64,000 nt of DNA from Thermodesulfobacteriota bacterium (lineage in GTDB: Bacteria > Desulfobacterota > Desulfobulbia > Desulfobulbales > SURF-16). A program made the translations under genes and the position numbers. The notes beneath the pieces were generated by a model. The model saw only the letters and a list, made by a program, of their open reading frames with translations. It was not told the origin of the DNA and did not search any database. Positions within the stretch are counted from its first letter, which is position 1. Every line of letters begins with the position of its first letter. Below, in pieces: positions 1 to 64,000 of this stretch. The stretch covers positions 62,540 to 126,539 of the forward strand of contig JBMONO010000009.1 of the NCBI GenBank assembly GCA_049323655.1, written 5' to 3'.

Positions 1-1
1 C

Positions 2-1477
2 GCCGGCTGCGTCGATGCCAAGATACTCCCTGTCGATCATCTGTTGCAACAAAAGCATCAGGGAGGGATCCGCAGGCATGGCGAAGTCGGCAAGATCATC
101 AAAAAGCACGGCAAAGGAAGAGGTTGTCGGCTTGCTTCCCGCACTCTGCTCCGGAATGATCTGCTCCACCCGGACGTTCAGGCCGGGTGCCAATCCAACA
201 AGCGGGCAGGGATCCAACAGCGGGGCGGAAACACCGGCATGGAAACAACGGAGAAAACCCTGCTCCTCAACCAGCGGCGCGCTGCCGACAAAGAGACACC
301 CTCCGCCGCCGGCGCATGTCACGGATATCATTTTTCCCGAAACGGCGCCCATCTGGCTGGCCAGAGCCCGGCTGCGGATAAGCTCATAGAGCCGCCGCTC
401 CGCGGGAGACACGACTTCCGGCAGCGCCTCGCCTGTCAACTCCGGCAGCAGGGGAAGAATACCCTGGCCGGCCATTTCCCTGGCAACGAGACAGGCGCTG
501 CCGAACCGTTTTTCCACTTCCGCCCGAATCAGCGCCAGGACGGCGCTGGCCTGGCAACCGGACTCGGCAAGCGGATTGCTGACCAGCCCAGTCCAGCGCC
601 CGTTGATCTCGATGCCATGGTAAAATTTCCACAAGGTCCGCGCCACCTCAACCGGACCCATACCGATCAAAACATGCCCATCCTCCAGCAATTCAGCCAG
701 CCGGTATGGAACGGGCGGCTCGACCTGAAACGGCTCGGAACCGAGCTGTTCCACCACGCACGGCTGTCCCTCGAAAAGAGCAACTGTTCTTTTCGCCTCG
801 GCCGCATCCTTCAGCAGCCCATCGTCGGAGATACCGTAGACCTCGCGCAGCCTGGCGGAGAATACGCCCCCGGGACCGGCCAGGCGAACTTCGATCCCCC
901 AGTGCGTTGCCATGTTGGGCTCGGCACACTCCCTCTTTCGTTCGTCAAGGAGAAAAAGGATAGTCAGGGAGGAAAAGGTGAGGGGCAGACCGCCGGGCCC
1001 TGCGCCGGTACCGATCAATCGGCTAATATGTCCGGTGAGGCAGTTGTTAAACAGAGAACGGATATAAAGAGCGGCGGCCCTGGCCGCATTGACCGGCTCC
1101 ACCAGGTGAAAGGAGGCGGCCAGCTCGTCGGCGGTGAGGCCCGAGAGATGAATCCGGCGAGCGCTTTTCTGCCCCCGGGTGGCGGCAAAGAGAAAGCCGT
1201 TCAGCATCCAGCTCCATAGCTCGCCCCGCTGGTCGCTGTCAAAGCCCAGATAGATGTCTTTGTCGAGACTGGCGAGCAGCGCCCCGGCAACCTGCCGCCC
1301 CCCTTCTGTCGGCACGAACTGAAAGCCGGTTTCCCCGGTCCACAGTTTTGCCGCAGCGGGATTATAAATTACCGTCATCGGCGCGGAACGCACCAGCAAC
1401 GGCTCACAGGCTCCGTTGCTCTGTTCCCGCAGCGCCTTTGCCTTTGCCTCGGATTCAACGATCACCAGAGTTGCCAT
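2..1477 (-). CDS. DNA topoisomerase IA (TopA)-like protein, probably catalytically inactive; 3' end beyond left edge
   Basis: Absent from the ORF track (no stop in window). Hand translation from ATG 1477 (AGGAG upstream) is open for 492 codons: MATLVIVESEAKAK (TOPRIM start), IYLGFDSDQRGE (cf. DxDREGE), PPVPY, FYHGIEINGRWTGLVSNPLAES (cf. LYEG..GLITYMRTDS), RLYELIRSRALASQM (cf. LYxLIWxRFxASQM). Confidence 0.85.
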   Translation of the reverse strand, partial: MATLVIVESEAKAKALREQSNGACEPLLVRSAPMTVIYNPAAAKLWTGETGFQFVPTEGGRQVAGALLASLDKDIYLGFDSDQRGELWSWMLNGFLFAATRGQKSARRIHLSGLTADELAASFHLVEPVNAARAAALYIRSLFNNCLTGHISRLIGTGAGPGGLPLTFSSLTILFLLDERKRECAEPNMATHWGIEVRLAGPGGVFSARLREVYGISDDGLLKDAAEAKRTVALFEGQPCVVEQLGSEPFQVEPPVPYRLAELLEDGHVLIGMGPVEVARTLWKFYHGIEINGRWTGLVSNPLAESGCQASAVLALIRAEVEKRFGSACLVAREMAGQGILPLLPELTGEALPEVVSPAERRLYELIRSRALASQMGAVSGKMISVTCAGGGGCLFVGSAPLVEEQGFLRCFHAGVSAPLLDPCPLVGLAPGLNVRVEQIIPEQSAGSKPTTSSFAVLFDDLADFAMPADPSLMLLLQQMIDREYLGIDAAG

Positions 1478-1518
1478 GGGCGAGGCTCCTGCGCAATAAG
1501 CGTAAAAGGTCTTTTTTC

Positions 1519-1597
1519 CCACAGAACGCACAGAGAACGCAGAGAAAACATCTTTAATTATAACTAGTTACCCCTGTTCGCCCTGCGGTTTCTGTGG
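1519..1597. repeat. Imperfect intergenic inverted repeat (CCACAGAA..CGCAG / CTGCG..TTCTGTGG) with AT-rich centre
   Basis: Arms read directly; centre contains the palindrome TAACTAGTTA (1561-1570). Confidence 0.5.
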
Positions 1598-1704
1598 TTG
1601 CTTTTCAGTTATTACGATTCCATCATAAATAATCGGCTTCGCAACCCATTCTATCGATTTCAATACTAAAAAGCAAAATATAGATTTTTCCGCCCTGCTT
1701 CGGT

Positions 1705-3906
1705 ATGCTTGAAAGAAAGCCCTCTGATATCCCGCCTTCCAAACTCGGACCCTGCGCACCCATGGCCCTGATCACTCTGCACGGCATCGACGAAGCCATT
1801 TCCAACCTCAACGCCAGTCCGGACACCCTGAAAGGCCGGCTTATTGCTCTGATTCGCGCCGCCTTTCTCAGTGAAGAGAGTTTGCAGCAACCGCAGACCA
1901 TTGCCCCGGAAGAATTGATTCGCGCCCTGTGGGGCGAGGACGATCCGGCCCGAATTCGGCAAAGACGCAAAAATCTCTCCAGTCTCAAGTCCGCCCTGAA
2001 CAAGGCCCTGAAGGAGCTGGGGCAGGAAGGCAAAAACCCGGAAGGAATCATCATCGGCCGCGACTATGTTTTCACCATCTCCGATGAACACAAGGACTCC
2101 ATTCTGCAGCAACTGGGAATCAGTCCGACCATGGATGCCGGACAACTCGCCGCGCTTTTCCGGGAAATTCTCGGTGGCATCCTGGACAAAGGCGACTCCC
2201 GCAAGCAGGCCGACCAGCTTCTTGCCGAACTCGACAAGGCACGGGAGATGATCATGCGAGCCGCCGGACACGGCAGCCCGGCTGGCGATGGCATTGAGGA
2301 AAAGGGCTCCGGTGCGGGAACGGGAGAAGCGACAGGCGATACTGACGGCACCGGAATGGTGGTGGAGGAAGTCGCTCTCGGCGAAAATGAAGAGTTTGAA
2401 ATCATCGAGGAGATCATCGACAACGACGCTCAGTCGGCCGGCGCCGGTCCTGAGCCAGCGGACGAGGTCGGAATAGAGATGGAACCGGCCGTAGTTCCTG
2501 CGGCGCCGGGAGAGATCGAGGTTGTTGACGAGAAGATTATCGAGGCGGTGGATGTGGTCGAGGTCAGCGACCAGGAAATCACCGAGGCGGTCGACGAGGT
2601 CGAGGTCAGCGACCAGGATATCACCGAGCTGGTCGACGAAGTCGAGGTCAGCGACCAGGAAATCAGCGAGGCGGTCGACGAGGTCGAGGTCAGCGACCAG
2701 GAAATCACCGAGGCGGTCGACGTGGTCGAGGTCAGCGACCAGGAAATCACCGAGGTGGTCGACGAGGTCGAGGTCAGCGACCAGCAAATCACCGAGGTAG
2801 TCGACGAGGTCGAGGTCAGCGACCAGGATATCACCGAGCCGGTCGACGAGGTCGAGGTCAGCGACCAGGATATCAGCGAGGCGTTGGGTGGGGGCGAGAT
2901 CTATGACGGGATTACTGACGGGGAAGACGCACCACAAGGAGAAGGCAGTGCCATTGGCGATCACCCCTCCGTGCTGACCGGCCCGGACGCCGACAGGACA
3001 GTCCCGCCACCACCCTTTTCGTCAAACCGCACCCTTGACCTGAGCCATTACCTGGAAGCCGATGAAGCGCTGGCCGCACCGGAACAGACCATGGCCGAGT
3101 CCCATGATGAGTATGTCGCCCAGATCCTTGAACGGTTCATGCCCCGGTTTATCAAGATACCTGCCGGTCATTATCCGGTCGGTGCGGTCGCACCCGGTCG
3201 CGACGAACGCCCGGCTGCCACAATCTGGCTGCCGGGTTTTTATATCAGCCAAGTGCCTGTAACCAATGACCTCTTTGATTTTTTTGTCAGGGAGACCGGC
3301 TATGAAACCGATGCCGAGCAGGCCGGGTCCGGCACCGTCTTCACCGGCCGCGTCAGCTCCCGTATCGACCCCGACAGTGGCCGAAAAATCATGGTCATTA
3401 CCCGCGGCGCCTTTTCGCAACGGGTACGGGGAGCCAACTGGCGTCATCCCGCCGGCCCCGAGAGTTCAGTGAAACATAAGGCAAATCATCCGGTGGTGCA
3501 GATAAGCCGCCGTGATGCCCTGGCCTTTGCCGCCTGGGCCGGGAAACGTCTGCCTTCCGAAGATGAATGGGAGGCCGCGGCCCGGGGGCCGCAGGGGCTG
3601 CCCTTTCCCTGGGGCAACGAGTGGCGTGATGGTCTTGCCAACACCGAATCATCCCTGCTCGGTGACACGACGCCGGTCAGCCGTTACGGCCGCGCCGCCA
3701 TGAGCCCCTTCGGCCTCTGTGATCTCCTCGGAAATGTCTTCGAGTGGACCGCCACCAGCCTCCCGCCTGGCAGCCGGGGTCATGGGCAGCTGATCCATGT
3801 CCTGAAAGGGGGCTGCTGGATATCCCGGGAACCCGTCACCGCTGCCGGCCGGCGCCTGGAAAATGACACCTGGTCCAACATCATCGGTTTTCGTTGCGCG
3901 GTCTGA
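1705..3906 (+). CDS. N-terminal winged-helix-like domain, acidic tandem repeats, C-terminal FGE-sulfatase (SUMF1-like) domain
   Basis: C-terminal motifs PVTNDLF, GANWRHPAGP, HPVVQIS, GKRLPSEDEWEAAARG, FPWG, DLLGNVFEW, GFRC; N-terminal EELIRALWG..NLSSLKSALNKAL resembles OmpR-type wHTH. Alternative start ATG 1762. Confidence 0.8.
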   Translation: MLERKPSDIPPSKLGPCAPMALITLHGIDEAISNLNASPDTLKGRLIALIRAAFLSEESLQQPQTIAPEELIRALWGEDDPARIRQRRKNLSSLKSALNKALKELGQEGKNPEGIIIGRDYVFTISDEHKDSILQQLGISPTMDAGQLAALFREILGGILDKGDSRKQADQLLAELDKAREMIMRAAGHGSPAGDGIEEKGSGAGTGEATGDTDGTGMVVEEVALGENEEFEIIEEIIDNDAQSAGAGPEPADEVGIEMEPAVVPAAPGEIEVVDEKIIEAVDVVEVSDQEITEAVDEVEVSDQDITELVDEVEVSDQEISEAVDEVEVSDQEITEAVDVVEVSDQEITEVVDEVEVSDQQITEVVDEVEVSDQDITEPVDEVEVSDQDISEALGGGEIYDGITDGEDAPQGEGSAIGDHPSVLTGPDADRTVPPPPFSSNRTLDLSHYLEADEALAAPEQTMAESHDEYVAQILERFMPRFIKIPAGHYPVGAVAPGRDERPAATIWLPGFYISQVPVTNDLFDFFVRETGYETDAEQAGSGTVFTGRVSSRIDPDSGRKIMVITRGAFSQRVRGANWRHPAGPESSVKHKANHPVVQISRRDALAFAAWAGKRLPSEDEWEAAARGPQGLPFPWGNEWRDGLANTESSLLGDTTPVSRYGRAAMSPFGLCDLLGNVFEWTATSLPPGSRGHGQLIHVLKGGCWISREPVTAAGRRLENDTWSNIIGFRCAV
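2545..2880 (+). repeat. Coding tandem repeat, 8 x 42 bp (14 aa, consensus xVDEVEVSDQ[E/D]ITE)
   Basis: Eight contiguous units counted in DNA and protein, plus one degenerate unit upstream (APGEIEVVDEKIIE). Confidence 0.95.
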
Positions 3907-3928
3907 GCCGGATGGGGGCCGCCCCACC

Positions 3929-5023
3929 TCACCGGGACAGGGCGTGATCGATCTGCGTCTCAGACACCTCATCGGTCATGATGACCCGGCCAATGGCGGT
4001 GGGCAGCACAAAAACCGGGGTGCCGGCGATTGCCTTCTTGTCCGTTTTCAGAAAAGATTTCATTACCGCTCTATCCAGATCAGCCGGGATCGTCACCGGC
4101 AGCCGGAAACTGTCGATCAGCGCGTAGATTTCGTCGGCCTCCGCCCTGCTGAGCAACGATTTCGCCACCGCAATTTCGTTGACAGCGACCATCCCCATGG
4201 CCACCGCCGCGCCATGGGGGATGGAAAAGTCCGAGGCCGCCTCAACCGCATGGCCGATGGTATGGCCGTAATTGAGAATGCGGCGCAGATCCGCCTCTTT
4301 TTCGTCCGCTGCCACCACCGCCGCCTTGATGGCGCAGCAGCGCAGAATCACCTCCTCAAGAACGGCAAGATCGAGGGCGAGGATGCGTTGCCGCTGCCGG
4401 GCGAGAAAGGAAAAAAAATCCCGGTCATAAATGACCCCGTACTTGATAACCTCGGCCAGGCCGTTAAGCAATTCGGCAAATGGCAGGGTCAGCAAGACAC
4501 TGCTGTCAATATAGACCGCCTTGGGCTGATAAAAGGCGCCCACCAGGTTCTTGCCTTCCGGAATGTCAACCCCGGTCTTGCCACCCACCGAACTGTCAAC
4601 CTGGGCGAGCAGACTTGTCGGCACCTGGACAAAAGGAATGCCCCGCATGTAGATCGCCGCGACAAAGCCGGCCATATCACCGGTGACACCGCCACCAAGG
4701 GCGAGCAGACAATCCTTGCGATCAACCCCAAGGCGGGCCAGACCGCTGCACAGCTCACCGATGGTGGTGAGATTCTTGCTCGCCTCCCCATGGGGAAAGC
4801 AGAGCATCTCACAGGCCAGATCAGCACTGCGCAAGGAATCAGCCACCCTGACGCCATAGATTTCCGCGACCCGGTCATCGGCGATGATGACATAGCGCTT
4901 GCCGACCGCGCGGTCGGCAAGATCCGGGCCGATTTTATCAAGCAAACCATTGTCAACCATGATCGGATAAGATCGACTTCCCAATCCGACATCAATTTTC
5001 TGTATCTGGGCGCTCTTCTGCAT
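3929..5023 (-). CDS. aroB: 3-dehydroquinate synthase
   Basis: ALGGGVTGDMAGF, PTSLLAQVDSSVGGKTG, GKNLVGAFYQP, LNYGHTIGHAVE, HGAAVAMGM. Confidence 0.97.
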   Translation of the reverse strand: MQKSAQIQKIDVGLGSRSYPIMVDNGLLDKIGPDLADRAVGKRYVIIADDRVAEIYGVRVADSLRSADLACEMLCFPHGEASKNLTTIGELCSGLARLGVDRKDCLLALGGGVTGDMAGFVAAIYMRGIPFVQVPTSLLAQVDSSVGGKTGVDIPEGKNLVGAFYQPKAVYIDSSVLLTLPFAELLNGLAEVIKYGVIYDRDFFSFLARQRQRILALDLAVLEEVILRCCAIKAAVVAADEKEADLRRILNYGHTIGHAVEAASDFSIPHGAAVAMGMVAVNEIAVAKSLLSRAEADEIYALIDSFRLPVTIPADLDRAVMKSFLKTDKKAIAGTPVFVLPTAIGRVIMTDEVSETQIDHALSR

Positions 5024-5070
5024 ACTTCCTCACCTCCTCCTGCTTTCTGCCGACATCCTCTGCGAAACAC

Positions 5071-5098
5071 TTGACAAGAAAAACAGGTTCACTAGACT
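5071..5098 (+). promoter_or_regulatory. Putative sigma70 promoter for the 5211 gene
   Basis: TTGACA-N16-TAGACT. Confidence 0.45.
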
Positions 5099-5131
5099 AT
5101 TACAAGAAACAATTGCTGATGGCGACTTTTT

Positions 5132-5170
5132 GCTTAGCCATCCCCGAAATTGACTTTTTGCGAGATCATC
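5132..5170 (-). repeat. Dispersed intergenic repeat, copy 1
   Basis: Reverse complement GATGATCTCGCAAAAAGTCAATTTCGGGGATGGCTAAGC matches 51231-51269 at 36/39 positions. Confidence 0.85.
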
Positions 5171-5210
5171 AATTGCTGACCCGACGATTTTTCCGGAAAA
5201 AGGAGGCGCC

Positions 5211-5633
5211 ATGATTGCACCAAAGGAAGACGAAACGAAACAGCTCCAGAACTCCCAGTTAACCAAAGCAGGCCGTGAGGTGGGTAAGGCTCTGGCCCGC
5301 TCCTCCTTTCAGGCGGAACAGACCGGCAGGAAAATCAAGAAGAAGGTTGAGGAAACCGTGTCCCGTGTGGCCGGCAAGGCAAAAAAAAACAAGTCTCCCT
5401 TCACTGAAAAAGGCGGGATTGCGGTGACCGAGACCATGGGCTTTGTTGCCGGAGAAATTTTCGAACACCTCTGCCAGAAAGGGGAAATGCCGACCGAACA
5501 GCTGGTGCACGCCATTATGCACCGGCAGAACTCGAACGCCATGGTCTACTGCGCCATCGGCTGGCTCGCCCGTGAAGGGAAAATCGCCTTTTCCCCGGAC
5601 GGTTCGATCATCTCACTTTCCGAGGAATGCTGA
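5211..5633 (+). CDS. Small winged-helix protein (DUF2582-like C-terminal domain) with basic N-terminal extension
   Basis: AGGAGG RBS; GFVAGEIFEHL..AIGWLAREGKI resembles DUF2582. Confidence 0.75.
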   Translation: MIAPKEDETKQLQNSQLTKAGREVGKALARSSFQAEQTGRKIKKKVEETVSRVAGKAKKNKSPFTEKGGIAVTETMGFVAGEIFEHLCQKGEMPTEQLVHAIMHRQNSNAMVYCAIGWLAREGKIAFSPDGSIISLSEEC

Positions 5634-5691
5634 TCGTATCAACATTCGCAACCCTCCGTCAGACCAGCAGGGTCACGATCCGTTCCTTCAC

Positions 5692-5727
5692 AAAAAAAAG
5701 GAGACGCCGACGCGGCGCCTCCTTTTT
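5692..5727 (-). terminator. Rho-independent terminator (likely bidirectional) downstream of sat
   Basis: GGAGACGCCG-ACG-CGGCGCCTCC stem flanked by A8 and T5 between convergent genes. Confidence 0.85.
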
Positions 5728-5764
5728 CAATTCCCGTTTCGCAACGGAAGGTCGTCTGCTCTGA

Positions 5765-7042
5765 TTACATGGCGGAGCCGGAAGCAGCGCCCTGCATCTT
5801 CACTGCGACCTTCTCGGTCAGACCTTCATAGTACTCGCGCAGAATCACGAGAACTTCTTCACGACCGAAGTGATCCGGAATCGGAGCGCCCTCGGAAAGG
5901 GCTTTGCGCAGTTTGGTACCGGAGAGGATAACGCGGTTTGATTTGTCATGCGGGCAGGTGCGCAGAGAGGCCATGCCGTCGCATTTGGAGCAGTAGAAGG
6001 TCCAGTCGATCTTCATCGGCCTGCAGAGCAGATCCTTGCCCGGATCGCCGGTGGTGGGGATCTTATCAAAGATCTCCTGGGCCTCGAACAGGCCGTAGAA
6101 ATCGCCAACACCTGCATGGTCACGGCCGATCAGCATGTTGTTGACGCCGTAGTTCTGGCGGAAGGTGGCATGGAGCAGACCTTCGCGGGGACCGGCGTAG
6201 CGCATATCCAGCGGATATCCGGCCTGGATAACGTTGTCTTTAACAAAGTGATGCTCAACCAGAGTATCGATGGCCTTCACGCGGACGTTGGCGGGGATGT
6301 CACCGGGTTTCAGGTTGCCGATCAGGGAGTGGATAAGAACGCCGTCGCAGACCTCGATGGCGATCTTGGCCAGGAACTCATGGGAGCGGTGCATCGGGTT
6401 GCGCAGCTGCAGAGCGGCGACGTTGGCCCAGCCCCTCTCCTCGAACATGGCGCGGGTTTCGGCCGGGGTCAGGTAGACGCCCTTGTACTCGGTCGGATAC
6501 TCACCCTGGGAAAGAACCTTGACCGGACCGGCGATGTTGACCTCTTTCTGGGCCATGACCATCTGCACACCGGGATGATCTTCCATGGCCACCTTCCAGA
6601 ATTTGTCGTCGGCGCTGTCGTCGCCGTTGCCCTTGAAGACCTTCTCGCATTCCCATTTCTTGTCAGCCTCGGTCATCTCGTATTTCTCGGTGACCTTCAT
6701 GGTGGCCATCAGCTCGCCCTTATGGACGAGAGCGATTTCCTCGTTGGCGGAAATGGCATTGGCCTCATCCTTGGAAATATCGAGGGTGATCGGCACCGGC
6801 CAGAAGGTGCCGTCCGCCATCTGAAAATTCTCGCAAACGCCTTTCCAGTCGGCCTTGGTCATGAAGCCGCTCAGCGGGCTGAAGCCGCCGATGCCCATCA
6901 TGATCAGGTCGCCTTTGGCGCGGGCGCTGACCTCGATTTTCTTCATGCCGGCGGCTCTCTCTTTCTCCGCAGCCAGCTCGCTGCCATGCAGCAATGCACA
7001 CACAAGACCTTTCCCGCCATGAGGCGCAACTAATTTTGCCAT
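5765..7042 (-). CDS. sat: Sulfate adenylyltransferase (ATP sulfurylase), dissimilatory type
   Basis: [59 protein letters not shown]. Confidence 0.97.
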
Positions 7043-7093
7043 TTGCTTCCGTCTCCTTTAATTGTAGTTAAAGTCAGATATGTCCTCTAACAG

Positions 7094-7153
7094 AAATGAA
7101 CCCGTATTCATTTTTAGACACATTTATATAAATTGGGGCTGGGTGATTGTCAA
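7094..7153 (-). promoter_or_regulatory. Putative sigma70 promoter of sat with downstream inverted repeat
   Basis: Minus strand TTGACA (7153-7148)-N17-TATATA (7130-7125); AAATGAA-N6-TTCATTT at 7094-7113. Confidence 0.6.
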
Positions 7154-7296
7154 GAAAAAAAAATGAAGGGAAAAGAATGGAGGTCGGCGTCGTCCGCCGC
7201 CAAGACGATGGAAAATGAACGCAGCTACAGTGGGGCGGTCACGGCGGTGACCGCTTCAGGGGAAAGTAACGCGGCGAAAAACAAAAAGCTTGCCTG

Positions 7297-7716
7297 TTAG
7301 ACCTTTTCGTCAAAGAGCAGACCGATAAGATCGCGCAGCTTTTCCTTGAGTTTCAACACCTCTTCGGAAGGAAACTGTTTGATTACCTCATCGGTTTTTT
7401 TATCCCGCAGCTGGCTGACAATGCTTTTCGACTCCAGATCCTTATACAGACCAAAACGGAAAGCGCTGCCGATGGATTCGAGACGCTTATTGATATCCTT
7501 CACCGCCTCTTCCAGATCCTCCCGGGACAGCTCTTTCTCCTTTTTCCCCTCTTTTTCAGCCTTGCCGCGCAGGGCCTGCTCGTTGAGTTTGACCGTCACC
7601 GCCTCACTGCTTTCCGGCACGGGCTGCACCTGCGGCTTTACCGCGTCTTCCATTTCAACCGTCGATACGGTCGGCACGCCATACGTTTTAACATCAGTCG
7701 TTACGTTGACATCCAT
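7297..7716 (-). CDS. flaG: Flagellar protein FlaG
   Basis: LEEAVKDINKRL..LRDKKTDEVIKQFPSEEVLKL..GLLFDEKV; GGAGG RBS; flagellar context. Confidence 0.9.
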   Translation of the reverse strand: MDVNVTTDVKTYGVPTVSTVEMEDAVKPQVQPVPESSEAVTVKLNEQALRGKAEKEGKKEKELSREDLEEAVKDINKRLESIGSAFRFGLYKDLESKSIVSQLRDKKTDEVIKQFPSEEVLKLKEKLRDLIGLLFDEKV

Positions 7717-7739
7717 GACAACCTCCAGCGATAATGATC

Positions 7740-8171
7740 TTATGCCTTGTTGCTGAGATATTTCGGTGGCGGTCCCGCCCCCTGCTCGAGACGATAGCCC
7801 TTGAGGACGGTCTTTCCCCGACGCAATCCGTTCAGCTCCCGGCGAAGCGCCGCCAATCGCCCGTCCACCTGACTTCTGAGGGTTTCCTCATCATGGAGAA
7901 TTTCCCGCATCAGGGCTTGCACCTGGGCGGCCGCCCGGCCCGCTCCATCCAGCAGAGTCGGATCAAAATGCTCCAACCGTTGCTGTAAACGGCAAAAGGC
8001 CCGTTGCCGTTTCTCGGTCCACTCCTGCACGTTGCCGAGCCGCCCTTCGGCAAGAAGGGCGGCGTGCTGGCGCTGCAAGGCGGCAAATTCCTCCAGGGCG
8101 GCAATCAGCTCTCCCTCTTGTCCGTCATCCACCTTCACCTCCACCACCGTTTCGGCTAAGCCGTTGAGCAA
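7740..8171 (-). CDS. Helical flagellar chaperone-like protein (FliT/FlgN-like); start uncertain
   Basis: Follows fliS; all-helical pattern; C-terminal LRRGKTVLKGY. Confidence 0.55.
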   Translation of the reverse strand: MLNGLAETVVEVKVDDGQEGELIAALEEFAALQRQHAALLAEGRLGNVQEWTEKRQRAFCRLQQRLEHFDPTLLDGAGRAAAQVQALMREILHDEETLRSQVDGRLAALRRELNGLRRGKTVLKGYRLEQGAGPPPKYLSNKA

Positions 8172-8191
8172 AAACTATTTGAACATTTTAT

Positions 8192-8224
8192 TCTCCCATA
8201 CGACATAAGGAGTCGCATGGGAGA
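8192..8224 (-). other. Intergenic RNA hairpin between fliS and the fliT-like gene
   Basis: 13-bp stem with one G-U pair on the minus strand and a 7-nt loop. Confidence 0.5.
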
Positions 8225-8257
8225 GGCATAATGGTACAGGTTATTTCCGCACGGCTC

Positions 8258-8746
8258 CTAAATGGAGAAAGAAACCCCGGAGGAGAACGCACCCTTCCGT
8301 TCGACTTCTCCGGTCATGCCGGCAGTCGCCCCGCCACAGGCATCCAGGGCGCCGGCATCCTTTCTTTCCAGTTCCGCCATCGCGGTTTCTTCCCAGATCT
8401 CCTTCAACCGCCTGATATAACTGATGGTCTGTCGCACGATCTGCCCGTCATTGTTCGCCGAGGCCTTGGGTAACTCCAGCAGAATCGCACTATAGAGCCC
8501 GCGCAGGAAAAGGGCGGCATCGGATCCGTCATCTTCCTTGACCGAGGCATTGAGTTCGGTGATGATGGCAATGGCCTTACCGAGATTTTCTCCCTTGAGC
8601 TGCGGATTGCTCTTCTCAATGCCGATCAGCGCCATGTCAAGATGAATCAGGGCACGCTCATACATGAGGTGGATAAGCTTGACCGGGTGAATTTTCGACT
8701 GGCCTTCGGTTTGTCGGTAGGCATTGCGGGCTTTGGCTGCATTCAT
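8258..8746 (-). CDS. fliS: Flagellin export chaperone FliS
   Basis: NAYRQ..PVKLIHLMYERAL..KAIAIITELNASV..LYSAIL..IKEIWEE-like motifs; ATG 8746 has GAGGAG RBS (track start 8785 is upstream). Confidence 0.92.
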   Translation of the reverse strand: MNAAKARNAYRQTEGQSKIHPVKLIHLMYERALIHLDMALIGIEKSNPQLKGENLGKAIAIITELNASVKEDDGSDAALFLRGLYSAILLELPKASANNDGQIVRQTISYIRRLKEIWEETAMAELERKDAGALDACGGATAGMTGEVERKGAFSSGVSFSI

Positions 8747-8791
8747 GCGTCTCTCCTCTGTGGACCATTCTTCATCAGACACCATCTGCCA

Positions 8792-10507
8792 TTATTTGTC
8801 GCGACCGCCCCATGCCTTGGCGATGCTGTCAAACTGGTTGGCAAGATACCCTGACAACGATGTCATCTGATTCATGTAGCGATCCAACTCGATAAATTGT
8901 TTGGTCAGCAGTTCGTATTTTTTATCAAGACGATTCGTTTCCTGCTCGATCTTCAATTTGAGGTCAGTGATGCGGACCTGGGCCGAACTTTTCTCGCCTT
9001 CGATCTGTCCTCCCGCCCCGGTGATGTAACGCAACTGATCGTTGACCCTGTCGGCAAAGCCCTCGATATTGCGGTCGCTGTCGCCCAGAAAAAAGGCGCT
9101 GACCCCGTCGGGGTTGTCGGCCAGGGCCTGGTCGAACATTTCTTCATTTAAGGAGATGGAGCCATCACGATTGAACTCCAGTCCGAGATCAAAGAGGGAA
9201 CGGATAGCGCCGGTCCCGTCCGCCAGCACGGAAGATGTCATCAACCGCTGCAGGGTGTACGGCAGATCCCGCACCGTGGTGCGGGCCAGCACGCCGAACT
9301 CCTCTGTTTCGCTGTCGTAACCGGTGGTCGTTTTTATCTCGGTCAGGGCGGCATTATAGGCAGTGACCAGACTTTCGACCATCTCCCGGATTGCTTCATC
9401 GTTTTTACTGATGGTGATGGTGGCGCTGCCTGCTTTTTCGAGATTGATGGTCAGGCCGGAGACAATGTCGGACACCGTGTTGGACTGGCGCTGATAGTTG
9501 ACGCCGTCCACCGCGAACTGGGCATTGAGCGACGCGCCGCCCGCTCCCTCCTGCTCGGCCATCAGCATATCCGGCAACTGGGAGAGAAAGGAGATGCGGC
9601 CGGCCTCGCCGGTCGTGCCGGATTGCAGGCTCAGCCGGTACGGGGTGGCGGCATCGCCGTCATTGATCACCTTCGCAGTGACCCCGGAATTATCGGCAGC
9701 GCCGTTGATGAGATCAGCGAGCCCGGCCAGGGTGGTGTCGGCGGCCACGGCAATGGAGACCACGTCGCCGTCGCCCACCTTGTAAAACAAGGTCTTGTCC
9801 GGCGCGGCGAAATCGAGATCCGCCAGGGTCTCGCTGATCGCCACCCGATTGGTCTCGCCGGTGCCGCCGCTGACATCGCTTTTGACCCGCAAAAATGTCT
9901 CACCATTAAGCTCATAGGTTTCGGCGGTGACGAGCCGACCATTGTCGCCGCCGCCGACGTTATCAACATGGCTGTTGATGGCGGTCACCAGGTCGTTCAT
10001 CGTCATGTCGCCGGCAATGGCGAGCGAAATGGTATCCGCGCCGGCAAAGGTGATGTCGAGCGTTTCCCCGGCCCGGGCGACGATATCGACGGCCGGATCA
10101 GCCACGCCGCTGCCGGATTCCGCGCTCACCGGCACATAGACGCTGGTGCCCGTATCCGCCATGCCGGCGGATGACAGCCAGGAGCTGCGGGAGGCCACCT
10201 TGGTGACATCAAGCGACAGGGTCTGGGCCGTGGTGCCGTCCAGTACCGTCGCCCTGGCGACCTTTTCATCGGAACTGATGACGCTGCGGCCGAGAAAGGA
10301 GCCGGACAGGGAGAGTTTGAGCGCCGCGCTTTTCAGGGACAACAGCTTGCTGTTGACGGTGGAAAGGCCGGTCAGCCGGTTTTCAAATCTGGTGATTTCG
10401 GTCTGCTTGCGATTGACGACCTGCTGATCGATCTTGCGGAGATCCTCCAGCATACCCTGAAGATCGATGCCTGATCCGACGCCAAGCGTTGTGATTGCAC
10501 CAGCCAT
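8792..10507 (-). CDS. fliD: Flagellar filament cap protein FliD
   Basis: ITTLGVGSGIDL N-terminus, NAQFAVDG..RQSNTVSDIVSGLTINL, C-terminal KQFIELD coiled coil. Confidence 0.95.
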   Translation of the reverse strand: MAGAITTLGVGSGIDLQGMLEDLRKIDQQVVNRKQTEITRFENRLTGLSTVNSKLLSLKSAALKLSLSGSFLGRSVISSDEKVARATVLDGTTAQTLSLDVTKVASRSSWLSSAGMADTGTSVYVPVSAESGSGVADPAVDIVARAGETLDITFAGADTISLAIAGDMTMNDLVTAINSHVDNVGGGDNGRLVTAETYELNGETFLRVKSDVSGGTGETNRVAISETLADLDFAAPDKTLFYKVGDGDVVSIAVAADTTLAGLADLINGAADNSGVTAKVINDGDAATPYRLSLQSGTTGEAGRISFLSQLPDMLMAEQEGAGGASLNAQFAVDGVNYQRQSNTVSDIVSGLTINLEKAGSATITISKNDEAIREMVESLVTAYNAALTEIKTTTGYDSETEEFGVLARTTVRDLPYTLQRLMTSSVLADGTGAIRSLFDLGLEFNRDGSISLNEEMFDQALADNPDGVSAFFLGDSDRNIEGFADRVNDQLRYITGAGGQIEGEKSSAQVRITDLKLKIEQETNRLDKKYELLTKQFIELDRYMNQMTSLSGYLANQFDSIAKAWGGRDK

Positions 10508-10561
10508 ATCTGCCTCCCCATGAATGGCGATAGCCGTCCTTCGCCTTTTTCCTACAGTATA

Positions 10562-10589
10562 CTATCGACATCCGGACCGGAGAACTTGA
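10562..10589 (-). promoter_or_regulatory. sigma28 (FliA) promoter for the fliD operon
   Basis: TCAA-N16-GTCGATAG preceded by an A8 tract, same upstream context as the fliC promoter. Confidence 0.7.
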
Positions 10590-10648
10590 ATTTTTTTTAC
10601 CGATCGTTCGCAGACCTGCGCCCCTCTATCTCCCTGGCGCGCGCCACG

Positions 10649-10682
10649 AAAAAGGGGTGGCGGCCTCATCGCCGCCACCCCT
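10649..10682 (-). terminator. Rho-independent terminator of fliC
   Basis: Perfect 12-bp stem AGGGGTGGCGGC/GCCGCCACCCCT ending in a U tract on the minus strand. Confidence 0.9.
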
Positions 10683-10752
10683 GTTGAGGTTTTCATCAAC
10701 TCCCGCTTCAACGCTGCAACGTTCACACGTTTCAACGTTTTTCAACCACCCA

Positions 10753-13176
10753 TTATCCCTGCAGCAGACTCAGAACGTTCTGGGCGCTGGCATTGGCCTG
10801 GGCCATGGCAAAGGTGCTGGCCTGAGTCAGAATCTGCATCTTGGAGAAGTTAGCCGACTCCTCGGCAAAGTCAACGTCACGGATCGCCGATTCCGCGGCC
10901 GAGATGTTGACCCGGGTGACCGAGACGTTGGAGATGGTCGCGGTCAACTGGTTCTGGACGGAACCGAGGTCGGAACGAACCTTGTCGAGATCCTTCAGGG
11001 CCGAATCCGCCACCGTGATGGCGATCTGGGCGTCTTCCTGGGTGAGCACGCTCAAGCTGGACAGACGGTTGGTTTCGGTGTCCGCCACCTTGGTGCCCGA
11101 GGCGCCGCCGGCGTTGGCCGCCAGGGTGGAACCGGACTGAATAACCGAATCCTTCGCGATAGTCATATCATTCGCCAGGGTTTGATCACCGGTGGTGACA
11201 TAATCACGCTCAAGGGTTGTTCCGGCGGTAATGGTAACGGTACTGCCGCCGGCATCCAGCACGTTCATGTCATTGGTCAGCACCGTTCCCTGGGCCAGAG
11301 TACTGCCGCTTTTCAGAATAGACCCGGCTGCCAGACTGACCGCATTCTGCGCCGTCAGAGTGCTGCCGGCGGCGGTCACGACGTTGCCGCCCAGGGTGGA
11401 ACCGGCGGCAAGGGTACTAGCCGTGGCAATGGTGGAGCCTGACTCGAGAGCCGTTGCCTGGGTGGTAGTCAACGCAGCGGTGGTCGTGACATTGCCGCCG
11501 ACCTGACTGCCGGCAAGCAGGGTTGAGCCTGTCGCCTCGATCGTGCTTCCAGCCTTGACGGTCATATCCTGGGTCAATGTCGTGTTGCCGGCAGTGACCA
11601 GATCCACGCCAAAATAGGAACCGGTATTCAGGGTGCTGCTATTATTAAGAACAGTGCCATGGGCCACGACCATATCGGAACTCAGAGTCACGGCGGAGGC
11701 AGCCAGGGTCGTATCCGCGTTGAGCACGGTGCCGGCCTTGATCGTGTCGCCATTGCTATCGACAAGATCCTGGGTGACAACGGTACCGGCCGCCAGGGTG
11801 GAGCTTGCCGCCAGAGTGGAGCCTGCGGTCAGCAGGGCCGCGCCGGTGGTGGTATAAGTGGCGGCGGAGGTGGTGAACTTGCCGCCCAGCACCGAGCCGG
11901 ACTCGATAGTCGATGTACCGCCGATGGTGGAACCGGCCTTGATAACGGAATCATAGGTACCGGAAATATTGGCGGTAAAGTTGGTATCACCGACCAGATT
12001 GCCGCCGATGGTGGTGCCGGCCGCCAAGGTACTTGCCGAGGCGATGGTGGAGCCGGCCGCCAGGGTGGAGTCTATAATAGTGCTCATGGCACTGGCGGTG
12101 GTGACATTGGTGGTGAAGTCGGTAGCCGAACCGCCGGCCAGGTCTGTTACGAGCAGCTCGTTGGCGCCATACTGGGTCAACTGGATATGACCGAAGGTGC
12201 TCATGTTGGAGCCGGCCAGTACGGTGCCGGTGCCGCCGGTGACGGAGATCGCCCTACCGTCGGTGGAGGTCAGGGTCAACTTGCCGTCTGCGCTGGTGCT
12301 GGCAACGACACCGTGATCAGCGGTTTTATTGTTGATCGCCTTGACCAGAGCACCATCGGCATCATTATCGCTGACCGTTACCTTGCCGATGGAGACGCCG
12401 TTGATGGCGAAATCGGAACCGGTGGTGCCGGCGGCAACCGAATTGGCGCTGGTGGACTCAACCACCGCCTTGGCGGAGATACCGAGCACGTCGGAAAGCT
12501 TATTGATGGCATCCTGGAGCGCGCCCATGCTGTTTTCGCGACTGTTGTTCGCCTTAATGTCAACCGCTTCAACGCTGAAGGCCTTGCTCTGCAGGTTGCT
12601 GTAGATGGAAAGCTGGACCGTGCCGCCCGACGAGTTGGTCAGTGACAGATTACCGGAGGTGACGTGGCCTATCTTGTTTGACTCCGAGGAGCCGATGGAG
12701 ATTGAGACCGTCTCACCGGAGTAGGCGCCGACCTGGAACTTCTTGTTGGTGAAGTTACCGGAGAGCAGTTTCTGATTATTGAACGAGGTGGTGCGAGCGA
12801 TCATATCAAGCTCTTCCAGCAGCTTGGTGATGTCCGACTGGATCGCCTTCCGGGATTCGGTGGTCTGTCCGTCCTGGGCAGCCTGAATCGCCTTGGTTTT
12901 GATGGTGTTGACGATGTTGATGGACTCTTCCAGGGCACCGTCAGCGGTCTGCACCATGGCGATACCGTCGTTGGCGTTCCTGATCGCCTGGCCGAGACCA
13001 AGGGCCTGGGACTTCAACGAGTCGGCAATGGCCATGCCCGAAGCATCATCGGCGGCGCGATTGATGCGCAGACCGGATGAGAGCTTCTCCAGGGATGACG
13101 ACAAGGCGTTGTCGTTTTTCACCATGTTTTTGTGGGCACTGAGCGCTGCGATGTTGGTGTTGATGCGTAATGCCAT
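10753..13176 (-). CDS. fliC: Flagellin (807 aa) with large Ser/Thr-rich repeat insert
   Basis: MALRINTNIAAL..LSSGLRINRAADDASG; C-terminal RSDLGSVQNQL..AESAIRDVDFAEE..QNVLSLLQG. Confidence 0.98.
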   Translation of the reverse strand: MALRINTNIAALSAHKNMVKNDNALSSSLEKLSSGLRINRAADDASGMAIADSLKSQALGLGQAIRNANDGIAMVQTADGALEESINIVNTIKTKAIQAAQDGQTTESRKAIQSDITKLLEELDMIARTTSFNNQKLLSGNFTNKKFQVGAYSGETVSISIGSSESNKIGHVTSGNLSLTNSSGGTVQLSIYSNLQSKAFSVEAVDIKANNSRENSMGALQDAINKLSDVLGISAKAVVESTSANSVAAGTTGSDFAINGVSIGKVTVSDNDADGALVKAINNKTADHGVVASTSADGKLTLTSTDGRAISVTGGTGTVLAGSNMSTFGHIQLTQYGANELLVTDLAGGSATDFTTNVTTASAMSTIIDSTLAAGSTIASASTLAAGTTIGGNLVGDTNFTANISGTYDSVIKAGSTIGGTSTIESGSVLGGKFTTSAATYTTTGAALLTAGSTLAASSTLAAGTVVTQDLVDSNGDTIKAGTVLNADTTLAASAVTLSSDMVVAHGTVLNNSSTLNTGSYFGVDLVTAGNTTLTQDMTVKAGSTIEATGSTLLAGSQVGGNVTTTAALTTTQATALESGSTIATASTLAAGSTLGGNVVTAAGSTLTAQNAVSLAAGSILKSGSTLAQGTVLTNDMNVLDAGGSTVTITAGTTLERDYVTTGDQTLANDMTIAKDSVIQSGSTLAANAGGASGTKVADTETNRLSSLSVLTQEDAQIAITVADSALKDLDKVRSDLGSVQNQLTATISNVSVTRVNISAAESAIRDVDFAEESANFSKMQILTQASTFAMAQANASAQNVLSLLQG
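11113..12069 (-). repeat. Degenerate protein repeats in the flagellin variable region (about 8 blocks of hexapeptide repeats)
   Basis: e.g. LAAGST-IASAST-LAAGTT-IGG; IKAGST-IGGTST-IESGSV-LGG; LESGST-IATAST-LAAGST-LGG. Confidence 0.85.
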
Positions 13177-13184
13177 GATTTTTC

Positions 13185-13287
13185 CTCCATGAGAGTGAGA
13201 TTGGGAATCCTTTCCCGTGTGTTACGTGAAAAAGTTGTAAAACAGAATCCTGAAGATTTTTTATCGCGGAATTACCACCTCCTTCTG
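13185..13287 (-). promoter_or_regulatory. Putative CsrA/RsmA binding sites in the fliC 5' UTR
   Basis: GGGAA-AGGA-UUCCC hairpin (13203-13216), AAUC-UUCAG-GAUU (13246-13258), CUCAUGGAG over the SD, and AGAAGGAGG. Confidence 0.65.
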
Positions 13288-13329
13288 TTTTCTTTGTATT
13301 TACATGCGTACAAGTCGTTTTCAATGTGC

Positions 13330-13356
13330 TTATCGGCCCATCTTTTCTTCTCTTGA
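13330..13356 (-). promoter_or_regulatory. sigma28 (FliA) promoter of fliC
   Basis: TCAA-N15-GCCGATAA, near consensus, preceded by an A8 tract. Confidence 0.9.
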
Positions 13357-13496
13357 ATTTTTTTTCCTCTTACTCCAAACAGATAAAAACCTTTACAACA
13401 GCCGGCCCTTACGCAACAATACACAACAAACGGGTATATTTATTGCAGACAACCCACCGCACATCATCAAAAGTCTGCCGGCAACGGAAAACACAA

Positions 13497-16400
13497 ATGA
13501 AAAAAAAACAAAAACACCACCGATCCGAGACCGGGCCTTATGCCGGAACACGGCAACTAACGGCATCCGCCATCATAACGCACCTGCAGAACGCCGTGGG
13601 ATTGCAAAACAGCGGAGAATTTTCCCGGGCAAAAAAAATTTACCGGGAGGTCCTGGCAACAGATCCCACCAATCAGGACGCCCTGCACCTGAGCGGTCTG
13701 ATCGCCATTCATGATCAAAAATTTGACACCGCCAGAGAACTCATCAACCGGGCCATTGCCAGGGCGCCGCACATTGCGGTTTTCCACATCAGCCTCGGCG
13801 CGGCCCTGGCCGGTCTGCGCGACTATGAGGGCGCGGCGGACGCCTTCCGCCGCGCCCTCCACCTTGATCCGGACAACACCGAGGCGCTGTTTCAGCTTGG
13901 CAATCTCCACAAGAACCAAGGCAAATTCACGGAAGCCCAATCCTGCTACCGGCAGGTTCTGCGCCAGCTGCCGAACCATGTCGCCACATTGAACAATCTT
14001 GGCAACATCCACAAGGATCTCGGCAGATTCACCGAGGCCATCACCTGCTACCGCCAGGCCATTGCCGCCGATCCCACGGTTGCCGATCTCTACATTAATC
14101 TGGGCAACGCCTACAAAGATATGCTGATGCCGCAGGAGGCGATCAACAGCTATCTAAAGGCCATTGAGGTCCGCCCCGACTTTCCGGATCCCTACAACAA
14201 TATCGGCTATGTTCTCCAGCATACCGGCAAGCTGCACGATGCCCTCGACTACTACCAAAAGGCTTTGAACATTCATCCCGATCTGCCCGAGGTCTACCAT
14301 AATCTCGGCAACGTCCACAAGGACATGGGGCACTTTCCGGAGGCGATCGCCGCCTATCGCAAAGCGGTCGCATTGCGGCCGGATTTCGTCAACGCCCACA
14401 CCAACATCCTCTTTGCCATGAACTATGACGAAAAGGCCGACCCCACAGCAATGCTCCGCGAGGCACACCAATGGTGGACGCAGCAGGCGGCGCATCTGGC
14501 TGATCGCTATCACCTGACCAACGACCCAGATCCGGACCGCCGGCTGCGCATCGGGTACGTCTCGCCCGATTTCTGCATCCATTCGGTGAGTTTTTTCTTT
14601 CTCTCCCTGTTGGAAGCACATGACAATAATCAGTTTGAGATCTTCTGCTATTCCGATACCCCGCGGCCCGATGCCATGACTGCCCGCCTCCAGGGCCTTG
14701 CCCATCACTGGCGGCAGACAACCGGACTGCCGGATGAGGCGGTCGCCGATCAGATCCAGGCCGACGCCATCGACATCCTTTTTGACCTGACCGGGCATAC
14801 TGCTCACAACCGCCTGCTGGTCTTTGCCCGCCGACCGGCACCGGTCCAGGTTGCCTGGCTTGGCTACCCGAACACTACCGGCGTCGCCACCATTGGCTAC
14901 CGCATCACCGATGCCATTGCCGATCCTCCCGGCACCTCCGACCCCTTTTATACGGAAAAGCTGGTTCGTCTGCCCGGCTGCTTTCTCTGTTACTCGCCGC
15001 CGGAAAGCGCCCCGGCCATCGGCACACTCCCCGCCGAGGGGCAGGGGACAATCACCTTCGGCTCATTCAACAACATCACCAAAACCTCGGAATCGGTGAT
15101 CCGACTCTGGTGCGACATCCTTCACCAGGTGCAGGATTCGCGCATCCTGCTGAAAAGCATCGTCTTCGAGGATCCCGCCACCCGACAGCGTTATCTCGAC
15201 ATCTTTCACCGCTACGGCATTTCCCCCAATCGGATTTTCCTCAAAAAACGGACCGCCTCCACCGAAGAACATCTCAGTCTCTACAATGAGGTGGACATCG
15301 GCCTTGACCCCTTTCCCTACAACGGCACCACCACCACCTGCGAGGCGCTGTGGATGGGGGTGCCGGTCATCGCCCTGCGGGGCGACCTGCACTGCGCCCG
15401 GGTAAGCGCCAGCATCCTGACCAGCTGCACATTGAACCATCTGATCGCCGAAAACCCGGAGGAATATGTCCGCAAGGCGGTGGCCCTGGCCAATGACCGC
15501 GAACAACTGCGCGGGTTCAGAACCCATGCCCGCGCCATCCTTGCCGCCTCTGTTCTCTGCGACAAGCGACGTTTCGCCCAGGAGATGGAAGCGGCCTTAC
15601 GGGCCATGTGGCGTGACTGGTGCGCAACAATCACCCCCCGGGCCGACATCCATCAGGAGAACACCATGACAACAGACACGGCGGCCAAGTTGAACAGCAA
15701 AGGCGAGGAACTTTTCGGCGAAGGACGCATCGCTGAGGCGGAGGCCCTCTTTGTCCGGGCCATTGCCCTTGATCCGGCCTGCGCCACCGCCTTTAACAAT
15801 CTCGGCGTCCTCCATTATCATCGCGCCGAGTACGACGAGGCCCTGCGCTGCTTCCGCAAGACCCTGGAGATCGCCCCGGAGGGCGGCGCCGCCCTGGAAA
15901 ATATCGGCGAGCTGCTCAAGGCGGTGCAGGGCGCATCGCCCCCTCTTGCCGCAGATCCCGGCCAACCGACCGAAAGCCGGGAGACGATCATGGCCGGCAT
16001 CAATGCCTTTCCCTTCTGGTACCACAAAATCGAGCTGCCGGGCGGCATTGTCACGCCTGGCTATGCCCCCATTGATGCCGCCGCCTATCGTATTCCGGCC
16101 GATCTTTCCGGTAAACGGGTGCTCGATGTCGGGGCATGGGACGGCTACTGGAGCTTCGCGGCCCTGAAAAGGGGGGCGCGGGAGGTGGTCGCCATCGACG
16201 ACTTCAGCGATTACCTGGGCTCGCTGGAAAAACGCGACCGCAAGGCGTGGGAGACCTTTGATTTCTGCAAAAAACAGCTCGGCTACGGCGACGACCGCTG
16301 CAAGCGCATGGAAATGACCGTCTACGAGGCAGACGAAGCCAGGCTTGGTCGGTTCGACGTCATCTTCTTCTTTGGCACCCTCTACCACCTCCGCTATCCG

Positions 16401-16727
16401 CTCCTCGCCCTTGATCGGCTCGCCGCCCTCTGTGACGGCGAAATCTTTGTCGAAACCGCCATCCTCGACGATTTCAGCCCATACAACGGCGGCCTGGGCA
16501 AGGGATATCCCGGTCGCCAGATGGTGATGGAGTTCTATCCGGGCAAGGAATATGGCAATAATGAGACCAACTGGTGGGCCCCCACCCTCTATTGCCTGAT
16601 CAACATGGTCCAGGCCGCCGGCTTCAGCAACTGCCGCGGCTGGAAACTGACCGACAGCCCGGGGGAACTGCCGCATTGCCGGGGATTCGCCTATGGCAAC
16701 AAATGGCAAGAGCAGCACAGCGCATAA
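13497..16727 (+). CDS. TPR + SPINDLY-clade GT41 protein O-glycosyltransferase + TPR + class I SAM methyltransferase fusion
   Basis: Multiple TPRs (NNLGN repeats); RIGYVSPDF..HSV, DLTGHTAHNRL, WLGYPNTTG, FGSFNN, PYNGTTTTCEALWMGVP; C-terminal VLDVGAWDG, GTLYHLRYP. ATG 13497 preferred because the track start 13326 overlaps the fliC promoter. Confidence 0.9.
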   Translation: MKKKQKHHRSETGPYAGTRQLTASAIITHLQNAVGLQNSGEFSRAKKIYREVLATDPTNQDALHLSGLIAIHDQKFDTARELINRAIARAPHIAVFHISLGAALAGLRDYEGAADAFRRALHLDPDNTEALFQLGNLHKNQGKFTEAQSCYRQVLRQLPNHVATLNNLGNIHKDLGRFTEAITCYRQAIAADPTVADLYINLGNAYKDMLMPQEAINSYLKAIEVRPDFPDPYNNIGYVLQHTGKLHDALDYYQKALNIHPDLPEVYHNLGNVHKDMGHFPEAIAAYRKAVALRPDFVNAHTNILFAMNYDEKADPTAMLREAHQWWTQQAAHLADRYHLTNDPDPDRRLRIGYVSPDFCIHSVSFFFLSLLEAHDNNQFEIFCYSDTPRPDAMTARLQGLAHHWRQTTGLPDEAVADQIQADAIDILFDLTGHTAHNRLLVFARRPAPVQVAWLGYPNTTGVATIGYRITDAIADPPGTSDPFYTEKLVRLPGCFLCYSPPESAPAIGTLPAEGQGTITFGSFNNITKTSESVIRLWCDILHQVQDSRILLKSIVFEDPATRQRYLDIFHRYGISPNRIFLKKRTASTEEHLSLYNEVDIGLDPFPYNGTTTTCEALWMGVPVIALRGDLHCARVSASILTSCTLNHLIAENPEEYVRKAVALANDREQLRGFRTHARAILAASVLCDKRRFAQEMEAALRAMWRDWCATITPRADIHQENTMTTDTAAKLNSKGEELFGEGRIAEAEALFVRAIALDPACATAFNNLGVLHYHRAEYDEALRCFRKTLEIAPEGGAALENIGELLKAVQGASPPLAADPGQPTESRETIMAGINAFPFWYHKIELPGGIVTPGYAPIDAAAYRIPADLSGKRVLDVGAWDGYWSFAALKRGAREVVAIDDFSDYLGSLEKRDRKAWETFDFCKKQLGYGDDRCKRMEMTVYEADEARLGRFDVIFFFGTLYHLRYPLLALDRLAALCDGEIFVETAILDDFSPYNGGLGKGYPGRQMVMEFYPGKEYGNNETNWWAPTLYCLINMVQAAGFSNCRGWKLTDSPGELPHCRGFAYGNKWQEQHSA

Positions 16728-16788
16728 CGAGGCTTTCGGGACTTCATGGCCGCCGCACCAGCAAAGTCGCGCTCTGCGCACGAATACA

Positions 16789-16817
16789 TTGACGCGCCAT
16801 AACAGGAATGATACCCT
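16789..16817 (+). promoter_or_regulatory. Putative sigma70 promoter for the glycosylation operon
   Basis: TTGACG-N17-TACCCT with TG extended -10. Confidence 0.4.
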
Positions 16818-16876
16818 TGACACAAAATGATCATTCACCGAACGAACAAAAAACACTCGCTCCCGGGCCGCAACAA

Positions 16877-17506
16877 ATGATTAATATCGATCATTCCTCC
16901 TTTCTCCTCCCGACCAAGACATTCAGGCGTCTTACCATCCTGCTGACCATCCATCATGCTCCCCGCATCAGCCAGCATAAAATCGCCCAGGAAACACATT
17001 TGAGCAGCTCCATGGTGAACAGCTACATCAAACTGCTGACAGCAGAAGGATCGCTTACGGTTTCCAGCCGCAACAATCGCGATTGCAACTATCAGCTCAC
17101 CCCACAGGGAAAAAATGAACTGGCCTCCCTGCTCATGAGCTATTCCGCCGAAATCGTCCAATTTTACGCCCAGGCAAAAAACGAAATCTCAAACCGCATC
17201 AAAACGCTGGTCAACGGCAGGCAACAGCTGCGCTTTGTCCTCTTCGGCGCCTCTGCAACCTGCGAACTGGCCATGCGGGCGCTGGAGAATTTTCCCCAGG
17301 TTGAAATCGCCGGCATCGTTGACAGCCAGCCGGGCAAACAGGGCGAGCAGTTCAACGGTTTTACCGTTCAAAAACCGAATGCCATCACTAGCATCAAGCC
17401 GGACTGCGTGCTGATAACATCCTATGCCAAACAGGATGAGATCTACGATGCCACCAAACATCTCGAAAAAAACGGGATTACCGTACAGCGACTCACCGCG
17501 GTGTAA
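16877..17506 (+). CDS. MarR-like winged-helix regulator with C-terminal Rossmann-like domain
   Basis: ISQHKIAQETHLSSSMVNSYIKLL..YQLTPQG; C-terminal VLFGAS..IVDSQPGKQG. Alternative start 16808. Confidence 0.8.
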   Translation: MINIDHSSFLLPTKTFRRLTILLTIHHAPRISQHKIAQETHLSSSMVNSYIKLLTAEGSLTVSSRNNRDCNYQLTPQGKNELASLLMSYSAEIVQFYAQAKNEISNRIKTLVNGRQQLRFVLFGASATCELAMRALENFPQVEIAGIVDSQPGKQGEQFNGFTVQKPNAITSIKPDCVLITSYAKQDEIYDATKHLEKNGITVQRLTAV

Positions 17507-17512
17507 ACAGTC

Positions 17513-19393
17513 ATGAAAAACATCCGACTGGGACGACATATCATCGGCGAGGAGCAGCCGACCTATATCATCGCAGAGATCGGCATCAACCACAACGGCG
17601 ACGAGAAACGGGCCGCGCAGCTGATCGAGGCGGCGGCAGCAGCCGGGGTGAATGCGGTGAAATTCCAGAAACGCCACCTGCCCAGCCTCTACCCACCGGA
17701 GGTGCTCGAATCACCGGAAAAATTCGAACAGACGTTTCAGTACATGATTCCGCTGCTCAAAGAGGTGGAACTGCAAGAAGAGAGTTTTGGTCGCCTGAAA
17801 AAGCAATGCGATACGCACGGACTTGATTTTCTCTGCACCCCCTTTGATCCCAAAAGCGCCGATTTCCTGCACGGGCTGGGGGTCAACGGCTTCAAGATCG
17901 CCTCAGCGGATCTCACCAACCTGGAACTCCTGGAGCATGTGGCATCCTTCGGTAAACCGCTCATCGTTTCCACCGGCATGTCGCTCTGGGAGGAAATCGA
18001 GGCGGCGGTCAGCCATCTGCGCCGCTGCAACGCCGAATTCGCCCTGCTGCACTGCCGCAGCGTTTATCCGGTCTGGCCCAGGGAGGTCAACCTGCGGATG
18101 ATCAACCGGCTCAGGCAGTTCGATTGCCCGGTGGGCTATTCCGGCCACGAAGTCGGCATTGTCATTCCCCTGGTTGCCGCCTCCATGGGGGCCAGTATCA
18201 TTGAAAAGCATATTACCCTGGACAAGAACCTGCGCGGCCCGGACCACAAGGTCAGCCTCGATCCCTACGAATTCAAGCGCCTGGTGCGCGATATCCGGGT
18301 TGCCGACCAGGCGGTGGGCAAAAGCAGACGTTATCTGCTGCGGGGTGAAGTGCTCAACCGCGAACTGTTCGGCAAGAGTCTGGTGGCAAGCCGGGAGATT
18401 CCGGTCGGCACCATCATCTCCCGCGACATGGTGATGACCAGGGGGCCGGGCAAGGGGTTGAGCCCGCTCAAAATGATCGACCTCATCGGCACTCCGGCCA
18501 AACGCACCATCAGGCAATTTGATTTCTTCCAAGAGGCCGATCTGGATAACGGGAGCAGCGCCGGTGAATTTACCAATTCCTTCAGGAGCCAGTGGGGTCT
18601 GATCGCACGGTTCACCGACGTCGAGGCCATGCTGGCCCATGCCCCGAAGGTGCTTGAGTTTCACCTGGCGGAAAAAGATTTTTCCCTTACTCCCCATTTC
18701 AACCGCGGTTATCCCTGCCGCCTGGTGGTTCATGCCCCGGAATACATGGGCGATGAACTGCACGACCTGGCCAGCCTGGACGAAGCCGTGCGCGCCCGCT
18801 CCGTGCAGGCGACACTCAAAACCATTGATCTGGCCAGACAGATCGCCCCCCACTTCCAGGGAAAAGCCAAATTCATTACCCACCCCGGCGCCATGAGCCT
18901 GAGCCAGAAGCTCGACCAGGCAAAACTTGCCGCCAGCCTGGCCAGGTCGGTCCAGGAGATCCTGCCCGTGGTGGGGGATGACATGGAGTTTCTCCTGGAA
19001 AATCTGCCGCCCTACCCCTGGTACTTTGGCGGGCAATGGAAAGGAAACTATTTCATGGCCGCAGACGAAATTGCCGATTTCTGCAGTCGCCAGAGGATAA
19101 ACATCTGTTTTGATCTTTCCCATGCCGCCCTTTATTGCAATGCCAAGGATGTGGCCCTCGACGCCTATATCCGCACCGTGCTGCCGCTTATCCGCCACAT
19201 TCACTTTGCCGACGCCTACGGCCTGGACGGCGAGGGCATGCAGATCGGCGAGGGGGACATCGATCTGGACCGCATCATGCCGCTCTTTGCCGACTATCGC
19301 GGCACCTGGGTCCCCGAGGTGTGGCGCGGTCATCTGGAAAACGGCCAGGGATTTCTTACCGCCCTGGAACGACTGAAATCATACCCGCTCTGA
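17513..19393 (+). CDS. neuB: Nonulosonic acid synthase (NeuB family) + SAF domain + C-terminal sugar-isomerase-like TIM barrel
   Basis: IIAEIGINHNGD, AVKFQKR, FKIASAD, IVSTGM, GYSGHE, IEKHITLD; C-terminal ENLPP, CFDLSH, HIHFAD, GEGDID. Confidence 0.9.
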   Translation: MKNIRLGRHIIGEEQPTYIIAEIGINHNGDEKRAAQLIEAAAAAGVNAVKFQKRHLPSLYPPEVLESPEKFEQTFQYMIPLLKEVELQEESFGRLKKQCDTHGLDFLCTPFDPKSADFLHGLGVNGFKIASADLTNLELLEHVASFGKPLIVSTGMSLWEEIEAAVSHLRRCNAEFALLHCRSVYPVWPREVNLRMINRLRQFDCPVGYSGHEVGIVIPLVAASMGASIIEKHITLDKNLRGPDHKVSLDPYEFKRLVRDIRVADQAVGKSRRYLLRGEVLNRELFGKSLVASREIPVGTIISRDMVMTRGPGKGLSPLKMIDLIGTPAKRTIRQFDFFQEADLDNGSSAGEFTNSFRSQWGLIARFTDVEAMLAHAPKVLEFHLAEKDFSLTPHFNRGYPCRLVVHAPEYMGDELHDLASLDEAVRARSVQATLKTIDLARQIAPHFQGKAKFITHPGAMSLSQKLDQAKLAASLARSVQEILPVVGDDMEFLLENLPPYPWYFGGQWKGNYFMAADEIADFCSRQRINICFDLSHAALYCNAKDVALDAYIRTVLPLIRHIHFADAYGLDGEGMQIGEGDIDLDRIMPLFADYRGTWVPEVWRGHLENGQGFLTALERLKSYPL

Positions 19394-19481
19394 CAAAAAT
19401 ATTTAATGATCTGCTCCTGGCTGCCGAACAGAAACATAAACCATTCACTCACTGAACGATCTATCGAGGCCTCGATACAGC

Positions 19482-20438
19482 ATGAACATCCTGATGATCA
19501 CCGCCAACGATCCGGCCGGCATGGGCATTGCCTTCACCAATGCCATCAACCGCTACAGCGAACACCGCTGCCGGCTGATCACCAGTCAGGACCGCTACGG
19601 CATTGATTTCGGCAAGGATATTCATCTGCCGGACATCCATGATGATGACTTCGGCGAGGTGGAACAGCTCCTCAAAAACGCCGACATCATTCATTTTCAT
19701 ATGCTGTCCGATGAGAACGCCCATCTCGGCCCTCTGGTCATCCGGGACTTCACCAGTGGCAAAAAAATTCTCCATCACCATCACGGTCATCCCGATTATC
19801 TGATCAATGCAGCAGCCTACAACAAGAAATATCGCAGCCTGAACCGCAAGGTCATTGTCAGCACCCCGGACCTTCTCCAAATTGCCGAAAACGCCACCTG
19901 GGTGCCGAATCTGGTGCCCATCAACGATACCCATTACCTGCCCCGCTTTGAAGACAGTCTGCCGACCGCGCCGATCAAAATATGTCAGGCACCAACCAGA
20001 AAATTTGATAAGCATACCGAGGTGTTTCGCCGGGTTTTCCAGCAACTTCACAGGAAGTACCCACACCTTGAGCAGGTGATCCTGGAAAGGATGAACCACC
20101 TCGACTGCCTCAACGCGAAAAAAAGCTGTCATGTTGTCTTTGATCACATGCGCGGCTGGTTCGGCATCTCCTCACTCGAATCCCTCAGCCAGGGGAAACC
20201 GGTGATCGCAGGTCTTGACGACTGGAACATCAAATGTATCCGGGAATTCACCGGAACAGACCTGTTGCCCTGGCAGGTGGCCCGCGATGAGAAAGGCTTA
20301 TACAGCGTACTGCGCACCTTGATTGCGGATCGCGAATTACGCCTGGAAGTCGGCAGGAAGTCCCGGGAATTCATGGAACAGCACTGGACCGAGCAGCGGG
20401 CCTTACGGGTTCTGTTTGCTGTTTACGCCGCTTTGTAA
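19482..20438 (+). CDS. GT-B fold glycosyltransferase-like protein
   Basis: CQAPTRKFDK, VVFDHMRGWFGISSLESLSQGKPVI; operon context. Confidence 0.7.
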   Translation: MNILMITANDPAGMGIAFTNAINRYSEHRCRLITSQDRYGIDFGKDIHLPDIHDDDFGEVEQLLKNADIIHFHMLSDENAHLGPLVIRDFTSGKKILHHHHGHPDYLINAAAYNKKYRSLNRKVIVSTPDLLQIAENATWVPNLVPINDTHYLPRFEDSLPTAPIKICQAPTRKFDKHTEVFRRVFQQLHRKYPHLEQVILERMNHLDCLNAKKSCHVVFDHMRGWFGISSLESLSQGKPVIAGLDDWNIKCIREFTGTDLLPWQVARDEKGLYSVLRTLIADRELRLEVGRKSREFMEQHWTEQRALRVLFAVYAAL

Positions 20439-20446
20439 GGATTAAG

Positions 20447-21004
20447 ATGACGCTGAAGGCAAGCGACAATCCGCCCTCCTGCTTTCCGGATGATCTTTTC
20501 AGGCGGCCGGCTGCCGATGACGGAACAGTGTGGTGGGTTGCCCGCACCAAAAGCAGACAGGAAAAGGCCTTGGCCTGGGAGCTGCACGCCAAGGGGCTTC
20601 CCTATTATCTGCCTCTGGTGGCAAAGCCCCAGAATTGCCGTGGCAGAATGCGCGCCTCAATCCTGCCTCTTTTTAGCGGATATCTGTTTTTTAAAAGTGA
20701 CCAGCAGGGACGCTATGAGGCCCTGTGCGGCGGCCGCATCGCCCAGATCCTTGAGGTTCAGGATCAGGAAAAAATCACCCGCGAACTGGCAAATCTCAAT
20801 CTGGCAACCCAGGCCAGGGTGAACCTGACCCTCTGCGATTTTGCCAAAGAGGGGCAACGGGTACGCATCATTGCCGGGCCCTTTTCCGGCCTTGAGGGCA
20901 TTGTTCGCAAACAGAAAAATCAGACCCGCCTGATCCTGAATCTTGAGGCGATCAGGCAGGCGGCCACGGTAGATATTGCGCTGGAGCAGGCTCAGCCTAT
21001 TTAA
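20447..21004 (+). CDS. Specialised NusG paralog (RfaH/UpxY-like antiterminator)
   Basis: NGN: WWVARTKSRQEK, YYLPL, PLFSGYLF; KOW: GQRVRIIAGPFSGLEGIV. Confidence 0.9.
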   Translation: MTLKASDNPPSCFPDDLFRRPAADDGTVWWVARTKSRQEKALAWELHAKGLPYYLPLVAKPQNCRGRMRASILPLFSGYLFFKSDQQGRYEALCGGRIAQILEVQDQEKITRELANLNLATQARVNLTLCDFAKEGQRVRIIAGPFSGLEGIVRKQKNQTRLILNLEAIRQAATVDIALEQAQPI

Positions 21005-21102
21005 CGCAACATACTGATTTTATCTTATTTTTATAAAAAATCGGGTGTACCCGACAGGGGCGAAGTGCGTCTATCACACCGCAAACACAGGAAGGATGCG
21101 CC

Positions 21103-21840
21103 GTGGAAACTCGAAAAAATATTGCCTTGATCTGGGCTCGCGGCAATGGCAGCTCGCTCCCCAGGAAAAGTGTCTTCCCAATTCTGGGCAAACCGCTCAT
21201 ATCATACATTTTGCAGGCAGTCCGGCAGAGCGGCATCATTGACAGACTGTATGTCTTTACCGAAGATCAGGAGATCATGGAAATCACGCAGCAACTTGGT
21301 TGGCAGATCATTGTGCGACAAAAACATATGGTCGAATATGATGACCCAGGTTTCAATATTCAGGAAATCAATCACTATCAAAACCAGGCCATTCTTCGCG
21401 ACCTCAGTGCCTCCCCTGCAGATATCCAGCGAGGGGCAATCACCCCGTACGTCAAGGGACTTTTCCACTTCAACTGTAACCACTGCCTGATCACGGCAAC
21501 GACGATCCGGGGCATGTACAACAAACTGCAGGAATCTGATGCGAGCAGTATCTGCATTGCCACCAAGGTAGACCCGCACCTTTTCATTCTGCATGGAGAA
21601 AAGGAAACCCCCTTTCCCATCTGGCATCAACATGGCCTGGACCGCCGCAACTATCCGCCACTTTATCGACTCTATCCGGACACCAATTATATTCGCATTG
21701 ATCAACTGAGTGTAAACCGCAGACAGATAATTTATCAGATTCCCAGGGAAGAAGCCCTCGATGTCCATGACATTGCTGATATCAGGCTCGCGGAGTTCTT
21801 CCTGACGCAACGCAACGAACTGCCATCGGAAAAGTCATGA
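21103..21840 (+). CDS. neuA: Acylneuraminate cytidylyltransferase-like (NeuA family), divergent
   Basis: IALIWARGNGSSLPRKSV..GKPLI (cf. ARGGSKxxPxKN..GKPLI); C-terminal LDVHDIADIRLAE. Confidence 0.75.
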   Translation: METRKNIALIWARGNGSSLPRKSVFPILGKPLISYILQAVRQSGIIDRLYVFTEDQEIMEITQQLGWQIIVRQKHMVEYDDPGFNIQEINHYQNQAILRDLSASPADIQRGAITPYVKGLFHFNCNHCLITATTIRGMYNKLQESDASSICIATKVDPHLFILHGEKETPFPIWHQHGLDRRNYPPLYRLYPDTNYIRIDQLSVNRRQIIYQIPREEALDVHDIADIRLAEFFLTQRNELPSEKS

Positions 21841-22808
21841 AACTGGTCATCCAGATCCCCTGCTATAACGAAGAGCTTTATCTGTCCAAAACTATTGATG
21901 CCATTCCCGACTCCTTTGCGGGAATCGACCAGGTTGAAATTCTCGTTATCGATGATGGCAGCACAGACCAGACCAGCAGCGTGGCAAGTGACCACGCCAG
22001 ATGTACCACGGTTTCACGACTTGCACCTCATCAGGGATTGGCCACCGCTTTTGCCCGGGGACTGGAGAAAGCCTGCGAAATGGGCGCTGACATTATCGTG
22101 AATACGGATGCTGACAACCAGTACTGCGCAGAAGATATAGCAAAACTGATCGCGCCCATTATCAATGGACAGGCCGATATGGTAGTTGGCTGCCGCCCGA
22201 TTGAGGAAATCAGCTATTTCTCTCCGGCAAAAAAGATTCTCCAGCGTCTAGGCTCGTGCGTTGTCCGCTTTATCACCAACACCCGGGTGCTTGACGCAAC
22301 CAGCGGCTTTCGCGCCTATTCACGGCAGACCGCCAAAAAAATCTTTCTGCATACAAAATTCACCTACACCCTTGAAACCCTTGTCTTTGCGGGCAAGAAA
22401 AATCTTCGGGTCGTCTCGGTCCCCATAAGGGTAAACCCTGTGCGGGTGAGAGAATCACGCCTTTTTTCCACAACCTTCGAATATCTCAAACAGTCTTTGG
22501 CAACTCTCCTGCGCCTCTATCTATTTTATGAACCGCTCAAAAGCTTCACCTATGCGGCGGTTTTAATTGCGACAATAGGATTTGCCTTGCTCCTGTTGGC
22601 CGTCCTCAGCCAGACCCAGCACGCCGCCAAATTGTTCATAAGTTCGCTCTTCTTTCTGTTTCTGGGCGGATCCATATTTTCACTCGGCATCTTGGGCGAT
22701 ATCAACAGTTCTCAGAAACAGCTTCTTGAAGAGGCGTTGGTCAGAATCAAAAATCTGGAAGATGAAATCAAGCGTCCTCCTGCGAATCCCCCCCCCGACA
22801 AACAGTGA
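21837..22808 (+). CDS. GT2 glycosyltransferase, polyprenol-phosphate (DPM synthase-like) type with two C-terminal TM helices
   Basis: IPCYNEE, IDDGSTD, NTDADNQY, DATSGFRAY; two hydrophobic C-terminal segments. Confidence 0.9.
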   Translation: MKLVIQIPCYNEELYLSKTIDAIPDSFAGIDQVEILVIDDGSTDQTSSVASDHARCTTVSRLAPHQGLATAFARGLEKACEMGADIIVNTDADNQYCAEDIAKLIAPIINGQADMVVGCRPIEEISYFSPAKKILQRLGSCVVRFITNTRVLDATSGFRAYSRQTAKKIFLHTKFTYTLETLVFAGKKNLRVVSVPIRVNPVRVRESRLFSTTFEYLKQSLATLLRLYLFYEPLKSFTYAAVLIATIGFALLLLAVLSQTQHAAKLFISSLFFLFLGGSIFSLGILGDINSSQKQLLEEALVRIKNLEDEIKRPPANPPPDKQ

Positions 22809-22834
22809 GAAATCCAGCTAAAGTCAGGATGAAC

Positions 22835-24271
22835 ATGAAAACACTGCTGGTCATTCCAAATATTCAAGGGAAATACTTTAAGCCCGGCCAACCCCACGTG
22901 GGGATCGCCTATCTGGCCGGCGCTCTCGACACCAGAAACGGCTTCCAGACAAAGATCATTGATATGCGGCTTGGTGGGCGTTTTGCCGGGTTGGCCGCTG
23001 CCGTAACAAACTATCAGCCAGATCTTATCGGCATCACGGTTACAACCCTCAACTATCAGGAATCTTACGGACTTATTGCCAAGACCAAAAAACAGTTCCC
23101 CAAGATACCGGTTGTGATCGGCGGGCCCCATGTCACCTCTTTTGCCGCCACAATTCTTGATGAAACCGAGGCTGACTTTGCCATTGTCGGCGAAGGAGAA
23201 GACGCTATTGTCGAACTGGCGACGCAGATCCAGCGGGGAGCGGCAGATTACCATCACATAGCCGGCCTTATCTGGCGGGATGGCAAGACGACCTTCACAA
23301 ACTCCCCCCGAAAACCGCGTATTGACCTTGATTCCTTTGCCTTTCCGCGCTACGAGAAATCACCCCTGGGCAAATATCTGGACAACAAGATCCCCATCCT
23401 TACCTCCCGGGGTTGCCCCGGCCGCTGTGTGTACTGCTCCGTGGCCAGCCTCTTCGGCCGTAACTTCCGGACCAGAACCCCTGAGAATGTTTTCAACGAG
23501 ATATCCTTCTGGCACAAGCGGGGTTATAAATATTACATTATCAATGACGACTGCTTCACAGCAGCCATCCCCCGGGCTGAAAAAATCTGCGATCTGATCA
23601 TCAACCATCAGTTGGATATCCGCTGGGAATGTCGAAATGGCATCCGCATGGACCGTCTTACCCCGGCATTGGCCGCCAAAATGAAGCAGGCCGGCTGCTG
23701 CTTCGTGGCATTCGGCCTGGAGTCGGCTAACCAGCATAATCTCGATGCCATGCGCAAGGGCATTACCATTGCCCAAGCGCATCAGGCAATAAAGATCGTC
23801 AAGGAAGCAGGCATTGATTTCGGCCTTTTTTTCATGATCGGCACCCCGGGTGACACCTTCACCAATTTCCTTGATTCATATAATTTTGCCAAAACAAGCG
23901 GCGCCCAGGAAGTCCGTTTCTATAACGCCCTGCCCTACCCGGGAACTGATTTCTTCAGCTGGGTTGAACAGCACGGACGCTTTCTTTATTCCCCGGACCG
24001 ATACCTTAACAGCCTGGATCGCTGGGATGAGACCCCGGTCTTTGAAACGAACGAGTTTCCCAAAAAAGAGAGAATCAAGGCCTTCCGAATGGGAGAGGAG
24101 TTAGTGATGCGGGCCTTTTTCCGAAAATACTTCGGCAAAATTCTGGTACCGTTCTGCTGGTATGCCTACCGCAACCGCCACCTGCGCGCCCTGTTGCAGG
24201 TCCCTGGGGAAATCATCTGGACACAATTGCGCAAACTGCATCTCAAAAGGAACATGCTTGGCCGCAGCTAA
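22835..24271 (+). CDS. Cobalamin-binding radical SAM enzyme 1
   Basis: GIAYLAG, IGGPHVT, GEGE, TSRGCPGRCVYC, PYPGT. Alternative start GTG 22805. Confidence 0.93.
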   Translation: MKTLLVIPNIQGKYFKPGQPHVGIAYLAGALDTRNGFQTKIIDMRLGGRFAGLAAAVTNYQPDLIGITVTTLNYQESYGLIAKTKKQFPKIPVVIGGPHVTSFAATILDETEADFAIVGEGEDAIVELATQIQRGAADYHHIAGLIWRDGKTTFTNSPRKPRIDLDSFAFPRYEKSPLGKYLDNKIPILTSRGCPGRCVYCSVASLFGRNFRTRTPENVFNEISFWHKRGYKYYIINDDCFTAAIPRAEKICDLIINHQLDIRWECRNGIRMDRLTPALAAKMKQAGCCFVAFGLESANQHNLDAMRKGITIAQAHQAIKIVKEAGIDFGLFFMIGTPGDTFTNFLDSYNFAKTSGAQEVRFYNALPYPGTDFFSWVEQHGRFLYSPDRYLNSLDRWDETPVFETNEFPKKERIKAFRMGEELVMRAFFRKYFGKILVPFCWYAYRNRHLRALLQVPGEIIWTQLRKLHLKRNMLGRS

Positions 24272-25460
24272 AAAAAAATTATTGGTAGCAACATCGACCT
24301 TTCCCCGCTATGCGGGAGATATTGTGCCGGCTCGCTTTGTCCTGCACCTCAGTGAACAGTTCTGTGACCGCTATGACGTCCATGTGCTCGCCCCTCATGA
24401 CCCCAAGGCCTGTTTTGAGGAAAAACTAGGAAAAATCAAGGTGTCCCGCTTTCCCTATTTTTTCCCAACAAACAAACAGGTATTATGCGACGGCCGGGGC
24501 ATTCTCCCCAATATGCGCGCCAGCCTGCTGGGGAAAATGCAGATTCCCGCGCTTCTGCACGCGGAGCACCTTGCCTTGCGCCGGCTGATACAGTCCATCA
24601 AACCCGCCATCATTCACTCACATTGGGCTATCCCCCAGGGTCTTTGCGTATCGCTTGCCACCGGGAAAGACATCCCGCAAATTCTGACCATCCACTCCTC
24701 TGACCTGCACACCCTGAGGCGGCTGCCGGGCGGGGAGAAAATGCTTCGTTACATCGCAAACCGTTGCCATACAATTTTTCTGGTGAGTTCCTACCTGCGC
24801 GACCTTTTTCTGCAAATGGTGCCAAATCCACCCTGCAGCTTGCAGGTGTTGCCCATGGGTGTTGACCAAATATTCTACCGTCGCAAAATTATAACTGCTT
24901 CCCCTAAATGGCAGCTGTTGTATATAGGAAAGATGATAGAGGTTAAAGGTATCCGGTATCTCCTGGAGGCCATGGATAAAATCAGGAGAATCCTGCCCAG
25001 ATTACGGCTTACCCTGCTCGGCGACGGTGAGGATCGGCCAAAACTGGAAGCCATGGCCAGAGACTTTGATCCTGAAGGGAAAACCATCTCATTCGCCGGC
25101 CAGATTGCCCAGTCGAGATTGCCTGATTATCTTGCGGCGGCAGACGGACTGATCGTTCCCTCCATCGTCACCACACGACAGGAGACCGAAGGGATGCCCA
25201 CCGTCATCCTCGAAGCGCTTGCCTCAGGCACCCCTGTTCTCGCCTCCAGAATCGGCGGCCTGGCCGATACCATTTTCGAAGGCGTCAACGGACTTTTTTT
25301 CGAACACTCAAATCCTGATGATCTTGCCGCCAAAATCAACACATTCTACCAGCAGAAACTCTGGTCCACCATGCCTGCCGAGGCAGGCAGTTCCGCCAGG
25401 AAATATGCATGGCCGGAAATCGGCAGGCAATACCTGGAGGTTTTCAATAACGCATGTTGA
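24258..25460 (+). CDS. GT4 glycosyltransferase
   Basis: HSHWAIPQG, IGKMIEVKG, EGMPTVILEALASG; TTG 24258 chosen for AAGGA RBS. Confidence 0.9.
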   Translation: MAAAKKKLLVATSTFPRYAGDIVPARFVLHLSEQFCDRYDVHVLAPHDPKACFEEKLGKIKVSRFPYFFPTNKQVLCDGRGILPNMRASLLGKMQIPALLHAEHLALRRLIQSIKPAIIHSHWAIPQGLCVSLATGKDIPQILTIHSSDLHTLRRLPGGEKMLRYIANRCHTIFLVSSYLRDLFLQMVPNPPCSLQVLPMGVDQIFYRRKIITASPKWQLLYIGKMIEVKGIRYLLEAMDKIRRILPRLRLTLLGDGEDRPKLEAMARDFDPEGKTISFAGQIAQSRLPDYLAAADGLIVPSIVTTRQETEGMPTVILEALASGTPVLASRIGGLADTIFEGVNGLFFEHSNPDDLAAKINTFYQQKLWSTMPAEAGSSARKYAWPEIGRQYLEVFNNAC

Positions 25461-26272
25461 TCCAGCGAGTTTATAGACATCTGGACGGGATCGTCCGTCT
25501 TGCTGCGGGTTGGTCCCGCTGGCGGCGTTTGGAACGCAAAATTTACTGCTGCCTCACCGTGGATCTGGATGAGCACGGTTACCGGAATGCCTTTGCCAGG
25601 GGTTGCCCGTTCCTGCTCGATCTCTTTGCCGCCAATAACCTGCAGGGGGCAATCACCTGGTTTTACAACTGCAACGAGAAAGAGTTGGCCGAGCACCCTT
25701 TTCTCCTGGGCGAAATAAAGAAGCGCCACGATGAAGTCGCCTTGCACTATCATCTGGAAAATCTCCCGGCCTCCACAGACACGGCGGAGATATATACCAG
25801 AATACGTCAGGGGAAAGCCTATGTCGAATCTCTGCTGGATCAGGAAATCATAGGATTCCGGTCCGGTCGTTTCCTGCGGACTTCACGGATATTGCAGGCC
25901 CTCGGAGAAAACGGACTGAAATACGATTCCTCCTTTACCTACGGCAGACAATTTACCATCCATGGCCACCGGATGGATGATCGGGAAATTACCGGCAACC
26001 AGAGCGTATTCAGGCTGCCGAGCGGGTTACTGGAATTCCCGGTCTGGGAACCATTCCCCGCGCCTAGGCAGATATCGCTTACTGGGCCGCCGTATTTTAT
26101 CACCAATCTGGTCCACCCCTTTAATTTTGTCTGGCAGGGCAAAACTAACCATCCTGTCCAACACTATTACAAGACCATTGTTGAAATCTTCCGACAAATC
26201 CCCGCTATAGAATTCATCACCCTGGGTCAGGCTTGCCACATTTGGAATCAACAGAGTTCAAATCCATCATAG
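25454..26272 (+). CDS. Polysaccharide deacetylase family protein
   Basis: LTVDLDE, TWF, EVALH, GFRSG, YDSS, LLEFPV, VHP. Confidence 0.75.
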   Translation: MLIQRVYRHLDGIVRLAAGWSRWRRLERKIYCCLTVDLDEHGYRNAFARGCPFLLDLFAANNLQGAITWFYNCNEKELAEHPFLLGEIKKRHDEVALHYHLENLPASTDTAEIYTRIRQGKAYVESLLDQEIIGFRSGRFLRTSRILQALGENGLKYDSSFTYGRQFTIHGHRMDDREITGNQSVFRLPSGLLEFPVWEPFPAPRQISLTGPPYFITNLVHPFNFVWQGKTNHPVQHYYKTIVEIFRQIPAIEFITLGQACHIWNQQSSNPS

Positions 26273-27150
26273 CGTCGCCGGAGGCACGGCACCTCCTCAG
26301 CAACCTGTTTGTCCGTTATGGTCGCGCTTATCATCGCGCGTCAACAGGAATCAAGGCGGATCAGATCACCTCACCGTGGGATGACAGGTTTCTTGCGGCA
26401 AAACTGATTGGCAGAGACAGAAACGGTTTTCATCTCACTGACCTTGGGAAAACCATCGGCTATGGCCTGCTGGAATCCGCCAACCTTGAAAACCGCCAAC
26501 AACGGGAAAGCGCCAATCCTGTCGATATACCACTGTCTCCCAGTGCATTATTTGCAGGAAAGAATGTGGTGGATATTGGCTGCGGTACAGGATGCTACAC
26601 GGCGCTGGCCCGCAGACTCGGAGCAAAGACCGCCATCGGTATGGACGTCCAGCAGCCGCTCCTGCAGACAGCTCGTCTCCTGCATAGGGACTCGGGTGCC
26701 CTTTTCGTCAGCGGCTCGGCAGAACATCTCCCACTCCCAGATACAATGGCGGATCTGGTAATTCTTCGGGGAATATTGGCCTACGTGGATAACCACAAAC
26801 TCCTGCAGGAAGTCTCCCGCATTAGCAGGCCGGGATGTCAGATCATGCTCACCACCCAGGGATGCGGTTATTTTGCCCAGGCGCTGCTGAGTGCGGGCCG
26901 TCACCTGCATGTATTCCATATGGCCTACCTCTCCCTGGTGCTTTTAAACGGCCTTTTTTTTACCCTGAGTGGCAGACGTCTTCCCCTCAGAATAAAAAAA
27001 TATTTTTCCAGGGAGCTCATAAGTATTTTTCATACCAAAGCCAGCCTATTTCGTCTTGTTAAGGACTATGGCTATACCGTGTCCTCCTGTCGAAGCGAAA
27101 AAATTTTTGGCATGAACTCACAATTCTGCGTCATGGCCAACCGCCAATGA
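26233..27150 (+). CDS. Class I SAM-dependent methyltransferase
   Basis: VVDIGCGTG, AEHLPLPD..DLV, RISRPG. Start uncertain. Confidence 0.85.
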   Translation: MPHLESTEFKSIIASPEARHLLSNLFVRYGRAYHRASTGIKADQITSPWDDRFLAAKLIGRDRNGFHLTDLGKTIGYGLLESANLENRQQRESANPVDIPLSPSALFAGKNVVDIGCGTGCYTALARRLGAKTAIGMDVQQPLLQTARLLHRDSGALFVSGSAEHLPLPDTMADLVILRGILAYVDNHKLLQEVSRISRPGCQIMLTTQGCGYFAQALLSAGRHLHVFHMAYLSLVLLNGLFFTLSGRRLPLRIKKYFSRELISIFHTKASLFRLVKDYGYTVSSCRSEKIFGMNSQFCVMANRQ

Positions 27151-28541
27151 AAATTCTTTTTGTCTATCTAAACGCAACACACCAGGAGTACATCCCGCTC
27201 GGGGTGGCGTATCTTTCCGCGGCCTTGAAAAAAGCAGGCCACCAAACCTGCCTCCATGACGGTACCTTCATCAGCATTAAAAAACTCCCCCAAACCGTCA
27301 CCACAGAGCAGCCGGACCTCATCGCCTTTTCCATCCGCAGCCCGGAAGCACCCCAGGCCAGGAAAGCGATTGCCACCCTAAAAAGGCATACGGACATTCC
27401 GATAATCGTCGGTGGGGTCCATCCAACGGTTGCACCCATTGAGGTTCTGAACTGGGAGGGTGTTGCAGCGGTCTGTGTCGGTGAAGGAGAAGAGGCATTT
27501 GTGCATCTCTGCGACAATTGGGGTAGGGAGACGGTCTATGCAACTCCCAATTTTTATTTTTTGCGCGACGGTAAACTGGTCAAAAACCCCTGCCTTCTTC
27601 CTCAACGCATCGATGATCTTCCCTTGCCGGACAGGGAACTCTTCAATATCGACAAATATCTCGAGGCAAGGGACGGGCGTCTGGATATCATTTCCGGACG
27701 CGGCTGTCCCTTTAACTGCACTTACTGCATCAACCATGTTGTTAAAAATATTATTTCTCACAAAACCGACTATATCAGGGTGCGCAAACCTGAAAACATC
27801 ATCCGCGAAATCCAGAAAGTCGCCGAAGGTCATGAGGTACGAAGTCTGGAGTTCGTCAACGACATCTTCACCCTCTCCGAGTCCTGGCTTGCTGAATTCA
27901 CCACCTTATACCGCAGGGATATCCACCTGCCCTTTGTCTGCAATGCCAGGGTGGAATTAATGACGCCGAAAATTGCCGCTCTCCTGAAAGAGGCAGGTTG
28001 CACCGAGGTACAGATGGGAATCGAGTCCGGCTCTGAAAGAATCAGAAGAGAGGTGCTGGGTCGGCGGATGAGTAACGCTGTCATCAAAGAGGCCTTTGCC
28101 ACCGTCCGGGCAGCGGGCATGAAGACCTATGCCTTCAACATGGTGGGGTTGCCGGAAGAAGGTTTTGCCGAACTCAGGGCCAGCATCGAGCTGAACCGCC
28201 ACATCATGGCTGACGCCATGCAGGTCTCAGTCTTTCAGCCCTATCCGGGGACGAAACTCCGCGAGCTTGCCATAGCCAGAGGATGGATATCCACCCGCCG
28301 ACTTCCTCTCTCCCACAAATCCTTTTCCATCATGCGATATCCCGGATGGGGAGCCTGGCGTATCCGACTGGCGAAACTAGGATTTCGCTTCTTCAGTCTG
28401 CTGCCTGATCATCCCCGCAGAGCGATGTCCGCCCTGTTTGTCGACATACTGGCCGACTATTACAACATGATCAGAGGGATATTCAGTCCGAAACTAAAAA
28501 AATATCTCTACCGTTTTTATGCTCACACCGGGAAAAATTAA
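27147..28541 (+). CDS. Cobalamin-binding radical SAM enzyme 2
   Basis: PLGVAYLSA, VGGVHPT, GEGE, GRGCPFNCTYC, GIESGS, PYPGT. Confidence 0.93.
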   Translation: MKILFVYLNATHQEYIPLGVAYLSAALKKAGHQTCLHDGTFISIKKLPQTVTTEQPDLIAFSIRSPEAPQARKAIATLKRHTDIPIIVGGVHPTVAPIEVLNWEGVAAVCVGEGEEAFVHLCDNWGRETVYATPNFYFLRDGKLVKNPCLLPQRIDDLPLPDRELFNIDKYLEARDGRLDIISGRGCPFNCTYCINHVVKNIISHKTDYIRVRKPENIIREIQKVAEGHEVRSLEFVNDIFTLSESWLAEFTTLYRRDIHLPFVCNARVELMTPKIAALLKEAGCTEVQMGIESGSERIRREVLGRRMSNAVIKEAFATVRAAGMKTYAFNMVGLPEEGFAELRASIELNRHIMADAMQVSVFQPYPGTKLRELAIARGWISTRRLPLSHKSFSIMRYPGWGAWRIRLAKLGFRFFSLLPDHPRRAMSALFVDILADYYNMIRGIFSPKLKKYLYRFYAHTGKN

Positions 28542-29727
28542 GATCGGTTGTATTTTTGACAACTTCTACCCGAAACTCGGGGGCGGGCCTGTCCAGAATC
28601 AAATGCTTGTGGAGCATCTGAGTAGGTCCCCTGATTTTTCGCCAATGGTTTTCCCCCTCATGTGGGCCATGGGTCTCAACACATCGCAATTCAACTACCC
28701 TGTGCAGCCGATCAGAGTCTACAATGAGTTTCCCAGTGACTTTAACCGCATAACCCCGGCCATTCTCGCCGATCGCCTGTACAATATCCTGACCAGCCGG
28801 AAAATCGGCCATATGCTGAAAAAAGTGGATCTGATCCACACCGATCTCCACTCTTCAGCACTGCTCGGCGCGTATTACAGGAAAAAACTTAACAAGAAAC
28901 TGGTGATCAGGTTCGGCGGCAATATATTCCGCCAACAGGAACGACGTGATGAGATTGAAGACAAATACCACTGGTTCAAGGGGCTTTTCTTTCAACTTCC
29001 GGCTCGCTACGCTTTCCAGGCCGCGGATGCCATTATCGTCAACGGCCGGGACCTCAAGGACGAACTGACCCGCAACGGCATCGCAGAACAAAAAATACAT
29101 ATTGTCCCGGTCGGGCTCGCCATTGATATATTCCATCCACCTCCTGCCAGCGAAGAGATTCTGCCTGTTGCCGCCAACCAGACATTGCGCCTGCTTTTCT
29201 TCGGCCGTATAACCGAGGCAAACGGCCCTCTGCAATTCCTAGAAGTAGTCAGGATGCTCCAGGCAAACCTGTCCAAACCTGTCACCGCTTCGGTCATAGG
29301 GGATGGCCCTATGCTGGAGCTGATGCAGCAAACCGCCCGCAGGCAAGGCCTGCCGGTGATGTTTCTTCCTTCACTGAATCATCACCAGCTTGCCGGCCAG
29401 ATCCGCAAACATCATTTCTGCGTCTTTCCCTTCCGAAAAATCGGCGGGATTTCCAGCGTGGTGACCGAATCCATGGCGTGCGGCAGAATAGTTTTTGCTA
29501 CAGAGGCCGGTGATCTGCGGGCAATCATCGATGACTCCTGCAACGGTTTTCTGGTTCCGTCTGACTCCCCGCAAAGGATGGCTGACAAGATCAGCATTAT
29601 CGCCCGAAACAGGGAAATGCAGCAAGCCGTCATGGTTAACGCGGCCGAGACAGCCCGGAAAAATTGCAGTTGGAGCCAGATCACAGCGAAATACACCACT
29701 GTTTACAGAAAAATCCTTCTCATGTAA
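28519..29727 (+). CDS. GT4 glycosyltransferase
   Basis: FFGRI, GDGP, VVTESMACG, NGFLV. Confidence 0.85.
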   Translation: MLTPGKIKIGCIFDNFYPKLGGGPVQNQMLVEHLSRSPDFSPMVFPLMWAMGLNTSQFNYPVQPIRVYNEFPSDFNRITPAILADRLYNILTSRKIGHMLKKVDLIHTDLHSSALLGAYYRKKLNKKLVIRFGGNIFRQQERRDEIEDKYHWFKGLFFQLPARYAFQAADAIIVNGRDLKDELTRNGIAEQKIHIVPVGLAIDIFHPPPASEEILPVAANQTLRLLFFGRITEANGPLQFLEVVRMLQANLSKPVTASVIGDGPMLELMQQTARRQGLPVMFLPSLNHHQLAGQIRKHHFCVFPFRKIGGISSVVTESMACGRIVFATEAGDLRAIIDDSCNGFLVPSDSPQRMADKISIIARNREMQQAVMVNAAETARKNCSWSQITAKYTTVYRKILLM

Positions 29728-29745
29728 CCCGTCGGAAACAGAGCA

Positions 29746-31197
29746 ATGACAAATCAGCATATTACCCAGGCAATCCTGTGGGGATTAAACGATGACACCA
29801 GGCGCTATCTGGAACTGCTCGCCAAGGCCGGTATCACCTGCCGCTGCATCGTCGATACCTATAACCATTCGCCCGGTTATCACGAGGTTCCGGTTCTTTC
29901 CGCCGAGCAATACAAACAAGAGGCCAATCTGTTATCCCACATTCCCGTGCTTGTCATTGCCCGCAGCAAAAGCGGAGAGAGCAGGTTCGCCGAGGTAACC
30001 GATTACATAAAAAACTTCCTTGACCTGAAAGAGGTCCGCATTCTCCATCCGGTTTGCCTGGCCGACTATATCGACGTCACCTTCCCGCACAGAGTTTACA
30101 TTTGCGGCTTTCCCGGCTCGGGAAACATTTTCGTCAGGGCGCTGACGGAAAAACTCCTTACCGCATCAGAACAGCCCCCTCATCTTGCAACAACAAATCA
30201 TTCCCTGTTACATCATCTGGCCAGAGAGCATCATGAACTGCTGATTAAGACCCTTAACGCTCTCTTTCTCAGCCATGATCTCACGGTCAAACACGAATCC
30301 ATGACCCATGCGGATACCTTTGTCTTTTCCGGGGCGAAGAAAAATGAATTCGTCCGCCTGTTCAATATCAAATCAAAGCGCTATCTGTGTGAAGACATCT
30401 GCAGCCGGCATGATTTTTTTGAAGATCACATACTCGACACGTTCCAGAGGCTGCAATACAAGATAATCGCGCCAATCAGAAACCCTCTTGACACCTTGAT
30501 ATCAAATGCTTTCAAGTATGAATATACGACCATCTTCATTGACAGAGACGCCATTCCGGACGCAAGCAAGAGCGGGTTTAAACAGGCCCTTGGCCACGCC
30601 AGACTATCCAGCTACAAATGGTTCCATGATCTGGCCCAATCGCTGCACAGGTTCTATACTAATCTTCTGCAGGCCTCCGGTGTCTATTTAATCAAATATG
30701 AAGATCTCATTTCCCAACCGTACCCTGAATTGAAAAATCTGGCCTCCTTTCTAGGGCAGCAAATATCGGATGAGACGATTGAAAATCTCTGGCAGACGAC
30801 AGCATTCAGACCTCTCAGCAATCAAGCCCACTACTTCCAGCCCGGCATGGATAAGTGGCGAAAATATCTTAACAACAAGCATATAGAAATTTTGGCGGAA
30901 CTTGGTTTTGCAAACTTGATGAAAGAGTTGGGCTATCAATTCCCGACTCAGCCTCTGGAGCAGCCTGAACCCGGTCCGCCTGAAACACATACGCGGCTTG
31001 ACTTATTCCTCTCCCTGCACGACCACATTCAACACATCAATTTCAGGAAAAACATCTCCTTTCCCGATGACCAGTTGACATACTGCATGGAAATGCGGAC
31101 AGGCCTTGGACTGTTGACCAATCAACCCCACTACGCCACGCTCCTTAACGCAATAGAACAGTCGAGTTACATCCAATCCATTTTCACAGGAATATAA
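29746..31197 (+). CDS. Sulfotransferase-like protein with N-terminal Rossmann-like module
   Basis: ICGFPGSGNIF (PAPS 5'-loop-like), IRNPLDTLIS (3'-phosphate motif), IKYEDL, KWRKYL. Confidence 0.7.
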   Translation: MTNQHITQAILWGLNDDTRRYLELLAKAGITCRCIVDTYNHSPGYHEVPVLSAEQYKQEANLLSHIPVLVIARSKSGESRFAEVTDYIKNFLDLKEVRILHPVCLADYIDVTFPHRVYICGFPGSGNIFVRALTEKLLTASEQPPHLATTNHSLLHHLAREHHELLIKTLNALFLSHDLTVKHESMTHADTFVFSGAKKNEFVRLFNIKSKRYLCEDICSRHDFFEDHILDTFQRLQYKIIAPIRNPLDTLISNAFKYEYTTIFIDRDAIPDASKSGFKQALGHARLSSYKWFHDLAQSLHRFYTNLLQASGVYLIKYEDLISQPYPELKNLASFLGQQISDETIENLWQTTAFRPLSNQAHYFQPGMDKWRKYLNNKHIEILAELGFANLMKELGYQFPTQPLEQPEPGPPETHTRLDLFLSLHDHIQHINFRKNISFPDDQLTYCMEMRTGLGLLTNQPHYATLLNAIEQSSYIQSIFTGI

Positions 31198-31216
31198 ACT
31201 TCGGTGGGAGAAGCAC

Positions 31217-32422
31217 TTGCACCCGGAACTCAACATACTCTGTTTTTGTGCCTACCCTTTTCCGGCGCACCCCGGGGAAACCCTTTTCTGCGGGGGACAA
31301 TACCACCCCTTCTACCTTACCTGGGCACTTGCGGAACTCGGCGTCAATCTTCATGTCATAGCCCGCCAACAGCCGGATCAACCAGCGCAACAACGCATCA
31401 AAGGCCTCACTGTTCATCGCTACCCTTCCACATACCACTGGGGTGGACACCGCCGGGGTATCACCTTCAGCGGCAAACGATTACGCCTGGTCATGCAACA
31501 ATGCAGCAGACAAAAATTCTCCTGGGCAATTACCTTTTCCCCCCTGACGCGGGAACTTGACCTCCTTCAGCAGCATGAAATTTCTCTCTGTTATATGGTG
31601 CCGGGGGTAAACCGCGGCTTTTTAAAGAATCTTGGCAACCGTCCCCTGGATATTCTCCGGAAAATGGCCATCCGCCATATCAGCTTGCCTCTGTTTAAGA
31701 AAAATATCGCGGCAGCAAAACTCATTTTCGCCAACTGCGCAAGTGATGCAAATCTGTTAACCCGTCATTTTCAGCCCCCCTGCCCTGTACAGATCAACAG
31801 AAACGGGGTCAACACGCAACTCTACAGGCCAATCCCCAAGGAAGAGAGAACCAATACCTTTCTCTGTGTCGGCCGTTTTGCCCGGGAGAAAGGATTTCAT
31901 GATACACTACACGCTGCCGTAACCTGCTGCAGAGAAAATCCCAGCATCAGATTCCACTTTATCGGCTTTATTGACGACAGAAACTATTTCAACAAAATAA
32001 AAAAACAAATCGCCGACCTGGCACTGAAAAACCATATAGATCTCGACCCTAATGTACCGGAAGAGAAAATGCCGTCATACTTCGCCAGGGCCCGGGCTCT
32101 TATCTGTTACTCCAATGGCTACGATCCACTGCCGAGCGTCATATACCAGGCCATGGCATGCGGACTGCCGGTCATTTCCACAGACTGGCCATCACGATCC
32201 GAGGTCATTGAACATGAGATAAATGGACTTCTCGTGCCGCCTGGCCGGATCGACCTTTTGATCCAGGCCATCAGGCGCCTTTCCGATTATGAAGCCCATG
32301 CATTCGCAATGGGAGAAAATGCCAGGAAAACCGTCTGCGAGAAACACGATTTTACCAAGTTGGCCCAAGATATATTAGCACATCTCCATCGAGCCGGACA
32401 TGCAGGTCCCGTTTTATCTTAA
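31217..32422 (+). CDS. GT4 glycosyltransferase
   Basis: NGVNT, VGRFAREKG, QAMACGLPVI, NGLLVPP. Confidence 0.88.
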   Translation: MHPELNILCFCAYPFPAHPGETLFCGGQYHPFYLTWALAELGVNLHVIARQQPDQPAQQRIKGLTVHRYPSTYHWGGHRRGITFSGKRLRLVMQQCSRQKFSWAITFSPLTRELDLLQQHEISLCYMVPGVNRGFLKNLGNRPLDILRKMAIRHISLPLFKKNIAAAKLIFANCASDANLLTRHFQPPCPVQINRNGVNTQLYRPIPKEERTNTFLCVGRFAREKGFHDTLHAAVTCCRENPSIRFHFIGFIDDRNYFNKIKKQIADLALKNHIDLDPNVPEEKMPSYFARARALICYSNGYDPLPSVIYQAMACGLPVISTDWPSRSEVIEHEINGLLVPPGRIDLLIQAIRRLSDYEAHAFAMGENARKTVCEKHDFTKLAQDILAHLHRAGHAGPVLS

Positions 32423-33527
32423 TCAGATTCCCGCCCCTGCTGCCGTTGTCATCCTGGACTGCCTGGCTGATGCGGTACACCAGGCCAGGAATCGTTACCC
32501 GGACCTCAAGGCCCTTATCCTGTACGGGAGTTTCTGCGCCGGAGATTTCGCCATGCGTCAGACTGGCGTCACCACCTGGCGATTCATCAGCGATTTCGAT
32601 CTGGTCATGGTGCTTCCCCATTTACAGGTGCTCCGCTATCGACTGGCCGCTCCCAAAACCTCCTGGAAACTCTGCCATGGTGCAGTGGCGGACGTGGCGC
32701 TGGAAAGCGGCTTCAGCCTCCGACGCAGTATTCGCACCATGGAGTATTACAACATCTGCCATGGCGGCCTCCTCCTCTGGGGGAGAGATGATATGTTGCC
32801 AGGGAAAGACAGTGCGCAGCCACTCAGCCAAGGGCAGGGGCTGCGGCTGCTGGCCAACAGATTGTGGGGCATTCTCGAAGCCCTGGATGGGCCCGAAGAG
32901 ATGCTGAATCATCGGCTGACAAAAGGTCTGCTGGCCTGTCTCCACAGTGATTGTCTCCTGCAGGGGATATACGAGCCTTCCGCTGTCCGTCTCCTCGCGC
33001 TCTATCGAGCAAAAAAGGAAAGCGACCTCCCGCAAGGACTGCCCCCTCCACTGTTGGACAAAATCAACGACGCCCTGCTGGGAAACCTGGGGAAAAAACC
33101 CGCCGTAAATGCACACCAGTTAACGGCTACCCTGCGGCTTCTCCTGCACTACATGGCACTCTCCTTCCAGAAAATTACGGCCACCGCGGTGCTCTGGGAT
33201 CATTTCCTCCCCCGGCTCGTCCGCATGCCCTGGCAGGGATGGCCTTTTACTGCCAATATGCTCTCCTTTCTCTACCGTTCCGTTGCCCAGCAGAGACGAA
33301 TTCCTCCCCTGTCCCTGCATCCTCTGTTCGCACCGGTTTGTCTGCGAATCTGGGCAGGATGGATTACCCTGGCCCTGGCGGTTCTTGACAAATCGCCACA
33401 GCGACTGGAACTGTACAATCGGCTGATGGCGTGGTTTCCCGGCTACACGCCAGCCACTTCAATCAAAACAGCCATCCTTGCCAACCCCTCATGGCAAAGG
33501 CAGGTTCCGGTCACTTCCCGCATCTAG
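32400..33527 (+). CDS. Pol-beta-superfamily nucleotidyltransferase-like protein
   Basis: LILYGSF..GD..SDFDLVMV (hGS + DxD). Confidence 0.6.
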   Translation: MQVPFYLNQIPAPAAVVILDCLADAVHQARNRYPDLKALILYGSFCAGDFAMRQTGVTTWRFISDFDLVMVLPHLQVLRYRLAAPKTSWKLCHGAVADVALESGFSLRRSIRTMEYYNICHGGLLLWGRDDMLPGKDSAQPLSQGQGLRLLANRLWGILEALDGPEEMLNHRLTKGLLACLHSDCLLQGIYEPSAVRLLALYRAKKESDLPQGLPPPLLDKINDALLGNLGKKPAVNAHQLTATLRLLLHYMALSFQKITATAVLWDHFLPRLVRMPWQGWPFTANMLSFLYRSVAQQRRIPPLSLHPLFAPVCLRIWAGWITLALAVLDKSPQRLELYNRLMAWFPGYTPATSIKTAILANPSWQRQVPVTSRI

Positions 33528-33530
33528 GCC

Positions 33531-34979
33531 ATGCCATCACTCAAGATCCTGCTCATTCGCCACCACCAGCAGCCAGCCCTCGCTGACGGCTCATACAGGA
33601 GACACGCTTTTCAGCTTATCCCCCTCGGCCTGGCATATCTCGCAGCCACCCTGAGGGAATCAGGGATGACGGTCACGGTATGCGACAGCCTGGTCTCCAT
33701 CGAGACCAAAAAACAGTTTCTCTCTATGGTGCAGCAGAGCGACCCCGACCTGATAGGCATCTCGGCCATGACCGACGGTCTGCCCGGGGCAATGGAGGCG
33801 GCGGCACTGATCAAGAAAATACGGCCGACCACGCCGATTGTCCTGGGAGGCGCCCATATGGCGACATTTCCGGAACAAACCCTGCAGGAAGGCGCTTTCG
33901 ATCTGGGAATCATTGGCGAAGGGGAACGCACCTTTGCAGAGCTTGCCACGGCGTTGGCGGAAAAACGGCAGAGCCTGTCAGAATTACCAGGCCTTGCCAT
34001 CAAAGAAAAAACCGGCGAAATCCGTTGCACCCGGCCGCGGGAAAGGATCAGCGATCTGGATCAGCTGGCCCACCCGGCCCGCGACCTCTTCCCGAACCAT
34101 CGCTATCGCACCCTGCTGGGTCACAACCCGGTCACCTACATCCTTACCTCCCGGGGCTGCCCGTATCACTGCACCTTCTGTGATCACAGTCTCTGGGGAA
34201 ATAAGGTGACCTTTCACTCACCACGATGGATCCTGGAAGAGATTCAGCATTGCCAGGCCCATGGGGCGCGAGAAATCTATATTTACGACGAGACCTTCAC
34301 CCTGCAGCGGGAACGGGTTCTTCATCTCTGTGAACTCATCCTGCAGCATCGCATCAGGGCTTCATTTGTGATCAGTACCCGTGCCGATCATGTTGACTTC
34401 GAAATGTTAAAACTGCTGAAACAGGCAGGATGCCGCCAGATTCGCTTCGGCGTTGAAACGGGCAGCCCTGTCATGCTGAAAAAAATCAGAAAGGGACTGA
34501 GTCATACTCAGATTCAAAGGGCCTTCCAGGATTGCCGCACCCTCGGCATCGAGACATTCGGCTATTTCATGCTGGGCCTGCCGGATGAAACACCCGAGCA
34601 AATGCTGGAAACCATCCGCACCGCTATCAGCCTTGATCCGGATTGGGTAAATTTCAATCTTCTCAGTGTCAAGCCCGGCACCGCTATCTACCGGGAACTG
34701 ACCAGGCAATCCGGCAGAGCACCCACCAACTGGCTGAAAGGCTTTCTGGACGGCAAAAGCAGCGAAGATGACAGTTATATCTTACCGGCCGGCAAGAATC
34801 TGGCGGACATGAACAGAATGATCCATACCGCCTATCGCAGATTTTACTTCCGTCCCCGTTTTTTTCTCAAACGGTGCAGGGATCTCAGACATCCTGCGCT
34901 GTTATATCATTACCTGACAAGCATAATCGGAACCTACAGCCATCTTTTCGCCGGGAAGTTCCGCAATATTCACCAATAA
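33531..34979 (+). CDS. Cobalamin-binding radical SAM enzyme 3
   Basis: PLGLAYLAA, LGGAHMA, GEGE, TSRGCPYHCTFC, GVETGS, RRFYFRP. Confidence 0.93.
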   Translation: MPSLKILLIRHHQQPALADGSYRRHAFQLIPLGLAYLAATLRESGMTVTVCDSLVSIETKKQFLSMVQQSDPDLIGISAMTDGLPGAMEAAALIKKIRPTTPIVLGGAHMATFPEQTLQEGAFDLGIIGEGERTFAELATALAEKRQSLSELPGLAIKEKTGEIRCTRPRERISDLDQLAHPARDLFPNHRYRTLLGHNPVTYILTSRGCPYHCTFCDHSLWGNKVTFHSPRWILEEIQHCQAHGAREIYIYDETFTLQRERVLHLCELILQHRIRASFVISTRADHVDFEMLKLLKQAGCRQIRFGVETGSPVMLKKIRKGLSHTQIQRAFQDCRTLGIETFGYFMLGLPDETPEQMLETIRTAISLDPDWVNFNLLSVKPGTAIYRELTRQSGRAPTNWLKGFLDGKSSEDDSYILPAGKNLADMNRMIHTAYRRFYFRPRFFLKRCRDLRHPALLYHYLTSIIGTYSHLFAGKFRNIHQ

Positions 34980-35008
34980 ACCCTCCTGCGGGCACCAGAC
35001 GGTTTCTT

Positions 35009-36580
35009 ATGGAACAGAAAACACCTGCCAGAAAAATCATCTTAATCCAGCCGACCTTTTCCGAACATGAATACGCCATGGACGAGCTGACTCCGCCCAT
35101 GGCGCTGCTCCACCTTGCCGGATCACTGCTGAGCGACGGTTTTGAAACTGTTATCATAAATCAGCAGATTGACCGCAACTGGGAGCAACTTCTGGCTGGA
35201 GAGCTGCAACATAATCCCGTCTGCGTGGGCATCACCTCCCTCACCGGCCTGCAGATCTACTTCGCCCTCAAGGCGGCAAAGCAGGTAAAGCTAACAAGTT
35301 CCGTGCCGGTGGTGTGGGGCGGTATACACGCAACCATGGTTCCGGAACACGTCATCGCCAGCCGTTATATCGATTATGTGCTGACCGGAGAATGCGAGAA
35401 CAGTTTCCCGCAACTTGTTCGGGCCATTTTCTCCGGGAATGTCCCGCACGACGTACCCGGTATCGTCTACAGGGATGAATCCGGCGCCGTGCGGCAAACA
35501 CCCCCTGGTCCTCCGCCGGATCTTGCCCTGCTGCCACCGGTGCCCTTTCACCTTGATAGGCTATTCACGGAACAGCCCCATCCCCGTCTGACCATTATCA
35601 CCAGCCGGGGCTGTCCGCACCGTTGCTCTTTCTGTTTTAACAACTTTTATTACCACCGGAAGTGGCGCGCCATGGAAAGCAAGGAGGTACTGGCGCTCAT
35701 CGACCATTACCTGAAAGAATACGGCCCGGGCAGCTCCTACAGGAAAGAACCGGTCATCAGCTTTGGCACCGAATCAAACTTTTTTGTCTCAGCCAAACGC
35801 GTCGATGAAATCTGTCAAGGCATTATCGACCGGGGGATTCCTGTTACCTGGGAAGGTGTCAGCTGCCGCGTCGATTATCACCGACAAATCAAACCCTCAA
35901 CCCTGAAAAAACTTCATTCTTTAGGTTGCGATCGTCTGCTCACAGGAGTTGAGGGCGGCAACCAGGAAATGTTTGACCGCATCAAAAAGGACATCAAGCT
36001 TGCCGACGTCTTCGCCATGGGGGAGAAATTAATCGACAGCGGCATTAAATTGCATACATCATTCATCATGGGGCTGCCTGGTGAAACCCATGAAGACAGA
36101 CTGGCAATCATCGATTTAATCAACGAGCTGAGGCACAGATTCGGCGCCATGCATACATACGGCATATTCATCTATGCGCCCTTTCCAGGCACAGAACTCT
36201 GGGACAAAGGTGTGGAGCTCGGATTCACCCCACCCACCCGCCTCACGCAATGGGTAAAAGTTGAACAGCGCTTTCCCCAGCGGGTTCCCTGGCTGACAGA
36301 AAGTGACCGCCAGGAAATAAAGCGATTCAGGGAGATTGCCCTGGTAGGCGGGGTTTACGGAGACAATTCATTGGCAGGGAAAATTTACTCCCTATTCGGC
36401 AAATGGGGCAGCTTCCGGTTCCGCCATCACCTGTTCGGGGCTGTCCCGGAATTAAAGCTGCAGACCTTGCTTAACGACATCTACAACCTGGCCACGCGCG
36501 GCAGAAGAAGAAAGTATCAAACTTTTCACCATGATCCGCTGTACGAAAGAATCAATACCTTGCTGACGGAACTGGAATGA
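35009..36580 (+). CDS. Cobalamin-binding radical SAM enzyme 4
   Basis: PPMALLHLAG, WGGIHAT, TSRGCPHRCSFC, PFPGT. Confidence 0.92.
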   Translation: MEQKTPARKIILIQPTFSEHEYAMDELTPPMALLHLAGSLLSDGFETVIINQQIDRNWEQLLAGELQHNPVCVGITSLTGLQIYFALKAAKQVKLTSSVPVVWGGIHATMVPEHVIASRYIDYVLTGECENSFPQLVRAIFSGNVPHDVPGIVYRDESGAVRQTPPGPPPDLALLPPVPFHLDRLFTEQPHPRLTIITSRGCPHRCSFCFNNFYYHRKWRAMESKEVLALIDHYLKEYGPGSSYRKEPVISFGTESNFFVSAKRVDEICQGIIDRGIPVTWEGVSCRVDYHRQIKPSTLKKLHSLGCDRLLTGVEGGNQEMFDRIKKDIKLADVFAMGEKLIDSGIKLHTSFIMGLPGETHEDRLAIIDLINELRHRFGAMHTYGIFIYAPFPGTELWDKGVELGFTPPTRLTQWVKVEQRFPQRVPWLTESDRQEIKRFREIALVGGVYGDNSLAGKIYSLFGKWGSFRFRHHLFGAVPELKLQTLLNDIYNLATRGRRRKYQTFHHDPLYERINTLLTELE

Positions 36581-37764
36581 ATGCGCAGACGCCTCTGGTC
36601 ATTCACCTGATCCTGGACGGCTTCGCCAGCGAGTATCTTGCCTATGCCCCCTTTCTGTCTGAAAAAATCGGGGCCGGCAAAGGCCGGCCGATCAAGACTG
36701 TCGCCCCCTTTGGCTCGCGGGGCATGATCTTTACCGGATTCTCCCCCGGCAAAAGCCAGCTTTTTACCGATTTATGGCGGGATCCGGCAGCAAGCCGCTA
36801 CCGGGCTCTGCCAGGCTGGCTACAAAAACCTCATCCACTTCCCGTGGCCGTACGCTTTCTGGTTCGTCTGGCAACCAGAGTAATGAGCGATTACCCCTGC
36901 CCGCTCCTGCCCGGAATACCCGCATCATTTCTGCCGCGATTCGACAAACCGCCCCTCTCTCGTCATGTATCCACGTTCAGAGGTGACGGCCCGGTACCGA
37001 GTCTTATCGAACGACTGCAAAAGCAACACGTTCCCTATCAGTTCTTCGGGCCACCGACAAAGGGGTTCTGGCAAAAGCCCTTAATGCAGATAATCAAAAA
37101 AATAAAACCAGAGAGCAGATATCTGTGTGTACATGTCATCACCCCTGACCTGACTGGTCACCAATACGGACCGGACAGCCCGGAAATCCGGGACCTGACT
37201 GCCAGAATAGACCTGGAAACTGAACAACTCTGCGCCAGACTATACGAACTGGGGCGCGAGGCAGTTCTGCTCATCCATTCAGATCATGGCATGAGCAGGG
37301 TGCACACCGAAATTAATTTCTGGCAGGAGATCAGCAAATGGCCGCTGACCGTGGGGATCGACTTTGATTTTTTCCTGGATTCCACCATGGCGCGATTCTG
37401 GCTGTTAAATCCAGCCAAAGAAAACATCTTACAAAAAGGCATTGCCTCATTAGCTCCAGCAGGGCATCTGCTGTCAGACCAGGAGCGACAGGCCGCCGGG
37501 CTCCACGGACTTGATGCCCGTTACGGCGAGTATCTTGTCGCTGTTGAAGAAGGCACGGTCATCATGCCAAACTTTTTTCAAACCGCTCCGATAAGAGGCA
37601 TGCATGGCTATATCCGGAGTCAATCCACCGGCATGGTTGCCTGGCACAATTCCTTTGCCGAGGCCGACAGGGATGACATTTCACTGCTGGACATCACGCC
37701 GACAATTTTGAAACTTCTGCATCTTTCCCCGTCCGAGGGAATTGAAGGTACGGCAATTTTCTAA
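36577..37764 (+). CDS. Alkaline phosphatase superfamily protein (nucleotide pyrophosphatase/phosphodiesterase-like)
   Basis: Metal-ligand motifs LILDG, PDLTGH, SDHGM, GMHGY. Confidence 0.8.
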   Translation: MNAQTPLVIHLILDGFASEYLAYAPFLSEKIGAGKGRPIKTVAPFGSRGMIFTGFSPGKSQLFTDLWRDPAASRYRALPGWLQKPHPLPVAVRFLVRLATRVMSDYPCPLLPGIPASFLPRFDKPPLSRHVSTFRGDGPVPSLIERLQKQHVPYQFFGPPTKGFWQKPLMQIIKKIKPESRYLCVHVITPDLTGHQYGPDSPEIRDLTARIDLETEQLCARLYELGREAVLLIHSDHGMSRVHTEINFWQEISKWPLTVGIDFDFFLDSTMARFWLLNPAKENILQKGIASLAPAGHLLSDQERQAAGLHGLDARYGEYLVAVEEGTVIMPNFFQTAPIRGMHGYIRSQSTGMVAWHNSFAEADRDDISLLDITPTILKLLHLSPSEGIEGTAIF

Positions 37765-37777
37765 CCGGGACGACCCA

Positions 37778-39628
37778 ATGTGCGGCATCTGCGGCTTCTA
37801 CAGCCGAATTTTTCTTGAAAACCCTGAAGGGATCACCAAAAAAATGCTTGCCCCCTTGCTGTACCGCGGGCCGGATGAAGAAGGATCGCATATCCTTTCC
37901 ACCCGCAACGGCCATGTCGCGCTTGGCGCCAGACGTCTTGCCATTGTTGATCCTGCGCGGGGCCAACAGCCGCTGTCTTCAAAAAATGGCACAATCTTTG
38001 TCGTGCATAATGGTGAAATTTATAACCACCAGGAACTCCGCATCCGTTTACAGAAAAACCACGACTTCCATACAGAATGCGACACGGAAATCATCCTGCA
38101 TGCCTATGAGGAATACGGCGGAGACTGTTTTTCCCATTTCAACGGCATGTTCGCCACGGCAATCTATGACCACGACCAGCAGTTGCTGACCGTGGCACGT
38201 GACCGATTGGGCAAAAAACCGCTTTTTTACTGGCACAATCCGGACTTTTTCTGTTTTTCCTCGGAGCTCAATTCCCTCCTGGAATTTGCCAAAATTCCAC
38301 GCCAGCTGAATCCCAGCGCGGCTACTGCACTCTTTTCCTTTCTCTGCGTTCCCGCGCCGCAAACCATTTATCGCGATGTTTTTAAACTGGAGCCAGGCCA
38401 GATCATTCAGGTCGATCAGTCAGGGGTAAGGACAAAAAAATATTGGCATATGCCTCCTCCCCAACCGGATGATGACCACTCGCAATTTTCCGAGAACTTC
38501 CGGGCCACTTTTTTTGATGCCGTTTCGCTGCGCCTGCAGCAAGGCATTCCCAACGGCGTGTTATTAAGCGGCGGTGTTGATTCAACAGCGGTCCTGAACG
38601 CTGCGGCCCGCTTCAGATCCGATCTCTACTGTTTTACCGCCTCATTCGACAATCCGTCTTACGATGAAACCCGTTTTGCGGCGCAGACCGCCGATAAGGC
38701 AAAAGCGTCCTTTATTGCCAGCCGCTTTTGCGCGGATATCTCCCCTCTCATCGATATTATGCATGAGCGCTTCGGTGAGCCTTTTGGCGATTCTTCCTTT
38801 TTGCCCACTTACCATATCTGCAGCCAAGCCGCTGCCCGGGTCAAGGTTGTCCTGACCGGAGACGGGGCGGATGAGCTTTTTGGAGGGTACCGGAAAAATC
38901 AGGCGGCAAAACTGCTGCAGTGGCTTAATCAACTTCCCGGGGGTCTGATTGCCCTGGCCCAAAGACTCACTCCAGGGAAAAGCAGAATGAATAAACTTTT
39001 CCAGGCAGCACATCAGTCACTTTCCCAATCATACATCAATTGGGAATCAGGCTGCTCGGACAATACCCTGCTGCATGTGTTTTCCCGCGATTTTCTTGAT
39101 GCCGCAACCCCGGCAGAGTCACTCCTAGGCCAATATTTCCGTGATAGAACTCCTCTTGAGGGCTCCCTCTATGCTGACTCCGCGTTCTATCTTCCCAATG
39201 ATCTGCTGCCGAAAATGGATATGGCCAGTATGGCCAATTCCATAGAGGCACGCTCACCATTCCTGGATTATAGACTCTGGGAAATGGTCTGCCGGCTGCC
39301 GGCAGATAACCGGGTTGCTCCCTGGCAAAGCAAAAAATTATTGAAATCCAGCCTGCGGGACCTGCTGCCATCTCAAATCACACGCCGGCCGAAACAAGGA
39401 TTTACTGTCCCCCTAGGAGCATGGGTCCGAGATCTGCTTGCAGATCCTGCCACAAACATCTTTAACAGCGATTTTTTCCTGAAGCGCCCCATTTACAATC
39501 ATCGCCACATTCAATCTCTCATCGAGGCAGTCGAACAACCCGGCCCTCTGCCACTGCAAACCACCAACATGCTGTGGAACACGTATATCCTCGAATCCTG
39601 GCTGCAAAAGACAAATACCCCGATCTAA
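37778..39628 (+). CDS. asnB: Asparagine synthase (glutamine-hydrolysing)-family amidotransferase
   Basis: MCGICG, RGPD, NGEIYN, ARDRLGKKPL, LLSGGVDS, GDGADELFGGY, EARSPFLD, PKQGF. Confidence 0.93.
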   Translation: MCGICGFYSRIFLENPEGITKKMLAPLLYRGPDEEGSHILSTRNGHVALGARRLAIVDPARGQQPLSSKNGTIFVVHNGEIYNHQELRIRLQKNHDFHTECDTEIILHAYEEYGGDCFSHFNGMFATAIYDHDQQLLTVARDRLGKKPLFYWHNPDFFCFSSELNSLLEFAKIPRQLNPSAATALFSFLCVPAPQTIYRDVFKLEPGQIIQVDQSGVRTKKYWHMPPPQPDDDHSQFSENFRATFFDAVSLRLQQGIPNGVLLSGGVDSTAVLNAAARFRSDLYCFTASFDNPSYDETRFAAQTADKAKASFIASRFCADISPLIDIMHERFGEPFGDSSFLPTYHICSQAAARVKVVLTGDGADELFGGYRKNQAAKLLQWLNQLPGGLIALAQRLTPGKSRMNKLFQAAHQSLSQSYINWESGCSDNTLLHVFSRDFLDAATPAESLLGQYFRDRTPLEGSLYADSAFYLPNDLLPKMDMASMANSIEARSPFLDYRLWEMVCRLPADNRVAPWQSKKLLKSSLRDLLPSQITRRPKQGFTVPLGAWVRDLLADPATNIFNSDFFLKRPIYNHRHIQSLIEAVEQPGPLPLQTTNMLWNTYILESWLQKTNTPI

Positions 39629-39638
39629 CACACTTCCC

Positions 39639-41339
39639 ATGGTCAATGAGGCACTGCAAATCCTCCTGGGCATCAGCCTGCTGCTTCTCATCCGCATCCC
39701 CCTGTGGCGGCGTTTTCACGATAAATACCGCCATGGCGGCATTCTGCACCTAGCTGATATCTATCGAAAGACAGCAAAACTTCTTGCAAACTTCGACTTC
39801 TACCCGTCCTGGAAAAAACATCCACTCCAGGTTTCAGAATACACGGCATTCATCAAACTCCTGGGGTTTAGCTTCAGATGGCTACCTCTCTCAATGATGA
39901 GTGCCGCCTTTTGTATTCAGTTTCTACTCACTGCCATCATGACGGTGACACTGTCTTCTCTCATGCCCCAGCCCCTGTATCTGTTTCCGTTTGTCGCTGC
40001 CTCCTGCTGCATCGCTCCCCTGTATTTAAGCCTGACCGTTATGCCGGATATCTTCCTGATGACCGCCATCAGCACTGCCCTGGGACTGATGCAGGCTCAT
40101 CAATTCTTCCCGCCGGTGATTTTTTCGGTTCTTCTCGGCCTGCTCGGGTGGTTGGTGATCCGCATAAAAACTTCGGGGTTCATTCTGGCAATCAGCATCT
40201 GTGTAACCCTGCCGTTTCTCCACCTTGGTGCCTTGCCGTCTCTCCTTAGCTTGGGTCTGATCGCCTGTCCTTTCCTCATTGATATCCACCACCAGCGGGA
40301 AAACATGGTGGTAAACATCCTGCTTCGCCAGAAAAAATACTTCGGCTACTCACTTGCGGACGAAAAACAAAGCACCCTGCCAGACAACATCACCACCAGG
40401 AGCACACCCAGACGGTTAGGCGATATGCTTAAACTCTTTGCCGCAGGCGCAGCAACGGCGCTGGCTCCATGGCAGCGCTTCAGTTTCTACCGGTCAAACG
40501 GCCTTATCTACCCTCTTGGCCTTGCAGGCATGATAATCCTCCCCTGTCTATCCCGGGAAATAACCGTGCAGCCGCTGTATCTTTTTTCCTGCTTTTACCT
40601 CTTCTTTTTCATCCTGTTTCACTCCCAGCTCCGGCGATTTTTCCACTTCGCAAGCAGGGCCGGCGGCACCCTTTACCCGGTATGGCTGCTCTGGGCAGGC
40701 CTCCTGCTCGGCCAGATGGGAGAAGCAGGTCTGCTCATCATGGCCTTTAGCCTCACCATGGAGGGGCGGCGCTCATTTTCTTTGTTGTTTGGTCAACCCG
40801 CCAGCATCTATTTCGAGCCCCCCCTGTCACCTGCCACAAAGAACAGAAGGACCATAGTAACCCTGCGCCGGATGATCAAACCCCAGGATCTGCTGATGCT
40901 GACTTACCAAGATCTCAATTCTTTCGGCATAGCCCTGCAGAGTTGGCAGATCCCCATTGAACTGGAAAAAACGTCAACGGCAACCATGTGCAAATATATT
41001 GACTATTACCGGCATGACCAGAGATATCGGCGGATATTTCTGGTACTTCCGCCGGGCAAAGAACTTTTTCTCGACAAAAACCTCCGTCCCCATTTTATTG
41101 AGGAAGAACCTCTGGCATCCCGGGTTACACTGCTGAAAACCCCGGCCAATCTGCACGGATATCGAATTTTCGAGGTCCTCCCACCCTCTCGCTTTGTTGA
41201 CCTATCCCCCTATGAAACCTTGACCCCTGACCAGCTCAAACATATGTCTATTGAGTTCGGGGAAAATGATGATATGCAGGCCTCCCTAACTGAGCTACCG
41301 GCTGCCGGCCACCCCTGCCAACCCTTGGCCAGATCATAA
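39639..41339 (+). CDS. Polytopic membrane protein, possibly GT-C fold glycosyltransferase
   Basis: Many hydrophobic segments in the first ~380 aa then a soluble tail; PD motif and RIK after TM segments; family call tentative. Confidence 0.55.
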   Translation: MVNEALQILLGISLLLLIRIPLWRRFHDKYRHGGILHLADIYRKTAKLLANFDFYPSWKKHPLQVSEYTAFIKLLGFSFRWLPLSMMSAAFCIQFLLTAIMTVTLSSLMPQPLYLFPFVAASCCIAPLYLSLTVMPDIFLMTAISTALGLMQAHQFFPPVIFSVLLGLLGWLVIRIKTSGFILAISICVTLPFLHLGALPSLLSLGLIACPFLIDIHHQRENMVVNILLRQKKYFGYSLADEKQSTLPDNITTRSTPRRLGDMLKLFAAGAATALAPWQRFSFYRSNGLIYPLGLAGMIILPCLSREITVQPLYLFSCFYLFFFILFHSQLRRFFHFASRAGGTLYPVWLLWAGLLLGQMGEAGLLIMAFSLTMEGRRSFSLLFGQPASIYFEPPLSPATKNRRTIVTLRRMIKPQDLLMLTYQDLNSFGIALQSWQIPIELEKTSTATMCKYIDYYRHDQRYRRIFLVLPPGKELFLDKNLRPHFIEEEPLASRVTLLKTPANLHGYRIFEVLPPSRFVDLSPYETLTPDQLKHMSIEFGENDDMQASLTELPAAGHPCQPLARS

Positions 41340-41346
41340 AAATCAG

Positions 41347-42420
41347 ATGGGCTTGTTTAAAAATATCACCATCTTTGGAGCAGGTTCCGGATTCACGCAA
41401 ACACTGCCTGATATCAGCCAGACAGGGAAAATATTCCGGGTAGTAGATAACGATCCAGGCAAATGGGGGAAAACCGTAGCAGGTTATAAAATCTTTCCGC
41501 CGGAGGTTCTGCAAGCAAAAGATTCTGATGAAGTCATCATCATCTGCTCCCACTGGAAAAAAAGTATTGCGCGCCAGCTTGCTGCATATGGGTTGCAAAG
41601 CGGCAAGGATTTCTTTCTTGATGTCAATTTTCTCATCAAGCCCGAACACTATCTGCGAATTTTCCGGGAGTTCTCTTCCTTCCTCCGCAGGCACGACAAA
41701 CTGCTGGCCGGGAAGAAGGCGCTGCATATCGGCGTCGGCCACACGCTGCTGGTCGATATCCTGCTGGCAATGGCAGGCGCCCGGGTCATATGCTCAAATC
41801 TTGATGATGAATTGATCTTTTTCCCTGATCTGTCCCTGAAAAAGAGAATCTATGAGCACATTGCCACGTTTTATGCAAATGACTCCGCGCCTTTCATCAT
41901 GAAACCCGAGGCTGTTATTAAAAGGACCACAAACGGGCTGAGCATTGATCCATCCATGGTCTCTTTTCAGGTCATGGATGTGGAAAACCTGGCCGTAGCC
42001 TCAGCCTCGGTCGACTATATCTTCTCCCACGATTTACTGGAGCATGTGGAACAGCCGCAAAAGGCCATCGAGGAATGCTGCCGGGTGTTACGGCCCGGCG
42101 GCATGTTCTACCACCATATCCACCCGGGTGACCATCGGCCGGAAAAAACATCTTTTGATATGTATACCCACCCGGCGCAGCAATGGCGGGAAATCTGCCA
42201 AAAGAACGGCTATCACCACAATCGGTGGCTGAGCTGTCAGTTTATTGAGGCATTTGCCAACGCGGCAGGGACAATCATCGAGGCGGAGAGCAGAACCGCG
42301 CCGGGCATCTCTGATGTTCCGTTATCGCTGCCGCATGAAATAGATCAGGAATTCAGCCGGTTCACCACGCATGATTTCCTGAGTTCAACCGGTCACCTGA
42401 CTATAGGCGGGGTCGTCTGA
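41347..42420 (+). CDS. Class I SAM methyltransferase with N-terminal Rossmann-like module
   Basis: IFGAG..VDNDPGKWG; LHIGVG, DYIFSHDLLEHV, RVLRPGG. Confidence 0.85.
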   Translation: MGLFKNITIFGAGSGFTQTLPDISQTGKIFRVVDNDPGKWGKTVAGYKIFPPEVLQAKDSDEVIIICSHWKKSIARQLAAYGLQSGKDFFLDVNFLIKPEHYLRIFREFSSFLRRHDKLLAGKKALHIGVGHTLLVDILLAMAGARVICSNLDDELIFFPDLSLKKRIYEHIATFYANDSAPFIMKPEAVIKRTTNGLSIDPSMVSFQVMDVENLAVASASVDYIFSHDLLEHVEQPQKAIEECCRVLRPGGMFYHHIHPGDHRPEKTSFDMYTHPAQQWREICQKNGYHHNRWLSCQFIEAFANAAGTIIEAESRTAPGISDVPLSLPHEIDQEFSRFTTHDFLSSTGHLTIGGVV

Positions 42421-42475
42421 TCAGCAGCCTGATCCTGCTCGCAGCCATTCCAGCCATTGAGGCAGAAGAATAACT

Positions 42476-43204
42476 ATGGAATCAAGCACTAAAAATAACT
42501 CATGGGCCATAGCCACCCATGCACATATCAAGCACTATCTCGACTCCGGGCAGTGCCAACAACTCTGTGGCACAAAGCCCTTTGGTTCAAGACATTGGGA
42601 ATATCCATGGGCCATTGAGCACAGCGGGATTTCCGGGCAAAAGGGATTACGCATTCTGGACATCGCCCCGGATTTCACCTTTCCCTACGCCACATTCCTT
42701 GAGGCCAACCACCATCTCACCTTCATTGATCTGGAAAAGAGAAAATGGTCTGACTCGATAACCTGGGGCGCGGATGTCAGCGACCTTGCCACCAGGTCCG
42801 ACCTCCGTATCATGGATGTCCGGGATATGTCCTTTGGCGACAATACCTTTGACGTCATCTTCTGTATCAGCGTCCTGGAACATATTGTCTGCCCCACCCA
42901 GGATCCCGACCATCCACAACTCGCCCGGATCTTCGACCCGCACGGCGCCAGACCTGCTCTGCGGGAAATGATCAGATGCCTGAAACCGGGCGGGAAACTG
43001 CTCGTCACCGTCGATGTGTATCAGGGGCGATGCTGGAAACAGCTGTTTGACAGGTGGGATATCAAAAAAGATTTGGCGATCTGTGGAGTTGCTCTTACTC
43101 CGGATTGCATGCTCAATGCCGACCTCCTCATGAGAATACCGGATGTCTTTCTCTCTGATTTTCACGGGCCTTATTTCACCCTGGGCTTTGCCTTAACCAA
43201 ATAA
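42476..43204 (+). CDS. Class I SAM methyltransferase
   Basis: RHWEYPW, ILDI, FDVIFCISVLEHI, LKPGG. Confidence 0.85.
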   Translation: MESSTKNNSWAIATHAHIKHYLDSGQCQQLCGTKPFGSRHWEYPWAIEHSGISGQKGLRILDIAPDFTFPYATFLEANHHLTFIDLEKRKWSDSITWGADVSDLATRSDLRIMDVRDMSFGDNTFDVIFCISVLEHIVCPTQDPDHPQLARIFDPHGARPALREMIRCLKPGGKLLVTVDVYQGRCWKQLFDRWDIKKDLAICGVALTPDCMLNADLLMRIPDVFLSDFHGPYFTLGFALTK

Positions 43205-43216
43205 CTTCCCCTTTTC

Positions 43217-44116
43217 ATGAATTATCCCGGTCTCAAAAGCATGATTGCCGGCAAACGCCTCGTCTTCTGCGGCATAGGCAGCGCCTTTCATGCCATAGTA
43301 AAGGATCTCGCCGGTATCGATTATTCAATTGCCGCACTACTCGACAATAATCCACAGAAGCATGGGACTTTGCTCTATGGAACGGAAATTACTCCGTTTT
43401 CAGCCATCCGCTCCATCGCCTTTGATTACGTGGTGCTGGCCACCCCTTTCTATGCCGACATTATCCACCAGCTCAACACATTCGGCATAGACAACAGCCG
43501 CTTTATCCGGCTTGGGGCCTCATACAGTTTCGGCTGTTCAATTTTCGCAACCCATGCCGCGCAGCAGCAGCTGACCAACAAAAGCTTCACCCTGATTTCC
43601 GACGATTGCTGGGGAGGAATTCTTTACAGCTGGCTGGGGTTACAGTTTCTGACGCCATTTATCAATCTGATCGTTCCCCCGCAGGATTTCTGCATGCTGG
43701 CAGAAGATGTTGAGTACCATCTTGCCCAGGATGTCCTTTTTCATCCGGAAGACCAGAAAACATCCTATCCTGTCGGGGCTTTGGGGGATGTGAGAATCCA
43801 TTTTGTCCATGACAAGACCCGGCAGGAAGCGAGGCAGAAATGGCAGAGAAGGAGCAAAAGAATCAATCTGGAGAATGTTTTTTTCAAATTTGAATCGGAA
43901 AACCCGGAACACATCCAGGCGGTTGACCGGCTTCCCGTTCCCCGCAAAATTATCTTTACCCGCAATCGATCTGTGAGCGGATCATCGGTGATCATTCTTG
44001 ATGACTGTGATGTGGACGGACCGCAACTCCACCGCACATGCGCCACCTGTCTCAAGAAAGTGGATCTGGTCAACTGGTTGAACACCGGCGAATTATGCCT
44101 TCCCCCGCATCGCTGA
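43217..44116 (+). CDS. DUF1919-like protein with N-terminal Rossmann-like module
   Basis: ISDDCWGG..GLQFLTPFINL, YPVGALGDVRIHFVH, KWQRRSKRIN. Confidence 0.8.
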   Translation: MNYPGLKSMIAGKRLVFCGIGSAFHAIVKDLAGIDYSIAALLDNNPQKHGTLLYGTEITPFSAIRSIAFDYVVLATPFYADIIHQLNTFGIDNSRFIRLGASYSFGCSIFATHAAQQQLTNKSFTLISDDCWGGILYSWLGLQFLTPFINLIVPPQDFCMLAEDVEYHLAQDVLFHPEDQKTSYPVGALGDVRIHFVHDKTRQEARQKWQRRSKRINLENVFFKFESENPEHIQAVDRLPVPRKIIFTRNRSVSGSSVIILDDCDVDGPQLHRTCATCLKKVDLVNWLNTGELCLPPHR

Positions 44117-44133
44117 CAGCTAAAACACCTCGC

Positions 44134-44958
44134 ATGCCCCAACCCCTTGTCACCATCGTCATCCCCACCTTCAATCAGGGCCGTTATCTGCCGGCCACGG
44201 TGGACCACTGTCTCTTCCAGACTTACCCCAACCTGGAAATCATTCTTGTGGACGGTGGTTCCACCGACGGAACCAAGGAATATCTGGCAGCGCTTGCCGG
44301 CAAAATCGCCAGCCAGCAGATGGAACCGGTCAGTCATCTCGACGACAACGGGGAAATTATCCGCACACCGATATTCTCCTATCCCCAGAACCGAGACATC
44401 ACCATCCTGACCTTTGCAGAGGATATCGGGGCAACCCGCACCTATAACGAAGGTCTGCAAAAGGCCACCGGCAGATACTGCACCTACATTGTCGGCGATG
44501 ATCTTCCCCATCCCCACATGATCGAGGAGATGGTCAACGTGCTTGAGAGCGGGAAAGCAGACTTCGTCTATTCCGATATGAATCTGGTGAATGACGACGG
44601 CAGCATAGTCCGCCAGATGCGCCTGCCCGACTATGACTTCGGAAAATGTCTCGCCGACTGGTTTCATCTCGGGGTCAGCAAACTGTACCGGACCGATCTG
44701 CACGATAAAGCAGGATTGATGGATGAAAGGTATACGGCAGCCAACGACTACGATCACTATCTCCGCTTTGCCATGACCGGCTGCCGCTTTTACCACCTGC
44801 CCAGGGTGCTCTATTCCGTGCGCTGGCATGGACCGGCCCGAAAAACAGGGCAACACACCCAAAGCCGATACGCTACCCTGCTAACAGAATCGAAACAATG
44901 TGCAACCAGAGCGCGAAAGTTCCTTGTTTTCACCCAGCAGCATAACGACGAGAAATGA
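44134..44958 (+). CDS. GT2 glycosyltransferase
   Basis: VTIVIPTFNQ, VDGGSTDGT, GDD, DYDHYLR. Confidence 0.9.
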   Translation: MPQPLVTIVIPTFNQGRYLPATVDHCLFQTYPNLEIILVDGGSTDGTKEYLAALAGKIASQQMEPVSHLDDNGEIIRTPIFSYPQNRDITILTFAEDIGATRTYNEGLQKATGRYCTYIVGDDLPHPHMIEEMVNVLESGKADFVYSDMNLVNDDGSIVRQMRLPDYDFGKCLADWFHLGVSKLYRTDLHDKAGLMDERYTAANDYDHYLRFAMTGCRFYHLPRVLYSVRWHGPARKTGQHTQSRYATLLTESKQCATRARKFLVFTQQHNDEK

Positions 44959-46310
44959 CAGCATATACCCCTTTTTTCATACTCGGCCACCCCCGTTCCG
45001 GCACCACGGCGCTGGCACGGCTGCTCAACTGCTCCCCCCAGGTGGCCTGCCTCTATCAGGAAGGAAACCTCCTCTTCCGCCTCTGGCAAACCCTGCAGCG
45101 TACCGATGTGCTCACAGAACCGATCGGTGATCTTCTGGCAGATTTTGAGACAACAGCGCAACACAACCTTGTTCTTCGCTCTCCTGTGCAGCATTCTCCC
45201 AAACTGTGTTTCAGTGACGACACCATCCGGCAACTGATTGCCACCTATCAACAATGTCTGCAATCATCCCCGGACCCCAAAGAAATTTTCGCCAGGGTAT
45301 CAAGCAAATTCTTTGCTCTTTTTGCCGACTACACCAAGGCCCGGGTGGTAGGCGACAAGGTCCCGGATTATCTTTTCATCCCCGACCACATCTCCGCCCC
45401 CCACCCGGATTGTCTGCTTATTGCCATAAGCAGAGACCCCAGGGCGGTCATTCACTCTGCCCTGGAATTCAGCAGAACCACTCTCCATCTTTTTGCCTCA
45501 CCCAGCGCCTTTGCCATGGCGGTGGCCTATTGCATAAAACAAAAGGGTCTCGATGATTTCTTTGCCAATTTTGCCCCGGAACGCCGACTGTTCATCAAGC
45601 AGGAAAAACTGCAAAACTCCCCGCAGGCTGTGCAGGAAAAAGCACATGCCTTCCTGAAAATAGCACCACCTTCGGGGAATGAGGCCGGTGTTGCGTCACC
45701 AATAAAAGACTGGCGCCGGGAAATGAATAAAGAGGACCAGGATGCGGCTCTTGCTGTCTGTTGCGCCTTCGATCTTATGGAAAGAGATCATGAAATCCCC
45801 CCTTCCCTATCAGATAAAGCGGAAATCATCAAACAACTCTTCTCCTCCGCCGATGCTGAAATCGCGCCACTGGCCAGGCAGGCTGCCTTATTCTTCCACC
45901 GTTCAGAAGATGAAAAAAAAGAATTCGGGTTTACCTTGACCCACCTGGCTGATTACTTTTATAAACGATCCGCCTTTTCGCGGGCAGAATTGTTCTTCCA
46001 GCAGGCAGTAAGTTTTGTGCAGAATGACCCCATCCTCTGGTACAAATACGCCCTCCTCTGTTATGATACCAAACAATGCCAAACCGCCATCATCTGTCTG
46101 GAACAGAGCCAGCGGTATTGCCCTCCGGACCCCTATCATGCTTTTTTACGCGCCAAGATTTTTTATCTGCAGGGCATGGTGGCAAGACTCATGGGCGATG
46201 ATGAAAATGCGACAAAGGCATTGCAGGGAGCCCTCAGGGCAAAGCCGGACTTTGCCCTGCCGTCTAAAATGCTGGAGATCCTCCAATCCTCAAAGGCCGC
46301 AAGACGATGA
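44955..46310 (+). CDS. Sulfotransferase + C-terminal TPR protein
   Basis: FILGHPRSGTTALARLL, GDKVP, RDPRAVIHS; TPR-like C-terminal helices. Confidence 0.85.
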   Translation: MTAYTPFFILGHPRSGTTALARLLNCSPQVACLYQEGNLLFRLWQTLQRTDVLTEPIGDLLADFETTAQHNLVLRSPVQHSPKLCFSDDTIRQLIATYQQCLQSSPDPKEIFARVSSKFFALFADYTKARVVGDKVPDYLFIPDHISAPHPDCLLIAISRDPRAVIHSALEFSRTTLHLFASPSAFAMAVAYCIKQKGLDDFFANFAPERRLFIKQEKLQNSPQAVQEKAHAFLKIAPPSGNEAGVASPIKDWRREMNKEDQDAALAVCCAFDLMERDHEIPPSLSDKAEIIKQLFSSADAEIAPLARQAALFFHRSEDEKKEFGFTLTHLADYFYKRSAFSRAELFFQQAVSFVQNDPILWYKYALLCYDTKQCQTAIICLEQSQRYCPPDPYHAFLRAKIFYLQGMVARLMGDDENATKALQGALRAKPDFALPSKMLEILQSSKAARR

Positions 46311-48217
46311 ATGACGCGCAACCAGACTTTTTGCAAGCCAATATAATCCTGCTGCAGCAGCATAAGCCCGATTTGCTCACCTTTGCCGGGGCTGTCCAGG
46401 AGTTTGTTAATTTCGACATCGTTACCTCTCAGGACGGGCTGCTGAATATCAGGGCACCCCATCCTCTCACCAAACTTCCTGAACTGGTACATGACACCGC
46501 GCATCTTGCCGCTGGTTTTTCCGACCTGGTCGACCTCCTGACAAAAGAGCAGAACGCTATCATTTTTCAGGTCGGCATGGGTTTTAGCTACGAGATGAAG
46601 TTTCTTCTGCAGAAATTCCCGGGATTTCGCTATGTTATTCTTGAGCCGCATCCCCAGATATTTGCCGCGGCGCTCAAATCAGTAGACCTTTCTTTCCTGC
46701 TTGCCAATTCCAATGTTGTTCTCCTGGTTGGCAGCACCATCAATATCCCCAATCTCCTCCAACAGGAAGACGATGCGCTGCGCACCCTGCCGATGCACCT
46801 GGTTTCCCACCAGAAACTTCTTGAACTTTTCCCGGATATCTATAAACCGCTGTTCTCCAGGCTGCAGAGCGAACTCGCAAATTTTCAAGGGAAGCTACAG
46901 ACCATTGTCAGACAGGGTCCCCTGCTCTTTACCAATACCATCACCAATGCGCCCCGCTTGAACGAATCCGCAACTGTGCAAGTCCTAAAGAATATCGCCC
47001 AAGGGCTGCCCGCGGTTTGTGTGGCGGCCGGTCCTTCCCTGACAAAAAACATAGCCCAGCTCAAGGGCCGGGAAAACAGCGTATTTATCATTGCCGTGGA
47101 CAGTGCAGTCAAGGTGCTGATCGATCACGGCATCACCCCCCACATCATTGTGACCATTGATCCCATTGCGGCAAGCCTTGTGAAACTGCGGAATGTTCTT
47201 ATTAAGCACGCCGATATTGCCCTGGCCTGGACGCCCGAGGCCTTCCCGGAAACCATCAGAGGCTTTCGAAATGGACCAAAGTTTGTCATTCCCGGCATCA
47301 ATGATCTTTTCCGCCTCTACCTGGCACCCCTTTTTACCGGGCAGGATACCCCCTTTCCCCACATGCTCTCCGTTACCCATGCCGCCACCCAGTTGGCCAA
47401 AGTGGCTGGCTGCAATCCCCTCATTTTCATCGGCCTCGACCTGGCCTTAAGCGGCGAACAGGATCATGCCGAGGGCAGCCCCATTGCCTGGAAAAAATTT
47501 ACGCAGGAGCAACGAATAAAAATCCCCGGCTGGAATGGCAGCGAGGTGGAAACCATTGCCGTGCTCAGAAACCAGCTGCTCGCCCTGCAGAGCATCATCA
47601 GCCAGAGCAAGGAGATGCGCTTTATCGACGCCACCGAGGGAGGTGCCCTGATTGCCGGCACCGAAATCATGTCGCTCAAACAGGCCCTTGACCACTATGC
47701 CGATAAACAGATGGCCTTTGCCATGGTTATCGACAGAATTTTTCACCAGGCCGCCAAGCCGGAGCGGGAGGCCATTGCTCAGAGGCTTCAGGACCTGCAG
47801 AAGGAAGTAAAAGCAAGCCGGAACACCGCGCAAACCGGTCTCAGCAATGGATTAGAGGCCAGGAAACAATGGAAAATCGCCAAAATCCCGAGCAAAAAAG
47901 CCCAGGCAATAAAGAAATTCAGAAAAGCTGTAATCGCCTCCGGCAACGCCTTTGACAAACTGATGAACCTCCTCGATCTGACCAATGCACTCTATCCCCT
48001 GCGCGCTTCTGCCCACCATGAGTTCATCTATGCCAGAAAAAAGTTTAATGAGGCCGCTGCTGAGAAAAATGCGGAACAGAGCATCTTTGATGAACTGGAA
48101 CAGAACCTCGGCTATTTCAACTCCTGGATCACCACCACCAAGAAGGCAGAAGCGATCATCGAGCCGATCATCAAAGAGATGGCAGCCTGCGGCAAGGCCG
48201 GTAAAAAAGCCCCATGA
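46307..48217 (+). CDS. maf: Motility-associated factor (Maf, DUF115) flagellin glycosyltransferase
   Basis: VAAGPSLTKN, IAVDSA..GITPHIIVTID, SVTH..GCNPLIFIGLDLA..HA, DATEGGA; helical C-terminus; neuB/neuA/fliC context. Confidence 0.85.
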   Translation: MNDAQPDFLQANIILLQQHKPDLLTFAGAVQEFVNFDIVTSQDGLLNIRAPHPLTKLPELVHDTAHLAAGFSDLVDLLTKEQNAIIFQVGMGFSYEMKFLLQKFPGFRYVILEPHPQIFAAALKSVDLSFLLANSNVVLLVGSTINIPNLLQQEDDALRTLPMHLVSHQKLLELFPDIYKPLFSRLQSELANFQGKLQTIVRQGPLLFTNTITNAPRLNESATVQVLKNIAQGLPAVCVAAGPSLTKNIAQLKGRENSVFIIAVDSAVKVLIDHGITPHIIVTIDPIAASLVKLRNVLIKHADIALAWTPEAFPETIRGFRNGPKFVIPGINDLFRLYLAPLFTGQDTPFPHMLSVTHAATQLAKVAGCNPLIFIGLDLALSGEQDHAEGSPIAWKKFTQEQRIKIPGWNGSEVETIAVLRNQLLALQSIISQSKEMRFIDATEGGALIAGTEIMSLKQALDHYADKQMAFAMVIDRIFHQAAKPEREAIAQRLQDLQKEVKASRNTAQTGLSNGLEARKQWKIAKIPSKKAQAIKKFRKAVIASGNAFDKLMNLLDLTNALYPLRASAHHEFIYARKKFNEAAAEKNAEQSIFDELEQNLGYFNSWITTTKKAEAIIEPIIKEMAACGKAGKKAP

Positions 48218-49227
48218 CCGGTAGCAACCAGAACAGAAGCGCCTTTATCACCGGCATCACCGGCCAGGACGGCAGCTATCTGGCGGAACTGCTGCTGGAC
48301 AAGGGCTACCGGGTATGGGGTTTGGTGCGCCGGGTGGCCTTTGAGGACGAGGCGCACCGTATGCACCGCATCGCCCACCTGCTTGACCGGATAGAACTCA
48401 TCCCCGGCTCGCTGGAGAGTTTTCCCAGCCTGTACAATGCCATACGAAAAATCAAGCCGGATGAGGTGTACCATTTGGCGGCCCAGAGTTACGTCAGCAC
48501 CAGCTTCGAGGATGAATTTTCCACCTTGAACGCCAATATCAACGGCACCCACAATATCCTGGCCGCCTGCCGCGACCTGGTGCCCGATACCCGTTTCTAC
48601 TTTGCCGGCTCAAGCGAGATGTTCGGCCGCCCCACCCGGGTGCCCCAGGATGAAAAAACCCCGTTTGAGCCACGCTCCGCCTATGGCATCTCCAAGGTTG
48701 CCGGCTTCCATCTCACCAAAAACTACCGGGAAACCTACGGCCTTTTCGCCTGCAGCGGCATTCTTTACAATCACGAATCACCGCGGCGCGGTTTTGAATT
48801 TGTCACCCGCAAAATCACCTCCCATGTGGCCAAGATAAAAAGGGGGTTAAAAGACAGGCTGGAGCTTGGGAACCTTGAGGCGCGACGCGACTGGGGCCAT
48901 GCCCGGAAGTACATGGAGGCCGTCTGGCTGATGCTGCAGCAGCCCGAACCGCGGGATTATGTTATCTGTTCCGGCAAGACCCACTCGGTAAGAGAATTCT
49001 GCAGAATCGCCTTTAACTGTGTCGGCCTCGATTACCGGGATTACGTCCGGTCGGTGGATAAATTTTACCGGGCCGAAGACAGCGACAAGGTGCTGGTGGG
49101 CAGTCCCGCCCAAGCGGAAAACATCTTAGGCTGGCGTTACGATTATCCTCTGGAAAAAATGATTCAGGAAATGGTTGATCACGATCTTGCCCAGCTGCCC
49201 GCTGATCCTGGCGGGCACATGGCGTGA
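48214..49227 (+). CDS. gmd: GDP-mannose 4,6-dehydratase
   Basis: ITGITGQDGSYLAELLL, YHLAAQS, SSEMFG, YGISK, NHESPRRG, RDWGHA. Confidence 0.95.
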   Translation: MTGSNQNRSAFITGITGQDGSYLAELLLDKGYRVWGLVRRVAFEDEAHRMHRIAHLLDRIELIPGSLESFPSLYNAIRKIKPDEVYHLAAQSYVSTSFEDEFSTLNANINGTHNILAACRDLVPDTRFYFAGSSEMFGRPTRVPQDEKTPFEPRSAYGISKVAGFHLTKNYRETYGLFACSGILYNHESPRRGFEFVTRKITSHVAKIKRGLKDRLELGNLEARRDWGHARKYMEAVWLMLQQPEPRDYVICSGKTHSVREFCRIAFNCVGLDYRDYVRSVDKFYRAEDSDKVLVGSPAQAENILGWRYDYPLEKMIQEMVDHDLAQLPADPGGHMA

Positions 49228-49260
49228 TCAGCGGAGATCAGGAGACAAAGGGGCGGCAGC

Positions 49261-50400
49261 ATGGAATCGCTGAGGAGCAAACTTGTCATCATCGGCGCCG
49301 GCCTTGCCGCCATGACGGCCGCCATCACCGCCCAGAAAAAGATTAACGATATTGTCCTGATTGATAAAGGAAACATATTTTCCAGCGGCTCCACCTTTCA
49401 TAACCGCAACCGATGCTGGGGAATCACCCATGCCGTGGATGATCAGGAAAAAGATCTGCTCTTTCAAGCGATTCAGCAAATAAGCAGAGGGACAAATAAT
49501 GCTCGCCTCAGTCATATTCTGGTTGAAGAGTCATCCTCAGCCTTCCGGCAACTGGAAAGCTTGGGGGTCTCGTTTCTCCGCGAGGCCACAGGGATGATCA
49601 AACGGGTACAGCCCTGTTTCTGTCCCCAGCCACTGGCTGCGATCATCACCTCTACAGATCAGGTTCACCGCTGTCTTGCCAGACGCCTCGCCAGAGGCAA
49701 TATCCGTTTGCTGGAAAAAACCGCAGCCACGAAAATACTGCTTGATCAGAACAGAATCTCCGGGGTCCTTGCCCTGTCCCATGGCAGGGAGATACACATC
49801 TCCTGCCGGTCGGTAATCCTGGCCTGCGGCGGTGGAGCGGCCCTGTTCCCCCATCATATCGTCGATCCAGGGCTTGTCGGTGACGGCTATAGACTCCTGG
49901 ACGACCTCGGCATTCCGCTCCATAATATGGAGTACCGCCAATGGGTCTGGGAAGACGTCTCTCCCATGGCCTCCCGTTTTCAGCTCAGTTATTTCGCTGA
50001 CGGAAACCATCGTTTTCTTGACGCCACCGACACCGAAATCCCTCTCCCTCCGAAAAACTCCCCTCTCAGCCAATCGCGCCTCGGCCACGTCCCGATCAGC
50101 AATCTGCAGCCGGATAAAGAATTTGACTCACCCCTTCGCACGGCTGCAGAAACATCTGCCATCACGGTAGTCCGCAACTCGACCGGCGCAGTCATCAATC
50201 ACATCCTTCCCCATGTCCAGGTTTGCCACGGTGGCGTACTGATTTCGGAAAATGGCGAGACCGGCATAAACGGCCTTTTTGCCGCAGGCGAAATCACCAC
50301 CGGCATGCATGGCGGTGACCGGATCGGCGGCATGATGATAGCCAATTGTCTTGTCTATGGCAGACGGGCCGCCGAGGCAGCCAGCCGTTTGATCGGGTGA
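49261..50400 (+). CDS. Short FAD-binding oxidoreductase of the SdhA/FrdA/NadB superfamily
   Basis: IIGAGLA, LACGG, GDG, GLFAAGE, HGGDRIGG..VYGRRAA; only 379 aa. Confidence 0.8.
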   Translation: MESLRSKLVIIGAGLAAMTAAITAQKKINDIVLIDKGNIFSSGSTFHNRNRCWGITHAVDDQEKDLLFQAIQQISRGTNNARLSHILVEESSSAFRQLESLGVSFLREATGMIKRVQPCFCPQPLAAIITSTDQVHRCLARRLARGNIRLLEKTAATKILLDQNRISGVLALSHGREIHISCRSVILACGGGAALFPHHIVDPGLVGDGYRLLDDLGIPLHNMEYRQWVWEDVSPMASRFQLSYFADGNHRFLDATDTEIPLPPKNSPLSQSRLGHVPISNLQPDKEFDSPLRTAAETSAITVVRNSTGAVINHILPHVQVCHGGVLISENGETGINGLFAAGEITTGMHGGDRIGGMMIANCLVYGRRAAEAASRLIG

Positions 50401-50435
50401 TGATTTGTTTGGTTGCCCGACCGAGAGGTGAGAGG

Positions 50436-51184
50436 TCAGCCCGGCTCATCAGCATCGACCGCGCCCCGCCCCCCGAAGATCCGCACCCCTATTATGCTGA
50501 TTTCATAGAGAATGACGAGCGGTACCGCCATGAGCAGCTGGTTGACCACATCCGGGGTGGGGGTGAGGATGGCGGCAATGACAAAGGAGAGGAGAAAGGC
50601 GTATTTGCGGTTACGGGACAGAAAGGCCCGGTCTACGATGCCGAGGCGGGCGAGCAGCACCATGAACACCGGCATTTCAAACGCCACCCCAAAGGCGATG
50701 AGCAGCCGCAGGCTGAGCGAAAAATATTCCTTGACCGTGGGCAGGGCGGTGAGAAAATCGGTGGTGTAGCCCATGAGAAAACGGAAAGCGGGCGGAAAGA
50801 CGACGTAATAGCCGAAGGCGGCGCCGCCGAGGAAGCAGAAGGAGGAGAGCAGGGTGAAGGGGATGATCACCCGCTTTTCATGCTGATAGAGACCCGGGGC
50901 GATAAAGACCCAGACCTGCCAGAAGATCACCGGGCTGGCCAGGAGAATGCCGCAGACCAGGGCGAGCTTCAGATAAAAAAAAAGGCCTCCTGGTAGGAAG
51001 TGAAGATCAGGCTCGATGTCTCCGGCAACACCGCAAAGAGCGGCCGAACAAACCAGGCGCCGATCTCCTCGACAAAGGCGTAGGAGACGGCAAAACCGAC
51101 AAGCACGGCAACAAGGGAACGAATGAGGCTGGTGCGCAGATCGCGCAAATGTTCGGTTAGAGCCTGTTTTTCAAATGTATCCAT
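50436..51184 (-). pseudogene. tatC: Twin-arginine translocase TatC, frameshifted in a T9 run (possibly a sequencing error)
   Basis: LTEHLRDLR..EAFFF | YLKLAL..SPVIFWQVWVFIAPGLY..FEMP..ILTPTPD; T10 instead of T9 at 50975-50983 restores one frame. Confidence 0.9.
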
Positions 51185-51230
51185 ACTGGCTCCGGCCGGT
51201 ATCGGGGAAAAGATGTCTCTCAGCAATCAA

Positions 51231-51269
51231 GATGGTCACGCAAAAAGTCAATTTCGGAGATGGCTAAGC
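51231..51269 (+). repeat. Dispersed intergenic repeat, copy 2
   Basis: 36/39 identical to the reverse complement of 5132-5170. Confidence 0.85.
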
Positions 51270-51468
51270 CCAAAAAAACACTATAGTCGCCGGTCGCGAC
51301 ATGGTCAAGAACCAACCGAAGAAGAGTTGCGGAACGCGACAAAACCTGGTAAGCGAATAGCCAAAAATATCGTCACCATTTCGTTCTGTCATGCGGGACC
51401 AGGAGCCGTCACCGCTTCACAGGCAGAATTGTCCCCATCATTGCCGCGCGGCTCCCAAAGCAGGCTCC

Positions 51469-52359
51469 ATGCTGACCCCAACCCAGAAAGAACGTTGCCA
51501 GGCCGGGCTGGAACGGCTGCGCAACCCGATCCTCCCTCTGGTCCAGCTGGCCGGCATGCTCTATCTGACCGGCCCCTTTACCGGACTCGCCGAACTGCTT
51601 GCCGAACTGCGCGAGCCGGTGGAAACAGGCGGTCTCCGCTATGACGATCCAGCGGCCCAGCTCGCCCCCTACCTTGCGGCGATGCAGCCTTACGAACGGC
51701 TCAAAATTCCCGGCCGCCCGGAACGGATCATTGTTGACGAGAACATGCAGGCCCCGGATCAATTCACCGCCCTGGCCGGCTGGGTCGGCCAGAACGTCCT
51801 GGCCCAGGAACTCGAAAAGATCAACAGCATGCTCTGCGGGCCCTGCAACTGCACCCTCTGCTGCATCGGCCCAGAGGAAGATGCAGCGCAGGAATTTTTC
51901 GAAATCCCGCTCACCGAAAAGGAAACCGCTCTTTTTCCCCTGCCGATCCGCAACGATGAACAGACCAGGGCCGCCACTCCGGCGGATGACCCGCCTTTAC
52001 CGGTCGCCGGCATCCCATTTTATGCCCAGCCGGCCGCCCTCTACCGCTGGCGAAGCGGCTGGAGCATGATCCTGCCCCGGGGCAGCCGCTGCCCGCAGCT
52101 CGACCCGACCAGTGGCGGCTGTGGCATATACCCGGCCCGGCCGGCGGTCTGCCGGCTGCCCCAGATTTTTCCCTACATCCTTGAACGGGACGAGAGTCTG
52201 GACCGTGACTATGACGGCCGGCTGCTGCCGGGCTTTATCCTGCGCGACAAACTGCTGGCGGTCTGGGACTGCCCCTATGTCCGCGAGTTTCAGGAGGAGA
52301 TCGCTGCATACGCCGCATTGTCGAGCGTCCAGCCGGTCTTTCGGGAAAACAAAGGGTAA
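51469..52359 (+). CDS. YkgJ-family cysteine cluster (CxxCxxCC) protein
   Basis: CGPCNCTLCC, CPQL..CGIYPARPAVCRLP. Alternative start 51391. Confidence 0.8.
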   Translation: MLTPTQKERCQAGLERLRNPILPLVQLAGMLYLTGPFTGLAELLAELREPVETGGLRYDDPAAQLAPYLAAMQPYERLKIPGRPERIIVDENMQAPDQFTALAGWVGQNVLAQELEKINSMLCGPCNCTLCCIGPEEDAAQEFFEIPLTEKETALFPLPIRNDEQTRAATPADDPPLPVAGIPFYAQPAALYRWRSGWSMILPRGSRCPQLDPTSGGCGIYPARPAVCRLPQIFPYILERDESLDRDYDGRLLPGFILRDKLLAVWDCPYVREFQEEIAAYAALSSVQPVFRENKG

Positions 52360-52401
52360 CTATGGCGATTGCTCGAAACATCCGCGACCGCAATCCTGCC
52401 T

Positions 52402-52890
52402 TCACTTGCCGCTGGTGATGACCTGAGCCCGGGAGGTAAAGGAGATGCCCTGCTGGCCTTCCGCCCCGATCATGACAGCTTCGACCAGCAGCGGGTTGAC
52501 CGGCTGCGCCGCCTGCCACTCGACGAGAAAGTTGGCACCGGAACCGCCTGACTTGTCCTTCTGCGGGATCACAAAACGGGTTGATTCAAGCGGGCGGAGC
52601 ACCACCGGCTGTTCGAGAAACTTCCTGATCATCTCCCCCCTGGTGCCGTAATAATCAACAGTGGTGAGGGTAACGGAGTGGCGCACGTCGACGTTGCGGA
52701 TACTTAAAGTGGCGGTGAGCAGGATCGGCAGCTCACGGTTGCCGCCATAGATATGGGAGTAGACCGGCACATAAAGGGTTTGCCCCTGCGACAGAGGCAC
52801 CGCCTCATCCGCCCGGCACGGCATGGAAAAACCGCTGATCGTCATACTGATCATCATCAGCACCAGGCGGCACCAGGACAACTTTTTCAT
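52402..52890 (-). CDS. DUF3124-like exported protein
   Basis: Signal peptide; YVPVYSHIY, TLSIRN, GGSGANFLVEW, EAVMIG, GISFTS. Confidence 0.85.
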   Translation of the reverse strand: MKKLSWCRLVLMMISMTISGFSMPCRADEAVPLSQGQTLYVPVYSHIYGGNRELPILLTATLSIRNVDVRHSVTLTTVDYYGTRGEMIRKFLEQPVVLRPLESTRFVIPQKDKSGGSGANFLVEWQAAQPVNPLLVEAVMIGAEGQQGISFTSRAQVITSGK

Positions 52891-53690
52891 GGTGTATCCC
52901 CCTTGCCATCGTTTGATGGCCTTTCTCCCTGCTCTACTCTTTCACCGGCAACCGGCTGCATCTCACCTTCCTTCTCTGCTGGATGATCTCCCCCCCGCAG
53001 CCACCAGAGTGGAGAGATTTTACGAATTTTGCGAGAAGGAAGGGCCTCCCAGTAAATACGGCGCGGGGGCGGCGGGGCAGCCGCAATCGGCAGCACCGTA
53101 TCGCCGGTGATGATGAAATCGACCGGCACGTCCCAGCAGGCGCAGGGCAACGGCTCGGTCACGATCTGCTCCGGCAGGGCCAGCACCATGACCGTTGGCC
53201 GGTCTGCCAGGGTGCCGTGGGCGGCAAAAATTGCATAACTCAAATCAAAAAAACCCTGCCCGTCGCCAAGCCGACTGCCACCGGTATCGATTGCCAGGGC
53301 ATCGGTGATGAGCAGGGAGAGTGACAGACGGCCAAGATCCTGCCGGGTCATTTTCGCGGCGAACCGCGCCATCCCCTTAACGGTGACAGCGCGGGGAAGA
53401 TCACGAAAGGCGATGGAGTTGGGCCGGAAACGGTAGAAGCCGTCCTTCAAACCAGGCCCGGGCATGATAAGCTCCTTGCCGTCCAGCAGGCAATTGATCC
53501 GCACCTGATGAAGGAAGGCCGATGGGCCGACGAAAATCCGGGATGCCGCCTTGTAGCGGGGATGCCGGCGCAGCTGTTCCGCCGCCCGGCCGGAAACAAC
53601 CGCCGGGACTCCGCCTCCCTGCCTGGTCAGCTCGTCACGAAGAAGCTGTTTTCGGCGTTGCAGGTCGAAAGTCGGTTCGGGTAGCGGCAC
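52887..53690 (-). CDS. 5-formyltetrahydrofolate cyclo-ligase family protein
   Basis: RLGDGQGFFDLSYA, WDVPVDFIIT. Confidence 0.8.
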   Translation of the reverse strand: MPLPEPTFDLQRRKQLLRDELTRQGGGVPAVVSGRAAEQLRRHPRYKAASRIFVGPSAFLHQVRINCLLDGKELIMPGPGLKDGFYRFRPNSIAFRDLPRAVTVKGMARFAAKMTRQDLGRLSLSLLITDALAIDTGGSRLGDGQGFFDLSYAIFAAHGTLADRPTVMVLALPEQIVTEPLPCACWDVPVDFIITGDTVLPIAAAPPPPRRIYWEALPSRKIRKISPLWWLRGGDHPAEKEGEMQPVAGERVEQGERPSNDGKGDTP

Positions 53691-53718
53691 GGCGACGAAA
53701 TCAGGCTGACGTCTTTTG

Positions 53719-54792
53719 TCAGAGAGGGCGTTGCTTCTTGTTTTCGCTCAGCACCTGCAGCGACTTGTTCTGAAAAGGTCGGGCAACCGAGTTCAGGGCA
53801 ATTTTACCGGAGGGATCGCTGCCGCTTCCGATCGCGGCCAATTGGGCCTTGCGGGCAAAACCATACTCCACCAGACGGCTGATGTCATGCCACATGGTTT
53901 CGCTGCCCATCAGGGCAACAACGATGGCGTCGTTACCCCGGCTGAACTTGCCGACATAGGTCTGTCGGGCGGCGTTGGTGTAGCCGGTCTTGCCGCCCAC
54001 CGCCCCTTCGACCTGCCACAGCGCCTTGTTGTGATTGCGCAGAACCTGGCCGAAACGGGTCTTAACCTTGGTTTTGCGCATCCGCTCGGCAAACTCCCGG
54101 TCCCGCATGGCCTTGTCAAAAACCACTGCCAGGTCGCGGGCCGTCGACATCTGCCCCGGCGCGGTCAGGCCGCTGGCCGTCTTGCACACCGTGTTCGTCG
54201 CCCCGAGCGATCGCGCCTTACTGGTCATCAGCCGGGCAAAACTCTGTTCGGAACCAGCCACCTTCTCGGCAATGGCGACACTGGCGTCATTGGCCGAGGC
54301 AAGCAGTACCGCATTGATCATGTCATCCGCGACATAGGCTTTGCCGGGCTGAATATTGATCTTGGAACGGGGCATGCTGGCGGCACGCTGACTGGCAGTG
54401 ACGGTGTCGCTGTCACGCAACGACTCGATGGCAATAAGCCCGGTCAATACCTTGAGGGTGCTGGCCGGCTGAGCGGGACGATCCGGATCATGGGCATAAA
54501 GCACCGCACCGGTCGTGGCGTCCATGATGATGGCGCTGCGCGAGGAGAGTTTGCGGCGGAAGCGGTCACCGGATTCCACCCGGCCGCTTGTTGTCATTGC
54601 TGCCGGCGCCCCACCCTTTGGTGCCGTGACTCCGGTGCTTTTTGCCGGGAATTTATGCTGCGTCTCCAGGAGAAAGGGACCTGCACCCCGTTTGGCAAGA
54701 GCCTCGCCGCCGCTGGCAAGAATCAAGAGGACACCGAGGACGACAACAGACAAGCGGGTCAGGAAAGGGGTGGGAGAAGAGATCATGGGCAT
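53719..54792 (-). CDS. D-alanyl-D-alanine carboxypeptidase (peptidase S11)
   Basis: PASTLK (SxxK), SAND (SxN), GKTGYT (KTG); signal peptide. Confidence 0.92.
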   Translation of the reverse strand: MPMISSPTPFLTRLSVVVLGVLLILASGGEALAKRGAGPFLLETQHKFPAKSTGVTAPKGGAPAAMTTSGRVESGDRFRRKLSSRSAIIMDATTGAVLYAHDPDRPAQPASTLKVLTGLIAIESLRDSDTVTASQRAASMPRSKINIQPGKAYVADDMINAVLLASANDASVAIAEKVAGSEQSFARLMTSKARSLGATNTVCKTASGLTAPGQMSTARDLAVVFDKAMRDREFAERMRKTKVKTRFGQVLRNHNKALWQVEGAVGGKTGYTNAARQTYVGKFSRGNDAIVVALMGSETMWHDISRLVEYGFARKAQLAAIGSGSDPSGKIALNSVARPFQNKSLQVLSENKKQRPL

Positions 54793-55009
54793 ACGGGGTT
54801 ATGGTTCTCGAAGAAAAGGTCCGGCGGCAATCACCCGCCGGTCCACTATCCTGCCATCTTTTCACCTTATAAAAGAGGTGTCGGAAAATCAAGACATTTT
54901 CGCCGGAAAAAATGGTCATCCCATTGTTTTCATGGCATATTCATTCGCATCATCCGCGCCCCCAATCATCCCGGCCACGATCCTGACGCCATTTACAAAT
55001 GATACCAAT

Positions 55010-55525
55010 ATGATAGAAACAAAAGCCGTCATCACCAGCCAGACCGTTTCCTGGTCCGGTATCCACTTGTATGTGCTGCGCCGCGACGCCACGGCGATCC
55101 ACCTCACCTTTGATGATGCCCGGCATCAGCAGGCGCTGCAGGAGCTGCAACCAGCATGCGCCGTTGCCATCGTTCCACCGGCAACGCTCGCAACCGACGC
55201 CCTGCTCGCCCTGCTGCGCGACAATCATTCCTTTGCCGAATACAACGAAAACCCTTTCATTATCCAGGCAACACCATTCCAGCGCCAGGTCTGGCAGGCA
55301 CTCTGCACCATCGGTTTCGGCACGACCGCCACCTACGGAGAAATTGCCGCGATGCTCGGCAATAAAAAAATGGCCCGCGCCGTCGGCCAGGCCTGCGGCG
55401 CCAATCCCATTACCCTCCTCATCCCCTGCCATCGAGTGGTGGCAAGCAGCGGCATCGGCGGTTTTGCCGGCGGTCCGGAGATAAAAAAGCGCCTGCTTGC
55501 CCTGGAGAAGGAGGCGCATTGGTAG
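55010..55525 (+). CDS. ogt: Methylated-DNA--protein-cysteine methyltransferase
   Basis: TPFQRQVW, TYGEIA, ARAVGQAC..NP..IPCHRVV. Confidence 0.92.
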   Translation: MIETKAVITSQTVSWSGIHLYVLRRDATAIHLTFDDARHQQALQELQPACAVAIVPPATLATDALLALLRDNHSFAEYNENPFIIQATPFQRQVWQALCTIGFGTTATYGEIAAMLGNKKMARAVGQACGANPITLLIPCHRVVASSGIGGFAGGPEIKKRLLALEKEAHW

Positions 55526-55629
55526 CCGCCTGCACCTGATCGCGCAATATAAAGCAGGAGTATCGAGCCTTGAACAACACCATAGGCCGGAAGTGGGGTC
55601 GGGAAACGTTCCGGGCGTGGCGCCACCCA

Positions 55630-57514
<1,885 letters not shown>

Positions 57515-57518
<4 letters not shown>

Positions 57519-57994
57519 AGGTCGAACTCCCCCCGTCCCGAGACTTTCAGGACCACCCGGCCGGAGGCGATTTCCAGGCTGACGGTCCGGTTGACGCAGC
57601 CGCCGACATCTTCGGCGTCGATGACGATACGATTTTTGGCAAACAGACGGCGCAGCAACAGGTAATTCCGCTTGCCGATATTGAACAGACCGGTGGGATC
57701 GAGGATCTGGGCGCCGCCGACCACCTTGACAACGAGCCGGCTTTTCACCGCCCCAAGCCGGTAGGCCTCCTTGAACAGGGCGGGGATGCCGGTATCGGCG
57801 AACATAAAGGGGTTCTTCTCCGCCCGTTCCCGGTCGAGCCTCGACTCCGGCAGCATGTAGTGGAGCAGGCCGCCAACCCTGACCACCGGATCCCAGATAA
57901 CAACAGCAATACAGGAACCGAGTGAATAGGTGATCAGGATGTCCTTGTTCTCATTGCTCACCTTCATGTCGGAGATACCGACAACGACCCTCAT
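57515..57994 (-). CDS. cheD: Chemoreceptor glutamine deamidase CheD
   Basis: TYSLGSCIAV, LHYMLP, FADTG, GGA, IGKRN, EDVGG. Confidence 0.95.
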
Positions 57995-58091
57995 GACTGC
58001 TTCCGCTCCGACCGCACCGCGCCATTCTTCAACCCGATATCGCGTCCTGCCGGCCGGGAAAACCCGAACCCGCGATCTTCCCACAGTGCTG

Positions 58092-58934
58092 TCATGACAG
58101 TTTCCGGTATACGGTTGTCGCTGCCTGGCGGAAGCGATGGTTAACATTCGACAGGCTTTCGGAATGGCCGATAAAGAGATAACCGCCCGGCGCCAGACAG
58201 TGATAAAATTTTTCCACCAGCTCCATCTGGGTTTCCCGGGTAAAATAAATCATCACGTTACGACAGAAAATCACATCCATCTCCCCTTTCCAGGGAAAGG
58301 GATCCATCAGATTGAAGCGCCGGAAGGTCAGGGTGCGGCGCAGCTCATCCTTGACCTTGACAAAGCCGGCGCACTTTCCGACCCCCTTCTGAAAAAATCT
58401 GCGCAGATGCTCCGGCGGCACCTTGTCCACCTTGTCCATGGCATAGATACCTACTTCCGCCATTGCCAGCACCCGGGTGGAAATGTCGGTGGCCAGCAGG
58501 GAAAAACGAAAGGCCGGGTGGGCGGCGGCAAAGGAGGAAAGAACCATGGCCAGAGTGTAAGGCTCTTCCCCGGAAGAACAGGCGGCGGACCAGACCTTCA
58601 TTACTGCCGATGTCTGGCCGCTTTTCAGGAAGCCGGGCAACACCTCGGTCTCGAGAAAATCAAAATGGGCCTTTTCCCGAAAAAAGCTGGTGAAATTGGT
58701 GGAGACGCAGTTGATGAGATGAACAAGTTCGGCGCCGCTTTTGTCCCGCACGACATAATCATAATAGGCGGAAAAGGAGGTGATACCGCAGGCGCGCAGC
58801 CGTTTACCGAGGCGGGCATTAAGCAGCTCCTTTTTTTCCGGCTTGAGAAAGATGCCGGTCTGGGCAAAGACCAGGGCGCTGAACTTTTTGAAGTCATCAT
58901 CGGTGAGCCGACTCTGCTGTATGACAATATCCAT
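58092..58934 (-). CDS. cheR: Chemotaxis methyltransferase CheR
   Basis: TNFTSFFRE, WSAACSSGEEPYTLA, DVIFCRNVMIYF, GHSESL. Confidence 0.97.
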   Translation of the reverse strand: MDIVIQQSRLTDDDFKKFSALVFAQTGIFLKPEKKELLNARLGKRLRACGITSFSAYYDYVVRDKSGAELVHLINCVSTNFTSFFREKAHFDFLETEVLPGFLKSGQTSAVMKVWSAACSSGEEPYTLAMVLSSFAAAHPAFRFSLLATDISTRVLAMAEVGIYAMDKVDKVPPEHLRRFFQKGVGKCAGFVKVKDELRRTLTFRRFNLMDPFPWKGEMDVIFCRNVMIYFTRETQMELVEKFYHCLAPGGYLFIGHSESLSNVNHRFRQAATTVYRKLS

Positions 58935-58964
58935 CCATGCGCCTCGCGGGCCGGCGGCCGTGGG

Positions 58965-59474
58965 TTAGATCGCAGCCAGCCTGGCCCCTGCTTCGCCGAC
59001 CACCTCGTCCACATCGATCAGGATCTTCACTTTGCCCTTGATCTTTGCCATGCCGAGAAAATTTTCCATGTCCATCTCGCCGCCGCCGAACGCGGGCGGC
59101 GGTTCAATCTCGGATTCGGCGATGTTGAGCACCTCGGAAACCGAATCGACAATCATGCCGACCATGATAACTCCGGACTCGCCCTGCACCTCGACGACGA
59201 TGATGCAGGTCCGTTCATTGTATTCCCGGGACTCCATATTGAACTTAAGCCTCAGATCGAGCACCGGAATGACGCTGCCGCGCAGGTTTATCACTCCCTT
59301 GATGTAACGCGGCGTGTGCGGCACGGCGGTGATCTCCATCATGCCGATGATCTCCCGCACCTTGAGAATGCCGATCCCGTACTCCTCCCGGCCCAGATCA
59401 AAGGTCAGATACTTGCCGGCCAGATCCTTGACGGACTGCCTTCCTCCCGCCTGTACGTTTTCACCATATGCCAT
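58965..59474 (-). CDS. cheW: Chemotaxis coupling protein CheW
   Basis: YLTFDLG, VREII, GVINLRG, GMIVDSVSEV; ATG 59474 with GGAGAG RBS. Confidence 0.97.
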   Translation of the reverse strand: MAYGENVQAGGRQSVKDLAGKYLTFDLGREEYGIGILKVREIIGMMEITAVPHTPRYIKGVINLRGSVIPVLDLRLKFNMESREYNERTCIIVVEVQGESGVIMVGMIVDSVSEVLNIAESEIEPPPAFGGGEMDMENFLGMAKIKGKVKILIDVDEVVGEAGARLAAI

Positions 59475-59530
59475 GTGCGTCTCTCCAGTCATAAGACTTT
59501 TTCTTCTCGAACGGCGCACCAATCTGGAGC

Positions 59531-62284
59531 TTATCCACAAACAAGCTCCTCGTCATTCGCTTTGCCGCCGCCCAGTTCATCGGCCAGATTGATCAAGCCG
59601 GCAAGGTCAAGGATGAGGCCGACCCGGCCGTCTCCCAATATGGTGCCCCCGGCCACGCCTCGAACATCCTTCATGTACCCACCGAGACTCTTGATGACCA
59701 CCTCCTGCTTACCGAGCAGTTCATCCACCAGCAAGGCGCGCTGCCGGCCTTCGTTTTCAATGACAACGACAAGGCCCTGGCTGATCTCACGGCAGGCGTC
59801 AGCCACCCCGAACAATCGGTAAAGCCGGATAATCGGCACCAGCGAATCCCGGATGAGCAGACACTCGCCCCGGCCATGCACGGTATTGTAATGCTCCATC
59901 TGCGGGCGCATTGACTCGCGGATGGCAATGGTGGGGATAATATAACGTTCCGGCCCGACCCGGACGACGATGCCGTCGATAATGGCAAGGGTCAGCGGGA
60001 GAAACATGAGAAAGAGCGACCCTTCTCCCGGTGTACTTTGCAGCTCGACCTTGCCGCGCAGCTTCTCCACCCCTTTTTTGACCACATCCATGCCGACCCC
60101 GCGGCCGGAGACATCGGTGATTTTGTCGGCAGTGGAAAAACCGGGGAGAAAGATAAGGTTGTTGATCTCATGATCACTCCGGTCGTCATCCGCATCGATC
60201 AGCCCACGCTCGATGGCCTTTTGCCGGATCTTTGCCGTATTGACACCCTCGCCATCGTCGGCGATTTCGATGACGATGTTGCCGCCCTTCTGATAGGCGC
60301 TGAGTTTGACCGTGCCGGACTCCGGCTTGCCGGCCCGGACCCTTTCCTCCGGCAACTGAACTCCATGGTCAACGGAATTACGGATCATATGGACCAGCGG
60401 ATCATAGATGGAATCGACCATGTTGCGGTCGATTTCCGTTTCCTCGCCCTCCATCACAAGATCCACCTTCTTGCCGGTTTTTTTCGACAGATCACGGACC
60501 AGACGGGTCATTTTCTGGAATGTCTGGCGGATCGGCACCATTCGCATCGACATGGCGGTTTTCTGCAGCTCGGTGGTGATTCGGGTGAGCTGGGCGAAGT
60601 CCTTGTTGAGCTTGGGGTCGGAGATCCCTTCGATGAGCGGATTGTGGCGGACCATGGCCTGCATGATGACAAGTTCGCCCACCGCGTTGACCAGCCCATC
60701 CAGCTTGCTGACATCGACCTTGATGGCGGCCTCGACGTTTTTTTTGCCGCCGGCCCCGGCCGCGGGCATTGCCGTATCGGCGCGCACCGGGGCATCCGGT
60801 GATGCTGGCGCAGGCTCCAGGGACACGGCGGTCGGCATCACCGCGGGAGCAGGGGGCGGCTCCTGCCGTTTTTCCGACCGGCTCCGACCACCCGGCACCG
60901 GCAAAACGGACTCCTCACCGCGCTGACACCGACTGATCCGCTCCAGGAAATCGGTGATGTCATAGCGCTGGTAGAGGGCCGGCCCCTTTTCCAGCACATC
61001 GCTGACATTCTGGATCATGGTGCGGAGATAATCGCCGACGCCGAGGACGATGTCGATGATGTCCGAATTCATGGCCAGCCGATTGTTGCGGACATCGTCA
61101 AGCAAGTTTTCCGTGGCATGGGCCAGCTTGTTGATCGTCGTCAAATTGAGGAATCCGGAGACGCCCTTGATGGTATGGAAAGGCCGGAAGATGTTGTTGA
61201 TGATCTCCGGGTCGGCCGGATTCTGCTCAAGCTCCAGCACGTTAAGCTCGATGGTTTCCAGATGTTCGAAGGCTTCGACGATAAAGCCGCTGATCAGATC
61301 GCTGTCCTTGAGAAAATCGGGAACCTGTCCCTGCTCCAGGGGCGACGGGTGTTCCATCACGGTCTCCTCGCCGGGGCCCTCTTCATCCTTGCCATTCGCC
61401 ATGATCCGGCTGATCAGGGCAATGGCCTGTCTGGCCCCGCCCCCCCCTTCTTCCGTCCCGGCGACACCGTTGCCTTTACGCGCCATGAGCCCGCTGATCA
61501 ACTGCAGATGATCAGCAATATCGGGAACATGATAGGCGACGTTGTTGACCGCGACATCCTGGACATGGCCGATCATGATCTTCAGGGCATCGGCGACCCC
61601 GAGCACCACTTCGATGACATCGCTGTCCATGGCCATTTTTCCGTTCCGCACCTCATGAAGCAGGCTCTCGGTGGCATGGGCGAGACGGCTTATTTCCTCC
61701 AGAGCCAGGCTGCCCGCCGTTCCCTTGATGGTATGAAAGGCCCGGAAAACCGCATGCACCACTTCCTGATCATCCGGATTTCTTTCCAGAGAGAGCACGC
61801 CGTTTTCAATGCTGCCGAGATAATCGGCCGTCTCATCGAGAAAGCAGTCGAGCAACTCCCGCTCCTTGAGAAAGGCTGGCTCGTCATGCCGTCCGCGGAC
61901 CGGAGCGGCCACAGTCTTCTCCAGCAACGCCGGATCAATTTGCAAGCCAATTTGCTGAAGATGAGTGCAGAACTGGCCAAGAAGGGCACGATCACCTCCC
62001 CCTGCTGCCGCCTGCTGCTGCATACGGGCAACACATTCACCCAAATTTCGGTAGCTCTCGGCGCTGTCCGGCAGCTCACCCATGATGATCTGCTGCAGCG
62101 CCTGCTGAAAGGCAAGAACCATCCCTCCCAGCAGGGAAAGGGAAGAGAGATCGGAGCTGGCGCGTAATTTTTCCAGCAGCTCCAGCAGTTCTCCGACGGA
62201 AGAGAGGTCGCCCGGCTCGATCATCATGATCTTCAGCGCCATTTCATCAAGCAGCTCGTTGATACCCTGTTGCTCACCGGTCAT
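59531..62284 (-). CDS. cheA: Chemotaxis histidine kinase CheA with two Hpt domains
   Basis: FRAFHTIKG and FRPFHTIKG; LVHMIRNSVDHG, DDGEG, GFSTA, SGRGVGMDVV, LPLTLAI, CheW-like C-terminus. Confidence 0.95.
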   Translation of the reverse strand: MTGEQQGINELLDEMALKIMMIEPGDLSSVGELLELLEKLRASSDLSSLSLLGGMVLAFQQALQQIIMGELPDSAESYRNLGECVARMQQQAAAGGGDRALLGQFCTHLQQIGLQIDPALLEKTVAAPVRGRHDEPAFLKERELLDCFLDETADYLGSIENGVLSLERNPDDQEVVHAVFRAFHTIKGTAGSLALEEISRLAHATESLLHEVRNGKMAMDSDVIEVVLGVADALKIMIGHVQDVAVNNVAYHVPDIADHLQLISGLMARKGNGVAGTEEGGGGARQAIALISRIMANGKDEEGPGEETVMEHPSPLEQGQVPDFLKDSDLISGFIVEAFEHLETIELNVLELEQNPADPEIINNIFRPFHTIKGVSGFLNLTTINKLAHATENLLDDVRNNRLAMNSDIIDIVLGVGDYLRTMIQNVSDVLEKGPALYQRYDITDFLERISRCQRGEESVLPVPGGRSRSEKRQEPPPAPAVMPTAVSLEPAPASPDAPVRADTAMPAAGAGGKKNVEAAIKVDVSKLDGLVNAVGELVIMQAMVRHNPLIEGISDPKLNKDFAQLTRITTELQKTAMSMRMVPIRQTFQKMTRLVRDLSKKTGKKVDLVMEGEETEIDRNMVDSIYDPLVHMIRNSVDHGVQLPEERVRAGKPESGTVKLSAYQKGGNIVIEIADDGEGVNTAKIRQKAIERGLIDADDDRSDHEINNLIFLPGFSTADKITDVSGRGVGMDVVKKGVEKLRGKVELQSTPGEGSLFLMFLPLTLAIIDGIVVRVGPERYIIPTIAIRESMRPQMEHYNTVHGRGECLLIRDSLVPIIRLYRLFGVADACREISQGLVVVIENEGRQRALLVDELLGKQEVVIKSLGGYMKDVRGVAGGTILGDGRVGLILDLAGLINLADELGGGKANDEELVCG

Positions 62285-62357
62285 GCAAAACCTCGAACCT
62301 GAAAGGGAAGAACGGGATGAGGCAGGGAAAATTCCTTGCTCTCTTTTATATTTGCCC

Positions 62358-62385
62358 AAATCGACATTTTTTTTTCAAGCTTTTA
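62358..62385 (-). promoter_or_regulatory. Putative sigma28 promoter of the che operon
   Basis: TAAA-N16-GTCGATTT; spacer contains an A9 run. Confidence 0.5.
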
Positions 62386-62390
62386 CCAAA

Positions 62391-62414
62391 CAATTGATGG
62401 TTTCGCAAAAAATC
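62391..62414 (+). repeat. Partial third copy of the dispersed intergenic repeat
   Basis: CAATTGATGGTTTCGCAAAAAATC vs CAATTGATGATCTCGCAAAAAGTC (copy 1 plus flank, reverse complement): 21/24. Confidence 0.6.
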
Positions 62415-62459
62415 GCAAACCATGGCAGGCGGGGAAGTGAAAACAACGAGTTACAATGC

Positions 62460-62503
62460 ATTGCCCGTCGGAATCGTCGCTTTTTACGATTCCGACGGGC
62501 AAT
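62460..62503 (-). terminator. Perfect 18-bp inverted repeat right after the stop of the TPR-like gene
   Basis: ATTGCCCGTCGGAATCGT-N8-ACGATTCCGACGGGCAAT; weak U tail. Confidence 0.6.
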
Positions 62504-63999
62504 TACCGTGCAACAGCACTCGATTCTTCACCGAGCAGGCCCGGATCGATCTGACGCAGTTCGTCCTCAATGGCCTGCAGGTTCTGCGTCACCTTATCGA
62601 TGATCTCGGCCCGGGGATATTTTTCCGTGACCTGGCGCAGTAACCGGCGGGATTCGAGAAGCAGTCGGCCTTTCACCGTCGGGTCGTTCTGCCGGCGTGC
62701 CTTGAGAAAAAGGGCCGCTGCCTCTTTACGAACTTCCGTGGCCGCCTGGGTTGACACCTCGACTATTCGCGCCTCGGCCCGGTCACGCCAGGAGGGCTCC
62801 ATACCAAGTTCTTCGAACAGGGCAAGGGCCTCGGCAAACTGCATATGGTCGACCATGGCCTCTGCCTCCTGCCACCTGCTTTCCAGCTCCTCCTCAAGCC
62901 CTGTTGTCGGCGGGACGATTACCTCTCCCATCGGTGCCGGCTCGCCGGGCACCACCGCCTCTTCCGCCGGCGCGACCGTCGCCGGCAACGCTATGCCGGC
63001 CACCAGTGAACGGGCGGCCTCGGTATAAACTGAAGCAGGAAATTCTTCCTCCAGTTGCCGTACGCTGTCCAGCACCGCCTCCGGCGGATTGCCGGCCTCA
63101 TGAGTGAGCCGTCCATAGAGGGCCTGCCGGAAGAGATCAAGCTCCCTGCCATGCGCATCGTGACCATCAAGAAGAGAGAGCATCTGGCCAATATTGCCCT
63201 CCTCCCGTTTCAGCGCGGTAAAGAAGCGGGCAACGTGCTGATATTCACGCCGAGCCGCCGAATAATCGCCCAGGGCAAAGAAAATCTCTGCAGCCTGCAG
63301 GCGCAGAGGCCAGCCCTCCATCGCGTTAGCCGCGCCGGCCACCTCCAGCAGAACATCTGCGGCCTCGGCCAGCCGACCTGCATCCTTTAAGGCCTGACCA
63401 TAGATGCGTCGGACCTCGATACCGGCAGCCATCTCGGGATTGGCGGTCCGCAGGTTTTCATAGGCGCTGATCACCCCGGCCGGATCGCCCTGCTGTTGCC
63501 GGTAACGGAGAACATCCCCGCCCTGACGTGCCACAATATCACGATACTTTTCGAGCTGTCCCGGCAAGGCGGCGGCGGCCACGGAAAAAACGGACTCGCA
63601 TTGCGTTTCGGCAAAGGTAATATCCTGCCGCAACACGGCAAAAGGGGCGGCTGGATTGTCGGTTGCCAGGGGGGCATCCTCTTCCAGCATAACGGCAAGC
63701 TGTTCATAGCCCTTGGCAACCGCTGTCAGCAATTCATAGCACTGATCCCATTTCGCCTGATCCGGCAAGGGATAATCGTACATGGCAAAGCTGCCGGCCA
63801 GTTCTCGCCACTGTTCCATCCGCGTTCGATAGGTATCGTGCCTGGTCGCGACAAAGGCCGCATCCGGCAGGAGATCGCCGAGGCGAAGGAGTGGAGCCGG
63901 GGGAGGAGGCGGGGCGGGGGCAACGGGGCCGGGCGCCGGCTGAACAGCTTGCGGAGCCGGCGCCGGATGGCTCTCCTCGTAAGGAGGCACCTTTTTTTT
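62503..63999 (-). CDS. TPR-like helical hypothetical protein with Pro-rich linker; 5' end probably beyond right edge
   Basis: Frame is open upstream of GTG 63990 to the window edge; TPR-like helices (AAEIFFALGDYSAARREY; VTEKYP). Confidence 0.7.
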   Translation of the reverse strand, partial: KKKVPPYEESHPAPAPQAVQPAPGPVAPAPPPPPAPLLRLGDLLPDAAFVATRHDTYRTRMEQWRELAGSFAMYDYPLPDQAKWDQCYELLTAVAKGYEQLAVMLEEDAPLATDNPAAPFAVLRQDITFAETQCESVFSVAAAALPGQLEKYRDIVARQGGDVLRYRQQQGDPAGVISAYENLRTANPEMAAGIEVRRIYGQALKDAGRLAEAADVLLEVAGAANAMEGWPLRLQAAEIFFALGDYSAARREYQHVARFFTALKREEGNIGQMLSLLDGHDAHGRELDLFRQALYGRLTHEAGNPPEAVLDSVRQLEEEFPASVYTEAARSLVAGIALPATVAPAEEAVVPGEPAPMGEVIVPPTTGLEEELESRWQEAEAMVDHMQFAEALALFEELGMEPSWRDRAEARIVEVSTQAATEVRKEAAALFLKARRQNDPTVKGRLLLESRRLLRQVTEKYPRAEIIDKVTQNLQAIEDELRQIDPGLLGEESSAVAR

Positions 64000-64000
64000 C

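Follow-up and report, generated by a model that had tools for sequence, protein, structure and literature searches.

Hexapeptide repeats are currently considered diagnostic of the parallel left-handed β-helix, the fold of LpxA, LpxD, GlmU and γ-carbonic anhydrase (PF00132). Among flagellins, the closest described filaments are those of Helicobacter pylori FlaA and FlaB (9ygu, 9yh1) and Campylobacter jejuni FlaA (6x80), whose D0–D3 core is common to the 807-aa flagellin analysed here, and whose systems likewise have Maf-type glycosylation genes nearby. Large outer domains also occur in the giant flagellins, which thicken filaments but whose repeats, in the available part of that paper, are tandem globular regions (Thomson et al. 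2018, PMC6248924), and in the pectate-lyase-like cluster 35 of the flagellin outer-domain survey of Fields et al. 2024 (PMC11532411, accessible text), although the helix of pectate lyases is right-handed parallel (PMC13123833, available text).

The window, that is, the whole stretch of 64,000 nucleotides analysed, contains an intact flagellin gene of 807 aa (10753..13176, minus strand), with Flagellin_N, Flagellin_C and Flagellin_IN above the Pfam cut-offs (PF00669, 159 bits; PF00700, 97 bits) and D0/D1 helices present in the structure model. The genome, 99.6% complete, has two PF00669 matches, this protein and an FlgL-like frame of 684 aa, and fliF above cut-off; the 807-aa protein is the sole flagellin found in it, so that the filament would consist wholly of this protein. 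Adjoining the gene are fliD, fliS and flaG, which together with a fliT-like gene (28.1 bits, below the 29.5 cut-off) lie downstream at 7297..10507 on the minus strand (Pfam). The N-terminal part (aa 1–345; 12142..13176, minus) comprises the D0/D1 helices and a D2/D3 region of the Helicobacter/Campylobacter type, and the C-terminal part (aa 695–807; 10753..11094, minus) a strand that rejoins D2/D3 in the model secondary structure and then the D1/D0 helices (Flagellin_C). H. pylori FlaB (9yh1) aligns with aa 3–342 and aa 687–806, so that some 345 residues of the repeat-bearing rod discussed below stand in place of about 45 FlaB residues. In Desulfamplus magnetovallimortis, several flagellins (L049, L075, L076) share one core, whereas the inserts in its slot are unrelated, the rod in an 843-aa flagellin and other inserts in those of 724 and 1083 aa; hence the slot, which we take to be the place of D4 in C. 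jejuni FlaA, appears to act as an exchangeable cassette. Around the gene in the window there are also a GCCGATAA box upstream (13330-13337, minus), presumably a sigma-28-type −10 element by its consensus, a 14-base anti-16S-like match (13271-13284, minus) about 95 bases 5′ of the start codon, GGA motifs close to the start, which we assume may be CsrA sites, and a strong terminator at 10653-10682.

The initial annotation had described, at 11113..12069 (aa 370–688), a surface domain of about eight hexapeptide blocks. The three blocks that it quoted are present letter for letter (aa 372–392, 449–470 and 615–636), and its count is fair, since three hexads are complete in seven blocks, an eighth has two, and two hexads stand alone after the hairpins. 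The motif [LIV]xx[GSA][ST][TIVL][LIV] occurs 20 times in aa 366–690, whereas 10,000 shuffled versions of this stretch average 0.76 occurrences and never exceed 6, and the autocorrelation of the repeat sequence peaks at lags 6, 12, 18 and 36–37. The higher-order duplication noted earlier is real (aa 464–485 and 630–655, the second copy being 4 residues longer), and the domain matches itself with 36.6% identity over 164 columns; at the DNA level, Tandem Repeats Finder detects merely a 38-base piece, which suggests that the repeat is old. The strands said to join the blocks do often carry Thr at position 1, but the six-residue register continues through them with the pattern reversed, a large hydrophobic residue standing at position 5. 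An alignment of 114 relatives gives a column profile in which the register extends over approximately aa 355–685 in units of 36–40 residues, each consisting of three hexads with a near-invariant Ser/Thr at position 5 followed by reversed-pattern hexads, and it is broken at two hairpin-like sites, X1 (aa 470–480) and X2 (aa 636–650).

A parallel solenoid runs one way, whereas the flagellin chain has to go out and come back (PMC6248924, available text), and the model secondary structure has no return linker after the last hexad, which makes a parallel single-chain reading problematic. The segments between the breaks (about 115, 155 and 40 residues) cancel out, leaving no net displacement, if the chain changes direction at both X1 and X2, so that contacts are expected at i+j of about 950 and 1286; these sums were fixed before covariation was computed. 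In the main set of 169 relatives of 775–845 aa (effective 129, depth being low across all the covariation sets, at 129–170), the strongest covarying pairs are 385–562, 423–527 and 626–660, and 10 of the top 20, 19 of the top 50 and 28 of the top 100 pairs have sums that deviate from the predicted ones by at most 3, where 0.4, 1.1 and 2.1 are expected; wider bands, chosen post hoc, hold 19 of 20 and 35 of 50 (expected 1.2 and 2.9). A second pair of bands lies about 18 further on, at sums of about 967 and 1304, from which each strand would have two antiparallel neighbours one coil apart, with three strands and 18 residues per coil (bands 950/968 and 1286/1304), and the 18-residue offset combined with the 6-residue period gives three faces. 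With 229 sequences, the predicted bands hold 39 of the top 100 pairs and those 17–18 further on another 17 (background 2.1% each); each half of the split family places 18 of 100 pairs on the predicted bands, and the column-shuffled control 1 of 100.

The repeat region (aa 350–694; 11095..12129, minus; covariation, model and fold searches), with its 53 short strands, is therefore very likely one rigid three-sided β-helix, predicted to consist of two antiparallel arms of a single chain wound together, and the β-helix projecting from the filament that was proposed earlier is supported in the form of such a rod, with 18-residue coils on the outside of this flagellin. The chain would exit D2/D3 and wind outward along the outgoing arm (aa 358–473; 11758..12105, minus; 19 strands), which consists of three units of 36–40 aa, nominally 36 residues in six 3-residue strands at 18 residues per coil, and pairs with aa 477–616 at i+j of about 950 and 967. 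It would turn at hairpin X1 (11737..11769, minus), the far tip of the long arm, where pairs 471–479 and 470–480 covary, and then wind back between its own coils along the returning arm (aa 477–639; 11260..11748, minus; four units and 27 strands, from covariation), passing its entry point. At hairpin X2 (11227..11271, minus), the tip of the short arm, from which the anti-diagonals at 1286 and about 1304 extend, it would turn again and wind back by one unit, the tail arm (aa 647–685; 11122..11238, minus; 7 strands; pairs 626–660, 612–674, 606–680 and 620–684), which would return the chain to its entry point so that its two ends come together and re-enter the filament core. The rod would be about 85 Å long (17.7 layers of 4.8 Å, from the 53 strands), attached about one quarter along its length and forming the outer layer of the filament, and it may fold after export by zipping from X1 and X2.

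The AlphaFold model of the domain is confident (pLDDT 95.0, pTM 0.87), its topology being read from the match ranges of the fold searches alone and AlphaFold drawing on the same signal as the covariation. The fold searches gave weak matches to double-stranded β-helix folds, centred on X1 (model 75–180) and X2 (model 261–327), and the left-handed β-helix expected from the earlier description is absent among the 50 matches listed for either search; among these listed matches the rod has no solved counterpart, and its fold is probably undescribed. Reasoning from the hairpin register about the handedness of winding gives opposite answers for the two loop lengths.

Two other topologies have to be weighed against these data. 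That the domain is a canonical single-chain parallel left-handed β-helix of the LpxA/GlmU type, projecting from the filament with about 18 coils, would agree with the hexad periodicity itself ([LIV]-x-x-x-[small]-x, as in that fold), with the Pfam Hexapep match in 44 of the 45 aligned family members, and with the search of the family profile against solved structures, in which all 60 listed matches are left-handed β-helix proteins (best E 1.6e-6); this is the reading that the initial annotation took from the hexad rule, and we consider it highly improbable, being already largely refuted by covariation. In-register stacking of i on i+18 is not seen in the 169 relatives, since pairs at i,i+16..20 account for none of the top 20, two of the top 50 and five of the top 100 (expected 0.6, 1.4 and 2.9) and the contacts are antiparallel; when the signal at i,i+18 is summed, a small value remains (mean z 0.34), which may be due to the similarity of the repeats or to second-neighbour contact. 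A parallel helix would, moreover, have no return path to the flagellin core, and it leaves unexplained why length changes in steps of two units, one in each half.

Contacts on anti-diagonals could also come from neighbouring subunits or swapped arms within the filament, or from a pair of single-chain solenoids lying side by side head to tail, rather than from interleaving. The outer domains of several flagellins dimerise (PMC11532411, accessible text), and a hydrophobic outward strip on one face near X1 (aa 429, 448, 466, 503 and 521) would suit such an association. Nevertheless, this origin is very unlikely, since the contacts begin within the hairpins (471–479, 638–648) and span all three faces, the two bands lie 18 apart as expected of interleaving, side-by-side solenoids would still give strong i,i+18 pairs, and the single-chain model is confident.

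The lengths of relatives, which are independent of covariation, point to the same interleaved, two-armed rod. Counted as outgoing, returning and tail units, proteins of about 800, 885 and 980 aa have 3/4/1, 4/5/1 and 5/6/1, those of 1100–1160 aa 7/8/1, that of 1273 aa 9/10/1, and those of about 1330 and 1415 aa 10/11/1 and 11/12/1; the returning arm equals the outgoing arm plus one unit in 44 of 48 proteins (807–1419 aa), which fall into at least seven length classes obeying the rule and are related rather than independent. In 46 of the 48, symmetry places the hairpin within an irregular gap of the hairpin type, to which about 15% of gaps belong. Of the misfits, P0257 (980 aa) has seven outgoing units and a shortened return arm and breaks the rule as sequenced, being either an assembly collapse or a natural unbalanced rod, and P0246, P0248 and P0249 look like parsing misses or truncation. 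Another 48 proteins, of 930–1070 aa, were excluded by length ahead of the count; this class adds to the 3/4/1 arrangement a block of about 165 aa that pairs with itself with the same signature (sums 1214–1220 and 1237; 55 sequences) and is likely a branch rod, while in this small set the out-arm/return-arm pairing of the main rod was not resolved by covariation. Rod length varies about threefold among relatives, and also among paralogues (802, 1121 and 1339 aa in Desulfospira joergensenii); each added pair of units would lengthen the rod by about 19 Å, to some 240 Å in the relatives of 1414 aa. The modules of X1 and X2 are copies of each other by the self-match, and the rod may have originated by tandem duplication of one hairpin-bearing module with a units out and b back, which gives arms of a, a+b and b that are automatically balanced.

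A search limited to the repeat, which had been suggested earlier for flagellins, yielded 511 proteins at E ≤0.001 among 7,994 candidates scored, and all 120 listed carry a flagellin family; further searches added longer forms of the repeat-bearing flagellin. Carriers include Desulforapulum autotrophicum, Desulfospira joergensenii, Desulfobotulus alkaliphilus, Dissulfurimicrobium, Thermodesulfatator indicus, Sulfuricurvum kujiense, Sulfurospirillum and a Nitrospinota bin, and the spread is patchy: of 401 genomes drawn from the phylum, 11 have the repeat. A species collection gave 51 loci by one pattern; one repeat-bearing flagellin (L007) has a markedly divergent N-terminus (55% identity to aa 8–170 of the window flagellin) and is perhaps a minor flagellin. 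Run against 1.84 billion representatives, a profile gave 44 matches at E ≤1e-30 and 1,081 at 0.001, many of the weaker ones resembling ordinary hexapeptide proteins, and 46 of 139 new proteins were flagellin-like. Related hexad repeats with hairpin motifs, in triad-plus-hairpin modules, are present in FlgL-type (hook-filament junction) proteins P0305, P0345 and P0361, while the FlgL-like protein of this genome has no hexad repeats. The profile also matched P0326, P0333, P0334, P0339, P0347 and P0353 (1796–4145 aa, mostly without Pfam or PHROG match), of which the four inspected (P0326, P0333, P0339 and P0353) have repeated modules of three hexads plus an Asn-Gly hairpin; P0353 is a tail-fibre-type protein that ends in an S74 phage tail-fibre chaperone domain. 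It seems rather likely that the flagellin rod represents a new fold class, a three-sided two-stranded antiparallel hexapeptide β-helix that closes itself at both ends and would serve as a ruler on flagellar filaments (about 85–240 Å, growing by paired unit addition and branching where one insertion sits inside another); some FlgL and phage tail-fibre-like proteins, now mis-annotated as left-handed parallel, would have this fold too. A two-stranded hexapeptide rod is not described in the literature searched, and the earlier remark that no such fold had been described in a flagellin stands for that literature and for the available text of the main outer-domain survey, from which 'solenoid' and 'hexapeptide' are absent and whose table, as available, lists neither the UniProt family members C0QA28, E4TXD4, F8AAQ7 and A0A562RTD7 nor 'Hexapep'; survey cluster 268 (1106–1245 aa) might, from the accessible part, hold members of the rod family (PMC11532411).

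In hexapeptide β-helices, positions 1 and 5 of the hexad face inward. Over the 53 strands, position 1 is mostly Leu/Ile/Val and position 5 is Ser/Thr in 30; the Ser/Thr ladder to which glycan display had been ascribed is near-invariant and, by the hexad rule and the hydrophobic periodicity, inward, and these residues are likely core residues, so that any glycans would sit on the outward Thr and the turns. The outward strand centres (n=53) comprise 31 Thr, 13 Val and 3 Ser, and the turns 34 further Ser/Thr. Glycosylation of the outward Thr is plausible from the neighbouring genes, and a nearby Maf-like or GT41 enzyme may O-glycosylate them. Divergent from the flagellin gene is a gene for a protein with TPR, family-41 glycosyltransferase and methyltransferase regions (13326..16727, plus; Pfam), by its position a candidate flagellin-modifying enzyme. 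On this side there are many glycosyl-, methyl- and sulfotransferases, besides a NeuB-type nonulosonate synthase (17513-19393, plus) and a CMP-transferase (21103-21840, plus), both matching Pfam and NCBIfam below equivalog cut-offs and spanning 17513..21840 (plus) of a long sugar-modification cluster, and a Maf/PseD-like protein (46307..48217, plus; PF01973 above cut-off, NF050051 PseD E 7e-21, far below cut-off), a candidate flagellin glycosyltransferase; the Maf-like transferase and the nonulosonate genes are thus linked, with matches below equivalog cut-offs. Within 6 kb of the repeat-bearing flagellin, Maf-like genes occur at 22 of the 51 loci and GT41 at 8 others (30/51), counted in rod-bearing loci only. 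The cluster spans about 37 kb (13326-50400). Among its genes are four for B12-binding radical SAM proteins, two for sulfotransferases and several for methyltransferases, together with a NeuB–TIM-barrel fusion and a NusG-family antiterminator, while four ORFs have no Pfam match at E 1e-4 (19482-20438, 25454-26272, 32400-33527 and 39639-41339). Elsewhere in the window, a 42-base tandem repeat (2541-2883; 8.2 copies, 91% matches) encodes an acidic 14-residue repeat in a 733-aa protein (1705-3906) with a C-terminal formylglycine-generating-enzyme-like domain.

The rod likely forms a stiff bristle of adjustable length on the outside of the flagellar filament, and we tentatively prefer thickening and shielding of the filament as its role, ahead of adhesion. 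With the same topology, its main job could be adhesion to minerals or partner cells through acidic, Thr-rich faces, for which the charge of the domain (21 Asp+Glu against 7 Lys+Arg), the regular outward rows of Thr, the same proposal for the acidic Geovibrio filament (PMC11532411, accessible text) and the related modules in a phage tail-fibre-type protein could be adduced; we regard it as unlikely, since the outward positions vary among Thr, Val and Ile without a conserved pocket and rod length varies about threefold among relatives and paralogues. If the topology is confirmed, the natural series of 3 to 11 units in cultured, non-pathogenic species would allow the effect of filament thickness on swimming, attachment and phage evasion to be addressed directly, and a rod that caps itself, has its termini side by side and can be tuned in length could serve as a loop-inserted design scaffold.

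This flagellin is a known kind of protein with a probably undescribed fold, and would show how a solenoid can meet the out-and-back constraint. With the parallel left-handed β-helix the rod shares the six-residue register, the large aliphatic residue at position 1, the small residue at position 5, Gly/Asn/Asp at position 4, and three strands and 18 residues per coil; it differs in its predicted antiparallel pairing, two interleaved arms, two closing hairpins, reversed pattern on alternate coils, and an extracellular structural role without an enzyme domain. If true, hexapeptide repeats encode an antiparallel two-stranded helix as well, and Hexapep/LbH annotations on surface proteins would need rechecking. 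The double-stranded β-helix or jelly roll is the fold of cupins, cNMP-binding domains, the P-type ATPase A domain and the designed 6e5c, and the covariation describes, as in that fold, an antiparallel hairpin wound into a superhelix. Cupins, however, are short two-sheet sandwiches, whereas the 18-residue offset and 6-residue period of the rod do not give a two-sheet cross-section, and the rod is three-sided, repetitive and double-ended, with 17 to about 50 layers. In the available parts of the respective texts, the Omnitrophota giant proteins (bioRxiv 10.1101/2023.11.21.568195) and the Knotted Solenoid (PMC13123833) are likewise non-canonical β-helical rods by prediction, the 'antiparallel beta-helix' of the former being a hollow RHS-like tube with outer helices and the latter an order-shifted coil in whose available text the word 'antiparallel' is absent; as described there, both folds are different from the flagellin rod.

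Follow-up and report, generated by a model that had tools for sequence, protein, structure and literature searches.

What do four B12-type radical SAM enzymes do among the glycosyltransferases of a Thermodesulfobacteriota bacterium, probably a sulfur-cycling anaerobe? The window analysed is a stretch of 64,000 nucleotides, and positions are counted from its first letter. An earlier note on this DNA described four divergent cobalamin-dependent radical SAM paralogs, here R1 to R4, interleaved with glycosyltransferase (GT) genes, and proposed several distinct radical modifications of a surface glycan or glycolipid. R1 to R4 are intact + strand ORFs with Pfam B12-binding and Radical_SAM domains above curated cut-offs, and they are mutually divergent (pairwise BLASTP identity 22-31%). 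The interleaving is also borne out, with GT4 genes at 24162, 28519 and 31217 between them and a GT2 gene at 21837 directly before R1. The term paralogs fits four related enzymes only loosely, because a quick tree, with its deep forks unresolved, puts each one with its orthologues from other genomes in a deep clade apart from the other three. A genome scan found nine B12-binding matches, four of them within this cluster; when nine genes were placed at random, four fell within 14 kb in 3 of 200,000 trials. The setting was absent from the earlier note. R1 to R4 sit in an exchangeable, lower-GC cassette (about 21.1-44.1 kb; 52.2% GC vs 58.3% for the genome) inside a flagellin glycosylation island adjoining fliC.

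The island is a single co-directional run of 29 tightly packed + strand genes (13326-50400), divergent from fliC, and contains NeuB, a CMP-transferase, Maf, GT41, two GT2, three GT4 and tailoring enzymes. The fliC gene (10756-13176, - strand) encodes an 807-aa flagellin with Pfam Flagellin_N and Flagellin_C domains, and is followed by fliD, fliS, fliT and flaG (7297-10507). By composition, the central region of FliC is 29% Ser+Thr and likely offers O-glycosylation sites. The left frame of the island begins with a TPR protein carrying a GT41 glycosyltransferase and a C-terminal class I methyltransferase domain (13326-16727). It continues with a MarR-type regulator (16808-17506; it matches the EPS-associated MarR model weakly, under the cut-off), the sole NeuB-type nonulosonic acid synthase found in the genome, fused to an AP-endonuclease-like TIM barrel (17513-19393), and a 318-aa, probably GT-B-like protein (19482-20438). 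The latter has no profile hit of its own; its G201 homologue matches Glycos_transf_1 (E 3.5e-5, below cut-off). An UpxY/RfaH-type transcription antiterminator with NusG and KOW domains (20447-21004; NF033644 83.5 bits vs cut-off 100) closes the left frame. The right frame comprises a GT2 (44038-44958), a sulfotransferase-TPR protein (44955-46310), a Maf/PseD-type flagellin glycosyltransferase (46307-48217), and a GDP-mannose 4,6-dehydratase-like enzyme with an FAD-dependent oxidoreductase (48214-50400) at the right end. This Maf, the sole one found in a genome scan, is called from PF01973 above cut-off (110 bits) together with the FlagModPseD model below cut-off (74.5 bits vs 670). As in a Maf island, the maf, nonulosonate synthase and CMP-transferase genes adjoin flagellin, gene content varies among close relatives and the GC content is deviant. 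Flippase, polymerase and ABC exporter families had no match among the 31 ORFs scanned in the island region.

The cassette begins with a CMP-sugar synthase-like cytidylyltransferase (CTP_transf_3; 21103-21840) and a GT2 with two C-terminal hydrophobic helices (21837-22808; AglJ/PpgS-like, AglJ model 90.8 bits vs cut-off 325), a predicted polyprenyl-phosphate glycosyltransferase. R1 (22835-24271) has 478 aa from its ATG and carries GGPH, GEGE, CPGRCVYC and DDCF. It is followed by GT4 a (24162-25460), assigned by domain match, whose true start is probably about 30-35 codons downstream because as listed its ORF shares 110 bases with R1. Next are a weakly assigned polysaccharide-deacetylase-like protein (25454-26272; TIGR03006 E 1.9e-6, below cut-off, and weak Pfam matches) and a class I SAM methyltransferase (26233-27150). 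R2 (27147-28541; 464 aa) carries A60-x-S62-x-R64, GGVH, GEGE, CPFNCTYC and NDIF. GT4 b (28519-29727), a sulfotransferase-domain protein (29746-31197; Sulfotransfer_1 E 2.5e-15) and GT4 c (31217-32422) separate it from a 375-aa protein (32400-33527) with a predicted Pol-beta nucleotidyltransferase fold. This fold is suggested by Atlas look-alikes, one cluster of which is fused to a Phosphodiest domain (TM 0.81 by query); the protein has no Pfam match. R3 (33531-34979; 482 aa) carries GGAH, GEGE, CPYHCTFC and DETF. R4 (35009-36580) has 523 aa from its ATG, or 568 aa from an alternative GTG at 34874, and carries GGIH, GECE, CPHRCSFC and GTESNF. Beyond R4 are an alkaline-phosphatase-superfamily (NPP/Phosphodiest) enzyme (36577-37764), an AsnB-type glutamine amidotransferase (37742-39628; TIGR01536 402.5 bits vs cut-off 267.1), a 566-aa membrane protein (39639-41339) with at least six hydrophobic segments whose resemblance to ArnT/PMT (GT-C) comes from embedding alone, two class I SAM methyltransferases (41347-42420 and 42476-43204) and, at the right end, a DUF1919 protein (43217-44116).

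The middle of the island is swapped between same-genus genomes. G004, of the same genus, keeps fliC, GT41-TPR (72% identical, same place), MarR, NeuB, the 318-aa gene (86%; 67% in G201) and UpxY at the left, and GT2 (78%), sulfotransferase (55%), Maf, Gmd and the FAD enzyme at the right. Its middle holds a different sugar cassette without a B12-type enzyme, and its island lacks an orthologue of the cytidylyltransferase. Eighteen family genomes have a close fliC match, and 17 flanks were read, five of them on short contigs. Maf lies beside fliC in 13 of these, and B12-type radical SAM genes in seven (4, 4, 9, 9, 1, 1 and 1 genes). As the enzymes at other flanks are mostly non-orthologous to R1 to R4, the association with fliC recurs with different enzymes; they are also dispensable for the island, since ten of the 17 flanks, short contigs included, lack them. 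Orthologues of R1 are found in G044 (91%), G162 (71%) and G201 (59%). G162, from another family, carries the cassette in orthologous form, and behind it come Maf, Gmd, one more B12-type radical SAM enzyme (its fifth) and a flagellin. G201 has all four orthologues (50-61%) in the same order, and its cassette retains MarR, UpxY, both GT2 genes and the membrane protein. The genes around it look mobile, its neighbour encodes a secreted C25 peptidase, and the separate Maf locus of this genome, which itself holds one B12-type radical SAM gene, is about 180 kb away. The cassette adjoins maf and flagellin in three of the four genomes that have it; two of the three, the source genome (G000) and G044, are near-identical and do not count as independent cases. 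Even at 50-70% identity, the radical SAM genes and the GT genes stay in the same order.

Each of the four enzymes has one GGxH (GGPH96, GGVH89, GGAH106 and GGIH104 in R1 to R4) and one CxxxCxxC motif (first Cys C194, C187, C210 and C202), as the earlier note had it, and after the second barrel strand DDCF, NDIF, DETF and (GT)ESNF recur as it described. PF02310 scores 51-92 bits (cut-off 32.1), and CxxxCxxC lies in a partial TIM barrel, two features of class B (cobalamin-dependent) radical SAM enzymes that all four share. The three cobalamin-pocket motifs described in PMC9204698, G/A-x-S/T, GG and GE, are kept in all four; the base-off, His-off motif DxHxxG is in none. The genome has a cobS gene. 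We infer that R1 to R4 probably use cobalamin and C-methylate their substrates. Models of R4 and R2 (mean pLDDT 93.9 and 93.2) match class B family structures; their top fold matches are MgmA/QCMT, TsrM, TokK, CysS and OxsB, which have GG, GE and downstream motifs in common with them but are 14-22% identical and act on proteins, tryptophan, carbapenems, aryl ethers or nucleotides. The class B fold is no guarantee of cobalamin binding, because AprD4 has the same fold and is described as not binding cobalamin (PMC12931638). The TokK/CysS-type Trp signatures (A-x-S-x-Y-x-W and CxxxCxxC-x-W) are absent from R1 to R4, and none has the TsrM-type G-x-T-x-R plus D-S-E. R2 carries an Arg where TsrM has Arg69, as do 28 of 100 relatives, but lacks the cluster-binding Glu (NDI vs DSE in TsrM); R1, R3 and R4 lack the Arg. 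That the four have no close characterised relative is supported by identities of 16-22% to solved B12-type structures and by named NCBIfam equivalogs: none passes the cut-off for HpnJ, HpnR, BchE, PhpK, Sden_1168, AprD4, TIGR04295 or ladderane, and the best score is R3 against HpnJ (192.8 bits, cut-off 577.6). TIGR04295 (B12_rSAM_oligo), whose model name points to oligosaccharide loci, which we take to be its cassette context, is a curated B12-binding radical SAM family, against which R1 to R4 score 41-87 bits (cut-off 400).

The link of R1 to R4 to glycans is well supported. An R2 homologue, 42% identical, is fused to GT4 (P0134), and P0246 and P0247 carry GT-like domains. A GT neighbour occurs at 27 of 44 and 11 of 18 R2-family loci, compared with 320 of 4908 control windows (6.5%). 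The role in glycan chemistry proposed by the earlier note is thereby strengthened. None of the four closely matches a characterised enzyme, and carbon-linked methylation of a surface sugar chain, probably flagellar, is their likely role. More specifically, there is about an even chance that they tailor the sugars of the island glycan, probably by cobalamin-dependent C-methylation, with flagellin as the likely acceptor; the acceptor is less sure than the glycan link. In this scheme, NeuB together with the cytidylyltransferase would supply a CMP-nonulosonate, Maf would attach this sugar to Ser/Thr of FliC in the cytoplasm, where Maf is reported to act (PMC4065374), and growth of the chain to an oligosaccharide would fall to the GT2 and GT4 enzymes, on the pattern of Aeromonas group II islands. 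Each radical SAM enzyme would use a 5'-deoxyadenosyl radical to abstract H from a different unactivated sugar carbon, which would then take a methyl group from methylcobalamin. GenD1 and GenK (gentamicin) and MoeK5 (moenomycin) do so as cobalamin-dependent radical SAM sugar C-methyltransferases (PMC4340712, PMC9204698). Compared by description, these also combine a B12-binding domain with a radical SAM barrel in GT-rich sugar pathways, but their products are secreted antibiotics and the pathways hold one or two such enzymes. Further decoration with O/N-methyl, amide, sulfate and phosphate-type groups would come from the class I methyltransferases, the deacetylase-like protein, AsnB, the sulfotransferases and the nucleotidyltransferase/NPP pair, and the outcome would likely be a strain-specific, heavily branched surface glycan. 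Maf islands of Aeromonas group II, Geobacillus, Clostridium and Campylobacter are likewise variable, lower in GC and next to fliC, and combine Maf, a nonulosonate synthase, a CMP-transferase and many GTs with genes for methyl/acyl tailoring, as described in PMC7874193 and PMC5109656. The four B12-type radical SAM genes, the membrane GT2 and the GT-C-like gene are extra here. The word radical is absent from the main text of PMC5109656, PMC13317340 and PMC7874193.

The same enzymes and chemistry might serve another acceptor. With the GT2 at 21837, the cassette would make a tailored sugar linked to polyprenyl phosphate, and the GT-C-like protein at 39639 would pass it to LPS, a glycolipid or an envelope protein, and the island would be a docking site only. 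This is rather unlikely, yet it would account for several observations that were counted against the flagellin route. The G201 cassette lies far from Maf and flagellin, the AglJ-like GT2 and the GT-C-like protein (Atlas features 0.98 for ArnT/PMT_2 look-alikes; one cluster 98% PMT_2) are components of the lipid-carrier type, whose glycosylation takes place outside the cytoplasm whereas Maf acts inside it, and R2-family loci adjoin GTs, not flagellar genes (fliC, Maf or NeuB at none of 62 loci of at least 9 kb). Three-component extracytoplasmic glycosylation is an established route, as outlined in PMC11127046. However, the GT-C identity is tentative, as neither the 39639 protein nor its three full-length relatives has a Pfam or PDB sequence match. 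Its first loop also has no counterpart of an acidic residue that the distant homologue P0255 contains, a residue whose role we assume. No GtrA flippase was found in G000 or G201, a B12-type enzyme is near the GT2 homologue in one of the 14 loci read (14 of 17 matches), and the cassette's place beside maf and flagellin in three of its four genomes also counts against this route. It is very unlikely that the cassette makes a glycoside metabolite, free or anchored in lipid and similar to moenomycin or an aminoglycoside, rather than a surface structure. The parts list (GTs, deacetylase-like, B12-type, amidotransferase and nucleotidyltransferase-like) resembles such pathways, in which GenD1, GenK and MoeK5 act, but the cassette sits between UpxY and maf, is exchanged in G004 against an ordinary nonulosonate cassette, and the ORFs scanned include neither an exporter nor a transporter of the resistance type.

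The chemistry can be questioned independently of the acceptor. Most of the four could be sugar-rearranging enzymes, such as cobalamin-free diol dehydratases (AprD4) or ring-contractors (HpnJ, calditol synthase), although this is somewhat unlikely. AprD4 pairs with a partner reductase, AprD3, and no reductase of that kind adjoins R1 to R4 among the ORFs scanned. AprD4 itself, a radical SAM 1,2-diol dehydratase of apramycin biosynthesis that acts on an amino sugar (PDB 6FD2), has the same two-domain architecture and size. By sequence it comes first among PDB entries both for R3 and for the R2 family profile (E 5e-38 vs 2e-23 for MgmA), and its structural match to the R2 model (rmsd 4.0 over 411 residues; Z 30.4) ties with that of MgmA (Z 30.5) as the best. 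It differs in its 19-20% identity and NF033070 scores of 54-99 bits (cut-off 500), and its matches span the barrel only (from residue 152-154), whereas the cobalamin-binding TsrM, OxsB, CysS and TokK align through the N-terminal domain, that of R3 included. For HpnJ (hopanoid cyclitol ether) and Cds, contraction of a sugar ring on a lipid has been proposed (PMC13459092), and HpnJ is the top NCBIfam model for R3, with 99-193 bits across R1 to R4. The AprD4 tie for R2, this HpnJ match and the missing TokK-type Trp were counted against methylation; for methylation stand the retained pocket motifs and the account in PMC13459092 that most characterised members are methylases. R1 to R4 could also be cargo unconnected with the GT genes around them, or lipid-modifying enzymes (hopanoid, ladderane, phosphonate P-methylation) that happen to lie there; this is the least probable reading, and a very remote one. 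Weak matches to the HpnJ, BchE, ladderane and PhpK models, and the 17 of 44 and 7 of 18 R2-family loci without a GT2/GT4 profile match, would fit it. The conserved GT gene order and the GT fusions argue against it. A hopanoid glycolipid is unlikely because no squalene-hopene cyclase (PF13243) was found in the 99.6% complete source genome; there was also no match in G004, G032 or G162, and one in G201. The sole PEP_mutase-family match is located elsewhere in the genome and carries EDQxxxKRCGH, which we take to be an isocitrate-lyase-type motif.

The earlier reading thus stands in part, in its glycan-related role and its lack of a close characterised relative. The suggestion that GTESNF marks special chemistry in R4 is weakened. 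Among 100 aligned R4 relatives this site reads DDNF in 28, DDNV in 21, DSNF in 19 and ESNF in 5; from these counts, ESNF is a mild family variant, a D-to-E change common to R4 and its four closest relatives.

A mobile glycan-tailoring cassette (21103-44116) with four B12-binding-domain radical SAM genes is docked in the flagellin glycosylation island beside fliC and is a real feature of this genome. The four genes, R1 (22835-24271, motif DDCF), R2 (27147-28541, NDIF), R3 (33531-34979, DETF) and R4 (35009-36580, ESNF), lie on the forward strand, and each encodes two Pfam domains, with 51-92 bits for B12-binding (cut-off 32.1) and 71-91 bits for Radical_SAM (cut-off 29.5). An earlier note had proposed four divergent enzymes of this class from the sequence. 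The genes are real and intact with both domains above the cut-off, each protein has a single GGxH and a single CxxxCxxC as described there, and its reading of the four motifs matches the sequences. The divergence that it reported is also borne out, with pairwise identities of 22-31%. B12-binding matches number 9 in the genome (3.56 Mb, 99.6% complete), and when 9 such genes were placed at random, 4 fell within 14 kb in 3 of 200000 trials. In a quick tree (63 rows cut to 470-520 residues, ORFs below 340 aa left out), R1, R2, R3 and R4 each fall, together with their orthologues in other genomes, into a fully supported clade of their own; R2 and R4 join outside proteins before each other, the deep forks being open. 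These separate clades indicate that R1 to R4 are old subfamilies that were recruited together and not fresh duplicates. Recent duplication in place is ruled out by the low identities and the separate clades, with the same reservation for the deep forks. Among the candidates scored, R2 has at least 1101 relatives at E 1e-40 and R4 at least 303 at E 1e-30.

The island comprises 29 co-directional genes (13326-50400) with intergenic gaps of at most 98 bases and runs divergently from fliC, fliD, fliS, fliT and flaG. It opens with genes for a TPR-GT41-methyltransferase, MarR, NeuB, a GT-B-like protein, UpxY, a cytidylyltransferase and a membrane GT2. These are followed by R1, a GT4, a deacetylase-like gene, a methyltransferase, R2, a GT4, a sulfotransferase and another GT4, and then by a nucleotidyltransferase-fold gene, R3, R4, an NPP gene, AsnB and a membrane protein. 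Two methyltransferases, DUF1919, GT2, a sulfotransferase-TPR protein, Maf, Gmd and an FAD enzyme complete the run. The Maf and NeuB genes are the only ones found in a genome scan, and the central region of the flagellin is 29% Ser+Thr. Together with the gene order, this is how Maf-dependent flagellin glycosylation islands are laid out. A PDB sequence search with Maf and an Rfam scan of the window returned no match, and an exact RfaH ops-type octamer was searched for and is absent.

Several island proteins have unusual architectures. The first gene (13326-16727) encodes the TPR-GT41 protein, whose C-terminal methyltransferase domain is CmoB/TIGR04290-like, and is a second candidate flagellin glycosyltransferase beside Maf. 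NeuB (17513-19393) is fused to an AP-endonuclease-like TIM barrel, and NeuB frames of comparable length (~630 aa) occur in G004 (same genus), G162 and G201. The variable region of the flagellin (10756-13176, residues ~370-690) consists of imperfect repeats rich in Ser, Thr, Ala and Gly, and its hexapeptide (beta-helix) match is weak. R3 and R4 are flanked by a predicted Pol-beta nucleotidyltransferase fold (32400-33527) and an NPP family protein (36577-37764). Both folds occur in one chain in an Atlas cluster of 813-aa proteins, which suggests that the pair may carry out a joint, undescribed step of sugar nucleotidylation or phosphotransfer. The last gene (49261-50400) encodes an L-aspartate-oxidase-like FAD enzyme. 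An FAD enzyme 28% identical to it is found in G201 (L039:4433-8708) between a B12-type gene and GT/Maf genes.

Comparison with relatives shows that the middle of the island is exchangeable. G004 keeps the left frame (fliC at 86%, GT41-TPR, MarR, NeuB, the GT-B-like gene and UpxY) and the right frame (GT2, sulfotransferase, Maf, Gmd and the FAD enzyme). Its middle holds different sugar genes and two SPASM radical SAM genes, with zero B12-type enzymes. The GC content of the cassette is 52.2% vs 58.3% for the genome. Orthologous cassettes were found in G044 (88-99% identity), in G162 of another family (mostly 45-77%) and in G201 (34-67%). In G162, Maf, Gmd, a fifth B12-type enzyme and a flagellin come after the cassette, and its R3 and GT4b orthologues are each split over two frames (L023:8952-10491 and L023:6476-7769), through either assembly errors or decay. 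The fifth enzyme of G201, at the cassette end (L035:6163-8889), is a 909-aa fusion of B12-type and SPASM radical SAM modules; such fusions also occur among R2 relatives.

Eighteen of 32 family genomes match the window flagellin closely, and 17 flanks were compared, leaving out G110, whose gene is at a contig end. Maf lies beside fliC in 13 of the 17. B12-type radical SAM genes occur in seven, namely the source genome G000 (4), G044 (4), G032 (9), G128 (9), G169 (1), G082 (1) and G089 (1 partial), and are absent from ten, five of which are on short contigs. These counts include kin, and G000/G044 and G032/G128/G169 amount to about two independent cases. Even against the nearest of R1 to R4, the identity of the nine G032 and G128 enzymes is only 26-34%, and thus the link between locus and enzyme class recurs with different enzymes. 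These nine-enzyme islands (G032:C53 ~69700-110300; G128:C53 ~25500-66200; L015-L017, L019-L021) also carry a transketolase, WbuX/HisH/HisF, acyltransferases and a carbamoyltransferase, and about six radical SAM genes of other types. On the HpnJ model (cut-off 577.6), 391.9 bits are reached by a G128 enzyme whose orthologue is present in G032, a genome in which no hopanoid cyclase was found. A second enzyme has 263.3 on the model for the Sden_1168 P-methyltransferase.

The glycan role proposed in the earlier note is very probable for R1 to R4 on the evidence of proteins and loci outside the family. P0134, which shares 42% identity with R2 across 458 residues, contains a fused GT4 domain, and P0246 and P0247 each combine two B12-type modules with GT-like domains; in others, the fusion partner is a class I methyltransferase or a SPASM enzyme. 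An R2 profile gave 557 metagenome loci, of which the best 80 were taken. Among the 44 of these of at least 9 kb, a GT2 or GT4 gene is present in 27 and two or more such radical SAM genes in 11. Twenty loci were chosen among the 101 phylum matches listed; of the 18 of at least 9 kb, a GT is present in 11 and several enzymes in 9, with a maximum of seven in 17 kb. The GT profiles were built in this analysis, and the control, 320 of 4908 length-matched random windows with a GT, comes from G000 outside the island and so from a different genome than the loci. A GT match is lacking in 17/44 and 7/18 loci. Against a general flagellar role stands the result that none of the 62 R2-family loci of at least 9 kb has fliC, Maf or NeuB. 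Arrays of these enzymes are thus common in glycan loci, and the placement in a flagellin island is the local feature. Two arrays, L152 (G270:C72:1-17000) and L153 (G454:C72:1-16000), hold seven and five such radical SAM genes, respectively, each with one GT2.

Whether flagellin is the acceptor of the cassette glycan is an even call. In three of four carrier genomes, the cassette has UpxY on one side and maf on the other, its exchange partner in G004 is a plain nonulosonate cassette, and the Maf locus of G201 itself holds one B12-type gene. No flippase, polymerase or exporter was found among 31 ORFs scanned, and no GtrA in the genome. In the GT-rich group II islands of Aeromonas, the first sugar is described as being extended into a chain (PMC7874193). 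On that precedent, the GT-rich island here would extend the first flagellin sugar likewise. A lipid-carrier route to an envelope acceptor is rather unlikely, though in G201 the complete cassette adjoins a gene for a secreted C25 peptidase, ~180 kb from maf, and Maf glycosylation is described as cytoplasmic (PMC4065374). The first cassette GT2 is AglJ-like, with two helices at its C-terminus, but a B12-type enzyme lies near membrane-GT2 homologues in only 1 of 14 loci, a count on which a fixed GT2-radical SAM module was rejected. For the 566-aa membrane protein, embedding (0.98) gives a likeness to ArnT/PMT GT-C proteins that HMM searches do not. The cassette may also serve both kinds of acceptor.

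The default reading of the chemistry is C-methylation by R1 to R4 with putative cobalamin use, by analogy with their class. All four keep the cobalamin-pocket motifs G/A-x-S/T, GG and GE, a set described for class B enzymes (PMC9204698), DxHxxG is present in none, and the genome has cobS. GenD1 and GenK methylate C-4'' and C-6' of gentamicin sugars (PMC4340712) and MoeK5 likewise C-methylates in moenomycin (PMC9204698, PMC8992657). Models of R4 and R2 (mean pLDDT 93.9 and 93.2) match MgmA, TsrM, OxsB, CysS, TokK and AprD4 at 14-22% identity. Dehydration or ring contraction instead of methylation would be the alternative. AprD4, a sugar dehydratase described as not binding cobalamin (PMC12931638), ties with MgmA on the R2 model (Z 30.4, rmsd 4.0 over 411 residues vs Z 30.5, rmsd 3.0 over 387) and is the best sequence match of R3 and of the R2 family profile, over the barrel only. 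Contraction of sugar rings has been proposed for HpnJ and Cds (PMC13459092). The tryptophan signatures of TokK are absent from R1 to R4, and R2 has an Arg at the TsrM Arg69 position but lacks the Glu of TsrM. Flagellin as acceptor combined with mainly methylating chemistry is, as a joint reading, about evenly balanced. None of R1 to R4 reaches the cut-off of a named NCBIfam family, in keeping with the earlier view of likely uncharacterised chemistry, and they do not join TIGR04295, a model named for oligosaccharide loci.

The earlier note had singled out ESNF of R4, which is real and sits at the GGE position (D-A-N in TokK, D-S-E in TsrM). Since R4 relatives there (n=100) read DDNF (28), DDNV (21), DSNF (19) and ESNF (5), it is a family variant, a conservative D-to-E change that marks the small orthologue group of R4, and not a unique catalytic switch. 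It may matter all the same, R4 also having EGGN for the usual ESGS. Hopanoid tailoring was rejected, as no squalene-hopene cyclase was found in G000. Phosphonate P- or C-methylation (Fom3/PhpK-like), prompted by the cytidylyltransferase, was rejected because the island has no PEP mutase-type gene; the one PEP mutase-family match in the genome looks like a lyase.

Flagellin glycosylation islands are known and so are sugar-acting class B enzymes; for their combination, no account was found in the literature searched. Those sugar-acting cobalamin-dependent radical SAM enzymes that turned up in print act in antibiotic pathways or on the head groups of lipids, and a 2026 review of the family has zero occurrences of 'glycan', 'sugar' and 'polysaccharide' in its main text (PMC12931638). 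Titles, abstract starts, term counts and the text of island papers gave no account of B12-type radical SAM enzymes in a flagellin island or a locus for surface glycans; subscription papers and supplements may hold some. More tentatively, and with rather less than even confidence, the batteries of these enzymes in anaerobic bacteria could act as a combinatorial and exchangeable set of tools for rebuilding the carbon skeletons of flagellin-linked glycans, with four, five and nine different enzymes replacing one another at one locus in this family. If so, C-methyl branches, ring contraction and deoxygenation would bring radical B12 chemistry to the glycan of a protein and produce sugars that are new to description. 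Surprise is limited by the known island type, the widespread pattern and a mechanism proposed from sequence and models. The flagellin island is unusually testable, with an abundant shearable acceptor, four soluble enzymes and G004 as a natural control in which the cassette is swapped out. Solving R1 to R4 would assign roles to very large subfamilies that are uncharacterised and recur in the glycan loci of bacteria and archaea not yet cultured, and they could yield catalysts for regioselective sugar C-H methylation.

Outside the island, an ATP sulfurylase gene (5765-7042) directly follows flaG, with an ORF of the same length there in G032, G128 and G044. It probably serves central sulfur metabolism and could feed the two sulfotransferases of the island. 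An ordinary chemotaxis operon (54950-62359) encodes CheA with two Hpt domains, CheW, CheR, CheD, HDOD and CheB, and a 733-aa protein (1705-3906) has a C-terminal FGE-sulfatase domain.
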